A stretch of 64,000 nucleotides of DNA. It comes from a virus (taxonomy: Duplodnaviria; Heunggongvirae; Uroviricota; Caudoviricetes). How positions within the stretch are numbered: position 1 is the first letter of the stretch; every line of letters begins with the position of its first letter. A program made the position numbers and the translations under genes. Below are positions 1 to 64,000 of this stretch, piece after piece. The notes beneath the pieces are model-generated. The model ran no database searches and was not told where the DNA came from. It worked only from the letters and a program-made list of their open reading frames with translations. The stretch covers positions 1 to 64,000 of the IMG/VR virus record IMGVR_UViG_3300002835_005179; one strand, given 5' to 3'.

Positions 1-1059
1 ACTGGTGGAGATTATGGATATGTAATATCCAACAATACTGGCGTAGCCAGTAAACGACTTCTTGTTGGCGGATCTACTGTTGAATTTCTAGTTAGCGGCG
101 CAGAAAAAGGCCGTTTTAACTCTGATGGGAAGTTTGGTATTGGAACGACGAGTCCATTAACCACACTACATGTAGGTGCTGTTGCTGCCCTCGACGGCGA
201 TGTCACTCTTAGTGCTGGCACTAACATGGTGTATGCCACTGCTACTAGTGGGGCGGCGCTGACCTGGAATGCAACCACCAATGGTGGATATGCAAACACC
301 ATCATGGCTAGATTACAGCCTCGCCAGGACACTGGCGCAAACTACTGCTTGGATGTATTCTGCGGTACCTGGAACAACAACAACTCTGCTGGCACTGCTA
401 TTGCTACATTCTCAAGTTCTGGCAATGTCGGTATTGGAACGCAAAGTCCATCTAAGAAAGGTTCCGTAGGGACTGCCGGGACGGACGGCTTTGCGATCCA
501 GTATTCCCCCACCTCGCAAGAAGTTTTTTCAGTTACGGCAAACACAGGGACTGGCGAGACAAAATTCTTTTGCGATACCAATTACTTCCAGACGTTCTAC
601 ACGAATAACTCTGAAAAGATGCGTGTTAATACTGATGGATACCTTCTTGTTGGATACGCTTCTTCAAACGGATCATACAAACTCCAGGTTAACTCTCAGA
701 TATTTGCTACTAACGCAACCATCGCTACCTCTGATGGACAATACAAGCAGAACGTTGTTTCGTTGCAGTCTGGTTTGGACGTGATAGAAAAGCTCAATCC
801 AGTCACTTTTAACTGGAAGGATCACGATATTCACAACTTTGAGAGTGGTACTCAGGTTGGCTTCATCGCTCAGGAAGTTAAGGAGGTTCTTGCGGATACT
901 CCGTACCTGGATTCAGTCATCAAGCGCAACGAGCTAAAGCGAGACGATGGATCTGTTGAAGAATTCTACGGCATGGCGGATGCCAAGCTGATCCCCGTAT
1001 TGGTCAAAGCAATTCAAGAACTGAAGGCAGAGATTGACCTTCTGAAAGCAGGAAATTAA
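1..1059 (+). CDS. Tail fibre/spike protein, 5' end cut by the window edge, with a C-terminal intramolecular-chaperone (peptidase S74-like) domain
   Basis: Frame 1 is open from nt 1 into track ORF 226..1059. Fibre repeat motifs are present (RFNSDGKFGIGTTSPLTTLHV, SSSGNVGIGTQSP, MRVNTDGYLLVG). The C-terminus LNPVTFNWK..GFIAQEV..LIPVLVKAIQELKAEIDLLK is typical of auto-cleaving chaperone domains. Confidence 0.75.
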   Translation, partial: TGGDYGYVISNNTGVASKRLLVGGSTVEFLVSGAEKGRFNSDGKFGIGTTSPLTTLHVGAVAALDGDVTLSAGTNMVYATATSGAALTWNATTNGGYANTIMARLQPRQDTGANYCLDVFCGTWNNNNSAGTAIATFSSSGNVGIGTQSPSKKGSVGTAGTDGFAIQYSPTSQEVFSVTANTGTGETKFFCDTNYFQTFYTNNSEKMRVNTDGYLLVGYASSNGSYKLQVNSQIFATNATIATSDGQYKQNVVSLQSGLDVIEKLNPVTFNWKDHDIHNFESGTQVGFIAQEVKEVLADTPYLDSVIKRNELKRDDGSVEEFYGMADAKLIPVLVKAIQELKAEIDLLKAGN

Positions 1060-1182
1060 TGGCTATCACATACGATTGGATCTTCAACCCCTTTGATTCA
1101 AGGATCGACTAGATGGATCAAAGAACTTTCTGAACAAAATAAACAGTTATTAGAAGAGATAAATAAATTAAAAGGGTAATAT

Positions 1183-1512
1183 ATGGCAATTAATTTTACG
1201 TGGCAATTCAGCAACTTCAAAGTCAAACCAAGTTTGGATGAACTAGAAGATGTATTGGTTTCCTATGAATGGCGAAGAGGAGCAAAAGATGGAGAGTATT
1301 TTATAGATTGTTATGGTTTATTATCTCTATCAGATCCTGACCGAGATTCTTTTAAAGATTATGAAACTTTAACAAAAGATGATATAATTAACTGGACTAT
1401 TTCCAAATTAACACAAGAAACTGTTGATAATTATGATTTAAGTTTGGTGTCTCAGATTGAAAATTTGAAGAATCCGCCATTAATAACCAAACCCGTTCCT
1501 TGGAGCGAATAA
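1183..1512 (+). CDS. Hypothetical protein (109 aa)
   Basis: Track ORF with an ATG start, tightly packed upstream of the terminase genes (its stop is 1 nt before the next ATG). Confidence 0.5.
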   Translation: MAINFTWQFSNFKVKPSLDELEDVLVSYEWRRGAKDGEYFIDCYGLLSLSDPDRDSFKDYETLTKDDIINWTISKLTQETVDNYDLSLVSQIENLKNPPLITKPVPWSE

Positions 1513-1513
1513 A

Positions 1514-1900
1514 ATGATCGATGATAAATTGAATGAAATCTTCGATATAGAGTCTACACCAAATCAATCAGATATCATTAAAAACGTCCCACCAGTACGA
1601 GAAGATATTGATGAAGATATTGAAGCAGCAAAAAAGATACATCGTGATCTAATGGAAAAATCACAAGATGCTTTAGATAATCTGATTGAATTTGCAAAAG
1701 CATCTGAATCACCACGTGCATATGAAGTTGTTGCCAATCTTATTAAGACGACTTCAGAAGTTGCAAAAACACTAGTAGAAATCAAGAATAAAGAAACAAA
1801 AGCTAAACCAGAAATTCAGAATAATACACAGAATAATCTTTTCGTCGGTTCAACTGCAGAATTACAGAAGTTCTTGAAAGGACAAAAAGAAGATGTTTAA
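1514..1900 (+). CDS. Terminase small subunit candidate (gp16 position)
   Basis: 128-aa acidic/helical ORF immediately upstream of, and overlapping by 8 nt, the large terminase gene, as gene 16 does in T4. Called by position only. Confidence 0.5.
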   Translation: MIDDKLNEIFDIESTPNQSDIIKNVPPVREDIDEDIEAAKKIHRDLMEKSQDALDNLIEFAKASESPRAYEVVANLIKTTSEVAKTLVEIKNKETKAKPEIQNNTQNNLFVGSTAELQKFLKGQKEDV

Positions 1901-3482
1901 TACAGGTGATAAGAATTATTATCTAAATCCACAAATAAAAAGATCTGGATTATCGGAAGAATACACCACAGAACAGATTCAAGAGTATGTTAAATGTTCA
2001 CAGGATCCAATATACTTTATAGAAAATTATGTAGAGATTAATTCTCTTGATAAAGGATTCGTGAAATTCAAAACACGTGGTTATCAACAAGATCTAATAG
2101 AAAAATACCATAAAAATAAAAAGAATATTGTACTTTCAAGTAGACAGAGTGGAAAAACGATTACTACTGCATCATTCATTCTTTGGTATATATTCTTTAA
2201 TCCTGATAAGAATGTTGCAATTCTAGCAAATAAAGCTGCAGTAGCAAGAGAAATTCTAGCAAGAATAGTTGCTTCTTTCGAACGAATACCATTCTTCTTA
2301 CAACCTGGTGTTAAAATTCTAAATAAAGGTTCTGTAGAATTGGGTAATTCTTCTAGAATAATTGCATCTGCAACTTCAGCATCCGCAATTCGTGGTTTTT
2401 CAGTTTCGTTACTTTATCTAGATGAATTTGGTTTCGTAGATAATGCGGAAGAATTCTTTAGATCAGTTATTCCAACAATTTCATCGGGCGAAACAACAAA
2501 AGTTATTATTTCATCTACACCAAATGGGTTGAATCTTTTCCATAAATTGTGGAAAGATGCTATAGATGGAAATAATGATTATGTACCGACAGAGATAACT
2601 TGGGATCAAGTTCCAGGAAGAGACGAATCTTGGAAGAATCTACAAATTGCGCAACTCGGAGAACATGGATTTAGACAAGAATTCGGAAATGAATTTCTTG
2701 GATCTTCGAATACTCTAATTTCTGGATATAAATTGCAATCTCTAACTTGGGAAAAACCAAAATTAGATTCTGATTCTTTAATTATTTTGGAAGAACCTAT
2801 TCAAAATCATAATTATGTAATTTCAGTAGATTCTTCTAGAGGAGTCGAAAATGATTATTCAGTTGCAATTGTTATCGATACAACACAAATTCCATATAAA
2901 ATAGTTGCAAGATTTAAAGATAATACAACTAGACCAATACTTCTACCGAATATCATTGTTGATTTGGCAAAGAAATATAATATGGCATTTTTGTTAATAG
3001 AAAGAAATACAGTAGGACAAACAGTTGCAGAATCCTGTTATTGGGATTTAGAATATGAAAATATATTCACAACTATTCCAGGAAAATCTGGACAAGAATT
3101 ACGATCATCATTTTCAAAATCAAATAAAATCGGTGTTGAAATGACTTCACAAGTGAAAAGATTGGGTACTTCTATTCTAAAAACGCTTGTTGAAGAAGAT
3201 AAGTTAATTAATTATACAGAAGATATTGTTAATGAATTATATTCATTTATTAATAAACATGGTTCTTGGGGTGGAGAAGCAGGAAAACATGATGATCTTG
3301 TTATGTCTTTAGTGTTGTTTTCTTGGGCGACAAACCAATCTTTCTTTAAAGAAATAACAAATTCTGATTTAAGAAAATCGTTTTTCGATTCACAGGAAGA
3401 ATCTGTAGAAGAAATCTATTCTTTTGCTGGAATTACTACTGGATCTGAAGAAGAAACTGCAGATAATTCTTGGTTAATTTAG
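1893..3482 (+). CDS. gp17: Terminase large subunit (T4 gp17-like)
   Basis: Walker A SSRQSGKT, Walker B LLYLDEFGF, a C-terminal nuclease-type region, and 529 aa. Ends in TAG. Confidence 0.9.
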   Translation: MFNTGDKNYYLNPQIKRSGLSEEYTTEQIQEYVKCSQDPIYFIENYVEINSLDKGFVKFKTRGYQQDLIEKYHKNKKNIVLSSRQSGKTITTASFILWYIFFNPDKNVAILANKAAVAREILARIVASFERIPFFLQPGVKILNKGSVELGNSSRIIASATSASAIRGFSVSLLYLDEFGFVDNAEEFFRSVIPTISSGETTKVIISSTPNGLNLFHKLWKDAIDGNNDYVPTEITWDQVPGRDESWKNLQIAQLGEHGFRQEFGNEFLGSSNTLISGYKLQSLTWEKPKLDSDSLIILEEPIQNHNYVISVDSSRGVENDYSVAIVIDTTQIPYKIVARFKDNTTRPILLPNIIVDLAKKYNMAFLLIERNTVGQTVAESCYWDLEYENIFTTIPGKSGQELRSSFSKSNKIGVEMTSQVKRLGTSILKTLVEEDKLINYTEDIVNELYSFINKHGSWGGEAGKHDDLVMSLVLFSWATNQSFFKEITNSDLRKSFFDSQEESVEEIYSFAGITTGSEEETADNSWLI

Positions 3483-3495
3483 AAAACCCTTTTTT

Positions 3496-3503
3496 TATAA
3501 ATA
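3496..3503 (+). promoter_or_regulatory. T4-type late promoter TATAAATA
   Basis: Exact TATAAATA about 55 nt upstream of the sheath gene, followed by an AAGGAG ribosome-binding site. Confidence 0.6.
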
Positions 3504-3557
3504 TAACTAGAAATATATATTCGAAAGAATAAAAACCTCTCAACAAGGAGAAAAATA

Positions 3558-5498
3558 ATGGCTTTTCAGCTTAGTCCAGGCGTAAATGTTTCTGAAATCG
3601 ATTTAACAACTACGGTTCCTGCAGTTGCAACTTCAATTGGAGCAATTGCTGGCGCTTTCCAATGGGGCCCAGTTTTAGAAATAAGAACAATTTCTTCAGA
3701 AATTGAATTAATAGATACTTTCTTTAAACCAAATAACACTGTTGCAGATACTTTCTTTTCTGCAGCAAATTTCTTACAATATTCTAATGCTCTAAGAGTT
3801 GTTAGAAATGTTGGTACTGATGCTAGAAATGCAACAAATGGCGCTTCTGGTATTTCCGGATTGACTATTGCAAATGCTGGTGTGTCAAATAATATGGCAC
3901 CAGGAACTTTTGCATTATCATTTACAGGTGCTACTGGAGCAGGTTCTGGTGCTGCTGGTACTGCAACTATATCTTATGGTGCAACAGGAGCAATTGTTTC
4001 TGCAGTAACTCTGACAAATGCAGGATCAGGATATACTTCTGCTCCAACAGTTGGTATTACAGGTGCTACAGGATTTACTACAAATTTCTCTATCACATCA
4101 TCAACTGCAAATACTTTAATTATTAAGAATGAAACTGATTATCAACAAAATTATATTTCTGGTTCAGCTTCAGCTGCTGGTACTTGGACTGCAAAGTATC
4201 CAGGAATCTTAGGAAATTCTCTGAAAGTTTCAATTTGCGACTCTCAAACTTTTTCCAGTTGGACATATAAGAATGCATTTACAGTAACACCAGGAACTTC
4301 TGATTATGTATCTACTCGTGGTGGTTCTAATGACGAATTGCATGTTATTGTTATTGACGAAGATGGTGCGTTTACTGGAACGCCAGGAACAGTATTAGAA
4401 AAATATGCTTTCTTATCAAAAGCTTCTGATGCTAAGACTGAATCCGGAGAAACTAATTATTATGCAAATGTAATCAATACCAAGTCACAATATATCTGGT
4501 GGACTAATCACCCTTCAGTTGGTGTTGATTGGGGTTCTGCCTCAACTGGTATTGCATTCGATCTATCCGGTCCTCTAACTGCTTCATTATCTGCAGGAGT
4601 TGATGCAAATACATTAACTAATGGCGAAATCCAAGCTGGTTATGATCTATTTGCCGATCCAGAAACTATTGACGTAAATCTAATTATTGGTGGATCTTCA
4701 AATACTACTGTCGGAACTTATCTAGTCCAATCTATTGCAGAAAATAGAAAGGATGCTATTGTGTTCTTATCACCAGCCAAATCAGATGTTGTAGATAATA
4801 AAGGACAAGAAGTAACTGACATAACAACAACCAAAAATGCACTACAATTGTCATCATCTTATGCTGTTTTTGATTCTGGTTGGAAGTATCAATACGATAA
4901 GTACAATGATGTATTCCGCTGGGTTCCTCTAAATGCAGATATTGCTGGTCTATGTGCTAGAACCGATCAAACTAACGATCCATGGTTCTCGCCAGCTGGA
5001 TTTAACAGAGGAAATATCAAAAACGTTGTGAAGTTGGCATTCAATCCAGATAAGGCTGATAGAGATGATCTATATAAGATCGGCGTCAATCCTGTGGTAA
5101 CTTTCCCAGGACAAGGCACTATCTTATATGGAGATAAGACTCTTCTTTCTAAGCCTTCTGCTTTCGATAGAATCAATGTTCGTAGATTATTCATTGTTCT
5201 TGAAAAGGCAATTGCAACTGCTTCTAAATTCTCTCTATTTGAATTGAACGACGAATTTACTAGAGCACAATTTATTGGATTAGTTGAACCTTATCTACGA
5301 GATGTGCAAGGTAGAAGAGGAATTATCGATTTCAAGGTTGTGTGTGACGAAACCAATAATACTCCTCAAGTAATTGATTCTAATTCATTCGTTGGTGATA
5401 TCTATATTAAGCCAGCAAGATCTATCAATTTCATTCAATTGAATTTCGTAGCTGTCAGAACTGGCGTGGAATTTTCTGAGATTGTTGGACAATTCTAA
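3558..5498 (+). CDS. gp18: Contractile tail sheath protein (gp18-like) with an inserted Gly/Ala/Thr-rich domain
   Basis: 646 aa. N-terminus MAFQLSPGVNVSEIDLT and C-terminal RINVRRLFIVLEKAI..FIGLVEPYLRDVQ resemble T4 gp18. Lies between the terminase and tube genes. Confidence 0.85.
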   Translation: MAFQLSPGVNVSEIDLTTTVPAVATSIGAIAGAFQWGPVLEIRTISSEIELIDTFFKPNNTVADTFFSAANFLQYSNALRVVRNVGTDARNATNGASGISGLTIANAGVSNNMAPGTFALSFTGATGAGSGAAGTATISYGATGAIVSAVTLTNAGSGYTSAPTVGITGATGFTTNFSITSSTANTLIIKNETDYQQNYISGSASAAGTWTAKYPGILGNSLKVSICDSQTFSSWTYKNAFTVTPGTSDYVSTRGGSNDELHVIVIDEDGAFTGTPGTVLEKYAFLSKASDAKTESGETNYYANVINTKSQYIWWTNHPSVGVDWGSASTGIAFDLSGPLTASLSAGVDANTLTNGEIQAGYDLFADPETIDVNLIIGGSSNTTVGTYLVQSIAENRKDAIVFLSPAKSDVVDNKGQEVTDITTTKNALQLSSSYAVFDSGWKYQYDKYNDVFRWVPLNADIAGLCARTDQTNDPWFSPAGFNRGNIKNVVKLAFNPDKADRDDLYKIGVNPVVTFPGQGTILYGDKTLLSKPSAFDRINVRRLFIVLEKAIATASKFSLFELNDEFTRAQFIGLVEPYLRDVQGRRGIIDFKVVCDETNNTPQVIDSNSFVGDIYIKPARSINFIQLNFVAVRTGVEFSEIVGQF

Positions 5499-5501
5499 TG
5501 A

Positions 5502-5526
5502 TGGGAGGAGAAATCCTCCCATTTCT
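5502..5526 (+). terminator. Rho-independent terminator-like hairpin
   Basis: TGGGAGGA-gaaa-TCCTCCCA followed by TTTCT, directly after the sheath stop codon. Confidence 0.6.
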
Positions 5527-5560
5527 AACGAATAAATAAGAATAAAGGATTTAAACACAT

Positions 5561-6073
5561 ATGCCATTTAACTTAACAAATTTCAAAGGAGCGTTTGCTG
5601 CAGAAGGCGCAAGACCTACTCTGTTTGAAGCAGATGTTTTTGGAGGAGGGATTGGTCCAGACTTCAAATTCCATTGCAAGGCGGCACAATTACCAGGAAA
5701 GACAATAGGAATTGTTGAAGTTCCTTATTTTGGTAGAAAAATTAAGGTAGCTGGTGATCAAACGTTCGCAGAATGGACTGTAACTGTGATGAATGAAGAA
5801 ACATTCAATGTCAGAAACGCATTCGAAAGATGGATGAGTGGAATTAATGCTCATGTTAGAAACGTGAAAACTGATGGTGGTTATAAAACAACTACAGCTC
5901 AAGTTCGTCAATATTCAAAAGAAGGAACTGTATTAAAGAGATATAATTTCGTCGGAATATGGCCTTCTGATATTGCACCAATAGATGTTTCTTGGGAATC
6001 TAATGATACAATTGAAGAATTTACAGTAACTCTTCAATATGATTGGTGGGAATCAGTTCCTAATATTAATTAA
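5561..6073 (+). CDS. gp19: Tail tube protein (gp19-like)
   Basis: 170 aa, directly after the sheath gene. MPFNLTNFKG..ARPTLFE resembles the gp19 N-terminus. Confidence 0.8.
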   Translation: MPFNLTNFKGAFAAEGARPTLFEADVFGGGIGPDFKFHCKAAQLPGKTIGIVEVPYFGRKIKVAGDQTFAEWTVTVMNEETFNVRNAFERWMSGINAHVRNVKTDGGYKTTTAQVRQYSKEGTVLKRYNFVGIWPSDIAPIDVSWESNDTIEEFTVTLQYDWWESVPNIN

Positions 6074-6084
6074 GGATTCACTGA

Positions 6085-7695
6085 ATGTTTGATTTTTTTG
6101 GTTTTACTATCAAGAGAAAAGGTCCGGAAGAGGAGAAAGAATTACTTTCTCCTGTTCCACCACAATCTGACGACGAAGCTACTATAGTAACTTCTAGTGG
6201 TGGTTTCGTCAACACATCGTTTAATACGGAGTTTTCTTCTTCAGATAAGAGAGTTCTGATAAACAAATATAGAGAACTTTCTCTTATGCCAGAAATCGAA
6301 TCGGCAATTGATGAAATCGTTAACGAAGCAATTGTTACCGGAGACCCAGAATCTCCGGTCGGAGTTATTTTAGACCGTCTTCCTTTTTCAGAAGATATTA
6401 AAGAAGTAATACAAGACGAATTTTCTGCAGTCTTGAATCTACTTGATTTCAATGAAAATGCTTACGAAATATTCAAAAGATGGTATATAGATGGAAGATT
6501 ATTCTTTTCAGTTGTAATTGATTCGAAGAATACAAAAGATGGTATTCAAGAACTAAGATATATTGATCCAAGAGAAATTGAAAAGATCAGAGAAGTGAAA
6601 GAAGAATTTTCTAAGCGTGGTGTGAAGTTACAAAAGACTGTACAAGAATATTATTTTTATAAAAACGATATTAAGTTACCTGCAGATTCAGTAGCATATT
6701 GTAACTCAGGATTGATTGATTATAAAAATAAAGCAACAGTAATTTCGTACTTACACAAATCAATTAAACCGTACAATCAATTGAGAATGTTAGAAGATGC
6801 TACTGTAATCTACAGGTTAGCAAGAGCTCCTGAAAGAAGAGTCTTCAAGATTGGAACTGGTGGGCTTCCAAAAATTAAAGCAGAACAATATGTAAATTCA
6901 TTGATGAATAAGTTCAGAAATAAGATTGTATATGATCAAGCAACAGGAGATCTCAGAGACGATTCAAGAACTCTATCCGTTCTTGAAGATTTCTGGATTC
7001 CAGTTGGAGAAGATGGTAAGACAACAGACATCTCTACTCTACCTGGTGGACAAAATCTCGGTGAAATGGGAGATGTGGAATACTTCCGCAAGAAATTATA
7101 TAATGCCCTACATGTCCCAATCACTAGAATTTCAGAAGGATCTACATTCAATACAGGTAGATCTGCAGAAATAGATAGAGAAGAAGTTAAGTTTAACAAA
7201 TTTATTAAAAGATTAAGAGTGAGATTCTCTTCTATCTTCACAGATCTTCTGAGAACTCAGTTAATTCTAAAGAATATTATAACTACTGAAGAATGGGATA
7301 CTTATGTGAAGAACAATATTTATTATGACTTCAGAAAAGATTCTCACTTCGCAGAATATAATGAAGCTGAAATCATGTCTAGAAGAATGGAATTGGCCTC
7401 ATCTGCAATAAGTTTAGGTGATAATTATTTCTCTGAAGATTATATTAAGAAACACTTCTTGAAGTTATCTGATGAAGAATTGAAGGAAATGGAAACAGAT
7501 AAAGAATCTGTTCCTGATGAAGAGACTCCTGTAGAACCTGAGATGGATCTAGGAATGTCGGACCTTGGTAATCCTTCTCCTGAAGAACTTCCACCATTAG
7601 AAACTCCAGAGATTTCTAACATTGAATTACCTCAACAAAATCCCTCAACAATTATAAATAAGAAAGGGAAAGAAAATGAACCTAGAAAATTTTAA
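6085..7695 (+). CDS. gp20: Portal vertex protein (gp20-like)
   Basis: 536 aa with motifs LEDATVIYRLARAPERRVF and LEDFWIPV typical of T4 gp20. Its position is syntenic. Confidence 0.85.
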   Translation: MFDFFGFTIKRKGPEEEKELLSPVPPQSDDEATIVTSSGGFVNTSFNTEFSSSDKRVLINKYRELSLMPEIESAIDEIVNEAIVTGDPESPVGVILDRLPFSEDIKEVIQDEFSAVLNLLDFNENAYEIFKRWYIDGRLFFSVVIDSKNTKDGIQELRYIDPREIEKIREVKEEFSKRGVKLQKTVQEYYFYKNDIKLPADSVAYCNSGLIDYKNKATVISYLHKSIKPYNQLRMLEDATVIYRLARAPERRVFKIGTGGLPKIKAEQYVNSLMNKFRNKIVYDQATGDLRDDSRTLSVLEDFWIPVGEDGKTTDISTLPGGQNLGEMGDVEYFRKKLYNALHVPITRISEGSTFNTGRSAEIDREEVKFNKFIKRLRVRFSSIFTDLLRTQLILKNIITTEEWDTYVKNNIYYDFRKDSHFAEYNEAEIMSRRMELASSAISLGDNYFSEDYIKKHFLKLSDEELKEMETDKESVPDEETPVEPEMDLGMSDLGNPSPEELPPLETPEISNIELPQQNPSTIINKKGKENEPRKF

Positions 7696-8068
7696 GCAAG
7701 CATATGTAAAGACAATATCGGAATCAACAGATGATTCGGATCTCACGAATTATATCAGATCTATTGTAGAAGAAGCGGTAACTGAAGGCAAACTATCTAG
7801 TTTAGCGAAAACGGCGGTCGGACGTTTAGGGAAAATGGCTGGGATTGGATCAAAAAACGAACCAAATTTTGGCTTCAAACCAAAAGACAAAGTTGGTACT
7901 CCAAAAGAACAAGAACAAGCCATGGAACAATTAGATAATATTAGAAATTATTTTATGGAGATAGATGATTTACTAAGAATATTAGATACCAAAATCAAGA
8001 ATGAATACATTGATGACTTTATTGATGAATTCAATGAGTTACTCGTAGATCTTAAATCATTAAAATAA
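7676..8068 (+). CDS. Prohead-core-position protein (130 aa) with N-terminal MNLENFKQAY leader
   Basis: Occupies the gp67/68 position between portal and protease. Its N-terminus is shared with ORFs 13070 and 30000. Confidence 0.45.
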   Translation: MNLENFKQAYVKTISESTDDSDLTNYIRSIVEEAVTEGKLSSLAKTAVGRLGKMAGIGSKNEPNFGFKPKDKVGTPKEQEQAMEQLDNIRNYFMEIDDLLRILDTKIKNEYIDDFIDEFNELLVDLKSLK

Positions 8069-8084
8069 AATAGAGTATAATATT

Positions 8085-8108
8085 GTGAGGCTCCTGCAGG
8101 AGCCTCAC
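8085..8108 (+). other. Perfect 24-bp palindrome / RNA stem-loop
   Basis: GTGAGGCTCCTG|CAGGAGCCTCAC lies between genes with no T-run. The track GTG-start ORF 8085 begins inside it and is probably too long. Confidence 0.4.
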
Positions 8109-8126
8109 ACGGAGATCGAGGATTAT

Positions 8127-8282
8127 ATGACACAAACCGAAAGAACAAAAATTGAAACCATTATTAATTATTGCAAAGAAGATAATCCGCAAGCAATAAA
8201 ACCACTAATGAACTCTTTAATTGCTAGTAGAATTTCTCATTTATTAGATCAAAAGAGAGATCAAATTAAGAAAGAGATATAA
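8127..8282 (+). CDS. Hypothetical small protein (51 aa)
   Basis: ATG at 8127 is preceded by GAGG. I prefer this to the GTG start at 8085, which lies inside the palindrome. Confidence 0.4.
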   Translation: MTQTERTKIETIINYCKEDNPQAIKPLMNSLIASRISHLLDQKRDQIKKEI

Positions 8283-8285
8283 TAA

Positions 8286-8705
8286 ATGGCGACAACAACT
8301 ATCTTAAGACAAGACGAAAATTCTGCAGTTGTTACTATTTCTGGTGCTGGAGCAGAAACTCTAGCATTCGTTTTACATCCAGGTGGTGCAACAGGTCCAA
8401 TCGGCGCCACTGGTTTCGCTGGAACAACAGGCGTTGGAATTGTTTCTTTAGAAAAGATAGATTGGTCTATCACAGGAACTAACAAAATCTCATTATATTT
8501 CAACGGATCAACTGATCAATTGATTGGTCATTATGATGGATCTGGTAGAATTGATTATTATAGAGATTATCAAACTAAGATTACTAATATCGCCCCAGCC
8601 ACAGATTCAACAATCTTATTAACTTCTACTACATCCGATCCATATGTTCTTGTTATGAAACTAGAAAAAACATCGGGATTTGTTAAGGTTGGACAATACT
8701 CTTAA
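8286..8705 (+). CDS. Hypothetical head-module protein (139 aa)
   Basis: Track ORF in the head-gene operon. Contains a short GATGPIGATGFAGTTG tract. Confidence 0.5.
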   Translation: MATTTILRQDENSAVVTISGAGAETLAFVLHPGGATGPIGATGFAGTTGVGIVSLEKIDWSITGTNKISLYFNGSTDQLIGHYDGSGRIDYYRDYQTKITNIAPATDSTILLTSTTSDPYVLVMKLEKTSGFVKVGQYS

Positions 8706-8974
8706 TGCTTAACGAAAAAACAGTTAAGATGGGTCAGAAAATCCGCTACGATAGGGTTCGTGGCGGTAAGATTCAACGTAAGAAGATTAAATCTGCTAAA
8801 GCAGGATATAGAGTTTCTGGTAAAAAATTAGTTAGAATGAATCCCGCTGAAAAAAGAAAACGAGCAATATCTGCTAGAAAAGCGTCAAGAAAAAGAGCAG
8901 CAAAATTATCATCAATCTTAAAGAAAAGAAAGATCTCAATTAAAAAAGGTAAAAGAGCAGGAATATACAAATGA
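8705..8974 (+). CDS. Highly basic Lys/Arg-rich protein (89 aa), possible internal/core DNA-binding protein
   Basis: Extreme K/R content. Overlaps its neighbours through TAATG and ATGA junctions and lies just upstream of the prohead protease. Confidence 0.5.
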   Translation: MLNEKTVKMGQKIRYDRVRGGKIQRKKIKSAKAGYRVSGKKLVRMNPAEKRKRAISARKASRKRAAKLSSILKKRKISIKKGKRAGIYK

Positions 8975-9612
8975 AACTATTAACAGAAGTAAATGAATTC
9001 ATAAAAATTGTTTCAGAATCTGCTGAAGGTAAACCAAAAGATTATTTTATTGAAGGTATTTTCATCCAATGCGAGAAGCCAAATAGAAATAATAGAGTAT
9101 ATAAGATGGAATATATGCAACCAGAAGTAGATCGTTATGTTGAAGAATACGTCAACAAGAATAGAGCTTTTGGTGAATTAGGTCATCCAGATAATCCTAC
9201 AATTAATCTAGATAGAGTATCGCATCTTATTACTGTTCTAGAACAAAAAGGTAATGATTATATCGGTAAAGCAAAAGTTCTAGATACACCAAACGGAAAG
9301 ATTGTTAAAGCATTTATCGATGGTGGTTGTATGTTAGGTGTTTCTACTAGAGGATTAGGTTCTCTTCAACAAGAAAAGTCTTTTTCTATGGTTCAACCAG
9401 ATTACAAAATTATGACTGCCGCAGATATTGTTGCTGATCCATCTGCGCACGAAGCATTTGTGGAAGCTGTTATGGAATCAAAAGAATGGGTTTGGAATAA
9501 TGGAATTGTGAAGGAAGTAACTATTGATTCATATAAGAAGAAGCTAACAACATCAAAAAGATTACAAGAAGATAAGATTGCCATTTTTACAGACTTTCTT
9601 TCGAGATTGTAA
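8971..9612 (+). CDS. gp21: Prohead core protease (gp21-like)
   Basis: Motifs FGELGHPD and GVSTRGLGS are typical of the T4 gp21 family. Position is syntenic. Confidence 0.85.
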   Translation: MKLLTEVNEFIKIVSESAEGKPKDYFIEGIFIQCEKPNRNNRVYKMEYMQPEVDRYVEEYVNKNRAFGELGHPDNPTINLDRVSHLITVLEQKGNDYIGKAKVLDTPNGKIVKAFIDGGCMLGVSTRGLGSLQQEKSFSMVQPDYKIMTAADIVADPSAHEAFVEAVMESKEWVWNNGIVKEVTIDSYKKKLTTSKRLQEDKIAIFTDFLSRL

Positions 9613-9649
9613 ATTTAATAAATAAATTAAGAATATAGGAGAATAATTA

Positions 9650-10801
9650 ATGGAAAACAAACAAGATCCATTTGATTCAATCTTCGAAGGCATCGATCTT
9701 CCGGAAGATTTTGCTGCTAAGTTGAAGAAAGCATTCGACGATGCAGTTGATGAAAAATTAAAACAAGCAACTAAAGGTGTTATGAAAACTGAAGAGGAAG
9801 AGGAGATTGTTCATCTAGAATCCGAAGGTGAGATGGAAGATGATGAGGAAGAAGTTGTAGAACAAGACGAATCTAAAACATATTCTCTTGAAGATATCAG
9901 AGCACTATTAACTGATATCGATATCGTCAGATTACTACAATCTTCAGACGTAGAAAGAACAAAATTCTTAAATTCTATGCGTGCTGCAGTTACAGATCTA
10001 TCTGGCAACAGTATAGCAGAACCGTTCTTATCTCTAGTCATGAGTATTATACAAGTGATCGCAGATGATTCTAGAATTTCTACTATGATTGCAAGAGAAC
10101 TTAAAGATATGGAAACTGAGAAAAGCTCAGAAGAGCCAGCTGATAACATGAATCAAGTTAAAGTTAATGCTGAACTTGAAGTTTATGAAAATGTTATCGA
10201 ATCAGTAGATAAGTATCTAACTTATGTTGCTGAATCGTGGATCGAAGAAAACGCTCTAGCTGTTGAACAAGGTCTAAAGATTGAGATCATGGAATCTTTC
10301 TGGAATGGATTAAAGACTCTATACGTCGAAAATAATATTGTTCTACCAGAAGAAATTAATGTTGTTGAAGATCTAAATACAAAAATTGCCGATCTAGAAT
10401 CAACTCTTTCTGAGGAAAAGCAAGCATTTGCTGAAGAATTATCTAAGCAAAAGGCTCAATATGAAGAAAAGATAAACGAAGAAATTAATAGATCAATTGT
10501 ATACAAAAACAAAGCAGAAGAATCTACTAAGAAAGCTGTATTTGAATCAGTTTCAAAGGATCTATCTCTTTCACAAAAAGAAAGATTTGCGAAGTTAACA
10601 GAATCTGTAACTTATGAATCAAAGAAATCTTACGAAGAAAAGTTGAAAGATATTGTTAAGAATGCGTTCGATTCTTCTAAACCAAAGAAGAAATTGACCG
10701 AAGAATCAATGATTGAAGTATCTGAAGAAAATACAATTATTTCTGAAGATCCTATCATGAACCTTTATTCTCAAGCAATTTCTAAGAATGTCAAGTTTTA
10801 A
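9650..10801 (+). CDS. gp22: Prohead scaffolding protein (gp22-like)
   Basis: 383 aa, very acidic, with coiled-coil-type composition. Lies between the protease and the major capsid gene. Confidence 0.7.
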   Translation: MENKQDPFDSIFEGIDLPEDFAAKLKKAFDDAVDEKLKQATKGVMKTEEEEEIVHLESEGEMEDDEEEVVEQDESKTYSLEDIRALLTDIDIVRLLQSSDVERTKFLNSMRAAVTDLSGNSIAEPFLSLVMSIIQVIADDSRISTMIARELKDMETEKSSEEPADNMNQVKVNAELEVYENVIESVDKYLTYVAESWIEENALAVEQGLKIEIMESFWNGLKTLYVENNIVLPEEINVVEDLNTKIADLESTLSEEKQAFAEELSKQKAQYEEKINEEINRSIVYKNKAEESTKKAVFESVSKDLSLSQKERFAKLTESVTYESKKSYEEKLKDIVKNAFDSSKPKKKLTEESMIEVSEENTIISEDPIMNLYSQAISKNVKF

Positions 10802-10806
10802 TTTTT

Positions 10807-10814
10807 TATAAATA
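10807..10814 (+). promoter_or_regulatory. T4-type late promoter TATAAATA
   Basis: Exact TATAAATA 31 nt upstream of the capsid gene, followed by AAGGAG. Confidence 0.6.
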
Positions 10815-10844
10815 CTATTATAAATTTATTTCTTAAGGAGAAAT

Positions 10845-12104
10845 ATGTCTAATCTACAAAACAAATGGAAAGCGATTCTGGAACACCCAGAAGCTGCTCC
10901 AATTAAGGACGCTTACAGAAAGCAAGTAACTGCAGTTCTTTTAGAAAACCAAGAAAAGGCTCTAGCAGAATCAAGAAAGATCATCACTGAATCTGGTGTT
11001 CCATCAAACGTTGCAGGAAACGTTGATAAGTTTGATCCAATTCTAATTGCTCTAGTTCGTAGATCTATGCCAAATCTAATGGCTTATGATATCTGCGGCG
11101 TTCAGCCAATGAACATGCCAACAGGTTTGATCTTCGCAATGAAGTCAAAGTATGGTTCAGGCGCAACTGGTCCTCTATCTTCAACTGAAGCTCTATTCAA
11201 TGAAGCAGATACTGACTTCTCTGGAACTGGTACTCACCAAGATAATATCTTTAGAACTTCTTCAGATACACTATCTACTTATGGTACTGGTATGGCAACT
11301 GCAGACGGCGAAGGTTTCTCACCACTAAACATGGGTTTCTCTATCGAGAAGGTAACAGTTACTGCAAAGACTCGTGCTCTAAAGGCAGAATACTCTCTAG
11401 AATTGGCACAAGACCTAAAGGCTATGCACAATCTAGATGCAGAATCTGAGCTATCTAACATCCTATCAACTGAAATCATGGCAGAAATCAACCGTGAAGT
11501 TATCAGAACTCTATACAAGATTGCAAAGTCTGGTGCATCTTCTGGTACAACTACAGCAGGTTATTTCGATCTTGATACAGATTCTGACGGACGTTGGTCA
11601 GTTGAAAGATTCAAGGGTCTAATGTTCCATGCTGAAAGAGAAGCAAACCAAATTGCAAAGGCAACTCGTAGAGGAAAGGGTAATATCATTATCTGCTCTT
11701 CTGACGTAGCATCTGCTCTAGCAATGGCAGGCAAGCTAGATTATACTCCAGCTCTATCTACTGATCTAAACGTCGACGATACTGGTAATACATTTGCTGG
11801 TGTTCTAAACGGCAAGTACAAGGTCTATGTTGATCCATACTTCGCAGTAGGTTCTGGCGTAACATTCTCTGACGTCATGGTTGTTGGGTACAAGGGATCT
11901 AACGCTTATGACGCTGGTTTATTCTACTGCCCATACGTTCCATTACAAATGGTCAAGGCAGTTGATCCAGATACATTCCAGCCAAAAATAGGTTTCAAGA
12001 CCCGCTACGGCATGGTCGCAAACCCACTATCTGGCGACGGAAACACTCTAGGTGCAGCTTCCAACGATTATTATAGACTCGTCAAAATTAAAAATATTCT
12101 CTAA
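10845..12104 (+). CDS. gp23: Major capsid protein (gp23-like)
   Basis: 419 aa. The N-terminal propeptide-like region and the block VRRSMPNLMAYDICGVQPM are typical of T4 gp23. Confidence 0.9.
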   Translation: MSNLQNKWKAILEHPEAAPIKDAYRKQVTAVLLENQEKALAESRKIITESGVPSNVAGNVDKFDPILIALVRRSMPNLMAYDICGVQPMNMPTGLIFAMKSKYGSGATGPLSSTEALFNEADTDFSGTGTHQDNIFRTSSDTLSTYGTGMATADGEGFSPLNMGFSIEKVTVTAKTRALKAEYSLELAQDLKAMHNLDAESELSNILSTEIMAEINREVIRTLYKIAKSGASSGTTTAGYFDLDTDSDGRWSVERFKGLMFHAEREANQIAKATRRGKGNIIICSSDVASALAMAGKLDYTPALSTDLNVDDTGNTFAGVLNGKYKVYVDPYFAVGSGVTFSDVMVVGYKGSNAYDAGLFYCPYVPLQMVKAVDPDTFQPKIGFKTRYGMVANPLSGDGNTLGAASNDYYRLVKIKNIL

Positions 12105-12127
12105 ATTAGAGGATAGCAATAAACTAA

Positions 12128-12152
12128 GGGAACCTTCGGGTTCCCTTTTTTT
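12128..12152 (+). terminator. Rho-independent terminator
   Basis: GGGAACC-ttcg-GGTTCCC followed by T7. Confidence 0.8.
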
Positions 12153-12246
12153 GTCTCGAAATTTGTATTTTACTAAATAAGAATGAGGATACTAGATGCA
12201 ACTAACATCCAATACCCTCTAAACACATACTAAGGACAATTAGCAT

Positions 12247-13056
12247 ATGCCTAATAATATTTATTGTACATACCTTACAATCTACAAAGGTAACAAACTC
12301 CCTCTATATTATATTGGTTCAACTTCTGTTAATAGAATTAACAAAGGTTATCATGGAACCGTGTCTTCTAAGAAATATAAAGATATCTATAAACAAGAAT
12401 TAATATCTAATCCTCACCTATTCAAAACAAAAATACTTACAACACATGAAACCAGAGAAGAAGCTTATGAGAAAGAATTGTTCTTTCAAATAAAATTATC
12501 TGTAGTTAAATCACCAATGTATTTCAATGAATCATTGGCTGTGACAAATGGTTATTTTGGTCGTGCTCTAAATGGAAAAGATAATCCCCTACACGGTAAG
12601 AATCATTCAGAAGAAACAAGAAGAAAGATGTCTGAGAATAGAAAAGGAAAATATAAAGGAATTCCTAAGTCTGAAGAACATAAAAGAAAAATTGCATTGG
12701 CAAATACAGGTAAGAAACATTCTGAAGAATCTAAACGAAAAATGTCTTTAAATCATATTGGTATTGTTGCTTCTGATGAAACTAAGAAGAAATTATCTGA
12801 TATGAGAAAGGGTGAAAAGCATCCTCTTTATGGAAAGACACATTCTCCAGAATCAATTCAGAAGATGAAAGAGACGCATAGTAATCGTTCAGAAGAAACA
12901 CTAAAGAAGCTGTCTGCTGCCAAGAGTGGTGAAAATAATCCTAGTTATGGAAAGAAATGGTTCCATAATCCCATTACCTTAGAACAAATTAGGATCCATC
13001 CTAACAATCCTCCATCTGGATTCTTTCCTGGTAGAATTCCTAAAATTAATAAATAG
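12247..13056 (+). CDS. Free-standing GIY-YIG homing endonuclease (Seg-like) with repeated NUMOD3-type motifs
   Basis: N-terminus IYCTYLTIYKGNKLPLYYIGST, followed by repeats of the type HSEETRRKMS and HSEESKRKMS. Inserted after the capsid terminator. Ends in TAG. Confidence 0.8.
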   Translation: MPNNIYCTYLTIYKGNKLPLYYIGSTSVNRINKGYHGTVSSKKYKDIYKQELISNPHLFKTKILTTHETREEAYEKELFFQIKLSVVKSPMYFNESLAVTNGYFGRALNGKDNPLHGKNHSEETRRKMSENRKGKYKGIPKSEEHKRKIALANTGKKHSEESKRKMSLNHIGIVASDETKKKLSDMRKGEKHPLYGKTHSPESIQKMKETHSNRSEETLKKLSAAKSGENNPSYGKKWFHNPITLEQIRIHPNNPPSGFFPGRIPKINK

Positions 13057-13069
13057 ATGAGAGGAATAT

Positions 13070-13327
13070 ATGAACCTAGAAAATTTTAAAGAAGCTTATT
13101 TAACAGTTATTAATGAAGAAATTGAAGAGACCGAAGTAGTCGAAACAGAAGTAACTGATGTCGATGAAGAAACACCTGAAAACGAATTATCTGCAGCAGA
13201 TCATTTTAAGATGGGTGTTATGGCTTTGATGGGTAAGATGGATGCTTCCGAAGAAGAGAATGAAATGATCAATGATTTGGTTGCATCAATCATTTCAGAT
13301 CTTAACGATTCAATGTCTGGTGATTAA
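13070..13327 (+). CDS. Small acidic protein (85 aa) with MNLENFKEAY leader
   Basis: The first 20 nt are identical to the start of ORF 7676. Confidence 0.45.
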   Translation: MNLENFKEAYLTVINEEIEETEVVETEVTDVDEETPENELSAADHFKMGVMALMGKMDASEEENEMINDLVASIISDLNDSMSGD

Positions 13328-13914
13328 TACCATTCTACAATCTTATCGGCAATTCCATATCTTACTGCTTCTTCGGCAGAAAGCCACACATCGTGAGACG
13401 GCAAAAGAATTTCTCTTACCTTCTTTTCATTCAATCCTGTACACTTCTTATAATGAGCAAGCATTCTCTGGGTAGTTAATTCAAACTCTTTATTTCTTGC
13501 ATACAATTCATGTTCTTTTCCAAAAGAACCCCAAGAGAATTGATGTGAAAGGATAGAAGTATTCTGTGTAATATATCTCTTTCCTTTCTTTCCAGCCATG
13601 AAAATTGCAAGTCCAGCAGAAGCGATTGTCCCTAACCCAAAAGTAGAGATATCAATCTCGGATCCTTTCATAATATCAATAAGGGCAAATCCAGAACAAA
13701 GATCACCACCAACTGAATTAATCAGCATCCTGATTTCTGTTCGATCTTTTTGATCTTGGAAATTGGAATTTCTCTCAACAATATACTGAATAGCATCAGA
13801 TGTAGATTCTATGTTTATCTCGCCAGAGAGAAGATAATAACCTGCTCCCTCGAAGGAGATATACATCTGAGGAATCTCTGGCTTTGGTTTGATTTTAGAC
13901 ATTTTAGTTCTCAT
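13324..13914 (-). CDS. clpP: ClpP-family serine peptidase
   Basis: INSVGGD, TIASAGLAIFMAG (Ser), ILSHQ (His) and a C-terminal EEAVRYGIADKI match ClpP blocks. Start set at MRT (13914), which overlaps the upstream small ORF through ATGA. Confidence 0.8.
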   Translation of the reverse strand: MRTKMSKIKPKPEIPQMYISFEGAGYYLLSGEINIESTSDAIQYIVERNSNFQDQKDRTEIRMLINSVGGDLCSGFALIDIMKGSEIDISTFGLGTIASAGLAIFMAGKKGKRYITQNTSILSHQFSWGSFGKEHELYARNKEFELTTQRMLAHYKKCTGLNEKKVREILLPSHDVWLSAEEAVRYGIADKIVEWY

Positions 13915-14075
13915 TTCGGTTGAGGAATCGAACTCCAACGAAAATATTTATCAGATGAATATAAGGACTCAACAATCCTAGAAGCATCAAAGGGATTAGA
14001 GGCTTGCACCTCATAATCCCTCATCATTACGGATCTTTGTTGACCGCAATAAAATGAGCACTTGTATGTTGTCAT
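13911..14075 (-). CDS. Small ORF (54 aa) between the SPFH and ClpP genes
   Basis: Below the track cutoff. The ATG lies 1 nt after the SPFH stop and ends in an ATGA overlap with ClpP, so the region has tight operon packing. Confidence 0.35.
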   Translation of the reverse strand: MTTYKCSFYCGQQRSVMMRDYEVQASNPFDASRIVESLYSSDKYFRWSSIPQPK

Positions 14076-14076
14076 G

Positions 14077-14868
14077 TTACTTCACATTAACTAGAGGAAC
14101 AGCATTTGTACCAAGAATCATAGTGCAATTCGATTTAGAACAAGCTTCGATTTGTAACATACGAAGATATTGATCTGGAGTTAAGCCTCTAGAATCCTGA
14201 TATGCACGATCTGCTTCAGCACGTTTAATCTCAGCCGACTTACGAGACTCTTCAGCAAGAGCTCTTTGTGTTTCAGTCTTAGATCGTTGTTGTTGAACAC
14301 CCGTTTCATTATATGCCGCAATAATTTCTTTTTGTGGAGAAATCTTACCAAGCGATACATCTAAAACTTTTACAGGAATCTTATGTTTGGTTACATATTC
14401 TTGTAATTGAATTTCTAATTCTCGTTCAACTTTCTCTACAACCTCTTGTTGTAGTGCCAATTCTGGCATTGAATATTGTCGAACTTGATTACGATTCATT
14501 GTTTGGAAAGGTCGTTGAATATTCTTCTGATAGAATTCCGGCCCAAAATTCACTACTAGAGCAACAGAATCTGTAATTTGTAGAAGAACGGAAGCATGAT
14601 AATCAATTGGATTATTATCCTTGGGCATAATATCATCAAATGGCTCGTCATATTTAATTGGCTTCTTATCTACATCATAAGAATCTGTAGATAGAGCCAC
14701 GATAACAGAACCAGGTTTAATTGGTTCCTTGTCAATACCACCATGACCAAACAACCATGGTTTATAGATTAGAACTGCTTCATGTCCAGGTTCAACATTT
14801 ACTCTCGTACAAGAAGTTCCCATTAGAACCAAACATAAACTAAATACAACTGCAATTTTCTTAATCAT
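14077..14868 (-). CDS. SPFH/band-7 (stomatin/prohibitin-like) lipoprotein
   Basis: Signal peptide with lipobox LMGTSC, an SPFH-like core, and a charged helical tail (AEESRKSAEIKRAEADRA). Confidence 0.75.
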   Translation of the reverse strand: MIKKIAVVFSLCLVLMGTSCTRVNVEPGHEAVLIYKPWLFGHGGIDKEPIKPGSVIVALSTDSYDVDKKPIKYDEPFDDIMPKDNNPIDYHASVLLQITDSVALVVNFGPEFYQKNIQRPFQTMNRNQVRQYSMPELALQQEVVEKVERELEIQLQEYVTKHKIPVKVLDVSLGKISPQKEIIAAYNETGVQQQRSKTETQRALAEESRKSAEIKRAEADRAYQDSRGLTPDQYLRMLQIEACSKSNCTMILGTNAVPLVNVK

Positions 14869-14881
14869 TATTTCTCCTTAA

Positions 14882-15040
14882 TTATTCAAACCGAATCTTT
14901 CGGGTCTTCTTCTTTTCTTGAGTCGTATCAAAGAAAAGTGATATGATCTCATCAAAAGATTCTTCATTAGTCTTGATTCGAACCGAAGGATTATCGGTTG
15001 TGTAAATCGAAAAACAATCATTAGAGAACTTAACTAGCAT
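14882..15040 (-). CDS. Small ORF (52 aa)
   Basis: Fills the gap between UvdE and SPFH. Its ATG overlaps the UvdE end by 11 nt. No homology evidence. Confidence 0.3.
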   Translation of the reverse strand: MLVKFSNDCFSIYTTDNPSVRIKTNEESFDEIISLFFDTTQEKKKTRKIRFE

Positions 15041-15956
15041 AATTACTCTCCTTAAGAATTTTCATTAGAGCCAAATCTTTTGCTTTTGTTTCTAGATCAA
15101 GATAGAAATCTTTTCCATAATCATCAGGAAGCGAATTAATATAATCAGAGTGAGCAGTTCGATTACATACAATTCCTTCATGAATCGCTTTTGATTCTGA
15201 ATAATGGAATAGAGGAACCTCTTTCCAAGTAGAGAAAGCCATATCGAATGCTTCTTCTTCAGTTAATTCATATTCATTACCATTATATAACGAATGATGG
15301 AAGAAGTCAAACGTCAGAGGAATTCCAATCTTCGAGTGAATATCCAAGAATAGATGAGATGTAGAATATGACGATTGTTTATCATCATTCTCCACAACAA
15401 GTCTCTTCTTCATACTATCAGATAATCTTCCAAAGTTTGCACAGAATCGATCGGAAGTCTCTTCGGAATAAGACATTCCAACATGGATATTAATTGGATA
15501 AAATTCACTGGCCTCAAGACCCATATGATTCATGATAGAATTGTGAATCTCTAAATCTTTGATCGAATTTAGAACAACATTCTCTTTCATCGATCCCAAC
15601 TTAACAAATGGACCAGGATGAAATGATAATCTCATATCATAATATTTTGCCAAAGACCCAATATCTTGTAGGATGCTTTTAATTTTCGACCAATCAGGAA
15701 GATCTTCGAATACATATTCTGAAGCCCAAGGAAACATCTCGGAAGACATGCGGAAATTCTTAATCTTATTCTGGCCATTCCAATCTACAATCCTGAGTAG
15801 ATCTGACACGTTCTGAACAATAAGATCCGACGCATAATCTATTCCTTTTGTGAGGAATGTATCTTTGCGCATGGTTCTATTAGAAGTAAGTCCTAATGAT
15901 TTCTGGAGAGTAAGATTAATGCAACAATATCCAGGATAAATCACAATTGATCCCAA
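15030..15956 (-). CDS. uvdE: UV damage endonuclease (UvdE)
   Basis: GYCCINL, SFHPGPF, INIHVG, VVENDDK and FDFFHH blocks align with the UvdE family. Confidence 0.85.
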   Translation of the reverse strand: MGSIVIYPGYCCINLTLQKSLGLTSNRTMRKDTFLTKGIDYASDLIVQNVSDLLRIVDWNGQNKIKNFRMSSEMFPWASEYVFEDLPDWSKIKSILQDIGSLAKYYDMRLSFHPGPFVKLGSMKENVVLNSIKDLEIHNSIMNHMGLEASEFYPINIHVGMSYSEETSDRFCANFGRLSDSMKKRLVVENDDKQSSYSTSHLFLDIHSKIGIPLTFDFFHHSLYNGNEYELTEEEAFDMAFSTWKEVPLFHYSESKAIHEGIVCNRTAHSDYINSLPDDYGKDFYLDLETKAKDLALMKILKESNYAS

Positions 15957-16360
15957 CCTTCTGTTTCAAGAGTATAATATACTTTCTTGATATCAAATTC
16001 AAATATTGCCCGCATACAACCAGAACAAGGTTTCGCCAACCCATAGACTATACTATTAGTCAAAATATCATACTTAACACGACAAACATATAGACTAACT
16101 TTCTTGAAATCTTCTACATCTATTTGTCTCAATGCATTCTTAATTGCAGATATCTCTGCGTGTAGATAGATAGACAGATCTTTGTTTGTTGCATATTTAG
16201 CTTGGAGTGGAGATGATTTCATAGAATTTACTCCAACCGAAACTATCTTGTTTTTGTAAACAATAGCGGCAGCAAGTTTAGCGCCAGAAACTTTCGGATT
16301 AGCTATCGCTATTTGTTTGAGGAGAGAAAAGACTCTAGAGATCTTCAGCTCAGATTCCAT
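15941..16360 (-). CDS. Cytidine/deoxycytidylate deaminase-family protein
   Basis: Zinc motifs HAE (LHAEISAI) and PCSGC. Confidence 0.8.
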   Translation of the reverse strand: MESELKISRVFSLLKQIAIANPKVSGAKLAAAIVYKNKIVSVGVNSMKSSPLQAKYATNKDLSIYLHAEISAIKNALRQIDVEDFKKVSLYVCRVKYDILTNSIVYGLAKPCSGCMRAIFEFDIKKVYYTLETEGWDQL

Positions 16361-16366
16361 ACATTA

Positions 16367-16395
16367 AGTATACCGTATCCGACGGGTAAAGTCAA
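16367..16395 (-). promoter_or_regulatory. Sigma70-like promoter TTGACT-N17-TATACT placed 6 nt before ATG
   Basis: Minus strand reads GCTTGACTttacccgtcggatacggTATACTtaatgtATG. Confidence 0.55.
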
Positions 16396-16400
16396 GCTCA

Positions 16401-16913
16401 TCAAAAATTAAAATATTTTAATTTTGTTCGGTAGATCGAGTCGTCAATCTCTTTCAAGAATTCGAACCAATTACTCGCAATCTTGACATTTAGATAATCA
16501 CACACCATCTTGACATTACCATATCTCCAAAAATCTTCTGTACAATACACAATCGTTTTTCGACCGGATTTACCGATCGATCTTCCGAATAAGCCTAATT
16601 CTAGTAACGTAATAGGAGATTTAGTATTCGGATCAAAATAATAACAGTTAATATCTGAATTTTCTTGACACCGCAATTCCCACATCACTTGTTCGTGAAA
16701 TCTTGGATCATCCGGATGCTGCCTCCAGGATGAATCCCAGTCATCACGACGGGGATTCATAACAACAACATCTTCATGAAGAGATAGATGTTGGATTACA
16801 CGGTCTTGCCAATTATCAGCGATACCCATCTCAATAGATCCACCAAGAAAGATGGTGATATTTTCAAGGTGCTTTGCAGTCAACTTAGTTGGAGGTTTGA
16901 TTACATTAAACAT
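16401..16913 (-). CDS. Nucleoside 2-deoxyribosyltransferase-like protein
   Basis: IFLGGSIEMGIADNWQ-type motif. Start moved to MFNVIK (16913), because the longer track ORF overlaps the prs gene. Confidence 0.55.
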   Translation of the reverse strand: MFNVIKPPTKLTAKHLENITIFLGGSIEMGIADNWQDRVIQHLSLHEDVVVMNPRRDDWDSSWRQHPDDPRFHEQVMWELRCQENSDINCYYFDPNTKSPITLLELGLFGRSIGKSGRKTIVYCTEDFWRYGNVKMVCDYLNVKIASNWFEFLKEIDDSIYRTKLKYFNF

Positions 16914-17790
16914 ATAAACTATCCAATTCTTCTTTCGCAATTTCAGCCATCCAATCAATAACGTCAATAACTTCGACATTATCAGAAATACCAGACTCTG
17001 TGAAAGAATTTGTTGTGTAGATCTTATCAAAGTATTTCGATAGATCATCGAATCCTTTCGAGAAGATTCCGTGTGTCACAAACAACCGAAGATTTGGGAT
17101 CTGCAACTTTTCAGCAATACCCAAGAAAGTTCCACCACCATCACAGATATCGTCGATGATATAAGAATTTCGTGTCGTGTCTTTGATTACTGGAACTTCG
17201 AAACCAAGAAATCTGCCAGTAACAGGATCACGTTTCTTTTTGCAGTAATATTTCGGATGATTATCGGAAAGCATATCAGCATATCTATTCTTCGCACCTT
17301 CATCCGGAAAGATAATATTTGCTTCAGGATCAGTTACAAGAATTTCTTGAATAATCTTATTAATCGGAATATCTTTATACTCATAATCAAACCTGTTAGA
17401 ATGACAATCTAAAGTATAGATTTTTGCATATGGCCAGACGCAGGTAATGATATTCAAGAAAACTTTCTTACCGAGACAATCTCCTTCTACGAAGCGACGA
17501 TCGGCTCTTGAATATGGAAGATAAGGAATCACAACAGCAATATTATTGGATGGCATAGACAAAGTAATATCGTTGATTGCATCTTGCAACAGAAGCAACT
17601 TCATTACATCATCGGAATTCTTAATTCGATGAATTAAGACAACACCAAAACACGAAGTCAATGCTTTGATAGTTTCGGGTTTGAGGCGAACCTGAAGTTC
17701 GCCTCCTGGATACTTAAACCACTCGTACGAATTTTCGTCGATACGCAATACATTACGATTGGACACGAACACGCTCCTTAATGGTTTCAA
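16906..17790 (-). CDS. prs: Ribose-phosphate pyrophosphokinase (PRPP synthetase)
   Basis: PRPP-binding loop IIDDICDGGGTF and length 294 aa. Confidence 0.8.
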   Translation of the reverse strand: MKPLRSVFVSNRNVLRIDENSYEWFKYPGGELQVRLKPETIKALTSCFGVVLIHRIKNSDDVMKLLLLQDAINDITLSMPSNNIAVVIPYLPYSRADRRFVEGDCLGKKVFLNIITCVWPYAKIYTLDCHSNRFDYEYKDIPINKIIQEILVTDPEANIIFPDEGAKNRYADMLSDNHPKYYCKKKRDPVTGRFLGFEVPVIKDTTRNSYIIDDICDGGGTFLGIAEKLQIPNLRLFVTHGIFSKGFDDLSKYFDKIYTTNSFTESGISDNVEVIDVIDWMAEIAKEELDSLYV

Positions 17791-19228
17791 ACTTCACTTT
17801 ATTCAGTATACCGTCTTTCAAGATGCAAGTCAAGTCGCAATTTTCAAGTTCTTCGAGAGTCGCTTCTTCCTTACAAATCCAGTTGTTATTTTCTGGAGTC
17901 CAATCTGGAGCCTTGTAGACAGCAAGAATACCTTTACGAGATTTCTTCATTCCAGAATCAGTCTTTGGATCCTTAAAGATAGGAATGATTTTTCCATCTT
18001 TTTCGATAGCAGTCGCCTTCATTGCGAATCCGAAAGTGTCTCTTGTGACATACTCATAAGTATATGACCCGACACCAAACACCATATTATATGGTGAGAT
18101 CTTCAATTTCTCAACGATGCCAGATAGAATCTGGCGTGCACGATCCAACGTAATCGAATCACCATAGATACAACCTGCTTTGTTGATCATACGATTATGA
18201 TCCAAACCAAAAACTTCTTTCAGAAGAGCCAAGACACCAAGATCAGCTGGTCCATTACCTCGTTCTTGAATGCTAGAATTATTCTTGCCTAGTACAATCT
18301 CAACAGGATCACCGGAATCAGGACGAATAACAATCTTACCGTTACGAGCAATGATTTTATCTTTCAAACGAGGCATGAAGTCTGTTAGAACAGTCCACAG
18401 ATCCCAAGTATCAGAAACGATCGAAACGATTCCTTCTGGATAGATATCTTCAACTAGACGACGGAAAGTTTCAAATTCGTCTTCTTTACCACCAGCACAC
18501 ATAACAGAGTGCTCTGTAGCAGGAACAGAAGAACCTGTCGTAGCAATGTTTGCATCATAATAATGCTCAGCTGCTAGAATAGCAGGGATAGTATCAGTTC
18601 CATTGAACGATAGAAGGTGACCCATACCAGAAGCTACTGCATCACCTAGAGACGACATACCACGCATGGAGAAATCGTGGAATTGATAATCGATGAAACC
18701 AAAATCAGTCTCTCCTGCTTTTCGTGCCCATTCCATACCAATCTTACGATATTCAAGAGCAGTCGTTGCCGAAGTGTATGGTTTCCAAATAGATAGAGAA
18801 AGAATCGTTTCTAGGAAATTAGGAAGCCAGAAAGCGTGGTCGACTGTATTGTAAATGACAAGAGATGGAATTCCAATATTAACCGAATATCCTTCCGGAA
18901 TTGCGTAGATGTTAATAGGAAGACGTCCTTCATCATGAAGTGCCTTGATGTGGTCTGTTTTGGGATTCTGAATTCCAAGAGTTTTAGAGATTACACGGAC
19001 ATATTCTGCTTCTACTTCGATCCAAGGTACAGAGAAAAAGCTATTATCGAATTCCTTCAGAAGATCAAGTAGAAAATACTGGTGTCCAAAAACAACAATT
19101 TTTTCAATACCAGGGACACGAGATTTTCGTGCAGTCCAATTTGAGTAGACTCGTGTCACTCCTTCTGGATATTGGCGAACGTGATCAATCTTGTAGAAGT
19201 CTGCTAAGAGAACTGGGATGGTGTTCAT
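17753..19228 (-). CDS. nadV: Nicotinamide phosphoribosyltransferase (NAMPT/NadV)
   Basis: N-terminus NTIPVLLADFYKIDHVRQYP and the block FHDFSMRGMSS. Start set at MNTIP (19228). Confidence 0.85.
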   Translation of the reverse strand: MNTIPVLLADFYKIDHVRQYPEGVTRVYSNWTARKSRVPGIEKIVVFGHQYFLLDLLKEFDNSFFSVPWIEVEAEYVRVISKTLGIQNPKTDHIKALHDEGRLPINIYAIPEGYSVNIGIPSLVIYNTVDHAFWLPNFLETILSLSIWKPYTSATTALEYRKIGMEWARKAGETDFGFIDYQFHDFSMRGMSSLGDAVASGMGHLLSFNGTDTIPAILAAEHYYDANIATTGSSVPATEHSVMCAGGKEDEFETFRRLVEDIYPEGIVSIVSDTWDLWTVLTDFMPRLKDKIIARNGKIVIRPDSGDPVEIVLGKNNSSIQERGNGPADLGVLALLKEVFGLDHNRMINKAGCIYGDSITLDRARQILSGIVEKLKISPYNMVFGVGSYTYEYVTRDTFGFAMKATAIEKDGKIIPIFKDPKTDSGMKKSRKGILAVYKAPDWTPENNNWICKEEATLEELENCDLTCILKDGILNKVKFETIKERVRVQS

Positions 19229-19279
19229 AATTAACCTTTCTTTATTCATTATACTAAATATAGAATCAGAAAGCAAGCT

Positions 19280-19480
19280 TTACTTAAAAATAGTTGCCAA
19301 AAACAGGAAGAACCCAGCAAGCAAAAACAAACCAAGGAATATTGCGGCTGGAATCCAAAGAGGAGAGAGTACCCAAAGCCAAGACCAGGTAATGTGACCA
19401 GTTAATTTCAATCCGATGAATAGTAGTCCAAACATCGGATTGAAAGAGAACGAAACATTGAAGTTTTTTTCAGAAGCCAT
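19280..19480 (-). CDS. Small membrane protein (66 aa)
   Basis: Two hydrophobic segments. First gene of the leftward block. Confidence 0.5.
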   Translation of the reverse strand: MASEKNFNVSFSFNPMFGLLFIGLKLTGHITWSWLWVLSPLWIPAAIFLGLFLLAGFFLFLATIFK

Positions 19481-19570
19481 TTCAGTTTAATATTCCTTTC
19501 AATCGGTACATACCCATTATAGCGTACTGAGTCAAGCATGTAAAGGTTTTCTAGAAAAAATAAAAAAAAA

Positions 19571-19680
19571 AAAGAATATCTCCTTTATTTTCAATATCTT
19601 ACTGCAAACTATTGATTCTAAAGAGAATATTCTTTCGAAAAAAACTTGCTTCGGTTGAATGGATAAGGTATAATGGTTCT
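19571..19680 (+). promoter_or_regulatory. Conserved promoter cassette, copy A (GAATAT-box, TCAAT..ATTGA dyad, TTGCTT-N17-TATAAT-N6-ATG)
   Basis: Aligns over about 110 nt with 41130-41236 and the reverse complement of 63877-64000. -35 at 19646-19651, -10 at 19669-19674, ATG at 19681. Confidence 0.65.
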
Positions 19681-19911
19681 ATGAAAAGGAAAACTGTTCG
19701 GGTGACTGATGTTGTCGATACTGTGAATCGAATTTTAGATGTTTCCACGTGTTCTGTCGATACTCGCTGGGGCATGATTGCTGTTCTTGAACAGATTCTT
19801 CACGACTCAGGAAATTACAAGGGATATAATAATGTCAAAGACGGAAAGATTTGTGGATACAAAGAACAGCCTGATGACACGAGACGATATTATTATGGCG
19901 GGACGAAGTAA
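19681..19911 (+). CDS. Hypothetical protein (76 aa)
   Basis: The ATG at 19681 lies exactly 6 nt after TATAAT. The track ORF uses an upstream TTG inside the promoter cassette. Confidence 0.5.
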   Translation: MKRKTVRVTDVVDTVNRILDVSTCSVDTRWGMIAVLEQILHDSGNYKGYNNVKDGKICGYKEQPDDTRRYYYGGTK

Positions 19912-19967
19912 GTTGTTTTGTTTGGTGTTGTGGTATTGCTGAAATTTATGGTCGCAGTTAATTTTGA

Positions 19968-19996
19968 TTGACGACTAAACCGCAATTTAGTAAAAT
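19968..19996 (+). promoter_or_regulatory. Sigma70-like promoter TTGACG-N17-TAAAAT
   Basis: Followed by a leader containing an AAGGAG site and the ATG at 20017. Confidence 0.4.
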
Positions 19997-20016
19997 AATT
20001 CTAAGGAGAAATAATT

Positions 20017-20283
20017 ATGAAGAAGATTCTTACAGAAGTACAGGGCGAAGGTTTGGTTGCCCTTCTAGGTGAGCATGTGATGTTGTTCTGTGCGAACTAC
20101 ATCTATGCTGGTACACTCACTGGAGTGAACGATACATGTGTCCTTCTAGACGATGCGAAGATTGTTTATGAGACTGGTCCGTTCAGCGATGCGAAGTACA
20201 AGGACGCTCAGAGTCTTCCTACCAAGTCTTGGTATATCCAGACTTCTGCGATTGAGTCTTTCGGCATCGGCAAGAAGGGTTAA
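20017..20283 (+). CDS. Hypothetical protein (88 aa) with Sm/LSm-like motif
   Basis: VMLFCANYIYAGTLTGVNDTCVLLDDAKIV resembles an Sm1 motif (G-x-L-x3-D..hydrophobic-L-x-D). Strong ribosome-binding site and its own terminator. Confidence 0.5.
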   Translation: MKKILTEVQGEGLVALLGEHVMLFCANYIYAGTLTGVNDTCVLLDDAKIVYETGPFSDAKYKDAQSLPTKSWYIQTSAIESFGIGKKG

Positions 20284-20285
20284 GT

Positions 20286-20319
20286 GATGGGGGATTTAAA
20301 ATCCCCCATCCTTTTATTT
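20286..20319 (+). terminator. Rho-independent terminator
   Basis: GATGGGGGAT-ttaaa-ATCCCCCATC followed by CTTTTATTT. Confidence 0.75.
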
Positions 20320-20421
20320 GTTCTATGAAAAATATGTTTACAAGAGAACTTGTAAAAATATTGCATCTAGATCTGGTTCTAATTCATCTGGTTGGTCGGT
20401 AGCAACTTGGACTCCTACATC

Positions 20422-20607
20422 ATGAAGAAATCAATTTACAAAAGAAATATTGGGTCTAGGTCTTGGTCTGGGTCTAGGTCTTGGTCTTGGTCTGGGTCTT
20501 GGTCTGGGTCTTGGTCTGAGTCTAGGTCTAGGTCTGAGTCTAGGTCTAGGTCTGAGTCTAGGTCTGGGTCTGGGTCTGGGTCTTGGTCTTGGTCTAGGTC
20601 TAACTAA
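20422..20607 (+). CDS. Ser-Xaa dipeptide-repeat small protein, copy 1 (61 aa)
   Basis: Leader MKKSIYKRNIG, then (S-[RWGE])n encoded by (TCTNGG)n, ending RSN-TAA 4 nt before the next ATG. Confidence 0.5.
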   Translation: MKKSIYKRNIGSRSWSGSRSWSWSGSWSGSWSESRSRSESRSRSESRSGSGSGSWSWSRSN

Positions 20608-20611
20608 AAAT

Positions 20612-20854
20612 ATGATAAAGAAATCAATTTACAAAAGAAATATTGGGTCTTGGTCTAGGTCTGGGTCTAGGTCTGGGTCTGAGTCTAGGTCTGAGTCTTG
20701 GTCTTGGTCTGGGTCTGAGTCTAGGTCTGAGTCTGGGTCTTGGTCTAGGTCTTGGTCTGAGTCTTGGTCTAGGTCTGGGTCTGGGTCTAGGTCTAGGTCT
20801 AGGTTTAGGTCTGGGTCTAGGTCTAGGTTTAGGTTTAGGTCTGGGTCTAACTAA
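20612..20854 (+). CDS. Ser-Xaa dipeptide-repeat small protein, copy 2 (80 aa)
   Basis: Leader MIKKSIYKRNIG plus the repeat, ending GSN-TAA. Confidence 0.5.
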   Translation: MIKKSIYKRNIGSWSRSGSRSGSESRSESWSWSGSESRSESGSWSRSWSESWSRSGSGSRSRSRFRSGSRSRFRFRSGSN

Positions 20855-20858
20855 AAAT

Positions 20859-21083
20859 ATGATAAAGAAATCAATTTACAAAAGAATTATTTGGTCTAGG
20901 TCTGGGTCTGAGTCTGGGTCTAGGTCTTGGTCTGAGTCTGGGTCTTGGTCTTGGTCTTGGTCTTGGTCTGAGTCTTGGTCTGGGTCTAGGTCTTGGTCTG
21001 GGTCTGGGTCTTGGTCTTGGTCTGGGTCTGAGTCTGGGTCTTGGTCTAGGTCTAGGTCTGGGTCTAGGTCTGGGTCTAACTAA
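20859..21083 (+). CDS. Ser-Xaa dipeptide-repeat small protein, copy 3 (74 aa)
   Basis: Leader MIKKSIYKRIIW plus the repeat, ending GSN-TAA. Confidence 0.5.
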   Translation: MIKKSIYKRIIWSRSGSESGSRSWSESGSWSWSWSWSESWSGSRSWSGSGSWSWSGSESGSWSRSRSGSRSGSN

Positions 21084-21087
21084 AAAT

Positions 21088-21123
21088 ATGATAAAGAAAT
21101 CAATTTACAAAAGAATTATTTGA
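21088..21123 (+). pseudogene. Truncated fourth copy (leader only, MIKKSIYKRII-stop)
   Basis: Same leader DNA as copies 2 and 3, but it runs into TGA with no repeat array. Confidence 0.4.
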
Positions 21124-21165
21124 TCAATGTAGTATAATTGTATACAACTGACAAGGTTATTAATA

Positions 21166-23391
21166 ATGATTATTTCACATTCTCCTGATAATAATGTTGT
21201 TCTTTCTTCTATTGATAGAACAGATGAATTTAAAATCAAGAATTCTTCGAAAGCATTCTCGATTTTAAGTTCTGGTTTATATGCAAATAAGATTAAAGCG
21301 ATTATTCGAGAACTTTCTTGTAATGCTTATGATTCGCATGTGGCAGCAGGAAAGAAGGATATTCCGTTTGACGTACACCTTCCTAATCGTATTGAACCAT
21401 GGTTCTCTATTCGTGATTATGGAACTGGTCTAGATGACACACAAGTGAAATCTATCTATACAACTTATTTCGAATCAACGAAAACGCATTCGAATGAATT
21501 CGTTGGTGCACTTGGACTTGGTTCCAAATCACCATTCAGTTATACTGAAAACTTCAGCATCACTACGATTAAGAACGGTAAGTGTTGGATTTTTAGTGCG
21601 TTCGTGAATGAACATGGCATCCCTTCCATTGCGTCTATGGGAGTTTCTGATACGACAGAACCGAACGGCGTTGAGATTAAATTTTCAGTAGATAACCAAG
21701 ACGATATCGTTAAGTTTGTCACAGAAGCTCCTAACGTATTTATCTGGTTCGAGACACAACCAAATATCTCCGGTAATAGAGAGTATACATTATCTTTCGA
21801 TTACGTCGTTAAAAGAGAAAAGAATTACGAAGAACAGAATATCATACCAGGAATTCATGTATTATCTACAAGAGGTTATGGTACTAGTAAAGCTCTGATG
21901 GGAAATATCTGTTATCCTATTGATGTTCCAAACGCAAAAACGAATTTAACGGATAAACTGCATTCTTTACTATCCAATAATCTTGTAATGGAATTCAATA
22001 TTGGAGAATTAGATTTCCAAGCTTCTCGAGAAGGTTTGGCTTACACTCCGTTGACTATTTCTTCAATCAAGAATAAACTTCAAAAGTTAAGTGATTCATT
22101 GTACTGTATTCTAGATGAACAAGCTAAACAACACAATCATAATTCTTGGTTTCTTGCAGATTTCTTAGTTAATAAAAATTCTCTTCCTATTTGGAAGATG
22201 ACTGTGACAGAATATGTAAATAATAATAACTTAAATGTTGTCGCAATTAACAAATACAATAATTTACATGAAATCTATTACAATGTAATTTCTATTTCGC
22301 GAGAAAAGTGTTCTGAATTCAATATTTCAATTAATTCTTTCGAAAAGGATTCGTATTCTGGAAGAACTAGAAGATATGATCTAAATAACTCTGGCATTAA
22401 TATGTATCAAACATGTTCAAAATACAAGTTCATTATTAATGATACGACTATTGGTGCTGGAGAAAGATGTAAACGATATATCGATAATCTAGAAACAGGA
22501 CACAAGATAAAGAAATTTATCCTTTTACAGAAAATCGATAAAGATAAAGATATGAATCTTGAAGAATTCTTCAAGTCAATAAGTAATCCACCAGATGATA
22601 TTATCATAAATGTTTCTACCCTTCCGGAATTGGAAAAGAAAAAGAGAACCAAAGATGTAACAGTTGTTAAAATACAAGAAGATAATAGAAAATATTACAA
22701 TCCAAATTATACTTGGAAAGAATGTGGTAAATTACAAGATCTAAATAACACGACGAATACCATGTATTATATTCCTCTTTCTGGGTATAATGTTATTTCA
22801 AATTACACTACTGACTTTAAAGGAGTCTATAAATTATTGAAAGAATGTGGTTTTTTTGGACCGATTGGTTCACGTATGACTATTTATGGAATCAGAAAAG
22901 GGGATATTGAATCACTTTCGAATTATCCAAATTGGATAAATATTGAACGTGTTATTATCGATAAATTACAATCCGAAAAAGAATCCATTAAGAATCGAAT
23001 TTATGCAGATTTGAATATTGACTGCATCAATAAATTCAAGTATAATAAAAATATATTGGATAAATTGAATGATAATTCTCCATTCAAGAAAGTTGTTCAA
23101 GAATTCAATATAACAAATAATTCGAAAAACAACAAACCAGGTTCAATTAATTCCTATATGATGTTGGCGAATATATATTCCAACGATAATATCTATAAAG
23201 AATTAAAGGAATTCCAGTTGGCGGCAGAAACTAAAGTGCAAACAATTTTAAATAGATATCCATTATTACGTTATATGGTTGATATTGATTCTTATTTGTT
23301 TGAAACAGACAAAAATAGATATGATGTATTTGCAGGATACATTAATTTAATTGACGATCAGAAAAAGGAGTTAACATGTTCCCTTACTTAA
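21166..23391 (+). CDS. rIIA: rIIA-like protein (GHKL ATPase-type N-terminus)
   Basis: 741 aa. N-terminal IRELSCNAYDS..DYGTGL..GALGLGSKS matches an HATPase_c-like pattern. Directly upstream of rIIB. Confidence 0.8.
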   Translation: MIISHSPDNNVVLSSIDRTDEFKIKNSSKAFSILSSGLYANKIKAIIRELSCNAYDSHVAAGKKDIPFDVHLPNRIEPWFSIRDYGTGLDDTQVKSIYTTYFESTKTHSNEFVGALGLGSKSPFSYTENFSITTIKNGKCWIFSAFVNEHGIPSIASMGVSDTTEPNGVEIKFSVDNQDDIVKFVTEAPNVFIWFETQPNISGNREYTLSFDYVVKREKNYEEQNIIPGIHVLSTRGYGTSKALMGNICYPIDVPNAKTNLTDKLHSLLSNNLVMEFNIGELDFQASREGLAYTPLTISSIKNKLQKLSDSLYCILDEQAKQHNHNSWFLADFLVNKNSLPIWKMTVTEYVNNNNLNVVAINKYNNLHEIYYNVISISREKCSEFNISINSFEKDSYSGRTRRYDLNNSGINMYQTCSKYKFIINDTTIGAGERCKRYIDNLETGHKIKKFILLQKIDKDKDMNLEEFFKSISNPPDDIIINVSTLPELEKKKRTKDVTVVKIQEDNRKYYNPNYTWKECGKLQDLNNTTNTMYYIPLSGYNVISNYTTDFKGVYKLLKECGFFGPIGSRMTIYGIRKGDIESLSNYPNWINIERVIIDKLQSEKESIKNRIYADLNIDCINKFKYNKNILDKLNDNSPFKKVVQEFNITNNSKNNKPGSINSYMMLANIYSNDNIYKELKEFQLAAETKVQTILNRYPLLRYMVDIDSYLFETDKNRYDVFAGYINLIDDQKKELTCSLT

Positions 23392-24137
23392 TTCAAGGTT
23401 CTAACATTATTATTGTGATTGGGTCGAAGACTCATACAATCAACAAACAACATCTTTCTTATAACAAGATTGTAGATGCCATCAAGACAAGCGATTGGGA
23501 TACTGTGAAGGATCTCATTGAACCAAAGAAAGCCATTCTGAAGTATGGTGCTGGGAATATCTCAATCCAAGGTGACAAGATCTTCTGGAAGGATGAGGAG
23601 TTCACTAATTATTTATCAGATAAGATTGTTTCTATGTTCCAAGAAGGATTTCCAATTGAACCGATGGTTCTATTTATGGAGAATCTAATGAAGAATCCAT
23701 CGAAGCGTGCAGTTAACGAACTGTATGGTTTCTTGGAAAAGGGGAAAATGCCTATTACTTCAGATGGTTGTTTCCTTGCTTACAAGCGTGTCCGTTCTGA
23801 TTATAAAGACGTACATAGCGGAACATTCGATAATTCAGTAGGCAAGATCGTTCAGATGGAACGAAATAAAGTAGACGACGACAAGGATCGAACTTGTTCC
23901 AGCGGTTTACATTTCTGTTCTGAAGAATATCTAAAGCATTTCTCTGGTGAACGAATTATGATCTTGAAGATTAATCCACGTGATGTGGTTTCAATTCCTG
24001 CAGATTATAATGATTCTAAGGGTCGATGCTGCCGTTATGAAGTTATCGGAGAACTTGGAGCCGAAACGAATCCTAAGGATGCTTTCCAAGAGCCAGTACA
24101 AGATAATGGTATTGGTATCTGGATTGAAGTTGGGTAA
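23376..24137 (+). CDS. rIIB: rIIB-like protein
   Basis: Blocks FMENLMKNPSKRAVNELYGFL, TFDNSVGKIV, TCSSGLHFCS and NPRDVVSIPADYNDSKGRCCRYEV parallel T4 rIIB. Confidence 0.85.
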   Translation: MFPYLIQGSNIIIVIGSKTHTINKQHLSYNKIVDAIKTSDWDTVKDLIEPKKAILKYGAGNISIQGDKIFWKDEEFTNYLSDKIVSMFQEGFPIEPMVLFMENLMKNPSKRAVNELYGFLEKGKMPITSDGCFLAYKRVRSDYKDVHSGTFDNSVGKIVQMERNKVDDDKDRTCSSGLHFCSEEYLKHFSGERIMILKINPRDVVSIPADYNDSKGRCCRYEVIGELGAETNPKDAFQEPVQDNGIGIWIEVG

Positions 24138-24145
24138 AAGATATT

Positions 24146-24220
24146 GCGCTTGTAGCATAATGGTAATGTAGAAGATTCTAAACCTTCGAGATGAGAGTTC
24201 GATTCTCTCCAAGCGCACCA
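24146..24220 (+). tRNA. tRNA with anticodon CUA (amber suppressor type), CCA encoded
   Basis: - Acceptor stem GCGCTTG/CAAGCGC.
- D arm GCAT-AATGGTA-ATGT.
- Anticodon stem GAAGA/CCTTC with one A-C mismatch, loop TT-CTA-AA.
- Variable region GAGAT.
- T arm GAGAG-TTCGATT-CTCTC.
- Discriminator A followed by CCA. Confidence 0.8.
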
Positions 24221-24270
24221 AATTAAAAGAGGAATATATGACATAGAAGACTAAAATTAAGTGTGAATAT

Positions 24271-24492
24271 TTGATTTTTCACTTCAATAAGAAACATCTT
24301 GAAGATCCTTCCATTCCAATGTGGTCGATCAAAGCAAAAGGTGAAACTTATTATGTGAAGCATGTAGATTGTGCTCTACCATGGAGCACAAAAGAAACTC
24401 CTGATAATCCTCATACAAAAGGATCTATCAAAATCAAAAATTGTACTTTGACAATAGACTATCTAGATAATGCTTATATAACGGGAGAGTAA
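24271..24492 (+). CDS. Hypothetical protein (73 aa, TTG start)
   Basis: Track ORF with conserved-looking PWSTKETPDNPHTKGS. An alternative ATG exists at 24319. Confidence 0.45.
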   Translation: MIFHFNKKHLEDPSIPMWSIKAKGETYYVKHVDCALPWSTKETPDNPHTKGSIKIKNCTLTIDYLDNAYITGE

Positions 24493-24512
24493 AATCTCCC
24501 GTTTCATTTTTT
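24482..24512 (+). terminator. Rho-independent terminator
   Basis: CGGGAGA-gtaaaa-TCTCCCG followed by TTTCATTTTTT. Confidence 0.7.
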
Positions 24513-24520
24513 TATAAATA
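24513..24520 (+). promoter_or_regulatory. T4-type late promoter TATAAATA
   Basis: Exact TATAAATA 20 nt upstream of the ATG at 24540. Heads the 24.5-33.3 kb operon. Confidence 0.6.
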
Positions 24521-24539
24521 CTCTTGGAGTATAATAGTC

Positions 24540-24770
24540 ATGTTCACAATTAATTCAGCAACCAATCCTAATGATCGAAATCTTAATAATTATTATCTAA
24601 AACATTTTAAAAATAATAATAAATTGTCTCAAGAATTGAAGAAACAAATAACACCAAAACTTATTTCTGATGCTATCAAAGAAGCAATATCACAATCAAA
24701 AAAAACCAAGGACAAGGGATATAAATTAGAATTCACAATCGACGGTATAAAACCCGTAGAGGAACAGTAA
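24540..24770 (+). CDS. Hypothetical protein (76 aa)
   Basis: Track ORF, first gene after the late promoter. Joined to the next gene by a TAATG overlap. Confidence 0.5.
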   Translation: MFTINSATNPNDRNLNNYYLKHFKNNNKLSQELKKQITPKLISDAIKEAISQSKKTKDKGYKLEFTIDGIKPVEEQ

Positions 24771-25762
24771 TGTTATCTTTTAAATCTTTTCTTATACTAG
24801 AAGGTGGCGTCGGGGGCCACATGGCGCATGTTTTTGACATATCTTCAACTGGAAAAGAATTGATTGGAGTATTTAAGGAAGCAATCAAATTCATCAATTC
24901 TGGTAAGACATCTGTTAAGATAGATGGAATCAATGCTTCACTTCGTTTGGTTGAAGGAAAATTTGTTCTAGATCGTGGTTCGGCAAAGCCTTTGGATATT
25001 AAAGGAATTCGTCCAGAAGATTTGGAAGATAGATTTGGACAAGGACATGGATTTGTTGAAAAAGGAAAGAAGATAATTGACATTTTTGACACAGCTTATC
25101 CGAAAATTAAGCCAGAATTGGAGAAACTTGGTCTTTTAAATAATCCTAATATCTTATTCAATACTGAGTATGTTGAAGGTAAGACTAATGTTGTTCAATA
25201 TGAAGGAATCGATAATTTCTTAGCAATCCATGGATTAAAAGAAATTAAGGTTAATAAGACAAATCCAAAGACTGGCGTTGTTACATCAAGAGTAGCTTCC
25301 AATATTTCATTCGATCAAACAACAATGGCTTCTCTTATCAAGAAATTAGATGAAGTTGCAAAAGCTTTTGGATTTAAAGTTCTCGGTAATGTTGGTGTAA
25401 CATTCAAAGAGAACCCTGATTTAACCAAGGTTTTATCAGAAGAGATTACTCTAAACGAACAAACTAAAACGCTTGGAGAATGGTTATCTAATCTGACATT
25501 TAAGACTCCTCTAATTACAAGAGCAAAATTCATCCAAATTATGAACTCAGATAAGAAAGATCTTACTGAGAAACAACTTACAGATTATCTAGTTTATATT
25601 GCAACTATTCGCCTTGGTGATGAAATTCTTAATAGTTCAACTTCAGATCTAGGCGATCTTAAAGGTCAAGAAGGAATCGTCATAAGAAGATCTGATAATT
25701 CTTTATACAAAATAACTGGATCGTTTATTCTTCGTGGATTAGAATCTACATTTGGAAAGTAA
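24770..25762 (+). CDS. Ligase-like nucleotidyltransferase candidate with capsid-targeting-like N-terminus
   Basis: N-terminus MLSFKSFLILE. Candidate motif I VKIDG, motif III FNTEYVEG, motif IV QEGIVIRR and motif V LYKITGSF. The assignment is inferred from motifs only. Confidence 0.45.
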   Translation: MLSFKSFLILEGGVGGHMAHVFDISSTGKELIGVFKEAIKFINSGKTSVKIDGINASLRLVEGKFVLDRGSAKPLDIKGIRPEDLEDRFGQGHGFVEKGKKIIDIFDTAYPKIKPELEKLGLLNNPNILFNTEYVEGKTNVVQYEGIDNFLAIHGLKEIKVNKTNPKTGVVTSRVASNISFDQTTMASLIKKLDEVAKAFGFKVLGNVGVTFKENPDLTKVLSEEITLNEQTKTLGEWLSNLTFKTPLITRAKFIQIMNSDKKDLTEKQLTDYLVYIATIRLGDEILNSSTSDLGDLKGQEGIVIRRSDNSLYKITGSFILRGLESTFGK

Positions 25763-25763
25763 T

Positions 25764-27926
25764 ATGTCTAAGAAATATTTCGCACGTCTATCTAAGTCTA
25801 CAGCTACTAAAAGAAAAACATTCTGGAAGAAACTTGGTTCTTATCCGTTCACTAAAGATGAGTATGATCGTGCGGAAAAAGTTCCTGGAGATGCGAAGTC
25901 TGAGACAAGACCATCGCAATATAATAAGAAGTATAGAGAAATGTATGAAGCAGTACATAATGAAGCTCCTTATCTAAAATGGGGTATTATTTCTCCAACT
26001 GGTAAAGTTATTTCTGGCGATGAATATAAAAGTAGTGATAATTTGAATCATGCATCATTTCTTGTCAGACTTGGGTTAGAAAAAGAATACGATCTAAATG
26101 GGAAAAATTCGAACTATTCAAGATATGCTATTTTGAAGGATGTCTATGGATTAACCTCAATAATAACCATACCAGGTCGTGCAAAAATTGATTCTGTTAT
26201 AAAAGCATGGAAAAATATTCCGATGGGAGATGATATATTAATCTTACTTAGTAAGTATAATGATGATGAATATGAAGGTCCTTCATCTAAAGCTCTATCG
26301 TGGTTAAAACAATATAAATCAAAAGTACAAGAAGAATATGACGAAATCAGTGAATCCAGATCAATCAAGGCGCTTCAAAAGAAAGCAAAAGCTTCTGGTG
26401 TTCCTTATTCTATCTTGAAGCGAGTTTATAATCGTGGTATGGCTGCTTGGGTTACAGGACACAGACCAGGTGCAACACAATCTGCTTGGGCATTTGCAAG
26501 AGTCAATTCGTTCCTAACAAAAGGAAAGACTTGGTATGGGCCAGATGCAGATCTCGCGAAGAAAGCAAGAAAGTATCTACAAGAAGCTCATTTTATACCA
26601 CAATATTTTGATTGGGGCTGGATTGATGATCGTGGAAATATTCAATATCCAGAAGAGCATGATAGAACACATACATCTATTCTAAGAAGATTAACAGAAA
26701 AACAACCTGAATATAATTTGGGCGATAGGCCAACAGAAACTGATGCAACAAAACAAGGTTGGATTCGTTGGGTAGTTGAATACAGCAATTCTGAATTTGT
26801 TTTATTTTTCAATACAAAGAAATTGATTAAAACGATAAAGATGTATAGATCTATAGAAAATATTGTAAATAAACATAAAGATTCGTCATATATTTCATTT
26901 GATTTGCCTAGAAAATTTATACAATCTAGAACGAGGAACGAATTCATGTTAGAGCTATCTAAGGTATTTGGAATAAAAGAAGATCAAGATTACGAAATAG
27001 AAATGATTTCTGGACAATTAAAGAAAATTATAGATCTATCTACAGATACCTTGAATATTATCCAGAATCAGTCAGAAATTCCTGCATGGATTCAAGATAA
27101 GATCTCAGTTTCTACTCATAACGCAGAAGCAATATTTGATTACTACAATTATTCGGAAGAAAAGATTCAAGAAGAAACGCAGATGAAGAAAGTTGTCATA
27201 TTTCCAGGTGGTTTCCATCCATTCCATAAAGGCCATTATTCGGTTTATACTGCAATCAAAAAGAAATTTCCAGATGCAGATGTATATGTTGCTTCAACAA
27301 ACGAACAAACCGAAAGACCATTTTCATTTGAAGATAAAAAATATCTAGCAAGTCAACTAGGAGTTCCTGAGAAATCATTCGTTGAAGTAAAGATTCCATA
27401 TGTTGCTACAGAGATTACACGGAAATATGATAAAAAGAATACGATAGTTATCTTTGCTATTTCTGGAAAAGATCCAGATAGAATCTCTTACACAAAGAAA
27501 GATGGTACACCAGGATACTTTGCAGAATGGACTGGTGAAAATGTCGAACCATTTGAATCAAAAGGATATATCTTTATTACACCAAAGGTAGATTTTAAGA
27601 TTGCAGGTAAACAAGTTGATTCTGCTTCAATGATTAGAAAAATGTATAAAGAAGCTGATGATTCAGAAAAGAATCAAATTATCAAAGATATGTATCCTGG
27701 TGGTGATGTCAAAAATATTAAAAAAATCTTAGACAATAATTTGATAGATTCTACACAAGAATCAGTAGAAATTATTTCTGAAACTATCAGATGCAGTAAG
27801 AAGACTGGTAAGAATATCTGTTTCGTATTCTCTAAAAAGGGTAAGAAGATGGGTGGTCCATATTCTGAAACGAAAGCCAAGAAAAGACTCAGACAAATTG
27901 AATTCTTCAAACATTTAAATAAATAA
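25764..27926 (+). CDS. Multidomain protein: two WGWI-type repeats, an RGMAAW..GHRPG..ARVNSF domain, and a C-terminal NMN-adenylyltransferase-like (GxFxPxHxGH) domain
   Basis: Start is the ATG at 25764 (track uses TTG at 25752). The C-terminal region has PGGFHPFHKGH and VDSASMIR, matching cytidylyltransferase/NMNAT signatures. Confidence 0.6.
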   Translation: MSKKYFARLSKSTATKRKTFWKKLGSYPFTKDEYDRAEKVPGDAKSETRPSQYNKKYREMYEAVHNEAPYLKWGIISPTGKVISGDEYKSSDNLNHASFLVRLGLEKEYDLNGKNSNYSRYAILKDVYGLTSIITIPGRAKIDSVIKAWKNIPMGDDILILLSKYNDDEYEGPSSKALSWLKQYKSKVQEEYDEISESRSIKALQKKAKASGVPYSILKRVYNRGMAAWVTGHRPGATQSAWAFARVNSFLTKGKTWYGPDADLAKKARKYLQEAHFIPQYFDWGWIDDRGNIQYPEEHDRTHTSILRRLTEKQPEYNLGDRPTETDATKQGWIRWVVEYSNSEFVLFFNTKKLIKTIKMYRSIENIVNKHKDSSYISFDLPRKFIQSRTRNEFMLELSKVFGIKEDQDYEIEMISGQLKKIIDLSTDTLNIIQNQSEIPAWIQDKISVSTHNAEAIFDYYNYSEEKIQEETQMKKVVIFPGGFHPFHKGHYSVYTAIKKKFPDADVYVASTNEQTERPFSFEDKKYLASQLGVPEKSFVEVKIPYVATEITRKYDKKNTIVIFAISGKDPDRISYTKKDGTPGYFAEWTGENVEPFESKGYIFITPKVDFKIAGKQVDSASMIRKMYKEADDSEKNQIIKDMYPGGDVKNIKKILDNNLIDSTQESVEIISETIRCSKKTGKNICFVFSKKGKKMGGPYSETKAKKRLRQIEFFKHLNK

Positions 27927-27941
27927 CGATAAGGAAAGAAA

Positions 27942-29990
27942 ATGAAAAATTTTTCACAAATACGAAACGAAATCAATATCCAAAATAAATCTTTATTGAC
28001 TGAAGAATCACAGTTATTCGGATTAGATGAAACACATTTAATTGAGTCGATAGATATTCTATCTAAGAATTTAATTCTAGCTTCTCTGATTACAGAACAG
28101 ATTTCTGATTCAGAAATTAAAGAGATTGTCGATTCAATTCCACTAGATGTAGATAAATTAGAAGATTATATGATTCAAACCAAGAACAATATTGTAATTG
28201 TTAATTGGGATGGATCAAAAGCTTCTGTAGAAGTAGACGGAAAGGAAATTGATATTCCTGGTGTTGTAAATAATCCTGAAGCTCTGCGTGGTGCTGTTGA
28301 AGGAATTCTTCAAGATTATCCTATGTCTGAAGAAGTTACACAAGATGATTTGGCAGATGTTCTATATAATATTCCAACAGATACAAAAGAGTTAATTGGT
28401 AAAGAATTTGATATAAATGGCGATAAGTTATCTGTAGACTGGAATTCGGAAACAGGATCTGTAAAAGTTTCTTTGAATGGAAAATCTATTGATATTAATG
28501 ATAAAGCTTATGATTTGGATACATTGGCACAAGCAATTATGAAGGCTGTTGGATCAGATTCTAAAGAAAAAGAAGAACCAAAGAAAGATGATAAGCCTGT
28601 AACTGATCCTGAAACGAAGAAGAAACTGGCAGTACTTAATACAATAATCAAACCAAGATTAATTTACAAATATGCAAATACAAGTACAGATAGAAATAGA
28701 GTAATTGCAGCTCTAACTGATTATATTAAAACTGGTTCAGATGAATCAAAGACAACTGCCGATTTAGATCAAAGAGCTCTAGTTGATCTCTTATTCGATT
28801 TAGTTGATGTATTAGTTACAAATAGAAATCTAGCAACTCTAGTTACAAAGAATGCAACAGCTGCTTCAGTTTCTGAATCTGTTATTCTTGAAGCAAAGAA
28901 GAAATCAAAGAAGAAGCCGCCTACAGAAGAAGGTGTCGATGTTAAGTTAGATATGCTTTTGAAACTTGGTCTTGTTGATCAGAAGTTGTATAATAGAGCA
29001 AAGAAAGCTCTTTCAAATAAGAAAGCAGCTGGAACAGTTCCTTATTTAAGAAATCTTCTATTTGATTTATTGGATAGATTAATTTCTTATATCAAGAAAG
29101 ATCCTACTCTATATAATAGAATTAGAATCAACGTCATGAAAGAAATGAAAGGAATTCTTCCAACAAAGAAAGATCTTGATGAAGCATCATGTGCTGGAAA
29201 GAAAGCTGCCGAAGAAGGTAAGGGAAAAGAAGTCCCTGAATCATATTCAAGACACTACTTCACAAAAGAAGCTTGGTTAGAAGGTTTCGATTCTTGGGAT
29301 GGAACTATAACTAATATTAATTCGGAAGAGGAAGAAATGAAAACATTCAAAGAATTTAATGAAACATTCAAAGAAGAACAAGAAACAAATGAATCGGTAA
29401 AGTTATCTGAATTAAATGTTATTAATGATGTTATAAATGGATTGGAGATCTTATCAACAACTCCTTTTGCAAATCTAGAAGAAGCTGAGAGCGAAATTAA
29501 ATCTCTATTAGGAACTATCGGTTTGTCATTTGATAATCTTGAAGATGGCGAGATTCCTTTAGATTCAATTGACGGCGAAAATGCAGTTCTTTCTGTATTT
29601 TCTGCAGACGAAACGGTAGAAGATGAATTGGAAGGAGATATGGTTTTAAAATGTTCCATTTCTGAAGGAGAATCTGGTGTAACAGTTTCTGCTGAAATTA
29701 TGGTTTACTTCGAAGATGGAGAAGCAGTTGCATTGACTGACGTTGAATTTGAAGTAGAGAAAGAAGATGGCGAGGAAGCCGAAGACGAAATGGAAGATAA
29801 TCTAGAAGAAGAATTTGAAACTGGTAAAGTCTTTAACGTCATCTTATTCAAGCCAACCACAAGAAGATTCTTATCTTCAATTATCCACGCAAACTCAGTA
29901 GAAGAAGTTGAGAAGATTGTTTCAGAAGAAATGCCTTTGTATGTAGTTCACTCAATTAATCCTATTGAAGTAACAGATACAACTAAATAA
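27942..29990 (+). CDS. Large acidic hypothetical protein (682 aa)
   Basis: Long uninterrupted ORF with ribosome-binding site AAGGAAAG. N-terminus MKNFSQIRNE is CTS-like. Confidence 0.55.
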   Translation: MKNFSQIRNEINIQNKSLLTEESQLFGLDETHLIESIDILSKNLILASLITEQISDSEIKEIVDSIPLDVDKLEDYMIQTKNNIVIVNWDGSKASVEVDGKEIDIPGVVNNPEALRGAVEGILQDYPMSEEVTQDDLADVLYNIPTDTKELIGKEFDINGDKLSVDWNSETGSVKVSLNGKSIDINDKAYDLDTLAQAIMKAVGSDSKEKEEPKKDDKPVTDPETKKKLAVLNTIIKPRLIYKYANTSTDRNRVIAALTDYIKTGSDESKTTADLDQRALVDLLFDLVDVLVTNRNLATLVTKNATAASVSESVILEAKKKSKKKPPTEEGVDVKLDMLLKLGLVDQKLYNRAKKALSNKKAAGTVPYLRNLLFDLLDRLISYIKKDPTLYNRIRINVMKEMKGILPTKKDLDEASCAGKKAAEEGKGKEVPESYSRHYFTKEAWLEGFDSWDGTITNINSEEEEMKTFKEFNETFKEEQETNESVKLSELNVINDVINGLEILSTTPFANLEEAESEIKSLLGTIGLSFDNLEDGEIPLDSIDGENAVLSVFSADETVEDELEGDMVLKCSISEGESGVTVSAEIMVYFEDGEAVALTDVEFEVEKEDGEEAEDEMEDNLEEEFETGKVFNVILFKPTTRRFLSSIIHANSVEEVEKIVSEEMPLYVVHSINPIEVTDTTK

Positions 29991-29999
29991 GGGAATAAC

Positions 30000-30287
30000 A
30001 TGAATTCATTTACTAAAGCATATATGGAAGTCCTCAACGAAGGTACCTTCTTGATGGGACAAGATACAACTCTTGCAGATATCTTAAAGGAAACTAAGTT
30101 TGAAGATTTTTCTAAATCAGATTTTGATGCATTTGCTGGTGTGGAAACAGATAATCCTGTTATAGGAACATATAAAGATTATCAGATAATCATAGATGGT
30201 AATGACATTATATTGATATCTGATAATGAAGAATCAGCTGGTTTTTCTCAAAAGATCTTTTCGTTGAAGTTACAATCAACCATTTAA
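30000..30287 (+). CDS. Small acidic protein (95 aa), MNSFTKAYMEVLNE leader
   Basis: Track ORF. N-terminus is related to ORFs 7676 and 13070. Confidence 0.45.
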   Translation: MNSFTKAYMEVLNEGTFLMGQDTTLADILKETKFEDFSKSDFDAFAGVETDNPVIGTYKDYQIIIDGNDIILISDNEESAGFSQKIFSLKLQSTI

Positions 30288-30676
30288 TGATTCTAAATTT
30301 AACAAAAGACAATATTAAATTATATGCAGCCAGTGTTTACCAAAATCCTGGCTGCGCTTCGTCTTTAGAATTTGAAGAGGATTATCTTCGAATCAAATAT
30401 CTGAAGACGATTTTATATAAATATCTAAATAACAAGAGTATAAATATTCGTATTTTGTTAAATCATATTATTTGTATACAGAATGTTTTTCCTGGAGAAG
30501 CAACTGCTAAGATCTTATTCGTTGTGTTTTCTGAATCTTCGTGGAATGCATTAGCAACAATCTTGATCTATTTGTCTTTGATGCCTCCAGAAATTAGAGG
30601 AATAACGGGAAAAACGATTACTCTATCATCAATATCTATAGACAATAATCTATTAGAAAAATTAAAGGAACTATGA
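30287..30676 (+). CDS. Hypothetical protein (129 aa)
   Basis: Track ORF, joined to its neighbours by a TAATG junction upstream and an ATGA overlap downstream. Confidence 0.45.
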   Translation: MILNLTKDNIKLYAASVYQNPGCASSLEFEEDYLRIKYLKTILYKYLNNKSINIRILLNHIICIQNVFPGEATAKILFVVFSESSWNALATILIYLSLMPPEIRGITGKTITLSSISIDNNLLEKLKEL

Positions 30677-31584
30677 TGTTACTAGAAGGCGTTTACGGAA
30701 GTTTCAAATTAACTGAAGATTCAGCAAATAAGTTAACTGAATGGATAAAAGATAACAATGTTATAGAACCTGTTGAAGATGAAGATTTACATATCACAAC
30801 AACATACTCAAAGGTAGATCCGAAACAAGAAATAACTCCTTCCGAAAAGAACAATATCAGATTAGATCATAAAGAATTTTCTATAGCAACATATGGTCGG
30901 GCTTTGGTTATTGAAGTGGAATCGAAAGATCTCGAAACAATTCATAAATCAGCAATAGATTCTGGCGCTTCTTATGATTACGAAACTTATAAACCGCACA
31001 TAACCATTTCTTATAATGCAGAAGCAAACGAAAACATAATTCCTCTTCTATTTCCTCCAGATTTTGATATCGTTCTTTCTCATGAAGAAGTAGAACCTCT
31101 AAATTATAATTTTTGGGGTTGGATTAAGCCTGATGGTTCTCTTCTTCTTCCAACAGAAAAGATGAGGTACTCTTATAATGAGTATTCACACATAGATGTA
31201 TTAAAAAAACAACAAAAATCAATTTCTAGTTATGACGCAGCATATAAATTGAATTATATTCGTTTCTATGTAGAAACGGCATTAGATCGCCTTGTTTTTG
31301 ATTGTCCAAACACAGTTCCTGCTTCTATTGTTGAAAAAGGATACAAGAATATTCTATATTATGTCAGAACTAAACAATTCAAATTTTATATAAAAAAGAA
31401 AAAAGGTCGTAACGAAACTCATGATTTTGAAACAATTGATAGTGGCAATTCTTTACAAGAATTGCTTGCCAAATTGGTGAAGCTGCAGGAATCAGATGCA
31501 CCCGCCAATTCAACAGCAAATATTGCTACTTATGCAAAACCAATGACATTTAAGATGTTTAAAAGAAAAATGGATTTGAAATAG
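30673..31584 (+). CDS. 2H phosphoesterase (LigT/CPDase-like) fused to a WGWI-type C-terminal domain
   Basis: Two HxT/S motifs (LHITTTYS and PHITISYN), then NFWGWIKPDGS, which is related to the repeats in ORF 25764. Ends in TAG. Confidence 0.6.
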   Translation: MMLLEGVYGSFKLTEDSANKLTEWIKDNNVIEPVEDEDLHITTTYSKVDPKQEITPSEKNNIRLDHKEFSIATYGRALVIEVESKDLETIHKSAIDSGASYDYETYKPHITISYNAEANENIIPLLFPPDFDIVLSHEEVEPLNYNFWGWIKPDGSLLLPTEKMRYSYNEYSHIDVLKKQQKSISSYDAAYKLNYIRFYVETALDRLVFDCPNTVPASIVEKGYKNILYYVRTKQFKFYIKKKKGRNETHDFETIDSGNSLQELLAKLVKLQESDAPANSTANIATYAKPMTFKMFKRKMDLK

Positions 31585-31591
31585 GTGTTTT

Positions 31592-31966
31592 ATGGACAAG
31601 GGTTTAGAACAAATGGAAAAAGACGTCCAAGAAATTAAAGTTCAAGTAGAACTTGTCAAGAAAGACATTCAACAATTCCAAAAAGTAGTGGATAAACTAG
31701 ACACAACAAACGATAAAATTCAAGAGTTGATTAATAACATAACAACCATCACAACACAACATCAACAAAAAATAGTTGACTCGGAAACGAATTCTAAGTA
31801 TATCTGGGAAGAAATTGCTGATGTTAAAAAACAAATTGCTTCCGAGAAAAAAACTATAGAAGAAAGATTAACTGATTTAGAAAAATCAAAGTGGATGTTA
31901 ATTGGTGGTGTATCTTTCTTAACTCTATTGATGAATATTGTTTCTACTTTTGTAAAGAGTAATTAA
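31592..31966 (+). CDS. Coiled-coil protein with C-terminal transmembrane anchor (124 aa)
   Basis: Heptad-like charged region followed by WMLIGGVSFLTLLMNIVSTFV. Confidence 0.5.
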   Translation: MDKGLEQMEKDVQEIKVQVELVKKDIQQFQKVVDKLDTTNDKIQELINNITTITTQHQQKIVDSETNSKYIWEEIADVKKQIASEKKTIEERLTDLEKSKWMLIGGVSFLTLLMNIVSTFVKSN

Positions 31967-33286
31967 ATGAAATCCTTCAAACAATTTCTTATTGAAAACG
32001 AATTATCTATTGGTAAATGGGAAATTATTGCCTCAACTGAAAGAAGAAGAAAGTATGCTGAAAATCTATTCGATCTAGTTCAAACAGCATATAAGGACAC
32101 ACCATATGGTTCATTTATTAAAACTGTAGATAATGTAATTAATGGTATTAAGAATGAAACAGATCCAACAAAACCACCGACAATTTCAGATTGGCAAGTA
32201 ATTAATCTAGACTCAGATCCATATGCAGAAGCCACAGTATTCTATAGAAAAAATAGATCAGATGAAACTTGGATTGGAAATAAGATACAAGGTATAGGAC
32301 ATGATGGAAGATATCATAATAGAATTAAATCATCTCAGTATGCTGTAGAAAAGATTGTTGAATTGATTAATGAAGAGGGTTGGTGGATAGAAGTTTCAGA
32401 TGCGTTGAAATACATTTTATTTAAAAGATATAATGGAAAATTTCCTGTTGTTTCTGATGTTGTGTTTTTGAGAAAATTATATAATGATCCAACTCTTGAA
32501 ATGATTGATGAAGTTACATACACTAGAGATATTGGTAGTGGAAGAATCCAGGAATCTACCCTGGGAAAACCTGTTCTTAAGATGAAAGAAGAATCTCTAG
32601 ATGAAGGTCTTTCGGATTGGTTGAGGAATATTGTGCTCGCTGCTGGTCTATTCGCTTCGGGGGAGCAGGGTGCAGAAGCAAAAAGAATAACAGTTTATCC
32701 TGATGGTAAGGCAATTTATACTGATACAGGAAAACCAGTAATCAATAAATTACCCAAACTACAATCTACAAAGAATATATTATTAAATGTCAAAGCAGAT
32801 ACTCCTGATGAAAGAAAGAAACTTTTGAATAAGATGGCGATTGCTTCTGGAATAAAAGGAAACGAGTTAGAACATTTTATTGCACAAGCTAGTCATGAAA
32901 CATTAGATTTCTCGAAGCTTGAAGAAATTGGTTCTAATAATAAATTTGAATTAAAATATGGTCCGAATTCTAGAATAGGAAAAAAATTAGGTAACGATAC
33001 CAAAGGTGATGGGGCGAAATTCAAAGGACGTGGTTTCTTACAATTAACAGGTAAGTATAATTATGAGAAGATTGGTAAGATATTAAATCTAGATCTTGTT
33101 TCTAATCCTAATATGATTTCTAAGTATCCTGGTGTTGCAGCTGCTACTGCTATTGCTTATTGGAAATGGAGAGTTAAACCTAATGTTAAATCTTTCGCAA
33201 CAAAAGATACAGTTTCGAAAGTTACTAAGCAAATCTCCGGATCTAGTAAAGAAAAACATATAGATAGAAGAAAACCAAAAAAGTAG
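31967..33286 (+). CDS. Glycoside hydrolase family 19 (lysozyme/chitinase-like) protein with capsid-targeting-like N-terminus
   Basis: N-terminus MKSFKQFLIENE. C-terminal AQASHETLDF..GDGAKFKGRGFLQLTGKYNY..AYWKW matches the GH19 catalytic core. Ends in TAG. Confidence 0.7.
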   Translation: MKSFKQFLIENELSIGKWEIIASTERRRKYAENLFDLVQTAYKDTPYGSFIKTVDNVINGIKNETDPTKPPTISDWQVINLDSDPYAEATVFYRKNRSDETWIGNKIQGIGHDGRYHNRIKSSQYAVEKIVELINEEGWWIEVSDALKYILFKRYNGKFPVVSDVVFLRKLYNDPTLEMIDEVTYTRDIGSGRIQESTLGKPVLKMKEESLDEGLSDWLRNIVLAAGLFASGEQGAEAKRITVYPDGKAIYTDTGKPVINKLPKLQSTKNILLNVKADTPDERKKLLNKMAIASGIKGNELEHFIAQASHETLDFSKLEEIGSNNKFELKYGPNSRIGKKLGNDTKGDGAKFKGRGFLQLTGKYNYEKIGKILNLDLVSNPNMISKYPGVAAATAIAYWKWRVKPNVKSFATKDTVSKVTKQISGSSKEKHIDRRKPKK

Positions 33287-33306
33287 TTTTATAGGAAATG
33301 GTAAGT

Positions 33307-33390
33307 ATGAAATCATTTAAATCGTTCGTAACGGAAAAGAAATTTGCAGATCTTAAACCAACAAAAGGTAAATGGGCAAACTTATCATAA
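33307..33390 (+). pseudogene. 27-codon remnant paralogous to the N-terminus of ORF 31967
   Basis: MKSFKSFVTEKKFADLKPTKGKWANLS compared with MKSFKQFLIENELSIGKWEII. Confidence 0.35.
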
Positions 33391-33400
33391 GAATAAGTTA

Positions 33401-33429
33401 TTGCTTTCTTCAACTTAATAAGGTATAAT
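33401..33429 (+). promoter_or_regulatory. Sigma70-like promoter TTGCTT-N17-TATAAT
   Basis: Same AAGGTATAAT core as the cassette promoters. Lies upstream of gp55. Confidence 0.5.
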
Positions 33430-33452
33430 ATAGTTATATCATATGATTCATA

Positions 33453-33998
33453 ATGAGGTTTATGTCAAAAGAATACGTCAACAATCAAGAGTTACTACAA
33501 GCACTAGTTAACTATAAACAGTCTGTTGCAGAAGCCGAAAACACTGGATTACCGAAACCCAGGGTTCCTGAATATATTGGAGAATGCATTCTTAAGATTA
33601 CCGAGAATATTGCTAAAAGACCGAATTTTTCAGGTTATACATTTAGAGAAGATATGATAGGTGATGCTGTCGAAAACTGTCTATTATATCTTCATAACTT
33701 TAATGAGGAAGCTTCACAAAATGCATTTGGTTATTTCTCTAAGATTATCTGGTACGCATTCTTAAGAAGAATTGAAAAAGAATCTACAGAAACTTATGTC
33801 AAATTCAAATCTCTTGAAGCTTCTCCTTTATTCACAGATCACAAGATGGAATCTAAAAAATTCGTTAATCTTAATAAGTCTGTTCTGAATGAAAACACAA
33901 TTCATATCATTGAAAAATATGAAGAAAAGATATTGAGAAGAAAGAAGATAAAGGTTCTCGATGAGAGTCTAACTAAATTAGAGGAGTTTATGGAATAA
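33453..33998 (+). CDS. gp55: Late-transcription sigma factor (gp55-like)
   Basis: YVNNQELLQAL..RPNFSGYT..LHNF..AF aligns with T4 gp55. The ATG at 33462 (MSKEY) is an alternative start. Confidence 0.85.
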   Translation: MRFMSKEYVNNQELLQALVNYKQSVAEAENTGLPKPRVPEYIGECILKITENIAKRPNFSGYTFREDMIGDAVENCLLYLHNFNEEASQNAFGYFSKIIWYAFLRRIEKESTETYVKFKSLEASPLFTDHKMESKKFVNLNKSVLNENTIHIIEKYEEKILRRKKIKVLDESLTKLEEFME

Positions 33999-43208: not shown

Positions 43209-44012
43209 AATACGAGAAAGACGATTATTTTTTCTAGTTTCTACCATTTGAGATTTTTGTTTCAAACTAATAATTCGTCCTGGAATAAGTAAATGATTTG
43301 TATCGTCGATATGTTCTAGATCCTTTACTTTAATAAATATATTTTTTGTCCCATCATTATACCACTTCCCTCCCTTATTATTTTTCTTATTTTTATTTTC
43401 TATCAAAGAGGCGGACCGTTTTTTCTTCGTTTCTTCAGATTGTTTTTTATTAAAAGAAGGATTTTTAGAACCCAATTTAGATTCAGACATATTTTTTTTC
43501 TGTTTATCGGTTCTTTTTTGTCCGACGACATATGTATTGCCCAATTTAGATAAACCCATTTTCTTACGGTGAATTTCAGATTTTCTTTTACCTAGTAGTG
43601 CAGCAGATATTTCGGCTTTGGTTTCTGGAGTGTGGTTCTTTCCATACCTAGGAGACTTTTCTCCAGTTTTTCCATACATAGGAGACTTTTCTCCAGACCT
43701 TTTGTCTAGTGCTTCCGGAGTGTATTTATAACCAGACACCCCTTCCCCGCCATCGGTCTTATTTCTCAGGATTCCTGTTCCTAGATCTTTTCGACCATAA
43801 AACTGTATTAGTCTTATTTCTTCGTCGAAGGCTTCTGATTCTGACAGATTTTCGAAGAGAATAGATATTCTAGAAGATTCAACAGGACGAAATCGTCTCT
43901 TACACCAGGCTCTGTTACCCTGACCTTTTCCAATATAATATGGAGTCCCATCTTCTCTTAGAAAAGCATAGACATAGAATCTGGCTGGGTCTTTATAAAT
44001 AGTTTTAGACAT
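43191..44012 (-). CDS. Free-standing GIY-YIG homing endonuclease with NUMOD3-type repeats
   Basis: FYVYAFLREDGTPYYIGKGQGNRAW, followed by GEKSPMYGKTGEKSPRYGKNHTPETK. Start set at MSKTIY (44012), preceded by GGAGG. Confidence 0.8.
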   Translation of the reverse strand: MSKTIYKDPARFYVYAFLREDGTPYYIGKGQGNRAWCKRRFRPVESSRISILFENLSESEAFDEEIRLIQFYGRKDLGTGILRNKTDGGEGVSGYKYTPEALDKRSGEKSPMYGKTGEKSPRYGKNHTPETKAEISAALLGKRKSEIHRKKMGLSKLGNTYVVGQKRTDKQKKNMSESKLGSKNPSFNKKQSEETKKKRSASLIENKNKKNNKGGKWYNDGTKNIFIKVKDLEHIDDTNHLLIPGRIISLKQKSQMVETRKNNRLSRISDNKV

Positions 44013-44077
44013 ATAAGCTACCTCCCAAGTAGTTTGTGTGTTCAGATGGGAGAAAGCGAACACTTTCTCCCCATAAT

Positions 44078-44085
44078 TATTTATA
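44078..44085 (-). promoter_or_regulatory. T4-type late promoter TATAAATA (minus strand)
   Basis: Exact match on the minus strand upstream of the homing endonuclease gene. The hairpin GGAGAAAG..CTTTCTCC (44049-44070) lies between the promoter and the ribosome-binding site. Confidence 0.5.
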
Positions 44086-44108
44086 AAAATATATTCTTGA
44101 CTATTTTA

Positions 44109-44147
44109 TCAGAATTTGAAATTATCAAAGTTCTTCTTATATGAAGA
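44109..44147 (-). pseudogene. Duplicated relic of the helicase (gp41) gene 3' end
   Basis: About 38 of 41 nt are identical to 45063-45104. It encodes ..YKKNFDNFKF-stop, like the true gp41 C-terminus. Confidence 0.7.
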
Positions 44148-44212
44148 TCCTCACCGTACTTGCGAATTGTATGAAAGTTCTAATTGGTATAAGTTTAAGA
44201 AATTCATTCGCT

Positions 44213-44239
44213 TAGAAAAATAAAGGGGCCGCTGGCCCC
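44213..44239 (-). terminator. Rho-independent terminator
   Basis: Minus strand reads GGGGCC-agc-GGCCCC followed by TTTATTTTT. The TAG stop of ORF 44239 abuts the stem. Confidence 0.65.
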
Positions 44240-45051
44240 TATTTCTTTATTTGTAATAACATTTTCTGAAGTGCGTTAAATAGATTCTTCTCATTAGAGA
44301 ATTGTTCATAATTCATCATTAATTCTAAATCGTTATCTAACTTGGAATTAGTATTTGTCATAATCAATAAAGACTCATATTCTTCATATCCTTCCGTGTC
44401 AACATAAACAGATTCGACGGATTCAACTCCATCTGGAGTCATAAACACTGCAGACAATTCATCAGGATTTTCTGGAATAGAAGTAAGTTTATCTGACAAA
44501 GAAATAGATTCTATAAAATCATCTTTTGTTCTTTGTAACTCTTTGGATACAAATAATCTGACGCCAAGTATTGCCCAAATCTTGATTCCTTCTCTTCCAT
44601 ATAAATTCTTCCACATCTTTCTTGCACCAGCAGATTGAGTATCTAATGCTGCAAGATTGATTCCCCTCTTTATCAATCCCATATATGTTGTAGGCATAAT
44701 TCCTTTTCCAATATATTCTGTTTTCAAATATGAATTGATGATCTCATAAAAATCATATCCGTACCGATTATATATTGGTCTCTTGTATAGATGCAACATA
44801 CCAATACATCTTGGGGTCTTGTTGACCATAACCCAATTAGTTATGTATGTTACTGGCCCCTTTGTAAAATATCTGACTTCTATAATAATATCATCTTTTG
44901 TTTTAAACAAAAGAGGCTTATCAAATTCACTATATATTGTTGCATATTCTTGTGAACTTGGAAAATCTCGTGTTGATTTAGCGAAATCTTTCGTGATTGA
45001 AAGATTTCGCTGTAATTCTACTATATGATTAGAAAATTCTTTAAATAACAT
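44239..45051 (-). CDS. Hypothetical protein (270 aa), weak GNAT-like motif
   Basis: EYIGKGIM..SAGARKMWKNL resembles GNAT motif A. The gene is bracketed by the gp41 3'-end duplication. Ends in TAG. Confidence 0.45.
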   Translation of the reverse strand: MLFKEFSNHIVELQRNLSITKDFAKSTRDFPSSQEYATIYSEFDKPLLFKTKDDIIIEVRYFTKGPVTYITNWVMVNKTPRCIGMLHLYKRPIYNRYGYDFYEIINSYLKTEYIGKGIMPTTYMGLIKRGINLAALDTQSAGARKMWKNLYGREGIKIWAILGVRLFVSKELQRTKDDFIESISLSDKLTSIPENPDELSAVFMTPDGVESVESVYVDTEGYEEYESLLIMTNTNSKLDNDLELMMNYEQFSNEKNLFNALQKMLLQIKK

Positions 45052-45062
45052 ACATATATTTA

Positions 45063-46463
45063 TTAGAATTTGAAATTATCGAAGTTCTTCTTATATTTCG
45101 AAGAACCATATCCTGAATCAAATTCACCATAATTATTATCCTGATAAGGATCTTGAATACCACCTTCTCCATCAATCTGAATATCACCGATATCAAATAA
45201 TCTCATCTTAGATCTATCAATACCAACCAAGAATTTCTTATTCTTAGTCACATCATTATATCTATTCTTCAACTGTTTAATCATCAACTGACCAAGTTTT
45301 TCTAATTCTTCTGTATTAATTAGAGCAATCATGAAATCGCAAGTGGCGGCGACGCCGAAACTTTCTGCAATATCACCCATACCAGCATCAGAATCAGACG
45401 CTCCAGATCTCGTAAATTGTGATGCGGATACGATCGGAAGATTAGCTTCTACAGCAAGACCACGAACTTCTTCAGCAATAGACTTAACCAACATATAAGA
45501 ATTTACTTGACCGTTATTCTTAATTCTTGAAGAAGCACAAATATTCAAATAATCAATATAGATAATATCTGGAATAAACTTCTTCTTTAGAGCAAGTTCA
45601 TGTAGAAGATATCTGAAGTGTGATACGTTGGCTGAACCAGTTGGATATTCCTTGATAACCAACTTGCCTGGTGTTCGACTTTCTAACTTATTAATTAGTG
45701 ATAAGAATTGTTTCTTAGAAATTTGTTTTAGAGTATCTAAGGTAATATCCAATAGATTCGCATCAATTCTCTCGGCGATTCTTTCTTCAGCCATTTCACA
45801 TGTAATATACAAAACATTCTTACCATCAAGAACATTAGAAGCTGCCATATGACACATCGCCAAAGTTTTTCCAGCATTAACACCACCAAGAATTAAGTTT
45901 AGCGTTTTTCTCGGAAGTCCTCCACCAGTAATAAGATTTAAATTCTGGATATCAAAACGAATTCTCTCTTCTTTCTTATGATAAAATTCAAATCTTGTTT
46001 CTGCATCAGAAACAAAATCATGACCAACTGATGGATCGAATGTAATTGCAAGAGCTTCTTTAAGAATTTCAGGAATAGAACCTTTATCTCTAGTATCTTT
46101 TTCATCAGATATAATCTTAATAGAATCTAAGATTGCATTATGCAATGATTTTTCTTTACAAAATGATTCAGTCTGTTTGATCAAGAATTTTAAATCAGTT
46201 TGCTCATTCTTCGACCAAGAATCTAATAGATTAGATATTACTTCTGAGTCTTCAATTTTAATCTTCTTAGATTCAGAAGTCATAATCTTAATAGCTTCTA
46301 CGGAAGCTTGTTTATTATATTCTGTGACAAACGAATTAATGAATTTAAATATACTTCTATCATTATGATCCGAAAAATATTCAGACTTTAGAAAGGGTAA
46401 TACTGATCTAGTATATTCTTCGTTATGTAAGAGATTCTTTAAAACCAAATGTTCAATTTTCAT
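45063..46463 (-). CDS. gp41: Replicative DNA helicase (gp41, DnaB-like)
   Basis: Walker A GGVNAGKTLAM and DnaB-type blocks. Start set at MKIEHL (46463), preceded by AGGAGAA. The longer track ORF reads into the degenerate repeat. Confidence 0.9.
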   Translation of the reverse strand: MKIEHLVLKNLLHNEEYTRSVLPFLKSEYFSDHNDRSIFKFINSFVTEYNKQASVEAIKIMTSESKKIKIEDSEVISNLLDSWSKNEQTDLKFLIKQTESFCKEKSLHNAILDSIKIISDEKDTRDKGSIPEILKEALAITFDPSVGHDFVSDAETRFEFYHKKEERIRFDIQNLNLITGGGLPRKTLNLILGGVNAGKTLAMCHMAASNVLDGKNVLYITCEMAEERIAERIDANLLDITLDTLKQISKKQFLSLINKLESRTPGKLVIKEYPTGSANVSHFRYLLHELALKKKFIPDIIYIDYLNICASSRIKNNGQVNSYMLVKSIAEEVRGLAVEANLPIVSASQFTRSGASDSDAGMGDIAESFGVAATCDFMIALINTEELEKLGQLMIKQLKNRYNDVTKNKKFLVGIDRSKMRLFDIGDIQIDGEGGIQDPYQDNNYGEFDSGYGSSKYKKNFDNFKF

Positions 46464-46674
46464 AATTAGTTTTCTCCTGTGATAACGACCAAGAATTAGA
46501 GTCTGAACCTGAGCCTGAAGAAGATAAATTTGCAGACCAAGATTCTGATTTGGGTATCTCTCCGGACCAAGACCAGGATCCCGATCTGCGTGAATTTCCA
46601 ATTCCACTCCATGATCCAGAAAATAAACGAGTCCAATATATATATTCTGATTTCTTTCTTAATTTGTGAATCAT
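46453..46674 (-). CDS. Diverged Ser/Gly/Trp-rich small protein (73 aa), member of the Ser-Xaa family
   Basis: Basic leader MIHKLRKKSEYIYW followed by SGSWSGIGNSRRSGSWSWSG.., using mixed Ser codons (tct, tca, agt, tcg, tcc). It has an ATGA overlap with the upstream gene and an 11-nt overlap with the gp41 start. Confidence 0.55.
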   Translation of the reverse strand: MIHKLRKKSEYIYWTRLFSGSWSGIGNSRRSGSWSWSGEIPKSESWSANLSSSGSGSDSNSWSLSQEKTNYEN

Positions 46675-46865
46675 AAATTGGATGTCCCGGATTTAGAACC
46701 ATATCGATATCTACTGTCGGTAATCCATGATAGATAATGATTAGATTGGCCAGACTTAGAAGATAAGAAGATACTCGAAGAGGTTCCGCATCTATGGAGA
46801 CCGGAGAAGAACCTCTTCTTGGAATTAAATCTCAATCTAATAGATTTTCTTTTTGTTGTTAACAT
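46671..46865 (-). CDS. Diverged Ser/Gly-rich small protein (64 aa), member of the Ser-Xaa family
   Basis: Basic leader MLTTKRKSIRLRFNSKKRFF followed by an S/G-rich tail with mixed Ser codons. Confidence 0.5.
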   Translation of the reverse strand: MLTTKRKSIRLRFNSKKRFFSGLHRCGTSSSIFLSSKSGQSNHYLSWITDSRYRYGSKSGTSNL

Positions 46866-46896
46866 ATTTCCATTTATCTTGAATAATCTAGAATAA

Positions 46897-47064
46897 TTAA
46901 TTTCCAGACCTAGACCAAGACCTAGACCTAGACCTAGACCAAGACTCAGACCTAGACTCAGACCTAGACCAAGACCCAGACCTAGACCTAGACCTAGACC
47001 AAGACCAAGACCAAGACCCAGACCTAGACCAAATAATTCTTTTGTAAATTGATTTCTTTATCAT
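46897..47064 (-). CDS. Ser-Xaa dipeptide-repeat small protein (55 aa)
   Basis: MIKKSIYKRIIW leader plus a (TCTNGG)n repeat, ending SGN-TAA. Confidence 0.5.
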   Translation of the reverse strand: MIKKSIYKRIIWSRSGSWSWSWSRSRSRSGSWSRSESRSESWSRSRSRSWSRSGN

Positions 47065-47068
47065 ATTT

Positions 47069-47275
47069 TTAGTTAGACCTAGACCCAGACCTAGACCTAG
47101 ACCAAGACTCAGACCTAGACCCAGACCAAGACCAAGACCCAGACCCAGACCAAGACCTAGACCTAGACCCAGACCAAGACCCAGACCCAGACCCAGACCC
47201 AGACCAAGACCAAGACCCAGACTCAGACCTAGACCTAGACCCAATATTTTTTTTGTAAATTGATTTCTTTATCAT
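47069..47275 (-). CDS. Ser-Xaa dipeptide-repeat small protein (68 aa)
   Basis: MIKKSIYKKNIG leader plus the repeat, ending RSN-TAA 4 nt before the next ATG. Confidence 0.5.
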   Translation of the reverse strand: MIKKSIYKKNIGSRSRSESGSWSWSGSGSGSGSWSGSRSRSWSGSGSWSWSGSRSESWSRSRSGSRSN

Positions 47276-47289
47276 ATTACAATTATAAC

Positions 47290-47628
47290 TTATTTTGTAA
47301 TATTAGTCAACTGGGAATCATTTGCATGCAAAATAGCATATTCTAATATCTTCTTAATTAATTTCTTGACAATTTGAATCAGAGTTTTATCATTACTGGA
47401 TACATTATTGGGAGAGTACACAACTGTCATATCAAACGTCAATATAGAAGAATCTTCTTCTTCACAAGTTATATCTGTTATTTCTATAATAGTTTCTTTA
47501 TGTTTTCCTTCATCTAATCTCAATAATATCTTTTCGTTATTGTTGTGTTCTGTAATAAAGAACGATGCTTTCATATCTGAAAATGGTACTATCTTATATG
47601 ATTCTTCTTTTTGTTTAGTATTTTTCAT
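47290..47628 (-). CDS. Hypothetical acidic protein (112 aa)
   Basis: Track ORF lying between UvsX and the repeat genes. Confidence 0.45.
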   Translation of the reverse strand: MKNTKQKEESYKIVPFSDMKASFFITEHNNNEKILLRLDEGKHKETIIEITDITCEEEDSSILTFDMTVVYSPNNVSSNDKTLIQIVKKLIKKILEYAILHANDSQLTNITK

Positions 47629-47652
47629 TTATATCTCCAAAAGAAAGAGGAC

Positions 47653-48693
47653 TTAGTCCTCTTCTGCATATTCTTCCGTTGTTTCATCTTCTACAATCTT
47701 ATTAGATAACTTAAATTTATAGATAACATAATCTTGAAAAGTTTTATCTTGCATAATAGATTCCCAAAAATCTTCAGTATTTGTGGCATCTAATCGATAA
47801 TTCTTATCTTCTCCTACTTTTTGGTACCATCCATTTTTTGGCTTGATTACATGTCCCGATTCCAAAGCGAGATCCATCAATCCAGAATATTTACTAATTC
47901 CGTCATTGAATTTAACTTGAAATGTTAATTTACTCTTCTCTTTTACGAATCTAGATTTCTCAATGTTGATAGTAAAATTATAACCCACTAGATCGGTACC
48001 ATCTTTTTCTTGTGTGCGTGTTACAATAAAAATCTGATTTGCAGAATATGTCACTGATGTACCACCACCAACGACGGCTTTAGAGTAGAGCTCCATTGTA
48101 GCATAAACGTGATTTATTACAAGACAAGGAATATCTTTCATAGTAAGATGGGGAGTAATGATTCTCAACAATGATCGAATCGATTTTGCTCTGGTCATAT
48201 CTGCAACTGATTTTTCATCAACAGCATCATCTACTTCTTTCTTAGAAGAAAGCGATCCTAATGAATCAATCATGACGAATACTTTATCACCACGTTGTAT
48301 TTCATTCAATCGTTTGACTATATCAAATTTAAGTTGTTCGATATGTTCGATTGGAATATGAATGATTCTAGAAGCGTCGATTCCATACATCTCAAGATAT
48401 TCTGGTGTAATACCAAACTCAGAATCATAGAGAAGTGCTACGGAATCTTCATACTTATCAAAGTAAGCCTTCATACAATAAAGAGAAAGAAGTGTCTTGT
48501 ATGACTTTGATTGTCCGGCAACTACAGTTAAACCTGGAACTAGACCACCATTCAGATCTCCAGAAAATGCAATATTTAAGATAGGAAGTTCGGTGCTAAT
48601 GCAATCTTTAATATTGAAGAACGATGATTCGGATAAGATCTCTGCGTTTTTTACAGATCCTGCTTTTTGTAATTTGTCTAATAGTTTACTCAT
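47653..48693 (-). CDS. uvsX: Recombinase UvsX (RecA-like)
   Basis: Walker A-like VAGQSKSYKT (compare T4 GPSKSFKS) and a RecA-fold block VFVMIDSLGSL. Confidence 0.9.
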   Translation of the reverse strand: MSKLLDKLQKAGSVKNAEILSESSFFNIKDCISTELPILNIAFSGDLNGGLVPGLTVVAGQSKSYKTLLSLYCMKAYFDKYEDSVALLYDSEFGITPEYLEMYGIDASRIIHIPIEHIEQLKFDIVKRLNEIQRGDKVFVMIDSLGSLSSKKEVDDAVDEKSVADMTRAKSIRSLLRIITPHLTMKDIPCLVINHVYATMELYSKAVVGGGTSVTYSANQIFIVTRTQEKDGTDLVGYNFTINIEKSRFVKEKSKLTFQVKFNDGISKYSGLMDLALESGHVIKPKNGWYQKVGEDKNYRLDATNTEDFWESIMQDKTFQDYVIYKFKLSNKIVEDETTEEYAEED

Positions 48694-48739
48694 TTGTTTC
48701 CTTTTGCTGTTTGATACAGGAGCTACCTGTGTTTAATAT

Positions 48740-51253
48740 TTAGTCGAAAAACGAATCAAGAGTTGATTTGTTTTCTAATGACCAAGAAATTGCATCTAAA
48801 ATAGTAGAAATAGGTTCTATAAAAGTCTTTTGAAATTGTAAATTGTAATCTATAAATTCATGTAATTTAAGTTCCGGAGGAAGAATTGAATTGAAAGAAA
48901 TTATATTCTCTCGAATCATATTCGGTTCTTTAAGATACAAGAATTTAATCTTTTCTCCTTCGTGGATCTCAGTATACTTCTTTAGAAGATCATTCTTTTT
49001 CAAGAGATTGTTGTAAACAAGTGAACCTCTTACATGTATTGGAGTTCCTTTTGTATAGATAGAAATATTAGATGAATATGTTTTTAGATTATTAACACCT
49101 CTGGGAAATGCAATATCTTCTGGAGAAAGCGAAAGAAATTCTTTTTTTACATTATCAATATATTCACGCAAATCAGACTCATTCGATTTCATGATAATTT
49201 TAATTGCTTCTTTAATTTTACCACGACAAAATTTTGGAGTTGAAGATTTAACAGCTTCAATACCCATGATTTTCATTTTTGGTTCTGAATATCTTACTCC
49301 TTCTGAATCATAAACATTTAACATATATCTTTTCTTTGCCGTCCAAATACCACGATCGGCGATCGATTCTCTCTTCATAATCATTTTCTGTGAGTATGAA
49401 TTTAGATAATCAGCTAGATCTTCATAAGAATCATTAATTATTTTCTGAAGTTGTTCTTTGCATATTTTATCTAGAAGATCAACTGTCTGTTCGTTAGTCT
49501 TATTGGGAAAGAATTTGTTTACTAGATCTTGAAGATCTAAATATGCCGAGTCCGTATCTATTGCGATAACATAATCTTTATTCGTTTTTAATATATTTCT
49601 TAGATATCCATTCAATCTATTAGAAACCCAACGAATAGCCAATTGGCCAGATACAGTAATTGATTCTGCAATTCTCTTATCTGAGAATCTAAAATATCTA
49701 TTGGCAATTGCACCATAAGCTGAATTCAATGCAATCTTCTTAGCCATCTGCAGATTCTTATACTTTGAGATATCATTCAGAATTTGCTTAGTATCTTCAC
49801 CAGTCTTATTTGCGGATTCTAAATCTTTTTCCGCTTGAATCATTTTTGACTTATAAATCTTACGTTGTTCGAACATCCAGGACATGAGCTGTGTCAAAAA
49901 TCCATCCTTATCTCTACGATACAATTGTCCTGTCGCAGACATTGAGAAATTATTTTTCTTTAAATCTGATAGATCTATCTCCTTAGATAACAATTTATCT
50001 ACAGAAATACCAGGAATAATCTTATCTATAATTGTGTCCGGAGAAAAATTCCCGCCCATAATAAGATGAGGGTACAGCGATTGTAAATCGAAAGAAACTA
50101 CCCAATTATAGAATCCAGGTCTGGGTTCTTTTACATAAGCTCCTTCAATTTCTTCTTTAATTGATTCTTGTCTTTCAGGAATAACATAACCTCTTGAAAG
50201 TAGATGATTGTAAATAATAACATCCCACATTCTAATTTGAGAGAATACGTCATCGAAATTGACTTTTGCGTCATAAGCCATAGTCATAGCCAACTCGATT
50301 AATTTCATCTTATTTTCAAGAGAAACAACTAAATCCACATCTTTCGCATTGTATTCGAGAAATTTATTATAATCTTCTTTATAAAGAAGGTGAAGAGAAC
50401 CATACTCAGAATAATCTAATTTATTTTCACCAAGTTCAACAGAAGCAATATAATCTAATTTATAAGATTCCTGAGCAGAGTAAGTGAATTTCTTATAGAG
50501 ATCTAGATAATCAAGAACAGAGATACCGAACATATCATATGTCTGGACTTTCTTACCCATAATTTCAATAGTCTCTTCACGTAAGATTTTCCATGGCGAA
50601 AGATTCTTTGCCTTGGCTTCACCAAATACACGTGTAATTCTATTGATTAGATAGGGAATATCGAAGAATTTAACGTGCCATCCCGAAACAACATCAGGAT
50701 AATTCGATTTCCAAACCTTCAAGAATTTCTCTAGTAATATCTCTTCAGATTCACAAGGAAGATATATCGCATCGGTCAAATTTCCTGTGAAATGATCAAA
50801 TCCCAATACAATCTTTTTCTCTAGATTAGAAAATTTAATTGTAATGGCATTAATTTCTTCAATGGCATTTGAAATAGAAGGAAATCCATTCTCACAAGTA
50901 CATTCGATATCTATATATGCAACCACAATATCTTCGGTTTTCCATTGTATATCACTGTTAGTGTTTTGTGATATCCATTGATATTGTGGTTGTATATTAC
51001 CATATACTGAGAAATTACCAACATCCTTATTGCGTGCGATAAATTCTCTTGTTTCTTTTACATTCCCAGCATCAAATTCAATAACAGGATATTCATCTAA
51101 GTTCTTAAATTCCGATACTGTATTTGGTGAAGAGGCAGGAATCCAGATTCTAGGATGAAAATCATTTATCCTATCTTGTTCTCGCTTCCTGTCCTCAACA
51201 TAACGAACATATAAAGTATTTCCCCAAGATTGAACATTAGTATAATATTTCAT
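48740..51253 (-). CDS. gp43: Family B DNA polymerase (gp43)
   Basis: Exo I YIDIECTC, SLYPHLIMG, KIALNSAYGA and AIDTDSAYL. Confidence 0.9.
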   Translation of the reverse strand: MKYYTNVQSWGNTLYVRYVEDRKREQDRINDFHPRIWIPASSPNTVSEFKNLDEYPVIEFDAGNVKETREFIARNKDVGNFSVYGNIQPQYQWISQNTNSDIQWKTEDIVVAYIDIECTCENGFPSISNAIEEINAITIKFSNLEKKIVLGFDHFTGNLTDAIYLPCESEEILLEKFLKVWKSNYPDVVSGWHVKFFDIPYLINRITRVFGEAKAKNLSPWKILREETIEIMGKKVQTYDMFGISVLDYLDLYKKFTYSAQESYKLDYIASVELGENKLDYSEYGSLHLLYKEDYNKFLEYNAKDVDLVVSLENKMKLIELAMTMAYDAKVNFDDVFSQIRMWDVIIYNHLLSRGYVIPERQESIKEEIEGAYVKEPRPGFYNWVVSFDLQSLYPHLIMGGNFSPDTIIDKIIPGISVDKLLSKEIDLSDLKKNNFSMSATGQLYRRDKDGFLTQLMSWMFEQRKIYKSKMIQAEKDLESANKTGEDTKQILNDISKYKNLQMAKKIALNSAYGAIANRYFRFSDKRIAESITVSGQLAIRWVSNRLNGYLRNILKTNKDYVIAIDTDSAYLDLQDLVNKFFPNKTNEQTVDLLDKICKEQLQKIINDSYEDLADYLNSYSQKMIMKRESIADRGIWTAKKRYMLNVYDSEGVRYSEPKMKIMGIEAVKSSTPKFCRGKIKEAIKIIMKSNESDLREYIDNVKKEFLSLSPEDIAFPRGVNNLKTYSSNISIYTKGTPIHVRGSLVYNNLLKKNDLLKKYTEIHEGEKIKFLYLKEPNMIRENIISFNSILPPELKLHEFIDYNLQFQKTFIEPISTILDAISWSLENKSTLDSFFD

Positions 51254-51285
51254 ATTACTAATTATACTATATTATTTGTTATTTG

Positions 51286-51918
51286 TCAAGTAATTTGTAT
51301 CTTAGATGAGAAGTCATTTACTTTTGCAAGCAGAGACGCACCATATCCGGAATCTAGATTAAGTCCTCTGCCACCAATTACTTGTGTTACTGCTCTATCT
51401 GCATCGGCTTGATTTGTGAATTGTATTTTTCCAGATAATCCAACCAATACAAATTTAACAGAAATAATTGCAGAAATATTTCTATCAGTTACCAACAGAT
51501 CTGGATCTTGGATAATATTGAATCCACATAGATCACCATACGTTTTATAATTTGATCTACCAGTTAATTGGATGTATCCTCTCCCACGATAAGTCCAACC
51601 ATCTCCTGGATTAACATTACCCATTCCCCTACCAATAACATTGGTATTTCCATAAATCAATTCAGCAAATTCTTGTGGATTGCATTTTATTCTTGACAAT
51701 TCTGAATCTGACAATCGATAAACCCTAGAACCAAATATAGATTTGATTCTAGAATTATCTGTTTTACAATAATTTAGATTTTCTTCTTTTGGGATTAAAC
51801 CACACTCTTTATATGCATTGGATATTATCGCTTTTTTTAAAAAATCACATTTAATACCGCAAGCTACACATGCATCTAATATTGGTTGTATAAGTTGTTT
51901 ATCCATATCTATGTCCAA
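51286..51918 (-). CDS. GH19-like lysozyme (endolysin candidate)
   Basis: GDGWTYRGRGYIQLTGRSNYKTYG matches the GH19 core. Confidence 0.65.
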   Translation of the reverse strand: MDIDMDKQLIQPILDACVACGIKCDFLKKAIISNAYKECGLIPKEENLNYCKTDNSRIKSIFGSRVYRLSDSELSRIKCNPQEFAELIYGNTNVIGRGMGNVNPGDGWTYRGRGYIQLTGRSNYKTYGDLCGFNIIQDPDLLVTDRNISAIISVKFVLVGLSGKIQFTNQADADRAVTQVIGGRGLNLDSGYGASLLAKVNDFSSKIQIT

Positions 51919-52559
51919 AGAAATCGTCTAATCTTAATAAGACGAATTAACATTTGTTCGTCTTCTTTATCATATTTAGCTTCAATCTTTGTGATTGTTT
52001 TAAACACTTGTCTTTCTTGTTTGGTTGACCGTTTTAAAGTATAATATGTTTCTCCATCACGTTGGACTTCAACAAGATCATCTCTGAGAGTTTTGCCTTT
52101 AAATACTTCATAATAATTAGCTTCAACATATGGATCTGGTCTATTTGGTCGTGTTTCTTTCCACCAAGTATAAAGATCTAGAACTTCTTTTGCTGCTTTA
52201 GCTTGATGCACTAATTCAGTTTGATTAATCTTCCAATTCAAATATTCGATACCATCTTCTGGAGAACGAAATCTTCGAAATTTCTTGTCGAACCAAGATA
52301 ATTTTGAATACTTAGATCTATCAGTCCATGTATTCATCCATGCTTTTTCGATCTCAACGAAATCAACAAGAAGATTAAAATTAACATGTAACATACGAGT
52401 GTCGGTGTCATAATAACCTGGCTCCAACCCAGTATTTACGATATGATATCTTCTACATGTTCTGAAACGAACCCAATCCAATACCAGAATATACTTATCT
52501 TTAAGCATATAAAGAATATCTTCAATCTGTTCTTTCCAATAGTTTTTGTATTTCATCAT
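51909..52559 (-). CDS. Hypothetical protein (216 aa)
   Basis: Track ORF. Confidence 0.45.
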   Translation of the reverse strand: MMKYKNYWKEQIEDILYMLKDKYILVLDWVRFRTCRRYHIVNTGLEPGYYDTDTRMLHVNFNLLVDFVEIEKAWMNTWTDRSKYSKLSWFDKKFRRFRSPEDGIEYLNWKINQTELVHQAKAAKEVLDLYTWWKETRPNRPDPYVEANYYEVFKGKTLRDDLVEVQRDGETYYTLKRSTKQERQVFKTITKIEAKYDKEDEQMLIRLIKIRRFLWT

Positions 52560-52607
52560 GAATTCCTTCTTGTGGTTTTTAGTGAATGTATTCTATAACC
52601 ACTAAAA

Positions 52608-55600
52608 TTAAAAATTTAGTCTTAGACTTAACTGTAGTTGTCTTGAAGTTCCTAGACCAACAGTTTTATCAAGTGTTGATTGTATCGTTCCAAATACAGC
52701 TCCCTTTGTTACATCATTGTAAGATTGACCGGGTTGTAGTGTATTAGACTGACCAATTCTGGATGGAATTGCATTTGGTAATTGTGCTGGAGGATTTGTA
52801 AAATTTACATTATTAAAGATGTTATATAATTCTGTTCTGAAAATTAAATTGTATTTGTCTTTAGCATAAATCTTTTTCTGAAGAGTTAGATCTGCTTGGA
52901 AAAGCATTGGACCTCTCAACGAGTATCTAGAAGCGTTTCCAAAATATCCAGGCAACGGAACTGAGAAAGCAGCAGGATTCAAGAAAATTGTTTTATCAGT
53001 ATTTTTGATATATGACGAAACTCCTAATACATAATCAGGTCTGCGGATTTGTCTTGTTTGTCCACCACCAGGAACATTAATAACAGCTACAGAATTAGAC
53101 CCTACAGAACTATTATAGTACAATCCAGATGATTTGTCAAGAAAGATTATGTCGTTTCTTACGATTAATGGATCAAGAGGAAGACCTGATCTGGTATTGA
53201 TAACAGAACCAATCTGCCACGTTTTCCATTCATACAATCCAACAATATTTAAATTGTGACGAATATCCGCTGCATTATTACCATAATCGGTTCTCCAATT
53301 GAAAGGATTTGCAACAGTTACAGTTTCATTTGAACCACCAGATGAACCGATTGATCTTCCCCATGTATATGATACACCATAAATTAGGCCGCTCTTCGTT
53401 TTTCTGTTTAGAGTTGCCTGTAAAGCATTATAATGATCATTACCACCTGATGTTTTTACATCAACTTCAGCAAATCTATCACCAAATTGTCTCTTTACAG
53501 TTCCAGTAGGAGTTACATCTGTGATTAGATTTCCAAGTGTTCTAATGAACAAATTTCTACCAAGAGAACCAACATACGCAACAGTTAAAACATTATCTTT
53601 AATTTGTTGTTGAACTGATGCTGTATATGAATAAACAGTTTCCGGAATATTATAACCCGAAGAATAAGCTCTTGGTTGAAAACGAAGATTTGGGTCATTG
53701 ATATTGTAAGAAGCAATAATAGAAGTTGGATTAATCGGATAAGTTGTATTAGTTAGAGTCTTACTAACACGATCAGATTCAAATGGTTGGATAAGATCTT
53801 CTGGTTGTCCTGGTCCAAAATAAACACCAGTTCCTACACGAAATACAGTCTTACCATTTAGAGAATTTGGACTCCATGTTCCAGATAATCTTGGCGAAAA
53901 ATTATCTTTATTTGAACGATAGACAGGAAGATTATTTGGTAAAATGTTTCCTGTTTCTGGTGACCAATTAACTAATAGATTTCTCTTTTCCTTGAAAACT
54001 GAATAGAATTCATATCTAATTCCATAATTAACAGTAAAGTTAGAAGATGCTTTCCATTCATCTTGTATATAACCAATTAAATAATTCTGAGTAATTTCTC
54101 TTTCTCCAGTTGCTCTATTATTAAATGGAGAAGGTGCAGAAAGATCACCCAAGAATTGTATTTGAAGTGGTCGATTATTAATTAGATCTTCTACGTTTGA
54201 GAAACTATAAGTTGTTCCACCAAGACGATCTGTAAATAAACGGATAAATCTTAATTCTCCACCAAACTTAAAATTATGAGAAGAATTAATCCATGAAAAA
54301 TTATCAATCAAAGTAATTGAAGTATTAGTATAAGGTTGTCCACGACCATTTGTAGCAGAATTTGATCTTACTAGACCACCAGCAGTAGCAAATCCTGTGC
54401 TTGAACCTTGTGTTGTAATACCAGATAAAGCAACGCCACCAGTTAGATTAATTGAAATATCTGCTGGATTAAAGTTATTTACAATTGGTGCAGTTCCCCA
54501 TGCTCTTGTTTTATAAGCATTTAATCCAATCTTGGTTTCATTAATCTTCTGTGGTGTGATAATCCATTGAACATTTGCTACAGCATTTTGTGGAACCGCA
54601 GTAACATCAATAGAATTTCCAGTAACACCTAGTGGTTGAATTGACTTACCACTATCTCTGAAGTAACGGAAATATCCAGAAAGATTATCTGAAATTTTTG
54701 AATCTAATCTTAGACCAAACGAATTTTCATCTACAGTCTGTTTTCTATCAATAGCAACAATAGAAGCATTCGGATCTGTTGTTGGAATATTTCCAACTGG
54801 ATAAAGTGCTAGAAGATTTCTAACTTGTGGAACTGCTCTTGCTTTTGCTGTTTCTGATGGAACAGCTTCTCTAAACGGAACCGATTGTCTCTGTCTTAGA
54901 CCTTCATATGATGCAAACCAAAAAGTCTTATCTTGCTTTACTGGACCACCAACAGAGCCACCAAATTGATTTAGACGTAAAGGATTCTTAGCAGCATCAA
55001 AGAAATTTCTAGAATCTAATACATTATTTCTAAGATATTCAAAAACACCACCATGAATCTTATTACCACCAGACTTAGTTACAATTGTGATTTGACCACC
55101 AGTTCCTGTACCATATTCTGCTGGATAATTATTAGATTCAACACGAAATTCTTGAACATTTTCCATTGAAGATTGTAATCTAAAGAATGAAGAAATCTGC
55201 CCATTTAGATTACCCGGAGAAGCATCAATAATAGAAGATCCTTCAATTCCATCATATTTAATAGCATTTTGTTGATTAGATCTACCACTAAACTTAATAT
55301 TATCAAATGTACCACCGCCAGCAGTTGAAGCACCAGGAGCTAATAGATATAACTGTGAAATTTGTCTACCATTTAGCGGAAGATTTGAAACTTCTCTTTC
55401 AGAAACATTAACACCAATCTTCGCTGAAGATGTATCGATAGTCGTAACTTCACCACCTTCAACAATAATTTCAGTCTTAATAATTTGAGGTACTAAGATG
55501 AAATTGATACCAATAGATTCATTAACCAATAATTTAATTCCTGTTTTCTGTGTATTTGCAAAACCGGGAGCAGAAGCTTTTACATTATAAGATGAAGCAG

Positions 55601-55793
55601 GTAGATTTGTGATAATGTATTCACCAACTTCATTTGTTACCACTTCTCTTACAGATCCAGTTTTTTCATTCTGAATCTTAACAGTTGCACCAATAATTAC
55701 TTCTTCATTCTTGTCAAAAATCTTTCCTCTAATCGAAGCTTCTTGACAAAATAAGCTAGTCGTTAATAAAAATAAACTTAATAAATATTTCAT
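52608..55793 (-). CDS. TonB-dependent-receptor-like (Oar-type) outer-membrane beta-barrel protein with an N-terminal carboxypeptidase-regulatory-like domain
   Basis: Signal peptide MKYLLSLFLLTTSLFCQEA. CarboxypepD_reg-like segment (IRGKIFD..GATVKI..TNEVGEYIITNLP..Y.V). Plug-like segment (LPLNGRQISQLYLLAPGA..IKFSGRS). Long alternating beta-strand region ending in the OMP signature LSLRLNF. Confidence 0.8.
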   Translation of the reverse strand: MKYLLSLFLLTTSLFCQEASIRGKIFDKNEEVIIGATVKIQNEKTGSVREVVTNEVGEYIITNLPASSYNVKASAPGFANTQKTGIKLLVNESIGINFILVPQIIKTEIIVEGGEVTTIDTSSAKIGVNVSEREVSNLPLNGRQISQLYLLAPGASTAGGGTFDNIKFSGRSNQQNAIKYDGIEGSSIIDASPGNLNGQISSFFRLQSSMENVQEFRVESNNYPAEYGTGTGGQITIVTKSGGNKIHGGVFEYLRNNVLDSRNFFDAAKNPLRLNQFGGSVGGPVKQDKTFWFASYEGLRQRQSVPFREAVPSETAKARAVPQVRNLLALYPVGNIPTTDPNASIVAIDRKQTVDENSFGLRLDSKISDNLSGYFRYFRDSGKSIQPLGVTGNSIDVTAVPQNAVANVQWIITPQKINETKIGLNAYKTRAWGTAPIVNNFNPADISINLTGGVALSGITTQGSSTGFATAGGLVRSNSATNGRGQPYTNTSITLIDNFSWINSSHNFKFGGELRFIRLFTDRLGGTTYSFSNVEDLINNRPLQIQFLGDLSAPSPFNNRATGEREITQNYLIGYIQDEWKASSNFTVNYGIRYEFYSVFKEKRNLLVNWSPETGNILPNNLPVYRSNKDNFSPRLSGTWSPNSLNGKTVFRVGTGVYFGPGQPEDLIQPFESDRVSKTLTNTTYPINPTSIIASYNINDPNLRFQPRAYSSGYNIPETVYSYTASVQQQIKDNVLTVAYVGSLGRNLFIRTLGNLITDVTPTGTVKRQFGDRFAEVDVKTSGGNDHYNALQATLNRKTKSGLIYGVSYTWGRSIGSSGGSNETVTVANPFNWRTDYGNNAADIRHNLNIVGLYEWKTWQIGSVINTRSGLPLDPLIVRNDIIFLDKSSGLYYNSSVGSNSVAVINVPGGGQTRQIRRPDYVLGVSSYIKNTDKTIFLNPAAFSVPLPGYFGNASRYSLRGPMLFQADLTLQKKIYAKDKYNLIFRTELYNIFNNVNFTNPPAQLPNAIPSRIGQSNTLQPGQSYNDVTKGAVFGTIQSTLDKTVGLGTSRQLQLSLRLNF

Positions 55794-55841
55794 ACATTCC
55801 TTTATTACTATTTGGTTACTTTTCTTTCATTTAAAACACGT

Positions 55842-55863
55842 GAACGGCAATTAATTGCCGTTC
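55842..55863 (-). terminator. Perfect 22-nt palindromic hairpin (terminator/attenuator candidate)
   Basis: GAACGGCAATT|AATTGCCGTTC lies between the thioredoxin and OMP genes. T-rich sequence follows on the plus strand and GTTTT follows on the minus strand. Confidence 0.45.
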
Positions 55864-55909
55864 ATTTTATTTATGTAATTCGTACAACATCTGATATTTC
55901 TAACATCAT

Positions 55910-56176
55910 CTAAGACAACTCATCAATTACATCTTGAATATATTTCTTAGTCTTAGAACCAACAAATCTGAAGATCTCTTCGTTACGATGATTCACGAAT
56001 ACCACTGTTGGTAGTGATTTAATCTTATATTCGATAGCAGCATTCCCATCTTCTTCAGAATCTACATCCTTCACAACAAATTCATGACTAGGATTCGATA
56101 CCTTCAATTCTTCTATGATTGGCTCTAGAGCCACACAAGCGGAACACCATTCTGCCCCAAATTTAATTATTTGCAT
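55910..56176 (-). CDS. trx: Thioredoxin
   Basis: Active site WCSAC and a thioredoxin-length ORF (88 aa). Confidence 0.8.
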   Translation of the reverse strand: MQIIKFGAEWCSACVALEPIIEELKVSNPSHEFVVKDVDSEEDGNAAIEYKIKSLPTVVFVNHRNEEIFRFVGSKTKKYIQDVIDELS

Positions 56177-56213
56177 ATTAACCTTTCAAGATTAGGGGAG
56201 TTTCCTCCCCTCA

Positions 56214-56642
56214 TTATAATTCTTTGATATTGAATTTCTTCGGCTTCTTCGATTCAGGAAGAACCAATTCAAGATCAATACTCAACATACCATTTTTATA
56301 ATCAACATCTGTTACTTCGACATATTCACCTAGAGTGAATGATCTAATAAATTCTCTTTCAGCAATTCCCTTATGAACATAAGTCACACCTTCAGGAAGA
56401 GGCTTTGGTTCTGCCTTTCCTTTAACGTGCAATTGATTGTCTTCTACTGTTACTTCCAAATCTTCTGGCGCAAATCCAGCTACAGCAAAAGTGATATTGA
56501 ACTTAGAATCTTCACTCTTTGTTAGATTGTATGGAGGATAAGTGCCTGATTGTTTGGCTTGTTCATTCCAGAAAGAAGTCACGTTATCATAATTGAATAG
56601 TGGAAAAGATAGTGGATCTAATGTAATGCGTCTGTAAGTCAT
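56214..56642 (-). CDS. Small heat-shock protein (Hsp20/IbpA-like)
   Basis: PPYNL..FNITFAVAGFAPEDLEVTVEDNQLHVKG..ERSF pattern of the alpha-crystallin domain. Confidence 0.85.
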   Translation of the reverse strand: MTYRRITLDPLSFPLFNYDNVTSFWNEQAKQSGTYPPYNLTKSEDSKFNITFAVAGFAPEDLEVTVEDNQLHVKGKAEPKPLPEGVTYVHKGIAEREFIRSFTLGEYVEVTDVDYKNGMLSIDLELVLPESKKPKKFNIKEL

Positions 56643-56721
56643 TGTTTTTCTCCTAGTTAAAGCGAGTAAGTTGTGAGAATCCGATAGGCATTCTCAATAC
56701 TATTTATTATACTAAAAATTT

Positions 56722-56931
56722 CTATCCATTCAAAATCCGTTTATCGGAGAAATATTGAATATTTGGTGTTGTTTGTGGGTATGTATTTGTAATTGTTGGA
56801 TATTGATTTGGATAATAATTCCAATAGTTTTTTTGTTTAGTAGAAATCTTTATCGTTCCTTCTGATTCTAATGTAACTTCTACTCCATCATCAATATGAA
56901 GTTCTATGTCATTTATCTTGATTTTTTTCAT
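56722..56931 (-). CDS. Hypothetical protein (69 aa)
   Basis: Track ORF. Confidence 0.4.
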   Translation of the reverse strand: MKKIKINDIELHIDDGVEVTLESEGTIKISTKQKNYWNYYPNQYPTITNTYPQTTPNIQYFSDKRILNG

Positions 56932-56940
56932 AATACTCCT

Positions 56941-56970
56941 ATAATGAAAATGGGAGGAACGAGTCCTCCC
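56941..56970 (-). terminator. Rho-independent terminator
   Basis: Minus strand reads GGGAGGA-ctcgt-TCCTCCC followed by ATTTTCATT. Confidence 0.65.
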
Positions 56971-56991
56971 ACCATTTTAATTGTTTTTGTT

Positions 56992-57711
56992 TTAAGCGTC
57001 TGGGAAGATAGTATCTTCTGCGTCGCCCATTGTTGCAGCAGGAACACTCATAGCAACTAGAGTTTCATATAACTTGCGATTATATCTTCCACCCATAATA
57101 ACAGTTCCAACTACACCAGTTGCTCCAGTAGAACCAATGGTAACAGTTGGGGCGGAAGTTGTATAAGACCCTCCGTTAGTTACTGTTACACTAGTTACTG
57201 CTCCAGCAGCTGAAACAACTGCAACACCAGATGCTCCACCTGTAGAGAAAACGACTGGTGGAGGTGCAGCAGGATTATATCCAGTCGCTCCTGTTGTATT
57301 TAAATTAATTTCTTTAACATAACCAGCACCTTGTACTACTTTAACCCAACCAGCATGTGCTGGACCTGGATTAATTAGAGCTCCTGTTGGACCAGTAGCA
57401 CCCATTTCTTTTGTATCTACACCAAAAGTTTGAGTTTTCTTTTCTGTTTCAGAAAGATATTTTGGCATCTCAGAAACGAAGAATCCTGTTGATCCTGATG
57501 CTAGATAGATTGAACTTTCTAATGTGATTGATGTATTGGAATTAACTGTAACGACTGCAGCTTTCTGTGTTCCTGATGCAAATAGATCGCCATTCTCAAC
57601 TTCTGTTAAGAATGTTGTATCAACACCAGTAACAGTTACTCCAGTTGCGCCGCCAGTATTTACTGATGTTCCAGACAGGAATTTAACTTCTTTATTTCCC
57701 CAAAGTGACAT
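56992..57711 (-). CDS. Structural-type protein (239 aa) with GATG tracts and a GSYTTSAPTV domain
   Basis: VTSVTVTNGGSYTTSAPTVTIGSTGATG parallels the insertion in the sheath protein. Confidence 0.5.
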   Translation of the reverse strand: MSLWGNKEVKFLSGTSVNTGGATGVTVTGVDTTFLTEVENGDLFASGTQKAAVVTVNSNTSITLESSIYLASGSTGFFVSEMPKYLSETEKKTQTFGVDTKEMGATGPTGALINPGPAHAGWVKVVQGAGYVKEINLNTTGATGYNPAAPPPVVFSTGGASGVAVVSAAGAVTSVTVTNGGSYTTSAPTVTIGSTGATGVVGTVIMGGRYNRKLYETLVAMSVPAATMGDAEDTIFPDA

Positions 57712-57776
57712 GTATTTCTCCTTGATCCTTATAGCTATAATTGTAGGATATATATCTATTTATTAAAATTTGATAT

Positions 57777-58172
57777 TCAACCAAGGAGTTTCTTAATCCA
57801 TCCAAATCTCTTATAATCGTATGTTTTTAGACATTCCATACAATGTCGTCCTAATAATTTGGGATGAAATTTCTTTGGAACAGTTTGAATTCCACATATC
57901 CAAGCATCTTTCTCAGTATGCCAACATTTTCCTTCTTGAAAGAGAATTACGTGACCTATCTCATGTATTAACATGGACGTCATCTTTTCCCAATCCATAT
58001 TAGATTTATCTGCATAAAGAATAATATATCCATCCGAACCAGCTACACCATTTACGATTCTATCTTCTGTTTTTGTTTTTGCGTGTTCGTAATATGATGT
58101 GTCTATCTGGATAGATATATCTTCTTTATCGGTTATCCAATCAACTAATTCCTGGAATATCTTTTTCTTCAT
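57777..58172 (-). CDS. Small HExxH metallopeptidase-like protein
   Basis: MLIHEIGHVILF..HTEKDAW is a paralogue of ORF 41705. Confidence 0.55.
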   Translation of the reverse strand: MKKKIFQELVDWITDKEDISIQIDTSYYEHAKTKTEDRIVNGVAGSDGYIILYADKSNMDWEKMTSMLIHEIGHVILFQEGKCWHTEKDAWICGIQTVPKKFHPKLLGRHCMECLKTYDYKRFGWIKKLLG

Positions 58173-59176
58173 GAAAATATATTATTATATTGTCTTCGTA
58201 CCTTAATGAATTTTTGTTTGCCAATGAACTCCGTTAGATTTGATGCACCAACATATGTACAAGCTGACCTCAATCCACCAAGAATATCAAGAACGGTTTC
58301 TTCTAGAGGTTTAGTGTGTTTATATAGATCTACTCGTTTCCCTTCAGAAGTTTTGTAATTTGAAACGCCACCAGAATACTTATCCATAGCATCTTTCGAT
58401 GACATACCATAGAATGTAGTTCCAGTTTCATTATGACCAGCAAACATTCCACCTAACATAACAAATCTAGCTCCGGCTCCAAAAGCTTTTGCAACATCTC
58501 CTGGAGATGTGCATCCACCATCAGATACAACATCATACACATCATTAAGATTCAGTAGAGCCGAGAATTGTGGAACCCCAATTCCTGTTTTAATTCTTGT
58601 AGTACATACAGATCCAGATCCAATACCAAATTTAATGAAGTCGGCTCCAACACTAACCAACGACTGGCATCCTCTATTAGTAACAACGTTCCCGGCCATA
58701 ATGAATTTATCTGAAAATCTTCTTCTAAATTTAGAAACACATTCATGAAATGCTTGTGTATATCCATTTGCAACATCTAAACAGATAAATTTAATTTTCG
58801 GATCATATTCCAAGATCTCAGATATATTCTGTAATTCTTTTTCTGAAATCCCGGCAGAGATACCGATATACTCTGAATCGTATTCGTGCTTCTTGAAATC
58901 TTCGACAGTATAAAACTTATGAAGTATTGTCAACATCTTAAATTTTGATAAGACACGTTCTACTTCAAAAGTTCCAATAACATCCATGTTAGATGCACAA
59001 ATAGGAATTCCGGACCAAACCAAATTACCATTAGTATATCTTACTTCTAGATTCACATCCGATCTAGAATTAACTTTTGTGAGTGTATTATTAGGACGAA
59101 TCAGAACGTCACAGAAATCTAGATATTCTTCTAATTCTTCCGTCTTACTTGCATAATGAGATTCTTCACCTATCAT
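58169..59176 (-). CDS. guaC: GMP reductase (GuaC)
   Basis: GIGSGSVCTTRIKTGIGVPQ and VSDGGCTSPGDVAKAFGAGARFVMLGGMFAGH closely parallel GuaC. Length is 335 aa. Confidence 0.85.
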   Translation of the reverse strand: MIGEESHYASKTEELEEYLDFCDVLIRPNNTLTKVNSRSDVNLEVRYTNGNLVWSGIPICASNMDVIGTFEVERVLSKFKMLTILHKFYTVEDFKKHEYDSEYIGISAGISEKELQNISEILEYDPKIKFICLDVANGYTQAFHECVSKFRRRFSDKFIMAGNVVTNRGCQSLVSVGADFIKFGIGSGSVCTTRIKTGIGVPQFSALLNLNDVYDVVSDGGCTSPGDVAKAFGAGARFVMLGGMFAGHNETGTTFYGMSSKDAMDKYSGGVSNYKTSEGKRVDLYKHTKPLEETVLDILGGLRSACTYVGASNLTEFIGKQKFIKVRRQYNNIFS

Positions 59177-59682
59177 TTTCCGGTACTCCCAATTCCACCA
59201 ATTCTATCTGTAATTTGCTCAGGCTTGTTATAAGTTTGCGATAGACAATAATTTTCCATCTTCAATAATTCACCCTGAGCAATTCTATCACCATTCTTTA
59301 AATTAACCGTTTGTGTAGAAGTATTTACCAGCATAATAAAGGTTTCGTGGAAATAATCTTGATCTACAACTCCTTCAGAATTGGCCAAGAATAAACCTTG
59401 TTTGAATGCCACAGAAGAACGAATATGAATTCGTAATGAGTAATCTTCTGGAATCTTGAAGATCAAGCCTGTTGGGATTAACATTCTATCGCCAGGTTTA
59501 ATGAGAACGGAATCTTCATGAATGCCGACTAAGATCTCTTTATTTCCTGGAGTATAACATTTAATTTTATTGCCTGTTTTGATCCATGCATGAATGTCGA
59601 AACAAGCTGATGATAAAGTTGCAAATCTAGGTTCTAGAACTTCTTCTGCCACTTTCCAATATTCTAATGATAAATTACTCAT
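59173..59682 (-). CDS. dut: dUTP diphosphatase (trimeric dUTPase)
   Basis: Five dUTPase motifs are recognisable, including GVVDQDY, GDRIAQG and RIGGIGSTGK. Confidence 0.8.
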   Translation of the reverse strand: MSNLSLEYWKVAEEVLEPRFATLSSACFDIHAWIKTGNKIKCYTPGNKEILVGIHEDSVLIKPGDRMLIPTGLIFKIPEDYSLRIHIRSSVAFKQGLFLANSEGVVDQDYFHETFIMLVNTSTQTVNLKNGDRIAQGELLKMENYCLSQTYNKPEQITDRIGGIGSTGK

Positions 59683-59683
59683 A

Positions 59684-59878
59684 TTATTCTACCTTATGTT
59701 GTTCAACTCTTCCCTTCAATAATCCAACTAGCGCCCCCAGAATAAAAATAACTTGCGAATCTGCATCCTTGAAACCGATGTGCTTCAAACACGCAACGAC
59801 ACCAATAAGGAAGATCAATATAACTATTGATCCCCCCTCGGTCTCGAGCGATCTTAAAAATTTCACCCAATAATCCAT
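59684..59878 (-). CDS. Small two-TM membrane protein (64 aa)
   Basis: Start set at MDYW (59878). Hydrophobic segments are SIVILIFLIGVVACL and VIFILGALVGLL. Confidence 0.4.
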   Translation of the reverse strand: MDYWVKFLRSLETEGGSIVILIFLIGVVACLKHIGFKDADSQVIFILGALVGLLKGRVEQHKVE

Positions 59879-59891
59879 TATTGTTTTCTTT

Positions 59892-60260
59892 TTAATTTTT
59901 CGTTGTTTGTTCTTGTTTGTATTTGGCATATGCTAATTCTACAGCTGTATTAGCAAGATAGTCAGACACAGGATCAGGATTTGAAGCAACAATAACTTTC
60001 TTTGCTAAATCTCTTAGGGCAATAGATTTATCCATACCAGGAGTAAATAGACCTGCAAATCCTAGTCTCTCATAAGCTTCTAGAATCTTATCATCAGTCT
60101 TTGTTGGCGTAAGAAGTGCAATCTTCTTGACTACTGGTAGGGCTTTGTTAACGAGTGGCGATAATTGTTCTAGTAATGCAATAAAATCATTTGCATTTTG
60201 ACCGAACAATTTCGTAAAGAAATTCTTAACTGTATTAAATAAATTTTTCAACCAATTCAT
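59892..60260 (-). CDS. Hypothetical protein (122 aa)
   Basis: Track ORF. Confidence 0.45.
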   Translation of the reverse strand: MNWLKNLFNTVKNFFTKLFGQNANDFIALLEQLSPLVNKALPVVKKIALLTPTKTDDKILEAYERLGFAGLFTPGMDKSIALRDLAKKVIVASNPDPVSDYLANTAVELAYAKYKQEQTTKN

Positions 60261-60280
60261 ATATTAACTCCTATATCTAT

Positions 60281-60988
60281 TTATCTGCGTGTTACATTGT
60301 AATAAACTAATGTTGCGTTTGCACCTATACCAAGTATTCTATCATACCATTTTGGTTTAGTCAATCTATCGATATTGTTCGTAATTTTTGTTACGTTATC
60401 AAGAATCACGGGAACTCCATTTGCAAACGAAGTAGAAACTTTATTAATCTCGTTAGTTATTTTTGGAACTTCTTTATTAAATGTTAAGAAAGAATTAGAT
60501 CCGGATCTTGCCATATTTCTTGTGTCTATCAATACATCTGTAAAAAGATTTGGCCAACAAGAATCATTATATACGCAATTCATTCGTTCATTAATCGGCG
60601 TTATTGTATTTGTGAAATCTCTTGGTATGGTTCTATAATCTCTGGAGAGTGCTATAGATTCGTCTGTTATACGATCTAAATTTGTATTCAATTTTTCGAC
60701 TGATGCGAAAGTTTTTGATTCTATATTCTCTATTCTAGAGAATAGATTCTTTTCTATAGAAATAATTCTGTTATCTATTTTAGATAGAGCAGTGTTTGTT
60801 GTTTTTGTAAAATCTTGTCTTACTAATGAGATCTCTGTAAGTAATTTAGTATGCGTCTGGTTAAAGTCTTTAGCAATAGAATCTAGCGTCTTGTTTATAT
60901 TGACCAAGAATATGACAGAATATATAAAGAAACAAGCAATACTTAGATTCTTAATGATACCAGATATTTTATCTATTCGTTCAAACAT
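60281..60988 (-). CDS. Membrane-anchored hypothetical protein (235 aa)
   Basis: N-terminal TM segment LSIACFFIYSVIFLV followed by a helical region. Confidence 0.45.
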   Translation of the reverse strand: MFERIDKISGIIKNLSIACFFIYSVIFLVNINKTLDSIAKDFNQTHTKLLTEISLVRQDFTKTTNTALSKIDNRIISIEKNLFSRIENIESKTFASVEKLNTNLDRITDESIALSRDYRTIPRDFTNTITPINERMNCVYNDSCWPNLFTDVLIDTRNMARSGSNSFLTFNKEVPKITNEINKVSTSFANGVPVILDNVTKITNNIDRLTKPKWYDRILGIGANATLVYYNVTRR

Positions 60989-61260
60989 TTCTTAACATCT
61001 TCTCTGTTTATTGGCAACACAAATTTACTAGTTAATTCAGCATTAATATATACATGCACTAGTGGTGTTGTTCTAATTCTATATTTCGCATAAGATTCCA
61101 AATACTCTTCCGTATCAAGAACACGAATTTCATGACCCAAATCTTTTAATACAGAAAATAATGTCTTTGTCAAAATAGAAGATGTGTCACCAAATATAAT
61201 AATACACTTTTTATTTTGTTCTACAAAATTATCTATGTCAGTTAATTGGAGTTTTGTCAT
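60973..61260 (-). CDS. Thioredoxin-fold-like small protein without CxxC (95 aa)
   Basis: Pattern CIIIFGD..TTPLVHVY. Weak assignment. Confidence 0.35.
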   Translation of the reverse strand: MTKLQLTDIDNFVEQNKKCIIIFGDTSSILTKTLFSVLKDLGHEIRVLDTEEYLESYAKYRIRTTPLVHVYINAELTSKFVLPINREDVKKCLNE

Positions 61261-61525
61261 GTATTTCCATCGAGTACATTTGATTTAATGCAATCATCTC
61301 GTTACCATGTCTGATAATTTCTTCCATATTCAGCAATTCGATATTTAGTGAATTACCAATTACTTCTGTTGTATTCCAGAGATAATCCAAATTCATTTCC
61401 AATAAACCATCTTGGCTCGGAAACAACCCCAATTTCAACAGATACATTTGTAATGCTACAAGAAAATATCTTTGAGACTCAAGGACTTCTTTAAGTTCAG
61501 TTTTTTTCATAATAGATTTGTGCAT
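61238..61525 (-). CDS. Hypothetical protein (95 aa)
   Basis: Track ORF. The start is uncertain because it overlaps the upstream gene by 29 nt. Confidence 0.35.
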   Translation of the reverse strand: MHKSIMKKTELKEVLESQRYFLVALQMYLLKLGLFPSQDGLLEMNLDYLWNTTEVIGNSLNIELLNMEEIIRHGNEMIALNQMYSMEIHDKTPIN

Positions 61526-61910
61526 TCCGTTTCTGTTCTAAGAACTGTTGTTTTCTGGCCTCACTGAAACCTTCTAAGAAGGCTTGGGTTTCTTCATCAG
61601 ACATAGATGAAATTTTATGTAGAATGTCGTACGATAGTATACACGATTCTATGAACACACCAAAATATTCTCTATATTCAAATAATTTCATCAAATTAAA
61701 AACAAAAAATATAACTGGCACAATATACCAAACGACATTATCTGGTTTCGAGATAAACAAATAACTAATAAATGCCATCGAAACAATGAATAAACCGATC
61801 CGAACGGCAAACGAAATTGACATAATCATCTTAAAAGATGCAGGATCTTCTAAGATCGTTTGCATTAAAGATGGTGAGTATTTGGAATCAGTGATTGTTT
61901 TGAGTAACAT
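61497..61910 (-). CDS. Membrane protein (137 aa)
   Basis: Two or three hydrophobic segments. Confidence 0.45.
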   Translation of the reverse strand: MLLKTITDSKYSPSLMQTILEDPASFKMIMSISFAVRIGLFIVSMAFISYLFISKPDNVVWYIVPVIFFVFNLMKLFEYREYFGVFIESCILSYDILHKISSMSDEETQAFLEGFSEARKQQFLEQKRNAQIYYEKN

Positions 61911-61944
61911 AAGATATTGATTGTGGGGTCACGCCCCACAATAT

Positions 61945-62160
61945 TTATAGTGTGTAATAAATTTCGACTGAACCATTACGATTCTTCTTGGCTTCAGTTC
62001 GAATCTTAAAACCTTCCTTGCGAAGACTCGATACTACAGCTCGGGCATTTGCAATACCAAGATCACGTTGGGCCTGTCGAGCCGTTAGTTGATTACGATT
62101 CTTTCGTGAGAGTACATGTAGTACACGTTCCTTTTGAGTCATATCAGTTAATCGTTCCAT
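61945..62160 (-). CDS. Small winged-helix/HTH-like DNA-binding protein (71 aa)
   Basis: LTARQAQRDLGIANARAVVSSLRKEGF pattern. GC-richer than its neighbours. Confidence 0.45.
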   Translation of the reverse strand: MERLTDMTQKERVLHVLSRKNRNQLTARQAQRDLGIANARAVVSSLRKEGFKIRTEAKKNRNGSVEIYYTL

Positions 62161-62174
62161 TCATTTCTCCTAAT

Positions 62175-63116
62175 TTAAAATTCAACATCAATTAAACCAC
62201 ACTGAAAAACAGGAAGGTTGAGTTCTTTCCAACATTCCCTGATGACCTGTGGTCGATCGTCAAAGACTACAATTACATTATACTTATCTTTTACATATAA
62301 GTCAAACAATTCTTTCTTGACAAGCGAATCACGACGGCGATCGCCTTCTTTGCGCATGTGCAATTCAACACAATAATCGCTGGTAAAATTAGTCTTATGA
62401 TTTTCAACTTCAAGTCCACACTTATCATTTGTCCAACGAACAGTGGGTTCCAAAGCCTTCTCTGACCGACCAGAGAAAACAAACACTTTGAGTTCTGGAT
62501 TCGCAGTCATCATTGAGATGATAGTGAATAGAACGTGCTGACGAACATCATCCTGATACACCTTATGCTCATCATAAGGACCACGATCCTTCATCTGAGC
62601 CATGGTACCATCGATATCGACGATGATACAGTCAGGCAGTTTGTTCGGAATCCAAGCAGGCAGATCACGATCTACAGGTGTCTTCATGAATTGATTATAC
62701 ATGTTACGAATTACCTTTTCGCCAACCTGAGCGAACTCATCACGCAATGAGTTACGACGAATACATTCTTCAAGAGAAACGTGGCGGAAGTCTACAATCT
62801 CAATCACATACCCAAGTTTCTCGCAAGATTCCTTGGTAGATTTAAGGGTCTTCGGATTCAGATGAGTATTATCGATCACAATATCTGCTTTGACAAGCGC
62901 TCTGGCAACAATCAACATCTCACGATTCGCCCGAACTGCGTCTTCAATCTTTGGAGACCAGTTACGATGACCAAGCGATTCATAGATAGCATTTCGAATG
63001 TCGTCGTTATTGATTCGAACAATAATATTCTCATCCGTAGAATTCTTCTCGCAGAAGTCTTTCGCCCAAGTAGATTTACCAGAAGCAGGTAAACCGATAG
63101 TAATATATGCTTTCAT
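62175..63116 (-). CDS. pseT: Polynucleotide 5'-kinase/3'-phosphatase (T4 PseT-like)
   Basis: N-terminal P-loop GLPASGKST and C-terminal HAD motif IIVDIDGT. Confidence 0.85.
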   Translation of the reverse strand: MKAYITIGLPASGKSTWAKDFCEKNSTDENIIVRINNDDIRNAIYESLGHRNWSPKIEDAVRANREMLIVARALVKADIVIDNTHLNPKTLKSTKESCEKLGYVIEIVDFRHVSLEECIRRNSLRDEFAQVGEKVIRNMYNQFMKTPVDRDLPAWIPNKLPDCIIVDIDGTMAQMKDRGPYDEHKVYQDDVRQHVLFTIISMMTANPELKVFVFSGRSEKALEPTVRWTNDKCGLEVENHKTNFTSDYCVELHMRKEGDRRRDSLVKKELFDLYVKDKYNVIVVFDDRPQVIRECWKELNLPVFQCGLIDVEF

Positions 63117-63196
63117 TAGAGAACCACCGTATACAAAACGATAATCAAAATTAGAGCGGCGAAGGCCAGGAAGTCTTTGATGTCACTCATACTCAT
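63116..63196 (-). CDS. Candidate 26-aa hydrophobic peptide
   Basis: MSMSDIKDFLAFAALILIIVLYTVVL. The ATG lies 6 nt after TATACT, and a TAATG junction links it to the pseT start. Confidence 0.3.
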   Translation of the reverse strand: MSMSDIKDFLAFAALILIIVLYTVVL

Positions 63197-63202
63197 ATTA
63201 AT

Positions 63203-63231
63203 AGTATACCGTATTGTGTTCAAAATATCAA
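63203..63231 (-). promoter_or_regulatory. Sigma70-like promoter TTGATA-N17-TATACT placed 6 nt before ATG
   Basis: Minus strand reads TTGATAttttgaacacaatacggTATACTattaatATG. Confidence 0.5.
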
Positions 63232-63434
63232 TCGATGACAAATCTTTTTTTCTGAACTGGAGCCCACATCAGATGCTCCTCATTAATCCATTCTGGATAG
63301 AATCGACCATTCAAGATATCACAATGTCGCTGGATCTCAAGATTCGATGCTACAGAATCATAGAGAACTTCACCAGTCATTCGTTCTACAATAGCATTAC
63401 CAATAACCATAAACCGATCGATGTTGCTATTCAT
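63228..63434 (-). CDS. Hypothetical protein (68 aa)
   Basis: Track ORF. Confidence 0.4.
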   Translation of the reverse strand: MNSNIDRFMVIGNAIVERMTGEVLYDSVASNLEIQRHCDILNGRFYPEWINEEHLMWAPVQKKRFVID

Positions 63435-63617
63435 TTAATTTTCCTTTAAGAGATATTCGTTAGAGATTGTCTTGAACGAGATGTTTGGATCAAAGATAGA
63501 CTTCCAAACAAGTCCTTCACGCTTCATATCAGGATTCAAAACAGAATTCCCATCAGCCATATTCAGCATTACATCAACGCTAGAGCCAATCAATCCACTT
63601 TCGTTTATTATACGCAT
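63435..63617 (-). CDS. Small protein (60 aa) resembling a ligase C-terminal fragment
   Basis: REGLVWKS..ISFKTISNEYLL resembles nucleotidyltransferase motifs IV and V. No KxDG motif upstream. Confidence 0.3.
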   Translation of the reverse strand: MRIINESGLIGSSVDVMLNMADGNSVLNPDMKREGLVWKSIFDPNISFKTISNEYLLKEN

Positions 63618-63627
63618 GTATCCTCTA

Positions 63628-63876
63628 TTAAACTTGAGTTAGAAATAATGAGTCCTCATTATCTTTAATGAATTTCAGGACATCAAATAAAGTGTTCAAA
63701 ATTTTATGATCATACGAATATTTCGAAGGGGACTTGGGATCAACATAACGGTGTTCAAAGGAACAATTGTTAGCATCGTACGATCCAATATACTCGTCGG
63801 TCTTGATGTCATAAAAATCCAACCAAGAACCAGTCAACGAAGGACCGATTTTAATTTTAGAAGTAGCGACGATCAT
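63628..63876 (-). CDS. Hypothetical protein (82 aa)
   Basis: Track ORF. The ATG lies exactly 6 nt after the TATAAT of cassette copy C. Confidence 0.45.
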   Translation of the reverse strand: MIVATSKIKIGPSLTGSWLDFYDIKTDEYIGSYDANNCSFEHRYVDPKSPSKYSYDHKILNTLFDVLKFIKDNEDSLFLTQV

Positions 63877-64000
63877 ACAACCATTATACCTGATCCAAAA
63901 CCGAGGAGCAAGTTTTTTTGAAAGAATATCTCATTTAAAATCAATGACTTGCTGCAAGTGATTGAAAACAAATAGAATATTCTTTCACACAATCTTCAAG
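63877..64000 (-). promoter_or_regulatory. Conserved promoter cassette, copy C (minus orientation, runs off the window)
   Basis: Minus strand reads GAATATTC..TTTTCAATCACTTGCAGCAAGTCATTGA..GAGATATTCTTTCAAAAAAACTTGCTC-N17-TATAAT-ggttgt-ATG. Confidence 0.65.

Follow-up and report, generated by a model that had tools for sequence, protein, structure and literature searches.

The DNA analysed here, the window, is a stretch of 64,000 nucleotides from a tailed phage (positions 1 to 64,000 of IMG/VR record IMGVR_UViG_3300002835_005179). Between 24480 and 33390 it carries a gene array with the following features.

24480..24503, + strand: intrinsic-terminator-like hairpin and T-run closing the upstream unit (9-bp stem with 5 GC pairs, then TCATTTTTTT)
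24513..24520, + strand: TATAAATA, the T4 late-promoter consensus, directly 3′ of the terminator and heading the array
24540..24770, + strand: first ORF of the array, 76 aa, with neither leader nor family match
24770..25762, + strand: 330-aa RNA-ligase-like covalent nucleotidyltransferase; leader MLSFKSFLILE (24770-24802), conserved domain from EGGVGGHM
25764..27926, + strand: 720-aa DUF5824 and NMNAT-like cytidylyltransferase protein, leaderless in this lineage
27942..29990, + strand: 682-aa acidic protein whose leader, MKNFSQIRNE, is weak and whose C-terminal acidic module starts at residue 466
29337..29363, + strand: internal in-frame leader MKTFKEFNE opening the acidic module, with SD-like GAGGAAGAA upstream
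30000..30287, + strand: 95-aa ORF that bears a leader of another type, MNSFTKAYMEVLNE; its homologue on contig L003 begins MQNNKLSLTETYLDIIRE
30287..30676, + strand: DUF7207 protein (profile match E 3.5e-28), by synteny a conserved marker of the locus
30673..31584, + strand: Acb1 (T4 57B)-like anti-CBASS phosphodiesterase domain, extended at its C-terminus (PF23474, E 9.4e-29), no leader
31592..31966, + strand: DUF7201 coiled-coil protein with a C-terminal hydrophobic segment, "holin-like" in the S-SCSM1 annotation
31967..33286, + strand: 439-aa protein; leader MKSFKQFLIE (31967-31996), GNAT-like part at about residues 20-205, linker, GH19 domain at about 284-436
33307..33390, + strand: 27-aa ORF, remnant of a leader-bearing cassette gene, MKSFKSFVTEKKFADLKPTKGKWANLS, matching the P0127 N-terminus MLSFRNYIKEAKFSDLNPKKGEWKNI

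All genes from 24540 to 33390 run in one direction, with gaps of 0 to 20 nt. An earlier note on this DNA had described an operon headed by a late promoter; the position of TATAAATA at 24513, after the terminator, and the co-directional genes agree with this, but the octamer is no more frequent than expected. Its count in the window is 10, for 8.5 ± 2.9 by chance, and over-representation was rejected as promoter evidence. The same octamer lies just 5′ of gp18 (3496), of the gene at 7676 (7653) and of gp23 (10807), and it is this placement, not its frequency, that makes us read it as a late promoter. No match was obtained when the region was compared with cultured phages by megablast.

Five reading frames between 24770 and 33390 start with M-[KL]-[STN]-F-x-x-[FI]. 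When all 892 ATG-ORFs of the window, counted on either strand from a length of 20 aa, were screened with M[KL][STN][FY][KQSE].[FI], five matched, all on the + strand from 24770 to 33307, inside 8.6 kb; the fifth match is the in-frame internal Met at 29337 in the 682-aa ORF, absent from the list of the earlier note. The four N-termini quoted in the earlier note are each present, as MLSFKSFLILEGG at 24770, MKNFSQIRNEI at 27942, MKSFKQFLIENE at 31967 and MKSFKSFVTEKK at 33307. They had been described as close analogues of the capsid-targeting sequence (CTS) of T4, MKTYQEFIAE, in which residues 4 and 7 serve targeting and residues 8 and 10 processing (PMC9026906). For three of them the description is apt: the leaders at 24770, 31967 and 33307 keep aromatic 4, Phe 7, aliphatic 8 and Glu 10 (F4, F7, L8 and E10 in MKSFKQFLIE of 31967), with one residue extra ahead of the Glu in the 24770 leader relative to the T4 spacing. 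The fourth, at 27942, matches poorly. These three leaders and the internal one at 29337 have F4 and F7, and 27942 has F4 and I7. In T4, an E10D change blocks processing and spares packaging. The P3-x-Glu sites read L-I-E in 31967, V-T-E in 33307, I-L-E shifted by one in 24770 and F-N-E at 29337; in 27942, R-N-E at position 10 places Arg, not an aliphatic residue, at P3, and L-T-E at residue 21 of the same protein is a better candidate cut site. Both the leader of 27942 and the cut proposed for it are open to doubt. Across the cassette genes, the leader is short, amphipathic and N-terminal, with the consensus M-K/L-S/T-F-K-x-F-φ-x-E.

The head-assembly genes of the window, together with two small ORFs that carry related leaders, are located upstream of the array.

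7676..8068, + strand: 130-aa ORF at the gp67/gp68 position, between portal and protease, starting MNLENFKQAYVKTISE
8971..9612, + strand: gp21-type prohead protease (PF03420, E 9.7e-33; phrog_207, E 1.8e-75)
9650..10801, + strand: gp22-type scaffolding core protein (PF25623 T4_CASP, E 3.2e-40)
10845..12104, + strand: gp23 major capsid protein, with I-T-E followed by S where T4 has its maturation cut between L-T-E and A
13070..13327, + strand: 85-aa acidic ORF, sharing with the 7676 ORF the leader MNLENFKEAYLTVINE only

The two profile matches at 8971 bear out the gp21-type protease announced for this position. Cyanophage genes at the gp67/gp68 position, in the portal-protease interval, start with MKSFKQF.

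For the ligase-like protein encoded at 24770, Pfam, PHROG and PDB-sequence profile searches gave no meaningful match, and no relatives turned up when viral contigs were scanned. Its AF2 model has a pLDDT of 89, and residues 1-15 (pLDDT below 50, helix at 4-11) form a detached, low-confidence helix before the confident fold. The PDB matches of this model ranked 1 to 40 by Foldseek are all RNA or DNA ligases, the top ones being T4 Rnl1, Rnl3, Rnl2, Rnl5 and DNA ligases; T4 Rnl1 is matched with a probability of 0.99, but with an E value of only 1.4e-3 and a TM score of 0.25-0.33. In 37 homologues, K50, D52 and G53 of motif I (KxDG, which holds the catalytic lysine; here SVKIDG) are invariant, as are E301, G302 and V304 (EGIVIRR) and K314 (YKITG) of motifs IV/V. 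The predicted structure probably has a ligase-superfamily fold, in agreement with the reading of the KIDG protein as a ligase-like nucleotidyltransferase. Conservation of the leaders in orthologues, on which the earlier note had made its proposal depend, was found here: the orthologue leaders keep F4, F7 and L8, with an invariant Glu at P1, a variable P2 and, in nearly all cases, L, I or V at P3. The E-G-G that follows the leader is part of the conserved domain, and the same stretch is internal in a Mel-JY01 fusion protein, as I-A-E-G-G, so that conservation of the Glu may have causes other than processing.

Within the 682-aa protein, the acidic module is one that occurs also as stand-alone proteins, which start with the leader. 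Most fusions of the module keep the Met and the leader internally, the L003 protein having KSFKEFNE without the Met, and in one homologue the internal leader reads MKTYKEFISE, identical to the T4 CTS at 8 of 10 positions. A word-index search for homologues of the acidic C-terminal module returned nothing; they were recovered when the whole 682-aa protein was used in an exhaustive HMMER search. A candidate junction at the internal leader lies between EEEEMKTFKEFNE and T.

The 31967 protein is a fusion of two cassettes, whose GNAT-like domain had been missed in the earlier note. The GH19 muramidase-like call made there is confirmed by PF00182, at 43.9 bits for a Pfam cut-off of 25.5. This part matches endolysin PHROGs, and its catalytic Glu is found in the SHET motif (AQASHETLDF, plus GRGFLQLTGKYNY). 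For residues ~20-205, nearly all of the top 50 Foldseek matches are GNAT proteins (probability at most 0.94, TMt 0.44-0.49, E at least 0.02), the structure model being confident only at residues 80-205; a Pfam search of this region gave no match. The acetyl-CoA loop was sought as Q/R-x-x-G-x-G/A, and QGIGHDG is conserved in this part. Distant GNAT-like homologues had been scored as leaderless, which was revised: they lack SFKQF and start with M-(K/R)-(L/I)-x-E. The 33307 ORF that follows is a truncated, decayed cassette and not functional cargo.

The GH19 domain could also belong to a lysis cassette made of 31592 and 31967, with the DUF7201 protein acting like a holin or spanin and the GH19 endolysin attacking from within instead of being injected. 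Late expression, the endolysin PHROG matches and the holin-like annotation of DUF7201 in S-SCSM1 would fit, as would the relative L153, in which a stand-alone GH19 gene with a short hydrophobic stretch after its start lies directly 3′ of DUF7201. This stand-alone GH19, however, has its own leader, MKTFKDYNSE, and in contig L153 the site of 31967 is taken by three leader-bearing cassettes in a row (GH19, DUF6934-like, Y+X). Other relatives conserve DUF7201 and have no GH19 gene at this position, the GH19 domain of the window is fused behind a leader-bearing GNAT-like domain, and a jumbo-phage contig has GNAT-like and GH19 neighbours under another shared leader. The hydrophobic stretch is overly short and polar for a typical signal-anchor, and for the same reason the GH19 linker was not taken for that of a signal-anchor (SAR) endolysin. 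Because the GH19 domain adjoins a holin-like gene, a role in lysis keeps some plausibility, and we consider it rather unlikely.

The leader was followed across contigs of marine T4-like phages, where a MKSFKQF start was found on at least 36 unrelated cargo families. The position of the Glu, which the search left unconstrained, was 9 in 19 families and 10 in 17, and about half of the families have F-x-E instead of (L/I)-x-E. Among the leader-bearing cargo are the gene of the portal-protease interval, cytidylyltransferases, a Phage_lysozyme protein and an ART-PolyVal ADP-ribosyltransferase; some small leader-bearing genes sit amid replication genes. T4-like core genes are present on 102 of the at least 119 leader loci, and judging from these contigs the leader is specific to T4-like phages. 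At the DNA level, the peptide is written with 44 distinct 21-mers over 123 occurrences, with free synonymous variation, and a permuted peptide of the same composition was found at 17 loci, at least 7 times fewer than the leader. Since synonymous sites vary freely and the permuted peptide is far rarer, selection most likely acts on the peptide. A DNA-level recombination element or an RNA element was rejected, as synonymous sites vary freely.

These data bear on the possibility that the leader is a favoured N-terminus with no targeting role, either a start optimised for translation initiation and expression or a recombination linker between cassettes. In AT-rich genomes an MK- start and an A-rich second codon are often met with, the cassettes appear to shuffle, and other shared N-termini are seen in huge-phage contigs. 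However, a start of this kind accounts poorly for the absence of any conserved DNA or RNA element, for the rarity of the permuted peptide, for the strong enrichment of an unconstrained Glu two residues past a hydrophobic residue, and for fusion proteins that keep the motif in-frame. Position by position, the leader also agrees with the T4 CTS as defined by mutations (PMC9026906), and we judge a favoured start to be improbable.

Evidence from virions is available for relatives. Mass spectrometry detected leader-bearing cytidylyltransferases of the syntenic locus in CsCl-purified virions of three T4-like cyanophages, namely S-SCSM1 ORF91 (leader MKSFLQFLKE), S-CREM2 ORF154 (MKNFSSFLTE) and S-SZBM1_140 (MRFRQFIIE). 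These are homologues of the 25764 protein, with the leader that it lacks. The accessible part of the S-SZBM1 text, which includes part of the detection table, makes no mention of the adjacent leaderless ligase-like S-SZBM1_141. Genome-wide, S-SCSM1 has only two genuine leader genes, a number too small to relate leader and virion content, of which one is detected in virions and the other, ORF30 (106 aa), is not; several virion-detected proteins of this phage are leaderless. The cyanophage papers report detection only, name no targeting signal, and caution that late proteins, when abundant, may be carried along in virion purification; the three studies left open whether virions truly carry cytidylyltransferase/NMNAT-like enzymes.

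Delivery of the leader-bearing proteins, unprocessed, to another late site (baseplate or tail, the membrane site at which proheads are initiated, or a chaperone) is very unlikely: virion mass spectrometry is silent on the place of a protein in the particle, and baseplate enzymes do exist in T4-like virions, such as ORF213 and ORF214 of S-SCSM1, but those have no leader, leader-bearing genes occupy the gp67/gp68 prohead-core position beside the protease and scaffold genes, and the conserved hydrophobic-x-Glu obeys the gp21 cleavage rule, as does gp23.

We favour, with a probability of about 0.65, the interpretation that the locus is a T4-style array of internal-protein cassettes whose products probably enter the head and are cut after the Glu. 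The region would be the counterpart, in a marine T4-like myovirus, of the variable internal-protein loci of T4: a late-transcribed cassette array in which the short N-terminal amphipathic leader would be the sole feature common to the products. The leader would bind the gp22-type scaffolding core during prohead assembly, the gp21-type protease would then cut after (L/I/V)-x-E and free the mature protein inside the head, and at infection the cargo would exit with the DNA. For the phage of the window itself, we infer packaging, cleavage and injection from its genes and from the behaviour of its relatives. Likely cargo would be the RNA-ligase-like nucleotidyltransferase of 24770, the GNAT-like/GH19 fusion of 31967, and the acidic C-terminal module, either cut out at the internal leader or translated from the ATG at 29337; the small proteins of 30000, 7676 and 13070, which bear a related leader, are possible cargo. 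The earlier note had spoken of an unusual injected toolkit. Its calls of enzyme cargo hold, and the set appears less unusual than proposed, as the local form of a cassette system common in marine T4-like phages. Such a portable leader system seems not to have been described before in marine T4-like phages; a full-text literature search for MKSFKQF or close variants matched only the T4 CTS itself, and no paper on the marine leader.

A broader and distinctly tentative proposal is that marine T4-like phages (cyanophages, pelagiphage-like and methylophage-like) share an unrecognised portable capsid-delivery tag, by which heads are pre-loaded with an interchangeable enzyme kit. The kit would comprise NMNAT-like NAD-synthesis, RNA-ligase-like repair and acetyltransferase-like enzymes, ADP-ribosyltransferases and cell-wall hydrolases. 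It would enter with the DNA, ahead of any phage gene expression, and could counter NAD-depleting and RNA-cleaving defences and aid wall crossing; internal leaders would make the fusions polyproteins, split by the prohead protease inside the head. A shared T4-type leader would supply a mechanism for the presence of cytidylyltransferase/NMNAT-like enzymes in cyanophage virions and make that question testable, for which existing mass-spectrometry data could serve. It would also allow proteins that enter the host together with the DNA to be recognised from sequence in abundant ocean phages, the likely cargo suggesting a counter-defence of the first minutes by NAD supply, RNA repair and protein modification. 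The tag may be of use for loading foreign proteins into capsids of T4-like phages other than coliphages.

Like the T4 internal proteins, the leader-bearing proteins of the window have a roughly ten-residue leader (aromatic 4, Phe 7, aliphatic 8 and Glu 10), hypervariable cargo with the leader alone in common, and probably late genes, in a phage with gp21 and gp22 homologues. A tRNA gene and an Acb1/57B gene lie near the window locus, as they do at the ipI locus of T4. The cargos differ, being enzymes of 200-700 aa instead of the small basic proteins of T4; the window-type leader has the consensus MKSFKQFφxE and occurs also internally in fusions. The gp23 of the window phage is only ~40% identical to that of T4. 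T4 Alt, a head-packaged ADP-ribosyltransferase that is processed by gp21 and injected, is a precedent for an enzyme delivered with DNA, and the related contig L076 has a leader-bearing ART-PolyVal protein downstream of gp23; the Alt propeptide is different, however, both Alt termini are processed (PMC9026906), and the window has no ART. NMNAT-like cytidylyltransferases were detected in virions of S-SCSM1, S-SZBM1, S-CREM2 and S-CBWM1, those of the first three sharing the conserved locus and the leader, whereas in the window it is the neighbouring ligase-like protein, and not the cytidylyltransferase protein, that has the leader. Capsid-packaged proteins delivered to the host are also known from the Dar anti-restriction proteins of P1, for anti-defence, and from T7 gp16, which has a lytic transglycosylase domain, for cell-wall digestion, but these phages are unrelated and use different incorporation mechanisms. 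Many of the head-internal (ejection or inner-body) proteins of the giant phages phiKZ and SPN3US have propeptides ending in x-E, removed by a T4-type prohead protease; in contrast to the window leaders, these follow the consensus (S/A/G)-x-E, are longer, and include no short shared CTS. On the jumbo contig L152, four consecutive genes start with MRL(Y/Q)EL, and two of them are homologous to the GNAT-like and GH19 parts of the 31967 protein.

The window derives from a T4-like myovirus of about 33% G+C. Among its products are a portal protein, a prohead protease of gp21 type (8971), a scaffold of gp22 type (9650) and gp23 (10845), as well as rIIA/rIIB-like proteins, gp55 (33453) and gp47/gp46. 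By gp23 identity, it is closest, among cultured phages, to HTVC008M of Pelagibacter (63%) and Melnitz of Methylophilales (62%); no DNA-level match to the window was found in the cultured-phage collection. At the position of the T4 gp23 cut (L-T-E|A), gp23 of the window, of L003 and of phage S-SCSM1 carries (L/I)-x-E. Between gp23 and the 13070 gene lies a homing-endonuclease-like ORF with repeated GKxHSEE(S/T)(K/R)RKMS units (12247-13056, + strand).

The earlier note had proposed that four ORFs start with leaders resembling the T4 capsid-targeting sequence (CTS), MKTYQEFIAE, and all four N-termini are in the sequence as described. Written as a strict regular expression, the motif matched 5 of the 892 ATG-ORFs that reach 20 aa or more; these are confined to 24770-33307 on the + strand, and the fifth is internal. 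In T4, suppressor-substitution analysis assigned residues 4 and 7 mainly to targeting, and 8 and 10 to processing (PMC9026906). The matches compare with the CTS as follows.

Leader motifs in the window
24770, + strand: ligase-like protein; F4, F7 and L8 present, Glu shifted one residue later
27942-29990, + strand: 682-aa protein; weak match, since residue 7 is Ile and the proposed cut has Arg at P3
29337, + strand: in-frame internal Met of the 682-aa ORF, MKTFKEFNE
31967, + strand: GNAT-like/GH19 protein, MKSFKQFLIE; F4, F7, L8 and E10 present
33307, + strand: 27-aa ORF; F4, F7, V8 and E10 present

F4, F7 and L8 fall on the same helix face. For 27942, the N-terminus is there but its likeness to the CTS is poor; an L-x-E-E is found near residue 21 in this protein and its homologues. 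We favour, with a probability of about 0.65, a T4-type mechanism for the leader-bearing proteins, in which the leader would bind the scaffold core, the protease would cut after hydrophobic-x-Glu, and the cargo would be ejected together with the DNA.

Conservation in orthologues was examined for 24770, and the leader is kept in homologues of 57-95% identity (e.g. MLSFKQFLIEGG, MLSFRQFLTEGG), becoming MIKLNNILNEVIQEGG in a more distant clade. P1 is Glu throughout, P3 is L/I/V with few exceptions and P2 varies. By the earlier note's criterion, lack of conservation in orthologues would have refuted the idea; the leader of 24770 withstands that check. This conservation is to be read with caution, as the E-G-G after the leader is part of the conserved domain, and I-A-E-G-G occurs inside a cytidylyltransferase-ligase fusion of Microcystis phage Mel-JY01.

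The gene run that holds the leaders (24540-33390) is tightly packed, with all genes in one direction; it is preceded by a TATAAATA box at 24513 and, before that, by a strong hairpin resembling a terminator (24480-24503). The same box, which is not over-represented in the window, lies directly upstream of gp18, gp23 and the 7676 gene, as expected of a late promoter. An internal late promoter may be formed by two further boxes within the DUF7207 gene (30416-30446, +), which are 23 nt apart and precede the Acb1-like gene by about 230 nt. The array is separated from the rIIB-like gene by a tRNA gene (24146-24220, +) with anticodon CTA, an amber codon reader (labelled tRNA-Pyl by ARAGORN).

Metagenomic relatives, Melnitz, Syn9 and S-SCSM1 share the gene order of this locus: ligase-like, DUF5824/cytidylyltransferase, large protein, DUF7207, Acb1, DUF7201, variable cassettes, gp55. 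In the relative L153, the variable slot holds three leader-bearing genes in a row.

Variable slot of L153
GH19 protein, MKTFKDYNSE
DUF6934-like protein, MKTFKQYINE
two-domain protein, MLSFRNYIKE

The 31967 protein is a GNAT-like domain, matched at the level of fold only, fused to the L153-type GH19 protein minus the latter's own leader; the GH19 domain called in the earlier note scores above Pfam's cut-off. The 33307 ORF corresponds to the start of the two-domain protein, and is therefore a truncated cassette. That DUF7201 and GH19 form a lysis cassette is unlikely, though worth keeping in mind, and would be compatible with packaging.

The acidic module at the C-terminus of the 682-aa protein stands alone elsewhere, with a leader at its start (e.g. 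MKTFKEFKEE, MKSFKQLTEE). Most fusions retain Met plus leader internally, one of them as MKTYKEFISE, 8/10 identical to the T4 CTS; the exception is L003, with KSFKEFNE and no Met. As an SD-like GAGGAAGAA precedes the ATG at 29337, both initiation and protease cleavage could take place internally. Of a recurrent domain some 40 aa long, WG(W/I)Ixx(D/T)Gxxx.P....H(T/A)S, the DUF5824 protein (25764-27926) has two copies and the Acb1-like protein (30673-31584) one, in its C-terminal extension; the domain is also present in the L003 large protein (13002-15662) and in proteins P0144, P0164 and P0165.

A degenerate DNA pattern for MKSFKQF, leaving the Glu unconstrained, hit at least 119 loci in IMG/VR, against 17 for a permuted peptide. 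Among the matches listed, nearly all are true ORF starts, T4-like core genes 40-60% identical to the window's accompany 102 of 119 loci, and the cargo belongs to 36 unrelated families, with Glu as residue 9 in 19 of them and as residue 10 in 17.

Cargo behind MKSFKQF
gene between portal and protease, the gp67/gp68 prohead-core position, in many cyanophage contigs
cytidylyltransferase/DUF5824 proteins
a Phage_lysozyme protein
an ART-PolyVal ADP-ribosyltransferase
DUF6934-like proteins

The coding DNA comprised 44 distinct 21-mers in 123 matches listed; because synonymous positions vary freely, selection acts on the leader peptide. We consider it improbable that the leader reflects a preferred N-terminus with no targeting role.

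Virion data from relatives lend experimental support. In three T4-like cyanophages, leader-bearing cytidylyltransferases encoded at the syntenic locus were detected in virions purified on CsCl.

Cytidylyltransferases detected in virions
S-SCSM1 ORF91, MKSFLQFLKE
S-CREM2 ORF154, MKNFSSFLTE
S-SZBM1_140, MRFRQFIIE

The ligase-like neighbour in S-SZBM1 has no leader, and is unmentioned in the available text of that paper, which includes part of the detection table. The authors warn that such proteins may have co-purified, and they name no targeting signal. Targeting to another virion site is the least probable alternative, and a very doubtful one. T4-type packaging would be of a known kind (T4 CTS and internal proteins, Alt, giant-phage ejection proteins), and the CTS was already suggested as a general device of T4-like phages (PMC9026906). 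A full-text search of the available papers found none containing the motif. Apparently new are the finding that marine T4-like phages bear the tag, the breadth of enzyme cargo behind it, its internal copies in fusion proteins and its link to unexplained virion enzymes.

The 24770 protein, read earlier as a ligase-like nucleotidyltransferase, is indeed best described as a divergent RNA-ligase-like one. Its model is confident (pLDDT 89, pTM 0.84), with residues 1-15 as a detached low-confidence helix; the top 40 PDB matches, weak ones (E 1.4e-3, TM ~0.3), are all RNA or DNA ligases, T4 Rnl1 first, and the KxDG and EGIVIRR/K314 motifs are invariant. Comparison of the window (24770-27926), L002 (2299-4218), L127, L128 and L154 showed that the gene adjoins that of the NMNAT-like cytidylyltransferase in the window, Melnitz, Syn9 and S-SZBM1; the fusion of both in one Mel-JY01 protein suggests a common pathway. 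The window also carries an NAD salvage set (16906-19249, -, and 25764-27926, +).

NAD salvage set
NAMPT (PF04095, E 6.9e-36)
ribose-phosphate pyrophosphokinase-like fragment
25764-27926, + strand: NMNAT-like cytidylyltransferase domain

Six or seven small paralogous ORFs, three at 20422-21083 (+) and three or four at 46453-47275 (-), mostly start with MIKKSIYK(R/K)xI, followed by S-W, S-G, S-R and S-E dipeptide runs, and may be either coding genes or repeat DNA.

A second leader type, MNLENFK(Q/E)AY..(I/V)(S/N)E and MNSFTKAYMEVLNE, is common to three otherwise unrelated small proteins (7676-8068, 13070-13327 and 30000-30287), one of which occupies the gp67/gp68 position. The S-SCSM1 virion proteins ORF89 and ORF92 have similar starts, and the 69-aa virion protein ORF93 (L126, 13627-13836) ends in the leader-like KKKRTFKEFLEYIE. 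In two huge-phage contigs, L152 (318 kb; 7154-10619) and L001 (LR745206; 884-5106), neighbouring genes, some of them homologous to the GNAT-like or GH19 part of 31967, share contig-specific N-termini, MRLYELF, MRLYELY, MRLQELL and MRLQELF in one and MKYLKxF, MKHLKAFE and MKDLKHIKLFEAFE in the other.

Follow-up and report, generated by a model that had tools for sequence, protein, structure and literature searches.

The closest described systems are the free-standing Seg endonucleases of phage T4 (SegA-G), whose spread has been called 'intronless homing' and for which co-conversion of the flanks has been described (PMC2988022). The locus reported here resembles them in that a predicted GIY-YIG catalytic domain is followed by NUMOD3-type DNA-binding repeats, in that the gene lies between conserved replication/repair genes and is present or absent among near-identical genomes, and in that flanking donor sequence appears to have been brought in alongside the gene; in addition, its upstream region contains a late promoter and an RNA hairpin, as in several T4-type endonuclease genes (PMC2988022). 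According to the same review, homing in T4 has also been described as one-sided, with an illegitimate repair that takes place at microhomologies (PMC2988022, citing Parker et al. 1999), and this is named as one of the routes that take mobile endonuclease elements to ectopic sites.

Here we analysed a window of 64,000 nucleotides (the whole stretch of DNA under study), in which the 3' end of the helicase gene gp41 occurs twice. The phages concerned are uncultured T4-like phages, probably of freshwater. Two gene arrangements have to be distinguished at this locus: the A-type has one helicase end and the order gp41 > ORF270 > terminator < ORF88 < Rnl1, and in the B-type the endonuclease gene lies directly between gp41 and the convergent Rnl1. 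The reading we favour, with a probability of roughly three in four, is that an A-type genome took a 1274-nt B-type segment (42884-44157) by one-sided, illegitimate double-strand-break repair during acquisition of the endonuclease gene, the donor flanks being co-converted. This segment holds a B-class Rnl1 C-domain, the endonuclease gene, a leader with late promoter and hairpin, and the last ~49 nt of the donor gp41.

Features of the locus

42111-43208, plus strand: Rnl1-type RNA ligase, whole gene (PF09511, E=1.8e-14; phrog_562, E=1.6e-48)
42111..42883, plus strand: native A-type Rnl1 N-terminal adenylyltransferase part (771/773 identical to L122)
42884..43208, plus strand: B-class Rnl1 C-terminal domain, aa 259-365, 325 nt (94% DNA identity to L126 and L127)
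43191..44012, minus strand: putative free-standing Seg-like GIY-YIG/NUMOD3 homing endonuclease gene, 273 aa (NUMOD3, phrog_314)
44013..44108, minus strand: endonuclease 5' leader (conserved in L126, L127 and L130)
44085-44078, minus strand, within the leader: T4-type late promoter TATAAATA
44071-44048, minus strand, within the leader: hairpin of 10 bp
44026-44021, minus strand, within the leader: Shine-Dalgarno GGGAGG, inside a small weak stem
44109..44157, minus strand: relic of the 3' end of a foreign, B-type gp41 (homology to the A-type stops at 44158)
44158..44223, plus strand: ORF88 remnant, last 21 codons and stop, TCELYESSNWYKFKKFIRLEK (tblastn)
44224..44240, scored on both strands: bidirectional intrinsic terminator hairpin GGGGCC-AGC-GGCCCC, between convergent ORF270 and ORF88
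44239..45051, minus strand: ORF270, 270 aa, resident gene downstream of gp41 (99.6% identical to L122)
45063..46463, minus strand: gp41, DnaB-like replicative helicase, 466 aa from the ATG at 46463 (Pfam DnaB_C, DnaB)

Resident backbone and its genes

The endonuclease-free comparison set consisted of the independent ENA and Logan contigs L122-L125, from all of which the endonuclease gene is missing. The first endonuclease-free contig, L001, ends 160 nt beyond the junction and was apparently joined head to tail via a dispersed repeat, and the argument was therefore based on L122-L125 instead. By blastn, the window is 99.2-99.6% identical to L122 over 40001-42883 and 99.4% identical over 44158-46964, with nothing aligned between, and its 1274 nt at 42884-44157 stand in place of 558 nt in the near-identical relatives. 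The endonuclease gene is carried by L108-L121 and not by L122, in flanks that are 99% identical, at a site that is intergenic between conserved genes. These alignments place the backbone in the A-type, with only 42884-44157 being B-type. A search of cultured-phage DNA returned gp41 as the sole match, at 63-66% identity, and added no context, and IMG/VR searches with ORF270 and the endonuclease returned one close contig and, for the endonuclease, distant relatives only.

A sequence-only reading of the window had noted the 270-aa ORF at 44239..45051 between the two repeat copies, where it is indeed present, and had taken it together with a terminator as an inserted cassette. ORF270 lies 11 nt past gp41, without any duplication, in L122, L123, L128 (52% identical) and L129 (70%), and L002 has a 46%-identical ORF270 slightly farther downstream of gp41; since it is found downstream of gp41 even at 46-70% identity, it is a resident gene, and not the insert. 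Under a target duplication by the bracketed cassette, a cassette-free relative with otherwise the same genome would have one copy of the target; L122 (99%) does have a single repeat copy, but it keeps ORF270 and what it lacks is the endonuclease segment. The ORF270 family, whose position is always close downstream of gp41, comprises only 5 protein clusters in 5.8 billion, and searches of Pfam and PHROG gave no match. For the AF2 model (pTM 0.71), most of the top Foldseek PDB matches were GNATs (Naa50, HAT1, PatZ; E ~5e-3, TM 0.25-0.4), a 52% homologue is labelled 'GNAT superfamily N-acetyltransferase' by JGI, and a conserved GxGIMP stretch (G115, G117) stands just before the predicted helix 118-128. 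A GNAT-like fold is thus possible, and the weak GNAT-like character noted earlier holds weakly at the level of the predicted fold, but not at that of Pfam or PHROG families.

The hairpin which had been assigned to ORF270 as its own terminator exists at 44224-44240 and is rich in G+C; it scores on both strands and is common to the relatives' convergent gene, and therefore is not private to ORF270. The 81-nt block that holds it (44158-44238) is 79/81 identical to L122, which marks the hairpin as ancestral. On the other side of it, tblastn matched the ORF88 remnant to residues 68-88 of ORF88 at 90% identity, the intact, Cys-rich protein of 88-95 aa being present as P0001-P0003 in L122-L125. Because this remnant survives at 44158-44223, the ancestral order was gp41-ORF270-ORF88-Rnl, and most of ORF88 has evidently been lost in the window, where the junction at 44157/44158 cuts it down to 21 codons.

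Second copy of the gp41 3' end

The repeat search in the window paired 44105-44142 with 45059-45096 at 36/38 identity and 954 nt spacing; with a 3-nt gap allowed, the match extends to 44147/45104, and more weakly as far as ~44157. A 30-nt core of the repeat occurs exactly twice in the 64-kb window and in none of 100 dinucleotide-preserving shuffles, so that a chance origin can be discounted and the recurrence noticed earlier at 44109-44147 is real. The second gp41 end thus measures 38-49 nt (44109-44157, with its counterpart at 45063-45104), and the gp41-end motif occurs twice solely in endonuclease-bearing contigs. The minus strand encodes GSSYKKNFDNFKF-TGA in the relic and GSSKYKKNFDNFKF-TAA at the resident gp41 end.

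The two copies can be assigned to their sources by their differences. The gp41 of the window is 99.6% identical to that of endonuclease-free L122 over its full length, and the copy at 45063-45104, the last 42 nt of this gene, is by this comparison the native one. The TGA stop, the TTT codon and the missing AAA codon of the relic are common to the gp41 ends of L126 and L127; of its four differences from the resident copy, these three are in the B-type state and the fourth matches neither type. The relic also matches the gp41 end of L127 (42/47 identical) and is continuous with the downstream collinear block, being contiguous with 1.9 kb of B-type-collinear sequence, although positions 44151-44157 are weakly assignable and could be filler. 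An in-situ duplication of the resident gp41 end, with both copies derived from the resident target, was rejected on these grounds. What looked like a duplicated helicase end is best taken as a donor flank that is non-functional, and no function is expected of the relic. The earlier suggestion that the target end was duplicated so as to keep the helicase intact also falls away, since the native end is continuous with gp41 and the helicase was never interrupted. As the second gp41 end is a scrap of another phage's helicase, it is the endonuclease segment that is the insert, and not the gene between the repeats. The notion of an insertion footprint therefore survives as a recombination or homing scar beside the endonuclease gene, and is revised in two points, namely what was inserted and which of the two copies is foreign.

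B-type arrangement and donor search

L127 aligns to the window as one block of 1966 alignment columns (81%), from 44150 to 42204, and its gp41 end stands 92 nt ahead of the endonuclease start. The same arrangement is seen in the P0007 contig, whose order is gp43-uvsX-gp41, 92 nt, the endonuclease gene, and a convergent gene with an 18-nt overlap; the expectation that in some relatives gp41 would be followed directly by sequence matching the window from 44108 downwards was thus borne out by L127 and by the gene order of the P0007 contig. A direct donor, with ~100% identity over 42884-44157 and gp41 continuing upstream, was sought by the exact relic and leader patterns, which were absent from the metagenome and viral contigs searched. 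In a metagenome scan guided by protein there was no match closer than 58%, a viral-contig scan with Rnl1 found no 'empty' B-type site, and comparison of the junction at 44157/44158 with L126 and L127 showed no convincing microhomology.

Chimeric RNA ligase

Besides the families listed above, of which phrog_562 is described as 'RNA ligase and tail fiber protein attachment catalyst', the ligase matched the T4 Rnl1 structure 2c5u with E=9e-12 over residues 52-294. Its residues 1-258 are virtually identical to those of the A type, the corresponding DNA (42111..42883) being 73-75% identical to B types, while residues 259-365 share 90% protein identity with the B class and 21-24% with the A class, and the DNA encoding them (42884..43208) has no homology to the A-type. 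The C-domain was evidently swapped in the window, the two classes of this domain being only 21-28% identical. Breakpoint alignment places the crossover within ~4 nt (42880-42884), in the last A/B-conserved stretch, EKYVLIHHL, of which YVLIHHL aligns with T4 Rnl1 residues 247-253 (PDB 2c5u). The junctions of the segment therefore differ in kind, the one at ~42883, the Rnl1 domain boundary, being by alignment homologous and the one at 44157/44158 illegitimate. The 3' end of Rnl1 overlaps that of the endonuclease gene by 18 nt, and the same overlap is present in L126 and the P0007 contig.

Of the side results, the most interesting concerns an alternative Rnl1 C-terminal domain with which the endonuclease travels: in seven lineages (only three bearing and four free), the presence of the endonuclease correlates perfectly with the class of the C-domain. 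In T4, the Rnl1 C-domain sets the specificity for repair of broken tRNA anticodon loops (PMC6379707), although homology between that domain and the C-domain of the window is not established. It may be speculated that the endonuclease gene and the B-class C-domain form one co-travelling module, the endonuclease targeting the Rnl1 region of rival phages and driving the replacement of their tRNA-repair specificity domain. The perfect correlation, the low identity between the two C-domain classes and the 99-100% identity of the module between otherwise diverged genomes are compatible with this idea, which we nevertheless consider doubtful; if it were true, a selfish element would be spreading an alternative counter-defence allele through the phage population.

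Endonuclease gene and leader

The protein encoded at 43191..44012 belongs to phrog_314, 'homing endonuclease', and has a NUMOD3 match with E=1.2e-12 over 2-3 stretches; NUMOD3 was also found in 25/25 homologues, and the profile matches the DNA-binding domain of I-TevI (1i3j) with E=0.017. The sequence-only reading had called the gene a GIY-YIG endonuclease, and this call holds up, conserved motifs and a modest fold match supporting the predicted domain. Residues Y13-x-Y15, R19, Y25-Y26-I-G28-K-G30, R34, E65 and N84 are invariant in the 25 homologues, and the N-domain of the AF2 model (pLDDT 80-90) had GIY-YIG domains (UvrC, PD-T4-3) as its top 12 Foldseek PDB matches, with probabilities of 0.66-0.99 (0.96-0.99 for UvrC Thermotoga chains). 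The general Pfam GIY-YIG model gave no match at E<=1, and LEM-3_GIY-YIG was the sole GIY-YIG Pfam model matched, weakly, in 8 of the 25 homologues.

The late promoter and hairpin that had been pointed out beyond the relic were found at 44085-44078 (TATAAATA) and 44071-44048. Each of the three lineages tested has a leader hairpin that folds (z = -2.1 to -3.8), although the hairpin sequences differ, and L130 carries the same leader with a 58%-identical endonuclease in an unrelated context, with no gp41 relic. The 3' half of the endonuclease gene and the B-class C-domain are together 99-100% identical between L126 and L127, in comparison to 76-95% in the flanks. This identity and the second context of the leader may be regarded as signs of a mobile unit.

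Proposed mechanism and alternative explanations

Under the favoured reading, the event would have started in a mixed infection, in which the endonuclease or another break cut an A-type genome in the Rnl1-3'/ORF88 region; the initiating break may have had a cause other than the predicted endonuclease. The Rnl1-side end would have been resected to the first stretch homologous to the donor (~42883, at the domain boundary) and would have invaded there, and synthesis would have copied the donor C-domain, the endonuclease gene, the leader and 49 nt of gp41. Within ORF88, the new strand would finally have been attached to the other broken end, with no homology between the two. An ordinary second crossover in gp41 would have removed ORF270. 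Donor sequence lies on both sides of the endonuclease gene (325 nt of B-class C-domain and 49 nt of gp41 end) within an A-type backbone.

Alternatively, co-infecting A-type and B-type phages might have recombined by ordinary illegitimate plus homologous recombination, with the endonuclease gene carried as a passenger rather than as the initiator. The structural evidence shows the product only and not the initiating lesion, and the endonuclease copy of L127 is frameshifted, hence inactive copies exist. However, a homing endonuclease gene forms the centre of the acquired block, the unit of endonuclease and C-domain is unusually identical between otherwise diverged genomes, leader and endonuclease are found together in another context in L130, and T4 Seg enzymes are known drivers of such flank co-conversion (PMC2988022), so we regard a passenger role as unlikely.

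Insertion of ORF270 and its terminator at the gp41 end of a gp41-endonuclease-Rnl genome, with duplication of the target end, appears very improbable. An ORF270-free arrangement does exist in ~80% identical relatives, and the two repeat copies do bracket ORF270, but the flanks are 99% A-type on both sides of a B-type part of only 1274 nt, and such an insertion would need a second exchange restoring the A-type across the Rnl1 N-domain and beyond. Moreover, a truncated ORF88, a gene which relatives have intact, stands at the end of the sequence enclosed by the repeats, gp41 and ORF270 are adjacent without a repeat at ORF270 identities down to 52%, and it is the distal copy that has foreign states, the gp41-attached one being native.

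Equally hard to credit is that the second copy is a conserved functional element, such as an operator, an endonuclease recognition site or part of a promoter, instead of a scar. In T4, the operator bound by I-TevI is similar to the homing site of this enzyme and overlaps the enzyme's own late promoter (PMC2988022), and the relic lies 24 nt upstream of TATAAATA; in B-type genomes, however, the same stretch is the plain coding end of gp41, the L130 cassette has promoter and hairpin without any such sequence, and the relic is degenerate at its upstream edge, where it holds an in-frame stop. Finally, an assembly chimera has a practically negligible chance, for even though a related contig (IMG/VR 3300032093_002305) was apparently joined end to end via a dispersed repeat, 13 loci from 12 samples have an identical 271-nt junction region, and their assemblies come from different pipelines in three data sources (ENA, Logan, JGI), which discounts an artefact.

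Implications

If the favoured reading is correct, the window shows, in a clean natural example, how a homing endonuclease gene of the free-standing kind enters a genome that is non-collinear with the donor, the outcome being that a fragment of a donor gene was left behind, a small resident gene was destroyed, and a domain of the neighbouring enzyme was swapped. Public metagenomes still contain the recombinant as well as the two parental arrangements, so that one-sided illegitimate homing, modelled with T4 in the laboratory, is extended to uncultured phages. Samples that contain both forms are ERZ27248034, ERZ27271735, ERZ27272061 and ERZ27272042, and JGI 3300033993, 3300034104, 3300036398 and 3300042299. 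The window and its relatives also provide concrete substrates for mapping the cleavage site of the putative endonuclease, GIY-YIG enzymes typically leaving 2-nt 3' overhangs. In annotation, where a gene end is duplicated beside a homing endonuclease gene, the newcomer is to be sought on the side of the endonuclease, and not among the genes bracketed by the repeat.

Comparison with known systems

Direct repeats around a block of DNA are also the mark of transposon target-site duplication, which was rejected for this locus: the repeat is 38-49 nt long and imperfect, with a 3-nt indel, and the bracketed block is resident DNA. No transposase was detected, ORF270 having no Pfam or PHROG match, and the repeat search in the window found no long inverted-repeat pair bracketing the block. 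Mobile endonuclease ORFs of mitochondria, for example in Allomyces atp6, supply the host gene with a replacement 3' end, and the old one persists downstream as a pseudo-copy. These resemble the window, and come near to the sequence-only model, in having a duplicated gene 3' end beside a GIY-YIG endonuclease gene; in contrast, there the gene is fused to the foreign end, the native one being the relic, which is the opposite of the situation here, and in the window the two copies are separated by a resident gene.

Among phages, the nuclease genes described at the borders of genetic exchange (Barth, Dunham and Seed 2023; PMC10448857) are similar in that a homing endonuclease gene lies exactly at a mosaic boundary beside essential replication genes, but theirs is a 'HEG island' of more than 10 kb, while the exchange in the window covers 1.3 kb with both breakpoints located to a few nucleotides. 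The one-sided illegitimate homing of T4, as summarised in the review, shares with the window homology on one side and, on the other, a junction that is non-homologous or microhomologous after resection (PMC2988022); it was obtained in engineered laboratory crosses with an intron-encoded enzyme, whereas the window holds a natural product with a free-standing gene. In comparison to the T4 Seg enzymes, the predicted endonuclease of the window is at most 44% identical to any cultured-phage endonuclease. One end of the conversion tract in the window is non-homologous, which explains why a donor gene fragment was left as a scar and the resident ORF88 was destroyed; no trace of this kind is left by typical Seg conversion between collinear genomes. 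One-sided, illegitimate double-strand-break repair with co-conversion of donor flanks is known from experiments with phage T4.

Gene order and the second copy of the gp41 end

Features of the gp41-Rnl1 region of the window
48740-51253, minus strand: gp43
47653-48693, minus strand: uvsX
45063-46463, minus strand: gp41 helicase
44239-45051, minus strand: ORF270
44224-44240: GC-rich terminator, between ORF270 and the relic (the second gp41 end)
44085-44078, minus strand: TATAAATA, beyond the relic and ahead of the hairpin
44071-44048, minus strand: hairpin, followed by GGGAGG
44012-43191, minus strand: endonuclease gene, 273 aa
42111-43208, plus strand: Rnl1-type RNA ligase gene, convergent with the endonuclease gene (18-nt overlap)

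The second copy of the gp41 end, first noticed in the sequence-only reading, was borne out by a repeat search of the window, in which 44105-44142 and 45059-45096 were identical at 36 of 38 positions; the 30-nt core of the repeat occurred twice in the window and in none of 100 shuffles, and both ends read to a stop, as GSSYKKNFDNFKF-stop in the relic and as GSSKYKKNFDNFKF-stop in the resident copy. At its other end, the automatic call for gp41 (45063-46607, 514 aa) starts at a GTG, at 46607, and extends into a repeat region, and in some relatives it is called with 466 aa from an ATG at 46463 (MKIEHLV..); the Pfam DnaB N-terminal match starts at residue 2 of the 466-aa form, and this ATG is the more likely start. 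An array of about 56 AGACCT hexamers lies between gp41 and a 112-aa ORF (46906-47241, and 46480-46610) and yields overlapping ORFs of GL, GS or RS/WS repeats. Gene calls at this place give 136, 115 and 107 aa in the related contigs L108, L109 and L118, which are otherwise identical, so the array seems to be length-variable.

Endonuclease-free relatives

L001, an IMG/VR contig of 99% identity, matches the window collinearly from gp43 through gp41 and ORF270 to the terminator and diverges exactly at 44158, immediately ahead of the relic. In its tail and on the other strand it encodes the C-terminal part of a small protein. With this fragment as query three proteins of 88-95 aa (P0001-P0003) were obtained, two of which led to the contigs L122 (ENA) and L123-L125 (Logan). 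All four of these A-type contigs have the order gp41 > ORF270 > terminator < ORF88 < Rnl1 (370-375 aa), and an endonuclease gene is absent from each. The window is 99.2-99.6% identical to L122 over 40001-42883 and 99.4% over 44158-46964, and between 42883 and 44158 its 1274 nt stand in place of 558 nt in L122. The last 21 codons of ORF88 are retained at 44158-44223, which fixes the polarity: the arrangement ancestral to the window is that of L122. The gp41-end motif was found twice in endonuclease-bearing contigs only, and once in the endonuclease-free contigs where it was detectable (L001, L122-L124 and L129).

ORF88 (P0001, L122 10001-10267), which the endonuclease-bearing form has lost, is small and Cys-rich, with a CxxC near the N-terminus and further Cys; it had no PHROG match, and its family comprises only three clusters among 5.8 billion proteins. 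In the Rnl1 N-domain the L123 lineage shares 99% identity with the window, but only 85% in the ORF88 remnant, ORF270 and gp41 (L123/L124 mosaic comparison over window 41747-42883 and 44158-46464); this further mosaic boundary at the same place makes the Rnl1/ORF88 region a recurrent site of exchange, also where the endonuclease gene is absent. An intergenic repeat of about 60-115 nt, partly in inverted orientation, is dispersed at 41009-41245, 19572-19687, 63873-63984 and 16355-16380; IMG/VR contig 3300032093_002305, which links window positions of about 52580 and 41178 through this repeat, is thus probably mis-joined or artificially circularised.

ORF270 is a resident gene. It begins 11 nt past gp41 in L122, L123 (86% identical), L129 (70%) and L128 (52%), and a 46% identical homologue lies slightly further downstream of gp41 in L002. 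This adjacency contradicts the proposal that ORF270 was a cassette inserted at the end of gp41: insertion by recombination or homing stands as the type of event, but the inserted part is the endonuclease segment, and the native copy of the end is the one attached to gp41. The ORF270 family has only five clusters among 5.8 billion proteins, and ORF270 had no match in Pfam or PHROG. Its AlphaFold model (pTM 0.71) gave weak PDB matches, mostly to GNAT acetyltransferases (E about 5e-3), and one homologue is labelled GNAT by JGI; the earlier remark of a weak GNAT likeness is reasonable as a tentative reading.

Origin of the 1274-nt segment

The closest endonuclease homologues are 66-78% identical, all are convergent with an Rnl1-type gene, and two of the three directly follow gp41. 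The contig of P0007 carries gp43, uvsX, a 119-aa ORF, gp41 (466 aa), a 92-nt spacer, the endonuclease gene and a 328-aa gene that converges on it with an 18-nt overlap. In L127 the gp41 end (..GGSSYKKNFDDFKF-TGA) is likewise followed by 92 nt and the endonuclease gene, L126 is arranged similarly, and window 44150>42204 aligns with L127 as a single collinear block (1966 alignment columns, 81%). Cassette-free relatives with gp41 abutting the endonuclease side, as the sequence-only reading had expected, therefore exist (L127 and the P0007 contig), but in a different lineage, these B-type contigs being about 80% identical to the window in gp41 and 73-75% in the Rnl1 N-domain.

Relic and resident end differ in four places, and at three of these the relic has the state common to the gp41 ends of L126 and L127 (TGA not TAA, TTT not TTC, and absence of an AAA codon); the fourth matches neither type. 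The relic therefore stems from gp41 of the donor and was not copied from the resident end. With the relic from the donor and ORF270 resident, a target-site duplication was rejected as the source of the scar. Inteins occur in replication genes of relatives: the gp41 fragment of L126 opens with the C-terminal end of an intein (..NDILTHN|SGASDSD.., L126 143-592), and the gene calls for L128 (1-3331 and 4833-7989) split gp41 into 442 + 447 + 159 aa and gp43 into three pieces, one with a weak Intein_splicing match. No intein was found in gp41 or gp43 of the window.

The two junctions and a proposed mechanism

Over residues 1-258 the Rnl1 protein of the window is virtually identical to the A type, and over residues 259-365 it shares 90% identity with the B class against 21-24% with the A class. 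The DNA switches from A to B within about 4 nt (42880-42884), at the downstream edge of the last A/B-conserved stretch, EKYVLIHHL, which aligns with T4 Rnl1 residues 247-253, close to the border between adenylyltransferase domain and C-domain. At the other junction (44157/44158) the interior of ORF88 is joined to the donor gp41 end, with no detectable homology between A and B types. The 271-nt junction region is identical in 13 loci from 12 samples, which indicates one real event whose product later spread. The comparisons show an A-type backbone with a 1274-nt B-type segment, a chimeric Rnl1 and the loss of ORF88; of the two junctions, one is homologous and lies at the border of the heterology, and the other is illegitimate.

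Such a product probably arose in a mixed infection, when the A-type genome suffered a double-strand break in its Rnl1-3'/ORF88 region. Resection on the Rnl1 side would have gone as far as the first homology, where this end invaded the donor; synthesis would then have run across the C-domain, endonuclease gene and leader and 49 nt into donor gp41, before the new strand was linked, without homology, to the opposite end within ORF88. Had homology guided both crossovers, the second in gp41, both ORF270 and ORF88 would have been removed. A scenario in which the endonuclease gene was a passenger and something else made the break is less likely. For the one-sided, illegitimate break repair that we favour, a T4 review offers precedents: homing with a single homologous side is reported to end, once resection has gone far, in illegitimate repair at sites of microhomology, which the review proposes as a route to ectopic sites, and Seg enzymes are reported to co-convert flanks (PMC2988022).

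Rnl1 C-domain classes

Two classes of Rnl1 C-domain can be told apart, with only 21-28% identity between them: four endonuclease-free lineages have the A class (64-92% identical among themselves) and three endonuclease-bearing lineages the B class (90-96%). Between L126 and L127 the 3' half of the endonuclease gene and the C-domain are 99-100% identical, with flanks at 76-95%. As the T4 Rnl1 C-domain confers tRNA anticodon-loop repair specificity (PMC6379707), this pattern, drawn from few lineages, leads to the hypothesis that the endonuclease may spread an alternative specificity domain.

The endonuclease and its comparison with known systems

A second GIY-YIG/NUMOD3 endonuclease gene (12247-13056, plus strand, 269 aa, '..IYCTYLTIY..LYYIGST..') lies directly downstream of a 419-aa ORF (10845-12104), by its sequence a putative major capsid protein gene; this position resembles that of T4 segD, between genes 23 and 24. 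It is 28-30% identical to the gp41-side endonuclease, in the NUMOD3 part only. Within the latter gene, a 30-nt tandem duplication (43639-43696, 96% identical) encodes two GEKSP-x-YGK units and L126 has a gap in the matching part (about 43561-43760), which fits repeat-number variation in the DNA-binding region. The L127 gene (1141-1958) is frameshifted near its 3' end, with residues 1-230 in one frame and 230-273 in another, and may be a decaying copy.

The gp41-side endonuclease contains NUMOD3 repeats and matches the PHROG 'homing endonuclease' family, the GIY-YIG signature residues are kept across 25 homologues, and the model of its N-domain matches UvrC GIY-YIG domains. There was no match to the general Pfam GIY-YIG model at E<=1, so that motifs and fold are the basis of the assignment. 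Its leader, GTCAAGAA..TATAAATA with a hairpin and a Shine-Dalgarno sequence, is conserved in L126 and L127, and the hairpins fold in all three lineages tested with differing sequences. The leader also accompanies a 58% identical homologue in L130, in an unrelated context and with no gp41 fragment; it is therefore part of the mobile gene, and the gp41 fragment is only donor flank. Control by a late promoter and hairpin has been described for several T4-type endonuclease genes (PMC2988022). Judged by the features that could be tested, the element belongs with the free-standing GIY-YIG homing endonucleases of the Seg type in T4-like phages and would work as they do, as a putative cleaving enzyme.

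Follow-up and report, generated by a model that had tools for sequence, protein, structure and literature searches.

A cassette of four small ORFs lying on the minus strand upstream of the gp41-type helicase gene, in a 64,000-nt stretch of DNA from an uncultured T4-like phage (the window, here meaning this whole stretch), very probably consists of four translated mini-genes of a phage-specific (Ser-Xaa)n repeat-peptide family. The Ser-Xaa peptides are a widespread, undescribed phage family that gene finders miss. By genomic linkage, the family forms the variable half of a pair with a conserved protein, p88, and comparison of arrays across phages supports the Ser-Xaa frame as the one under selection. 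The features discussed are collected in Table 1.

Table 1. Ser-Xaa loci and neighboring features in the window
Feature	Position	Strand	Description
p88	20017..20283	+	Conserved 88-aa protein of Sm fold, with which Ser-Xaa genes are usually paired
Hairpin and T-run resembling an intrinsic terminator	20286..20320	+	Directly 3′ of p88
Decayed Ser-Xaa copy (..YVYKRTCKNIASRSGSNSSGWS..)	20318..20425	+	TTG is the sole start; the TGA stop overlaps the ATG of g1a
Locus 1, three tandem Ser-Xaa genes	20422..20607, 20612..20854, 20859..21083	+	Within 20422..21083
Truncated fourth leader	21088..21123	+	MIKKSIYKRII and stop, then GTATAATTGTA (21132..21142), upstream of rIIA
gp41-type replicative helicase	45063..46463	-	Downstream of the cassette; 50–56% identity to cyanophage and pelagiphage gp41; Pfam DnaB_C
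g2d	46453..46674	-	73-aa diverged Ser-Xaa paralogue, leader MIHKLRKKSEYIYW; S/G/W kept with mixed codons
g2c	46671..46865	-	64-aa ORF, family-like leader MLTTKRKSIRLRF; tail largely decayed
g2b	46897..47064	-	55-aa Ser-Xaa mini-gene, MIKKSIYKRIIW plus 21 units
g2a	47069..47275	-	68-aa Ser-Xaa mini-gene, MIKKSIYKKNIG plus 28 units
Sigma-70-like promoter match	47282..47310	-	TTGACT, 17 nt, TATAAT; 11 of 12 positions match; consensus match only
p112	47290..47628	-	112-aa ORF preceding the cassette; conserved in relatives without a cassette

The four ORFs of locus 2 (46453..47275, minus strand) agree in coordinates and sequence with the original prediction, and their lengths and stops are those of the family, whose members (median 63 aa, interquartile range 55–70 aa) join a basic leader of ~11 residues, ending close to an aromatic one, to ~20–28 units of Ser alternating with Gly/Trp/Arg. 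g2a and g2b both open with MIKKSIYK(K/R). The g2a array comprises 25 TCTNGG, two TCTGAG and a terminal TCTAAC, and that of g2b 18 TCTNGG, two TCTGAG and one TCTGGA; their earlier description as pure TCTNGG arrays was right about the leader and the homogeneity but slightly overstated the purity. TRF delimited a period-6 array at 46906..47241 (55.8 copies) and a second at 20453..21078, and the 25-nt leader DNA occurs six times in the window versus zero times in 100 shuffles. Within the two arrays TCT is the sole Ser codon, the one extra Ser of each gene being a TCA in the leader, and Gly, Arg and Glu are encoded by GGG (one GGA in g2b), AGG and GAG, which account for 5%, 4% and 15% of genome-wide usage versus ~100% in the arrays. 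This odd NGG usage is explicable without any DNA- or RNA-level function, because Trp has the single codon TGG and concerted evolution pulls its neighbors along, Gly to GGG and Arg to AGG/CGG.

The leaders of g2c and g2d match M-x(0-5)-[KR]KS[IVLE][YRK], a pattern written post hoc that occurs in the seven family members only among 653 Met-started ORFs. Both ORFs had been credited with Ser/Gly/Trp-rich tails in mixed codons, which proved true of g2d. Its Ser codons are TCA (8), TCT (8), TCG (2), TCC (2) and AGT (1), and its Gly codons GGA, GGC and GGT, a choice typical of the genome; by hand count 19 of 21 Ser slots are kept, with 11 of 21 third positions changed and all seven Gly codons moved off GGG. 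The best 45-residue segment of its tail holds 13 S.S motifs, the highest number outside the pure arrays. The g2c tail, by contrast, is indistinguishable from background, with three such motifs in its best 45-residue segment (the 95th percentile of 371 ORFs in the window is 3.5) and 15 serines in 64 residues that show no regular alternation. The claim of four family members is thus solid for three of them, g2c qualifying by its leader and position only. g2a and g2b probably represent young copies with homogenized repeats, g2d an old copy that escaped homogenization while purifying selection for Ser/Gly/Trp persisted, and g2c a largely decayed one.

The junctions of the cassette can be read directly in the sequence and are as originally described: g2c and g2d overlap by ATGA (46671..46674), and g2d overlaps the gp41 start by 11 nt. 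The gp41 ATG at 46463 is itself supported by homologues that align from residue 2. At the other end, 6 nt separate the −10 box from the g2a ATG. In the relatives L219 and L220, with 76–77% gp41 identity, a p112 homologue, TATAAT and gp41 follow in sequence, the equivalent −10 box standing directly before gp41 and the cassette being absent. This comparison marks locus 2 as an insertion specific to the lineage, placed after a promoter-like −10 box and ahead of the gp41 ATG, and from this position the cassette is most likely transcribed with gp41. No convincing terminator was found between the −10 box and gp41. The placement of the family inside the replication operon accordingly fits the promoter-like box and the uninterrupted run into gp41, but needs qualifying, since the insertion is lineage-specific and missing from the nearest relatives; we infer co-transcription with gp41 and translational coupling from this arrangement.

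Near-identical strains differ in array copy number and in Xaa order. Strain L212 carries g2a and g2b as a fusion, and in strain L218 (99% gp41 identity) g2b is replaced by a single different array gene. Strains that share an identical (100%) p88 have two, three or four genes at locus 1, with altered Xaa order. The arrays probably change through slippage and unequal recombination between hexamers, which would give uniform codons within an array together with copy-number and Xaa-order changes between strains. g2c differs between L218 and the window by two nonsynonymous and no synonymous changes, and g2d not at all; g2d was identical in all strains found, scans of viral and metagenome collections returning 100%-identical copies only. 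dN/dS for g2c and g2d was not computable because all homologues found are 99–100% identical.

Locus 1 adjoins rIIA/rIIB and contains p88, to which the family is tied by evidence from two directions. A p88 homologue adjoins the arrays in ~40 loci found through the DNA repeat alone, and a Ser-Xaa ORF lies directly downstream of p88 in 76 of 77 informative p88-anchored loci. Locus 2 has no adjacent p88, the nearest being 26 kb away at locus 1, and is preceded by p112, which is unrelated to p88 and was rejected as an alternative Sm-like partner. p88 has a net charge of 0 to −5 (mean −2.8), and its conserved residues are mostly aromatic and acidic. It consists of a helix at the N terminus and, after it, a strongly bent antiparallel β-sheet of five strands, in agreement with the Sm/LSm/Hfq fold. 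Family profiles for Sm1/Sm2 motifs gave no match for p88 in Pfam (LSM included), PHROG or PDB sequences, and a BFVD fold search returned uncharacterized small barrels only. p88 nevertheless retains a loop-3 Asn and a Lys–Asp pair reminiscent of the Sm nucleotide pocket, by which it may bind RNA instead of peptide. Tandem double-domain homologues hint at oligomerization, and none of the long p88 homologues inspected was a natural fusion to a Ser-Xaa array. A tblastn search found one match, the unverified environmental record MW202825.1, in which p88 is unannotated and one Ser-Xaa ORF is called a hypothetical protein. The p88 searches produced 303 viral hits and 530 representative clusters. Among 185,579 bacterial species genomes p88 was confined to 10 short MAG contigs, which gave no prophage or host clue.

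The peptides are 40% Ser, 13% Arg and 12% Trp, with a median net charge of ~+9.5, and were modeled at pLDDT 55 with no secondary structure. They matched nothing in PHROGs or Pfam, nor in a search of 5.8 billion proteins, where 2643 word-sharing candidates were raised and none scored; composition filtering may have contributed to this null. Public gene calls skip the Ser-Xaa ORFs or choose the Gly-Leu frame, a full-text literature search with peptide strings and topic terms found no description of the family, and none of 50,697 phage records matched the locus by megablast. Among genes neighboring family loci in other phages, none conserved that hints at a pathway was found. Several known system types were considered. 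A RiPP precursor was rejected, as neighbors differ between phages and include no maturation-enzyme Pfam family, and p88 has an Sm rather than a PqqD-like fold. So was a type III toxin–antitoxin system, given a period of 6 nt and not ~34–36 nt, arrays that lie downstream of the protein, and an ORF in each array. As to a diversity-generating retroelement, no reverse transcriptase appeared in the neighbor Pfam lists, N takes each of the four bases, and there is no evident template copy. Roles of the DNA repeat as primase site (GGGTC/TGGTC), G-quadruplex or NGG-PAM were dropped because the motif becomes TCG-NGG or AGC-NGG in other phages while the peptide is unchanged.

Which frame is selected was addressed in ~70 unrelated phage contigs of 31–66% GC, the constant triplet being surveyed in arrays downstream of the p88 anchor with no codon condition applied. 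This triplet is uniform within each array and is TCT, TCG, AGC, TCC or TCA between phages, always Ser. At the variable base N, the shares of G (Gly, ~40%) and T (Trp, ~31%) hold across low-, mid- and high-GC phages; only the A:C ratio shifts with GC class (100:0, 64:36 and 34:66). A and C both encode Arg here, and their exchange is synonymous in the Ser-Xaa frame only, which supports that frame. Read in the +1 or antisense frame, N would be four-fold degenerate and as such would follow GC; it does not, which disfavors both. Ahead of the arrays stand an in-frame start (ATG or GTG) and a basic leader, the start often overlapping the p88 stop as ATGA, and in 115 of 154 genes the array ends within 0–2 residues of a stop. 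A first pass of the frame-indel test by spacing seemed to say little (mod-3 counts 20/26/23). A closer look showed almost every out-of-frame case to be an off-register motif match or to fall outside an array; one was a real frameshift (L162). Frame-disrupting indels, which had been named beforehand as a sign that would speak against the peptide, thus amount to ~1 real frameshift per ~1400 units. The claim that Ser-Xaa, and not Gly-Leu or the DNA repeat, is selected was supported, on far stronger evidence than was first available, by the five Ser codons, the GC-independent N and the retention of Ser/Gly/Trp in g2d.

These observations led to a model of how the peptides may act. As disordered polycations, they would contribute Trp/Arg "stickers" and Ser/Gly "spacers", and an oligomer of p88 would bind the basic leader or the repeats, p88 and peptides forming a multivalent nucleic-acid-binding, RNA-directed complex early in infection. 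Peptide composition and length would matter, and the exact Xaa order would not. The account as a whole, in which a cassette of Ser-Xaa mini-genes changes by hexamer slippage and recombination and acts with p88, is one we regard as reasonably probable. Somewhat short of an even chance is given to a two-component phage module in which an acidic Sm-fold protein is combined with one to seven tandem (Ser-[Gly/Trp/Arg])n genes, detachable and fast-evolving low-complexity "tails" for RNA binding or condensates in host takeover, with a second cassette placed here in the helicase mRNA leader. The mechanism itself, disordered polycationic Trp/Arg peptides acting with the acidic, aromatic-rich p88 in an RNA-directed complex, is a tentative and rather doubtful proposal.

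A product in another frame, whether same-strand Gly-Leu or opposite-strand Pro-Arg, would be very surprising. Both frames are open through the arrays, N is four-fold degenerate in each, and gene callers predict Gly-Leu ORFs of 115 and 146 aa fused to the next gene. Between phages, however, a +1 reading would place L, R, A, P or H/Q after Gly, and the antisense frame would give R/R/A/G/stop, its second residue being R, A, G or stop; neither has a conserved start codon, the composition of N ignores GC content, the flanking genes are all co-directional with the Ser-Xaa frame, and g2d in +1 reads LDHGVE.. and not Gly-Leu. More can be said for the repeat RNA or DNA as the functional entity, an (NGG-N3)n platform for p88 or an element tuning stability, termination or translation of gp41 or rIIA, with translation incidental or keeping the RNA unstructured. 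In every GC class the Xaa codon is almost invariably NNG (GGG makes up at least 95% of Gly even at 60% GC, and GAG, AAG, TTG and GTG are preferred), a usage extreme enough for the genome to fit nucleic-acid-level constraint. The arrays self-pair through G-U pairs and are flagged as hairpins, RNA is the usual ligand of Sm/LSm/Hfq proteins, KQK[YW] leaders keep A-rich AAA CAA AAA even in phages of 55–58% GC, and the mutant T4 LSm-like protein GoF(D25Y) stabilizes RNA with the gene 41 5′ region (PMC12152347). Yet an RNA or DNA spacer would not be confined to five Ser codons of both TCN and AGC type, the share of N is set by amino acid and not by base, and the self-pairing GGUCU motif is gone in TCG and AGC arrays. 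With NGG and the repeat lost but the peptide pattern kept in g2d, no Rfam match above noise, and NNG explained by the single Trp codon and concerted evolution, we consider a nucleic-acid function unlikely.

The peptides might instead be membrane-active or toxic, serving host killing, lysis timing or superinfection exclusion, with p88 as chaperone or neutralizer. Their Arg and Trp content and charge resemble Arg/Trp-rich antimicrobial peptides as generally known, p88 is uniformly acidic as a neutralizer might be, locus 1 lies next to rIIA/rIIB, and the terminator that p88 has of its own could allow its stoichiometry to the peptides to be regulated. Such a role is nonetheless improbable for peptides that are 40% Ser and contain neither a hydrophobic segment nor a signal peptide, that have no lysis gene conserved nearby in other phages, and whose promoter matches suggest early and not late expression. 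Selfish or neutral microsatellite expansion in dispensable ORFs, the diverged copies being pseudogenes on their way out, would accommodate the unstable copy number and length among near-identical strains, the nearest relatives without a cassette, the decayed copies flanking both loci, the arrays of down to 2–3 units in some phages, and the two nonsynonymous and zero synonymous changes in g2c. Against it stand the p88 linkage in 76 of 77 loci at p88 identities down to ~60% and across 31–66% GC, a constant W:G:R ratio, a narrow length distribution and the Ser retention of g2d; ~800 nt of junk ahead of an essential gene would not be expected in a deletion-prone phage genome, and we judge neutral expansion highly improbable.

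Returning to selected Ser-Xaa peptides with an Sm-fold partner, partial parallels exist in known systems. Eukaryotic Sm proteins (SmD1, SmD3, SmB, LSm4) and SR proteins carry Arg/Gly- or Arg/Ser-rich low-complexity regions that are disordered and bind RNA and protein multivalently. Here too a basic dipeptide-repeat region with much Arg/Ser/Gly accompanies an Sm-fold core; unlike the eukaryotic tails, the repeat is a separate, multi-copy and hypervariable gene and not a C-terminal tail, Trp is a major component, and there is no sequence homology, p88 lacking a Pfam LSM match. C9orf72 GGGGCC expansions yield poly-GA, -GP, -GR, -PA and -PR, of which the Arg-rich products bind RNA and enter condensates. 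The phage arrays share with them a 6-nt repeat open in several frames and alternating dipeptides; the C9orf72 products, however, are pathological, non-AUG and intronic, whereas the phage genes are bounded by ATG, leader and stop, conserved across phages and selected in one frame. Reportedly, T4-type phages contain PeSL (promoter-early stem-loop) mobile cassettes, said to have been described by Arbiol et al. in 2010, in which small ORFans shuffle between hyperplastic regions. Like PeSL cassettes, both loci have promoter-like GT(T)ATAATTGTA motifs at their borders, and there is a terminator hairpin 3′ of p88; PeSL is a mode of mobility and not a gene family, and the likeness lies in these flanking motifs only. 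As in simple-sequence contingency loci, slippage-prone tandem repeats give rapid strain-level variation, but with a 6-nt unit array changes alter length and composition and not the reading frame, and no on/off switching was seen in the arrays. T4 GoF and MotB.1, as well as Frd.2, are early proteins of LSm-like fold (PMC12152347) and, like p88, small β-barrel proteins encoded by T4-type phages; the RNA on which GoF(D25Y) acts contains the gene 41 5′ region (PMC12152347), the position of the cassette here. The GoF family differs in having two domains, ~120–140 aa and no associated repeat genes, and p88 was rejected as a GoF/MotB.1 relative, the hhalign probabilities of 0.3% and 0.2% both lying below 1%.

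The finding would bring in a protein family and a paired-gene architecture, both invisible to current annotation: gene finders skip or misframe the Ser-Xaa ORFs, assemblies are interrupted within them, and searches probably lose them to composition filters. It would also provide a natural example of proving the one selected frame of a hexanucleotide repeat open in several, and of a single-codon amino acid, Trp, dictating the synonymous codons of its neighbors through concerted evolution. Phages may use sticker-and-spacer peptides akin to eukaryotic low-complexity proteins. Should p88 and the peptides act on RNA, they would open a new path to post-transcriptional host takeover; should the peptides prove toxic, they would form a new class of phage effectors.

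The source phage is an uncultured T4-like myovirus of low GC content (about 33%), whose gp41 helicase shares 50–56% identity with homologues in cyanophages, pelagiphage HTVC008M and Methylophilales phage Melnitz; megablast against 50,697 phage records returned no similar sequence. On its minus strand the genes run DNA polymerase, UvsX, p112, the four small ORFs g2a–g2d (locus 2) and gp41. A complete two-piece (permuted) tmRNA of alphaproteobacterial type (Rfam RF04321, 99.9 bits; RF01849, 92.9 bits) is a hint that the host is an alphaproteobacterium and that the phage interferes with ribosome rescue. The window also carries a tRNA gene whose anticodon, CTA, would read the amber stop (ARAGORN label 'Pyl'; Rfam tRNA, 64 bits). 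Two ORFs downstream of gp41 lies a 290-aa ORF whose N-terminus is GIY-YIG-like; it contains a 30-nt tandem repeat and probably encodes a homing endonuclease.

Features of the window discussed in the text
Feature	Position	Strand	Description
NAD-salvage/nucleotide block	17753..19276 and upstream	-	adjoins p88
p88, 88 aa	20017..20283	+	directly upstream of locus 1
Decayed Ser-Xaa copy	20318..20425	+	genome-typical codons (AGA, GGT), TTG start only
TRF array	20453..21078	+	second array
GT(T)ATAATTGTA	21132..21142	+	after truncated leader, end of locus 1
tRNA gene	24146..24220	+	anticodon CTA
tmRNA	37828..38207	-	two-piece
290-aa ORF	43191..44063	-	GIY-YIG-like N-terminus
30-nt tandem repeat	43639..43696		inside 290-aa ORF
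gp41 helicase	45063..46463	-	downstream of four small ORFs
g2d, 73 aa	46453..46674	-	leader motif; diverged Ser-alternating tail
g2c, 64 aa	46671..46865	-	leader motif; tail within background
g2b, 55 aa	46897..47064	-	MIKKSIYK start, 21 hexamer units
g2a, 68 aa	47069..47275	-	MIKKSIYK start, 28 hexamer units
GT(T)ATAATTGTA	47278..47289	-	directly before g2a
p112, 112-aa ORF	47290..47628	-	between UvsX and small ORFs
UvsX	47653..48693	-	upstream of p112

Every element of locus 2 described in the original prediction is present, including the ATGA overlap of g2c with g2d and the 11-nt overlap of g2d with the gp41 start, whose ATG has AGGAG 10 nt upstream. TRF detected an array here and a second one at locus 1, and the leader DNA occurs in six copies in the window versus zero in shuffles. 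Nearly all units of g2a and g2b, predicted to be pure TCTNGG arrays, do read TCT-NGG, but each gene also contains two TCTGAG units. Their array codons are TCT, GGG (one GGA, in g2b), AGG and GAG only, with one TCA per leader as the sole other Ser codon; across the long ORFs of the window, GGG, AGG and GAG have shares of 5%, 4% and 15% among their synonymous codons. The mixed codons of g2d were likewise as predicted (five Ser codons plus GGA/GGT/GGC), and its tail shows the strongest Ser alternation in the window outside the pure arrays. The g2c tail is no higher than background; g2c and g2d both carry near Met the leader motif [KR]KS[IE][YR], a pattern chosen post hoc and otherwise restricted to the family.

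The TCT-NGG repeat leaves four frames open, and N is four-fold degenerate in the +1 (GGT CTN, Gly-Leu) and antisense (CCN AGA, Pro-Arg) frames, so variation confined to N could reflect purifying selection on a product of another frame. That alternative is excluded by three independent results. In p88-anchored arrays, chosen with no codon condition, the constant triplet is uniform per array and between phages is TCT, TCG, AGC, TCC (L182) or TCA (L137, L204), all Ser codons but one and nothing else. In antisense these triplets would give Arg, Arg, Ala, Gly or stop, and in the +1 frame Gly would alternate with Leu, Arg, Ala, Pro or His/Gln. A neutral four-fold site is expected to track GC content; in low-, mid- and high-GC phages alike, G takes up about 40% and T 31% of the N positions, and only the A:C ratio shifts (100:0, 64:36 and 34:66, respectively), an exchange synonymous (AGG/CGG, Arg) in the Ser-Xaa frame only. 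The Ser-Xaa frame is the one with a conserved in-frame start, a basic leader, ATGA coupling to p88 and an immediate stop, and true frameshifts number one in about 1400 units. By hand count, g2d keeps Ser in 19 of 21 Ser slots with 11 third positions altered, all seven Gly codons have moved from GGG to genome-preferred codons, and its +1 frame is not Gly-Leu. The Ser-Xaa peptide is the selected product; the original argument from g2d, that the Ser/Trp/Gly composition persists despite changed codons, is supported and extends to other phages through the triplet, N and boundary evidence.

Eight viral contigs with MIKKSIYKRNIW-(Ser-Xaa)n ORFs of 52–71 aa came from a search with a degenerate leader pattern, and a bare TCTNGGx5 pattern matched >117 viral contigs. 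The majority of the latter carry small ORFs, commonly in tandem sets, in which a leader that is short and basic (for example MITKRTKWRR, MVTKRTKYRS, MIRGKKQKW or MKRSLKQKW) precedes an alternating Ser array with a stop straight after it. The pooled loci yielded 154 distinct genes with a median length of 63 aa (IQR 55–70), a composition of S 40%, G 14%, R 13% and W 12%, Xaa at G 33%, W 27% and R 26%, a leader of median 11 residues that is one-third K/R, and a median net charge of +9.5; the stop falls ≤2 residues from the array end in 115. No member was found in Pfam or PHROGs, and a large protein search was empty. Public gene calls omit these ORFs or give a Gly-Leu ORF merged with the following gene, and contigs often break off inside arrays. 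In public contigs of the window's own phage (L205–L217), array regions are left empty or miscalled as 115–146-aa Gly-Leu ORFs that extend into the next Ser-Xaa gene, and several assemblies stop within arrays. The sole GenBank phage record carrying the module, MW202825.1 (5395..6010), leaves p88 and the first Ser-Xaa ORF (5649..5831) unannotated and lists the second (5828..6010) as hypothetical protein UOF82383.1.

The Ser-Xaa genes are linked to the Sm-fold protein p88. A 93% identical homologue again directly precedes Ser-Xaa genes in contig L006, and in about 40 loci first picked out solely by the DNA repeat, tblastn showed a p88 homologue next to the arrays. The reverse search, anchored on p88, gave 303 confirmed viral loci, of which 80 were fetched and 77 were informative; a Ser-Xaa ORF lies downstream in 76 of these (31–66% GC), a few to about 100 nt from the p88 stop and frequently with an ATGA overlap, and array size runs from two units up to seven genes in tandem. 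Clustered at 90% identity, the p88 family forms at least 287 groups; at 50% it has 530 representatives. All are 'hypothetical' without Pfam family or PHROG entry, and the family is nearly missing from bacterial genomes (10 short MAG contigs only). Its members are acidic throughout (net charge 0 to −5), with mostly aromatic (F24, Y28, Y30, Y51, W72, Y73) and acidic (E11, E52, D63, E80) conserved residues, plus N38 and K62; some homologues (P0121, P0126, P0157) have two domains in tandem within one chain. The peptides and p88 are complementary in charge. The block adjoining p88 encodes NAMPT, a PRPP-synthetase-like protein, nucleoside deoxyribosyltransferase, dCMP deaminase, UvdE and a Band_7 protein (Pfam list, L205/L206).

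Of the relatives with sequence at locus 2, the two nearest (76–77% gp41 identity) have no Ser-Xaa genes at gp41; their p112 homologue is followed by TAAG(C/G)TATAATAGTTATA(G/T)T and the gp41 ATG. In the window, GTTATAATTGTAAT comes between the p112 stop and the g2a ATG. TTGACT lies 17 nt upstream, and the pair makes an 11/12 match to the sigma-70 consensus ending 6 nt before the g2a ATG. The cassette thus sits between a promoter-like box and gp41, and co-transcription with gp41 is likely but unproven, because no credible terminator intervenes (the only matches are the arrays' own G-U hairpins). Placement inside the replication operon fits the sequence in this sense, but, judged by the relatives, the arrangement is acquired and not ancestral to the replication cluster. 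The truncated leader that ends locus 1 has a similar GTATAATTGTA motif after it, so that promoter-like GT(T)ATAATTGTA borders both loci. In T4-type phages, promoter/stem-loop cassettes shuffle ORFans; the border motif and the terminator hairpin downstream of p88 recall these, and GT(T)ATAATTGTA may be a recombination site of this PeSL kind.

The arrays turn over rapidly enough to raise the rival that they are neutral microsatellites. Contigs with 100% identical p88 carry two, three or four locus-1 genes with differing Xaa order; at locus 2, one strain has an in-frame g2a–g2b fusion (163-nt deletion) by unequal recombination, another (99% gp41 identity) a single different gene, (SGSW)n, and g2c and g2d do not vary, save for two nonsynonymous substitutions in the former. 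Both loci are flanked by decayed copies (g2c at locus 2), and the TGA of the locus-1 copy overlaps the ATG of the first gene. Within an array all positions but N are homogeneous, including the synonymous Ser third position, and the minor Xaa codons (GAG, AAG, TTG, GTG, ATG, CAG) derive from NGG by one step at the second position, which we attribute to concerted evolution by slippage. If all units are copied from one another, Gly and Arg would be held at GGG and AGG/CGG, since Trp is TGG only; a GGA founder would yield TGA in place of Trp. Against neutrality, the W:G:R composition and length stay constant though Xaa is freely permuted. An RNA-level constraint could coexist with concerted evolution, and another rival makes the array RNA a platform for p88: KQK[YW] leaders keep AAA CAA AAA in phages of 54–58% GC (e.g. 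L165, L203, L171), and this A-rich start may be conserved at the RNA level, where it could have a role at the beginning of the gene; the frame evidence points to the peptide. A third has toxic Trp/Arg peptides neutralised by p88, with which its acidic charge would agree.

We tentatively favour peptides acting through composition. A structure model gave pLDDT 55 and no secondary structure, and they would be disordered polycations in which Arg/Trp serve as stickers and Ser/Gly as spacers. Their nearest analogies are tails of the RG/RS type in eukaryotic Sm and SR proteins, and also Arg-rich dipeptide repeats. The only phage LSm-like proteins described are T4 GoF along with MotB.1 and Frd.2 (PMC12152347), to which p88 shows no sequence relationship (by hhalign for GoF and MotB.1); GoF(D25Y) acts on RNA with the gene 41 5′ region (PMC12152347), and it is notable that the locus 2 cassette adjoins the gp41 start. 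Locus 2 belongs to a widespread, apparently undescribed phage module, whose peptides may bind RNA, the acidic, aromatic p88 oligomer, or both, and would thereby form a multivalent complex directed at RNA in early infection.

Follow-up and report, generated by a model that had tools for sequence, protein, structure and literature searches.

The 1061-aa product of a gene carried by a T4-type phage was shown to have the predicted fold and the domain set of an Oar-type TonB-dependent outer-membrane transporter. The reading that we favour, and hold with middling confidence, is that a functional Oar-type transporter was captured from a Bryobacterales-like acidobacterium and kept by two phage lineages, where it would sustain import by the host.

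The window, i.e. the whole 64,000-nucleotide stretch of DNA that was analysed, belongs to a freshwater pelagimyophage-like T4-type phage of ~145 kb. Its TerL, sheath, portal, gp23-like MCP, rIIA, gp46/47, gp41, UvsX, gp43 and Pnk genes back the T4-like identity given in the original prediction, and a lytic lifestyle was assumed from this gene set. The MCP of the Melnitz/pelagimyophage lineage is 62-63% identical to that of the window, and the closest cultured relatives of the phage infect SAR11 and OM43. An alphaproteobacterial-type tmRNA was dropped as a host marker, since it is a lineage trait that persisted through the host-class switch in Melnitz (PMC9004378). The transporter gene had been placed between lysozyme and polymerase genes on one side and thioredoxin and Hsp20 genes on the other, all on the same strand, and the ORF coordinates agree; neither phoH nor pstS turned up in the scanned window ORFs. 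The neighbours are:

48740-51253, minus strand: DNA polymerase
51286-51918, minus strand: GH19 endolysin-like gene
51909-52559: p216, a 216-aa ORF flanked by the transporter and GH19 genes
55910-56176, minus strand: thioredoxin (trx)
56214-56642, minus strand: Hsp20

Domain set and predicted fold

The coding sequence runs uninterrupted from ATG to TAA. In the predicted segmentation of its product, the stop codon was taken from the ORF list, the signal peptide from a basic residue plus hydrophobic stretch and from alignment with homologues, and the linker from pLDDT and conservation:

52608..55793, minus strand: complete CDS of the 1061-aa Oar-type TonB-dependent transporter homologue
55743..55793, minus strand: signal peptide, approximately residues 1-17 (MKYLLSLFLLTTSLFCQ)
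55491..55742, minus strand: CarboxypepD_reg / transthyretin-like beta-sandwich N-terminal extension, residues 18-101
55434..55490, minus strand: flexible linker with the TonB-box-like KTEIIVEGG, residues 102-120
55059..55433, minus strand: plug domain, residues 121-245
52611..55058, minus strand: 22-stranded beta-barrel with long external loops and the C-terminal beta-signal ..LSLRLNF
52608-52610, minus strand: stop codon TAA

Pfam searches matched the Oar-type barrel model PF25183 OMP_b-brl_4 (E=6.8e-129, 432.1 bits against a cutoff of 30), PF13620 CarboxypepD_reg at residues 20-100 (E=4.5e-18, 65.8 bits against 32.3) and PF13715 (37.4 bits against 32.2). The original prediction had named CarboxypepD_reg, plug and barrel profiles; the first and the last were recovered as PF13620 and PF25183, with a further weak match to PF00593 at 1e-3 only, and the PF07715 Plug model gave no match at E<=1. 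Homologues of the transporter numbered 4690 at E<=1e-10. Both the N-terminus (MK, then YLLSLFLLTTSLF, then CQ) and the ..LSLRLNF C-terminus, the latter kept family-wide, are aligned and conserved across 121 homologues. In the alignment, the signal peptide matches up with the N-termini of all homologues, from phages and bacteria alike, which end in (A/S/C)Q.

An alignment-based AF2 model (pLDDT 81) was used for the structure, and a single-sequence AlphaFold model (pLDDT 27) was dropped. In this model, a helix occupies residues 2-12 and linker residues 103-118 have a pLDDT <50. The linker carries a conserved, beta-strand-like segment that resembles a TonB box. It reads TE(I/V)(I/V)V(E/D)GG in every phage copy, and its bacterial form is (Q/T)E(V/I)xVSGG. 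Residues 121-245 show a mixed sheet/helix pattern and form the most conserved region (81% identical to the bacterial consensus). DSSP assigned 22 long strands, joined by short turns on the periplasmic side and by long loops on the external side, the latter including L4 (residues 434-486), L7 (660-716), L10 (869-962) and L11 (990-1050). The structure prediction called for earlier accordingly returned a 22-strand barrel with a plug, on which 514 of 549 BtuB residues superpose at 2.5 A. When solved structures were searched with the family profile, no TBDT came up even at E<=10, which leaves the plug and barrel assignment dependent on the model. Overall, Pfam, model and alignment bear out the architecture that had been read from the letters, namely an Oar-type protein with signal peptide, carboxypeptidase-regulatory-like domain, plug, barrel and OMP terminus.

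Myxococcus xanthus Oar has the same succession of signal peptide, CarboxypepD_reg, TonB box (a TonB-box-like segment in the phage protein), plug and 22-strand barrel, and the phage protein shares the features that delimit its subclass, i.e. PF25183, PF13620/PF13715 and a length of ~1000-1100 aa (PMC6434023). Oar-type proteins, the phage transporter included, are ~300-400 aa longer than classical TBDTs. The phage protein differs from Oar in residing in a T4-like phage at 34% GC, in its distance from Oar itself, in being missed by the Pfam Plug model and barely detected by PF00593, and in that no PopC-like partner was identified. As for the SusC/RagA group, neither an adjacent SusD-like lipoprotein gene nor a match to SusC-type signature models was found. 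Nothing useful on the protein came from PHROGs, NCBIfam or cultured-phage databases. The Oar subclass is abundant in Acidobacteriota.

Phage residence, origin and accessory status

The best 80 genome matches to the transporter were nearly all from Bryobacterales, Solibacteraceae or Terriglobia, and its closest relatives are Bryobacterales proteins of no characterised function (50-62% identity). Among culturable bacteria, Paludibaculum fermentans and 'Solibacter usitatus' encode homologues at 50-51% identity. In the tree, the phage copies form one monophyletic clade, nested in Bryobacterales (Acidobacteriota) proteins at ~60% identity and sister to a Bryobacteraceae-containing clade; at the level of sequence comparison, an acidobacterial origin of the transporter is shown. 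We also infer an acidobacterial host for the phage; its GC of 0.34, well below the Bryobacterales values of 0.6 and up, counts against this.

The claim that the gene has a phage-like base composition and is no recent import held up. Its GC is 0.336 against 0.342 for the window, transporter GC equals phage GC in three lineages compared with 0.64 in a bacterial homologue, and the phage copies overall lie ~30 points under their bacterial homologues. All phage copies are full length and intact; of the 312 positions with at least 95% conservation among bacteria, they retain 292-301 (94-96%). With dN/dS values of 0.11 between the window and a 97% copy and 0.17-0.18 against a 77% copy, the comparisons show purifying selection on the phage-resident gene.

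These data bear on the view that this is not a phage gene at all, owing to bacterial contamination or chimeric assembly, or that it is a decaying, functionless passenger. One contig, L093, matches the window at 99% identity across 8.4 kb and loses colinearity 28 nt past the transporter stop codon, which indicates that assemblies in this region can be unstable. Being a possible rearrangement or an assembly chimera formed through dispersed repeats, L093 was set aside as a transporter-lacking relative and kept out of the evidence. Against this view, many independent contigs, drawn from a variety of samples and sources, carry the transporter in the same phage setting, and its GC is phage-like and its copies are full length and constrained. 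We regard the view as effectively refuted and give it next to no weight.

The gene was shown to be accessory in this phage lineage. Four relatives (L095, L096, L100 and L101) have the backbone trx-[~200 bp]-p216-GH19-pol with the transporter absent: tblastn with the transporter found no match in them, and their blastn alignments to the window end at 55906-55920 and restart at 52536. The segment concerned is:

52537..55905, minus strand: accessory segment missing from relatives with the same backbone (tblastn and blastn)

The cargo had been called unusual, and the surveys agree. There is no PHROG family for it, 50,697 phage records yielded a single weak match, BFVD a single full-length structural match, and 2.9 million IMG/VR contigs six with relatives. 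The transporter occurs in two phage groups, each at its own conserved site. In group 1, to which the window belongs, it lies two genes from the GH19 endolysin-like gene; in group 2, GH19 is 3.5 kb away on the opposite strand or missing from the flank. A ferritin gene lies near the transporter in one group-2 locus.

The proximity of GH19 in group 1 brings up an outward role, in which the transporter would secrete a protein of the phage or the host, or assist in breaching the outer membrane at lysis. M. xanthus Oar, the sole characterised member of the subclass, is needed for secreting the protease PopC in a TonB-box-dependent manner (PMC6434023), and Melnitz/pelagimyophages encode CsgGF outer-membrane pores that were suggested to be lysis regulators (PMC9004378). 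These curli pores share with the transporter an outer-membrane beta-barrel assembly and the same broad T4-like lineage; they are nonameric secretion pores, as opposed to a monomeric, plugged and predicted TonB-gated transporter, and are unrelated in fold and mechanism. p216 and GH19 were dropped as partners because both occur in relatives without the transporter, where the whole module is intact and therefore independent of it. The different group-2 location also argues against an outward role, as does the Pho-box-like element kept in group 2 (see below), which suits a nutrient response better than lysis, and no PopC-like partner was recognised in the transporter flanks. We consider such a role distinctly improbable. 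Its more specific form, a TonB-energised exit route or breaching device that releases, for example, the GH19 muramidase or aids lysis where canonical spanins are not evident, appears highly improbable.

A receptor-related role was weighed on the divergence of the surface loops. The protein might replace, mask or out-compete a host receptor transporter (superinfection exclusion), or serve as a decoy carried by debris or vesicles. In favour are the accessory status of the gene, its position in a variable region, and the variable islands of the pelagimyophage lineage, which are tied to host recognition. TBDTs are also frequent phage receptors (bioRxiv 10.64898/2026.05.02.722434). Against this, external loops are as conserved as strands, with identity ratios of 0.88 vs 0.84 between phages and bacteria and 0.78 vs 0.76 among phages. 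The strongest constraint falls on the plug and the TonB-box-like segment, which a passive decoy would not need, and an extra receptor homologue on the surface would attract phages and not exclude them. A receptor-related role is, in our judgement, quite unlikely.

Pho-box-like elements in bacterial and phage loci

In 23 of 83 Bryobacterales loci, those of the four best named genomes among them, the bacterial orthologue has a PhoR/PnpS-like kinase, a PhoB-like regulator or PstS within 3 kb. The PstS neighbour is bona fide (364 bits against an equivalog cutoff of 205); for the kinase and the regulator, the best models are PnpS/PhoR and PhoB, with scores under the NCBIfam equivalog cutoffs. A triple, 11-bp-phased repeat, TCTTCAC-N4-nnGTCAT-N4-CTGTAAC, was found upstream in 70 of 79 bacterial loci by a PWM trained on the same regions, mostly 24-27 nt 5' of the ORF, and in none of 81 in-gene controls. 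This is the architecture of the PHO box, which consists of 11-nt direct-repeat units (CTGTCAT in E. coli; PMC4415409). Used to test the motif independently, the regions upstream of pstS supported it only in part: CTGTAAC-N4-CTGTAAC precedes two of seven pstS genes and is missing from the other five. Of the sister-clade loci, the two best resolved lie beside a secreted, two-DTGA aspartyl-protease-like gene and not phoBR, with the upstream repeat still there; as a conserved partner this gene was rejected, since only ~7 of the 83 bacterial loci and none of the phages have it. Overall, the bacterial orthologues look like Pho-regulon genes. In Flavobacterium, TBDTs and SusCD-like complexes are induced by Pi depletion (PMC8115612).

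The Pho neighbourhood could also reflect regulation and not substrate, with the transporter serving uptake of a nutrient other than phosphorus (iron complexes, peptides or proteins, glycans). The best structural matches of the model are the protein importers FusA and YddB, with siderophore receptors next; at 10-13% identity, the order of structural matches among TBDTs tells little about substrate. The aspartyl-protease-like neighbour in the sister clade recalls TBDT-protease pairs, the ferritin gene in a group-2 locus would suit iron, and published phage TBDT annotations presume carbohydrate or iron uptake (PMC9723777; bioRxiv 10.64898/2026.05.02.722434). Against these stand the Pho-box architecture of the bacterial repeat and the recurrent neighbours in the 83 loci, which are phoR/phoB-like and pstS, with no recurring Fur-type or glycan-utilisation genes. 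We consider a non-phosphorus substrate unlikely.

Bioinformatic Pho-box calls in phages have proved unreliable (PMC10976474). In the group-2 copies, a Pho-box-like match of 12-22 bits lies just upstream of the transporter and ranks 1-2 within each whole locus. It occurs in five distinct versions, in which phased TGTAA(C/T) heptamers are kept and the spacers vary. At the level of motif matching, this second phage lineage is shown to retain a bacterial-type Pho-box-like repeat. Upstream of the window copy and of L003 and L006, its two group-1 relatives (one at 97%, the other at 77%), the best 3-unit score was <=0.1 bits; a 2-unit remnant beside the group-1 RBS scored 5.2-8.4 bits, which is not significant, as 80 window sites reach at least 5.2. 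The upstream features of the window copy are:

55798..55802, minus strand: Shine-Dalgarno-like AAGGA, 5 nt 5' of the ATG (read from the sequence)
55841..55864, minus strand: strong hairpin with a 10-bp stem, flanked by an A-tract and a T-run, between trx and the transporter (terminator scan of both strands)

An AAAGG(A/G)AT element before the transporter is kept in L003 and L006, and RNA folding placed a hairpin at the same position in both, with a different stem sequence. The hairpin looks like a bidirectional terminator. The motif CATAAATA, 82 nt upstream, was considered as a T4-type late promoter and withdrawn: at 55868-55875 it is part of the hairpin's A-tract, and no such hairpin occurs at true late genes. 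It had been read as a promoter because NATAAATA lies 14-66 nt ahead of the sheath, tube, scaffold and MCP genes. As judged from these upstream sequences, the Pho box of the window lineage is lost and the putative terminator stands in its place, and any phosphate-responsive control would have been lost with it.

Proposed role and its meaning

Based on the Pho-regulon-like behaviour of the bacterial orthologues, the most likely substrate is a compound that contains phosphorus or scavenges phosphate, and the phage probably keeps its host importing a scarce nutrient. We propose that an ancestor of pelagimyophage-like T4-type phages may have captured the gene from a Bryobacterales-like acidobacterium, and that two phage lineages would keep it as an accessory auxiliary gene. 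In the infected host, the precursor would be exported through Sec, placed in the outer membrane by BAM via its C-terminal beta-signal and energised by host TonB-ExbBD through the predicted TonB box. Import of the orthologues' substrate would be sustained or raised during infection, with phosphorus for phage DNA synthesis in P-poor fresh water as the presumed benefit. Among the functions listed in the original prediction, nutrient uptake is best supported and narrows to a transporter derived from a Pho regulon; decoy or exclusion is not favoured, as divergence in the surface loops does not exceed that in the strands. Given its signal peptide, TonB-box-like segment, plug and beta-signal, the protein is very unlikely to be a structural part of the virion.

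The transporter is probably a phosphorus-linked auxiliary nutrient-uptake gene analogous to cyanophage pstS, which is controlled by host PhoBR (PMC10976474). Like cyanophage pstS and phoA, it is a host-derived nutrient-uptake component in a T4-like phage (PMC10976474); its relatives in bacteria resemble Pho-regulon genes, and a host-type Pho-box-like element persists upstream in one phage lineage. Unlike pstS, which encodes a periplasmic binding protein, it encodes a 1061-aa outer-membrane barrel, predicted to be TonB-energised, and the window's lineage has lost the Pho box. Phage TBDTs have been annotated before, as a SusC-like protein in the marine megaphage Mar_Mega_1 (PMC9723777) and as six TBDTs in ammonia-oxidiser phages (bioRxiv 10.64898/2026.05.02.722434). 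They too have a full-size TBDT fold in a phage genome and were read as auxiliary metabolic genes, and the Mar_Mega_1 SusC is the only full-length BFVD structural match to our transporter (5e-27, ~11% identity). They are of SusC, siderophore or heme type and from other phage types, whereas the window copy is Oar-type and adds evidence from a conserved phage clade, from purifying selection and from a link to regulation.

What is new here is that the bacterial orthologues look like members of the Pho regulon, and this regulation would be a first functional handle on a large, uncharacterised Oar-type orthogroup of Acidobacteriota. Bryobacterales would be pointed to as hosts, now or in the past, of pelagimyophage-like T4 phages; we know of no cultured phage of this kind for Acidobacteriota. 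If the proposed role is true, phage phosphate-acquisition genes (pstS, phoA) would be extended from the periplasm to the outer membrane, and from marine cyanophages to phages of freshwater heterotrophs. The transporter would also be the first phage TBDT with evolutionary evidence, i.e. a clade, purifying selection and a host cis-element, beyond annotation. The two phage lineages would then represent a natural experiment in the rewiring of a captured gene, with the host operator kept in one and replaced in the other.

The phage genome and its other features

The window contained genes for TerL, tail sheath, portal, scaffold, a gp23-like major capsid protein, rIIA, gp46/47, gp41, UvsX, gp43 polymerase and Pnk, and was therefore assigned to a T4-type myovirus. 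No deposited phage was close to it at the DNA level. The nearest cultured relatives of its capsid protein were Pelagibacter phage HTVC008M (62.9% identity) and the Methylophilales Melnitz phages (61.9%), which places it in a pelagimyophage-like branch. Further features were recorded as follows.

Other features of the window
12247-13056 (+) and 43191-44063 (-), homing-endonuclease-like genes (three NUMOD3 motifs; phrog_314), adjoining the major capsid gene and within the replication module
13324-13938 (-), ClpP-like protease
14077-14868 (-), SPFH/Band 7 membrane protein
36771-37793 (-), AAA/ATP-dependent protease-like protein
16401-19276 (-), NAD-salvage/nucleotide cluster, comprising the next three genes
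16401-17048 (-), nucleoside 2-deoxyribosyltransferase-like protein
16906-17790 (-), PRPP-synthetase-like protein
17753-19276 (-), nicotinamide phosphoribosyltransferase (NAMPT)
15941-16360, dCMP deaminase, listed with this cluster
20453-21078 (+), (GGTCTR) x ~104 hexanucleotide tandem array, corresponding to the GC-rich (0.44) block with strong GC skew in the composition profile
46906-47241, the same repeat on the opposite strand, (AGACCT) x ~56
24146-24220 (+), the sole tRNA, an amber suppressor with anticodon CUA, labelled tRNA-Pyl by ARAGORN
30673-31584 (+), product whose N-terminal half matches PF23474 (E=9e-29), the model of the counter-defence nuclease Acb1, an anti-CBASS protein
31967-33286 (+), 439-aa protein with a C-terminal GH19/lysozyme-like domain, possibly a tail-associated lysin
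51286-51918 (-), small protein with the other GH19/lysozyme-like domain, encoded close to the transporter gene
37828-38207 (-), permuted (two-piece) tmRNA of alphaproteobacterial type

The protease-like and SPFH/Band 7 genes are possible proteostasis or membrane-remodelling cargo. Both hexanucleotide arrays overlap ORFs for would-be (Gly-Leu)n-like low-complexity proteins. TAG terminates 10 of the 62 genes, including TerL, trx and p216 (a 216-aa ORF), and is thus an ordinary stop codon here. The tmRNA matched Rfam RF01849 (92.9 bits, full model) and RF04321 (99.9 bits) and was absent from the ARAGORN output. Its use as a host marker was ruled out, as this tmRNA type is a documented trait of the Melnitz/pelagimyophage-like lineage, which Melnitz retained when its host class changed (PMC9004378).

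The transporter gene and its distribution among phages

The transporter was encoded, as originally predicted, by a single uninterrupted minus-strand ORF of 1061 aa, from an ATG at 55793 to a TAA at 52608. Its GC content (0.336 against 0.342 for the window) agreed with the phage-like composition claimed for it, and the GH19 endolysin-like, DNA polymerase, thioredoxin and Hsp20 genes named as its neighbours were all found on the minus strand; p216, without known function, lies between the transporter and GH19 genes. Pfam searches matched the protein to PF25183, the model of outer-membrane barrels that is based on Myxococcus Oar, with an E-value of 6.8e-129 (432 bits, cutoff 30), and placed PF13620 (CarboxypepD_reg) on residues 20-100 (E=4.5e-18); PF00593, which describes classical barrels, reached only 1e-3. 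An AlphaFold model built from an alignment of 121 homologues had a pLDDT of 81.2 and a pTM of 0.77 (single-sequence input gave a pLDDT of only 27).

Secondary structure of the alignment-based AlphaFold model
N-terminus, signal-peptide helix
residues 18-100, beta-sandwich
residues 103-118, disordered linker
residues 121-245, mixed alpha/beta plug
barrel, 22 long strands, with short turns alternating with long loops

The hydrophobic N-terminal segment and the C-terminal ..LSLRLNF aligned with those of all homologues. The signal peptide, the carboxypeptidase-regulatory-like beta-sandwich and the barrel with its OMP terminus were thereby corroborated, while the claimed plug-like segment was recovered in the model but not by the Plug profile PF07715, which had no match in the Pfam search.

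The transporter gene is cargo, outside the phage core. Polymerase-anchored loci were drawn from IMG/VR for a core-versus-cargo comparison, and the gene was not found in four such relatives (polymerases 70-84% identical), which share the order dcd-GMP reductase-p131-hsp20-trx-(about 200 bp)-p216-GH19-pol-uvsX, p131 being a further ORF. Their DNA alignments to the window end at 55906-55920 and restart at 52536. At this site further contigs carry copies with 97% and 77% protein identity; these contigs and the window are hereafter group 1. The contigs of a second phage lineage, group 2 (GC 0.44-0.50, one of 206 kb), carry copies 68-72% identical at another conserved site, downstream of DHFR, ThyA and a T4-type RNA ligase, often preceded by a DUF5658 protein or a small CarboxypepD_reg-only protein. 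The latter (115-125 aa, hydrophobic N-terminus; L001 9306-9683, L177/L178 8886-9233, L179 2729-3076) has just 23% identity (E=6e-4) to the window protein's N-terminal extension and no homologue in the window. As anticipated, such cargo is unusual: a relative was present in only 6 of 2.9 million IMG/VR contigs, PHROGs held no family for it, the phage record collection gave a single weak match, and the one full-length structural match in BFVD was the 'SusC' of a marine megaphage.

A dispersed family of ~66-nt repeats was observed at ~19572-19687, 41009-41245 and 63873-63984 of the window and at 1907-2205 of L093, a contig 99% identical to the window over 44158-52580 that has an additional ~200-bp hexanucleotide array copy inserted near window 47032-47075. 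In L093 these repeats abut the p216 start exactly at the window's transporter position, and the sequence beyond them equals window 40985-42883; the junction reflects either a genuine rearrangement, mediated by mobile regulatory cassettes, or a chimeric assembly.

Origin and selection of the phage copies

The 4690 homologues stepped cleanly from phage copies (68-97% identity) to a small bacterial clade (~60-62%) and the remainder (50-57%). In a neighbour-joining tree every phage copy fell into one clade, sister to the 60% bacterial clade, one member of which is a Bryobacteraceae MAG protein whose gene lies in an ordinary chromosomal setting of 64% GC. The best 80 hits among 185,579 species genomes were almost all from Bryobacterales, Solibacteraceae, Paludibaculum or Terriglobia. 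Since gene GC matches that of its own phage in each lineage (gene/phage 0.336/0.342, 0.315/0.32 and 0.495/0.44), the capture is old.

All phage copies were intact. Comparison with the 97% copy, based on 103 synonymous and 41 non-synonymous differences, gave a dN/dS ratio of 0.11; with the 77% copy the ratio was 0.17-0.18. A contaminant or decaying passenger gene is excluded by copies at the same phage site on other contigs, phage-like GC, intact ORFs and dN/dS of 0.11-0.18. Of the 312 positions whose conservation among bacteria reaches 95% or more, phage copies kept 292-301; they were most conserved in the plug (81% identity to the bacterial consensus) and retained a TonB-box-like TE(I/V)(I/V)VEGG segment. 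Identity ratios (phage-bacteria to bacteria-bacteria) of 0.88 for external loops and 0.84 for strands revealed no excess divergence of the loops. Taken together, these sequence features argue that selection preserves the ancestral gated-transport activity. The receptor, superinfection-exclusion or decoy role entertained in the original prediction is disfavoured by the even loop conservation and the strong constraint on plug and TonB box. As the gene would be useless without a Ton system, strong purifying selection also argues for a TonB-bearing host.

Pho link, regulatory regions and proposed function

As no function is published for the orthogroup, its bacterial members were studied through their gene context. 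Clustering of all ORFs within 3-kb flanks of 83 bacterial loci showed that three kinds of neighbour recur, namely genes for a histidine kinase (at 15 loci), for a response regulator (at 12) and for a periplasmic binding protein (at 9). In NCBIfam the binding protein was PstS (TIGR00975, 364 bits, cutoff 205), the regulator's top model was PhoB (242 bits, under the 296 cutoff) and the kinase's were PnpS and PhoR (352 and 298 bits, under their cutoffs). At least one of the three occurred at 23 of the 83 loci, including the four best-scoring named genomes, and the two-component genes were directly linked with pstS at two.

Upstream of the bacterial transporter genes lies a triple direct repeat in 11-bp phase, consensus TCTTCAC-N4-nnGTCAT-N4-CTGTAAC, mostly ending 24-27 nt ahead of the ORF's first Met. 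It shares the architecture of the PHO box, whose 11-nt direct-repeat units read CTGTCAT in E. coli (PMC4415409). With an iteratively built matrix (threshold 12 bits), trained on the same regions it scored, the repeat was found at 70/79 loci (median 26 bits), including sister-clade loci L174, L175 and L005 (25.5, 29.6 and 22.0 bits), and in 0/81 in-gene controls. As a partly independent check, CTGTAAC-N4-CTGTAAC directly preceded two of seven pstS genes in these loci (18.5 and 10.9 bits) and was missing from the other five. Two loci of the sister clade have a secreted aspartyl-protease-like gene beside the transporter instead of phoBR. We consider the bacterial orthogroup, with moderate confidence, to be Pho-regulated.

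In group 2 (L172/L173, L176, L177/L178, L179, L001 and IMG/VR contigs L183-L185) the matrix matched 31-67 nt upstream of the transporter (12-22 bits), the best match on either strand of the entire locus, or second-best in two cases. Aligning five distinct sequence versions showed conserved phased (A/T)TGTAA(C/T) heptamers and variable spacers; group-2 phages have kept the host-type Pho-box-like element. No such element was found in group 1, including the window (best three-unit score <=0.1 bits; a two-unit remnant next to the ribosome-binding site scored 5-8 bits, not significant). All three group-1 lineages share instead the layout stop codon of the upstream gene, A-tract, strong hairpin, T-run, ~45 nt, AAAGG(A/G)AT and ATG, with a stem sequence that differs in each. 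Since NATAAATA stands ahead of the structural genes in the window, CATAAATA within the A-tract was considered as a T4-type late promoter; this reading was withdrawn, the hairpin making a terminator likelier. The second-best Pho-box-like match of the whole window (19405-19433, minus strand, 11.3 bits; four in-phase heptamers GTTTGGA/TATTCAT/TTGAAAT/TGGTCAC) lies ~130 nt upstream of the NAMPT gene; further phage genes might answer host PhoB, or the match might be chance.

In the mechanism that we propose, infected cells would synthesise the transporter, Sec would export it, BAM would fold it into the outer membrane and host TonB would supply the energy, so that import of the orthogroup's substrate would be maintained or boosted during shutdown of host gene expression. 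The gene and its fold, its phage setting and cargo status, its origin and maintenance, the bacterial gene context and the fate of the upstream repeat in the phages were shown by the analysis; export, assembly, TonB coupling, substrate and benefit to the phage are all inferred parts of this mechanism. The Pho link makes a phosphorus-related substrate the most likely one. In many lakes no element limits phage DNA synthesis more than phosphorus, and phosphate-acquisition auxiliary genes of phages are classical. In function the nearest parallel is pstS of cyanophages, which host PhoBR controls (PMC10976474), and Pi-depletion-induced TBDTs and SusCD-like 'Pus' complexes of Flavobacterium place TonB-dependent outer-membrane uptake in Pho responses elsewhere (PMC8115612). 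The main rival is another substrate (iron, proteins or peptides, glycans), favoured by the structural rank of FusA/YddB and by the protease gene as bacterial neighbour. The secreted product of the latter, a 316-337-aa protein encoded divergently upstream of some Bryobacterales orthologues (L005 8808-9821 (-), L174 6863-7813 (-); also L040, L063 and L069), has two DTGA motifs and is therefore pepsin/retropepsin-like; it has no NCBIfam model and may be a protease that partners the transporter where both occur. By analogy with Oar (PMC6434023) and CsgGF (PMC9004378) the phage protein may serve export or lysis, although p216 and GH19, next to its gene, show no covariation with it.

Judging from the donor lineage and from the operator kept in group 2, Acidobacteriota (Bryobacterales) may be, or may once have been, hosts of these phages; low phage GC and relatives among SAR11/OM43 phages leave this as a candidate only. 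TonB-dependent receptors had been annotated in phages before, as SusC in marine megaphages (PMC9723777) and as six TBDTs in phages of ammonia oxidisers (bioRxiv 10.64898/2026.05.02.722434); the window protein differs in its Oar-type subclass and phage type. New here are the evidence of a conserved phage clade under selection, the acidobacterial origin of a phage-borne transporter, and a link to the Pho regulon in which the host operator is retained by one phage lineage and replaced in the other.
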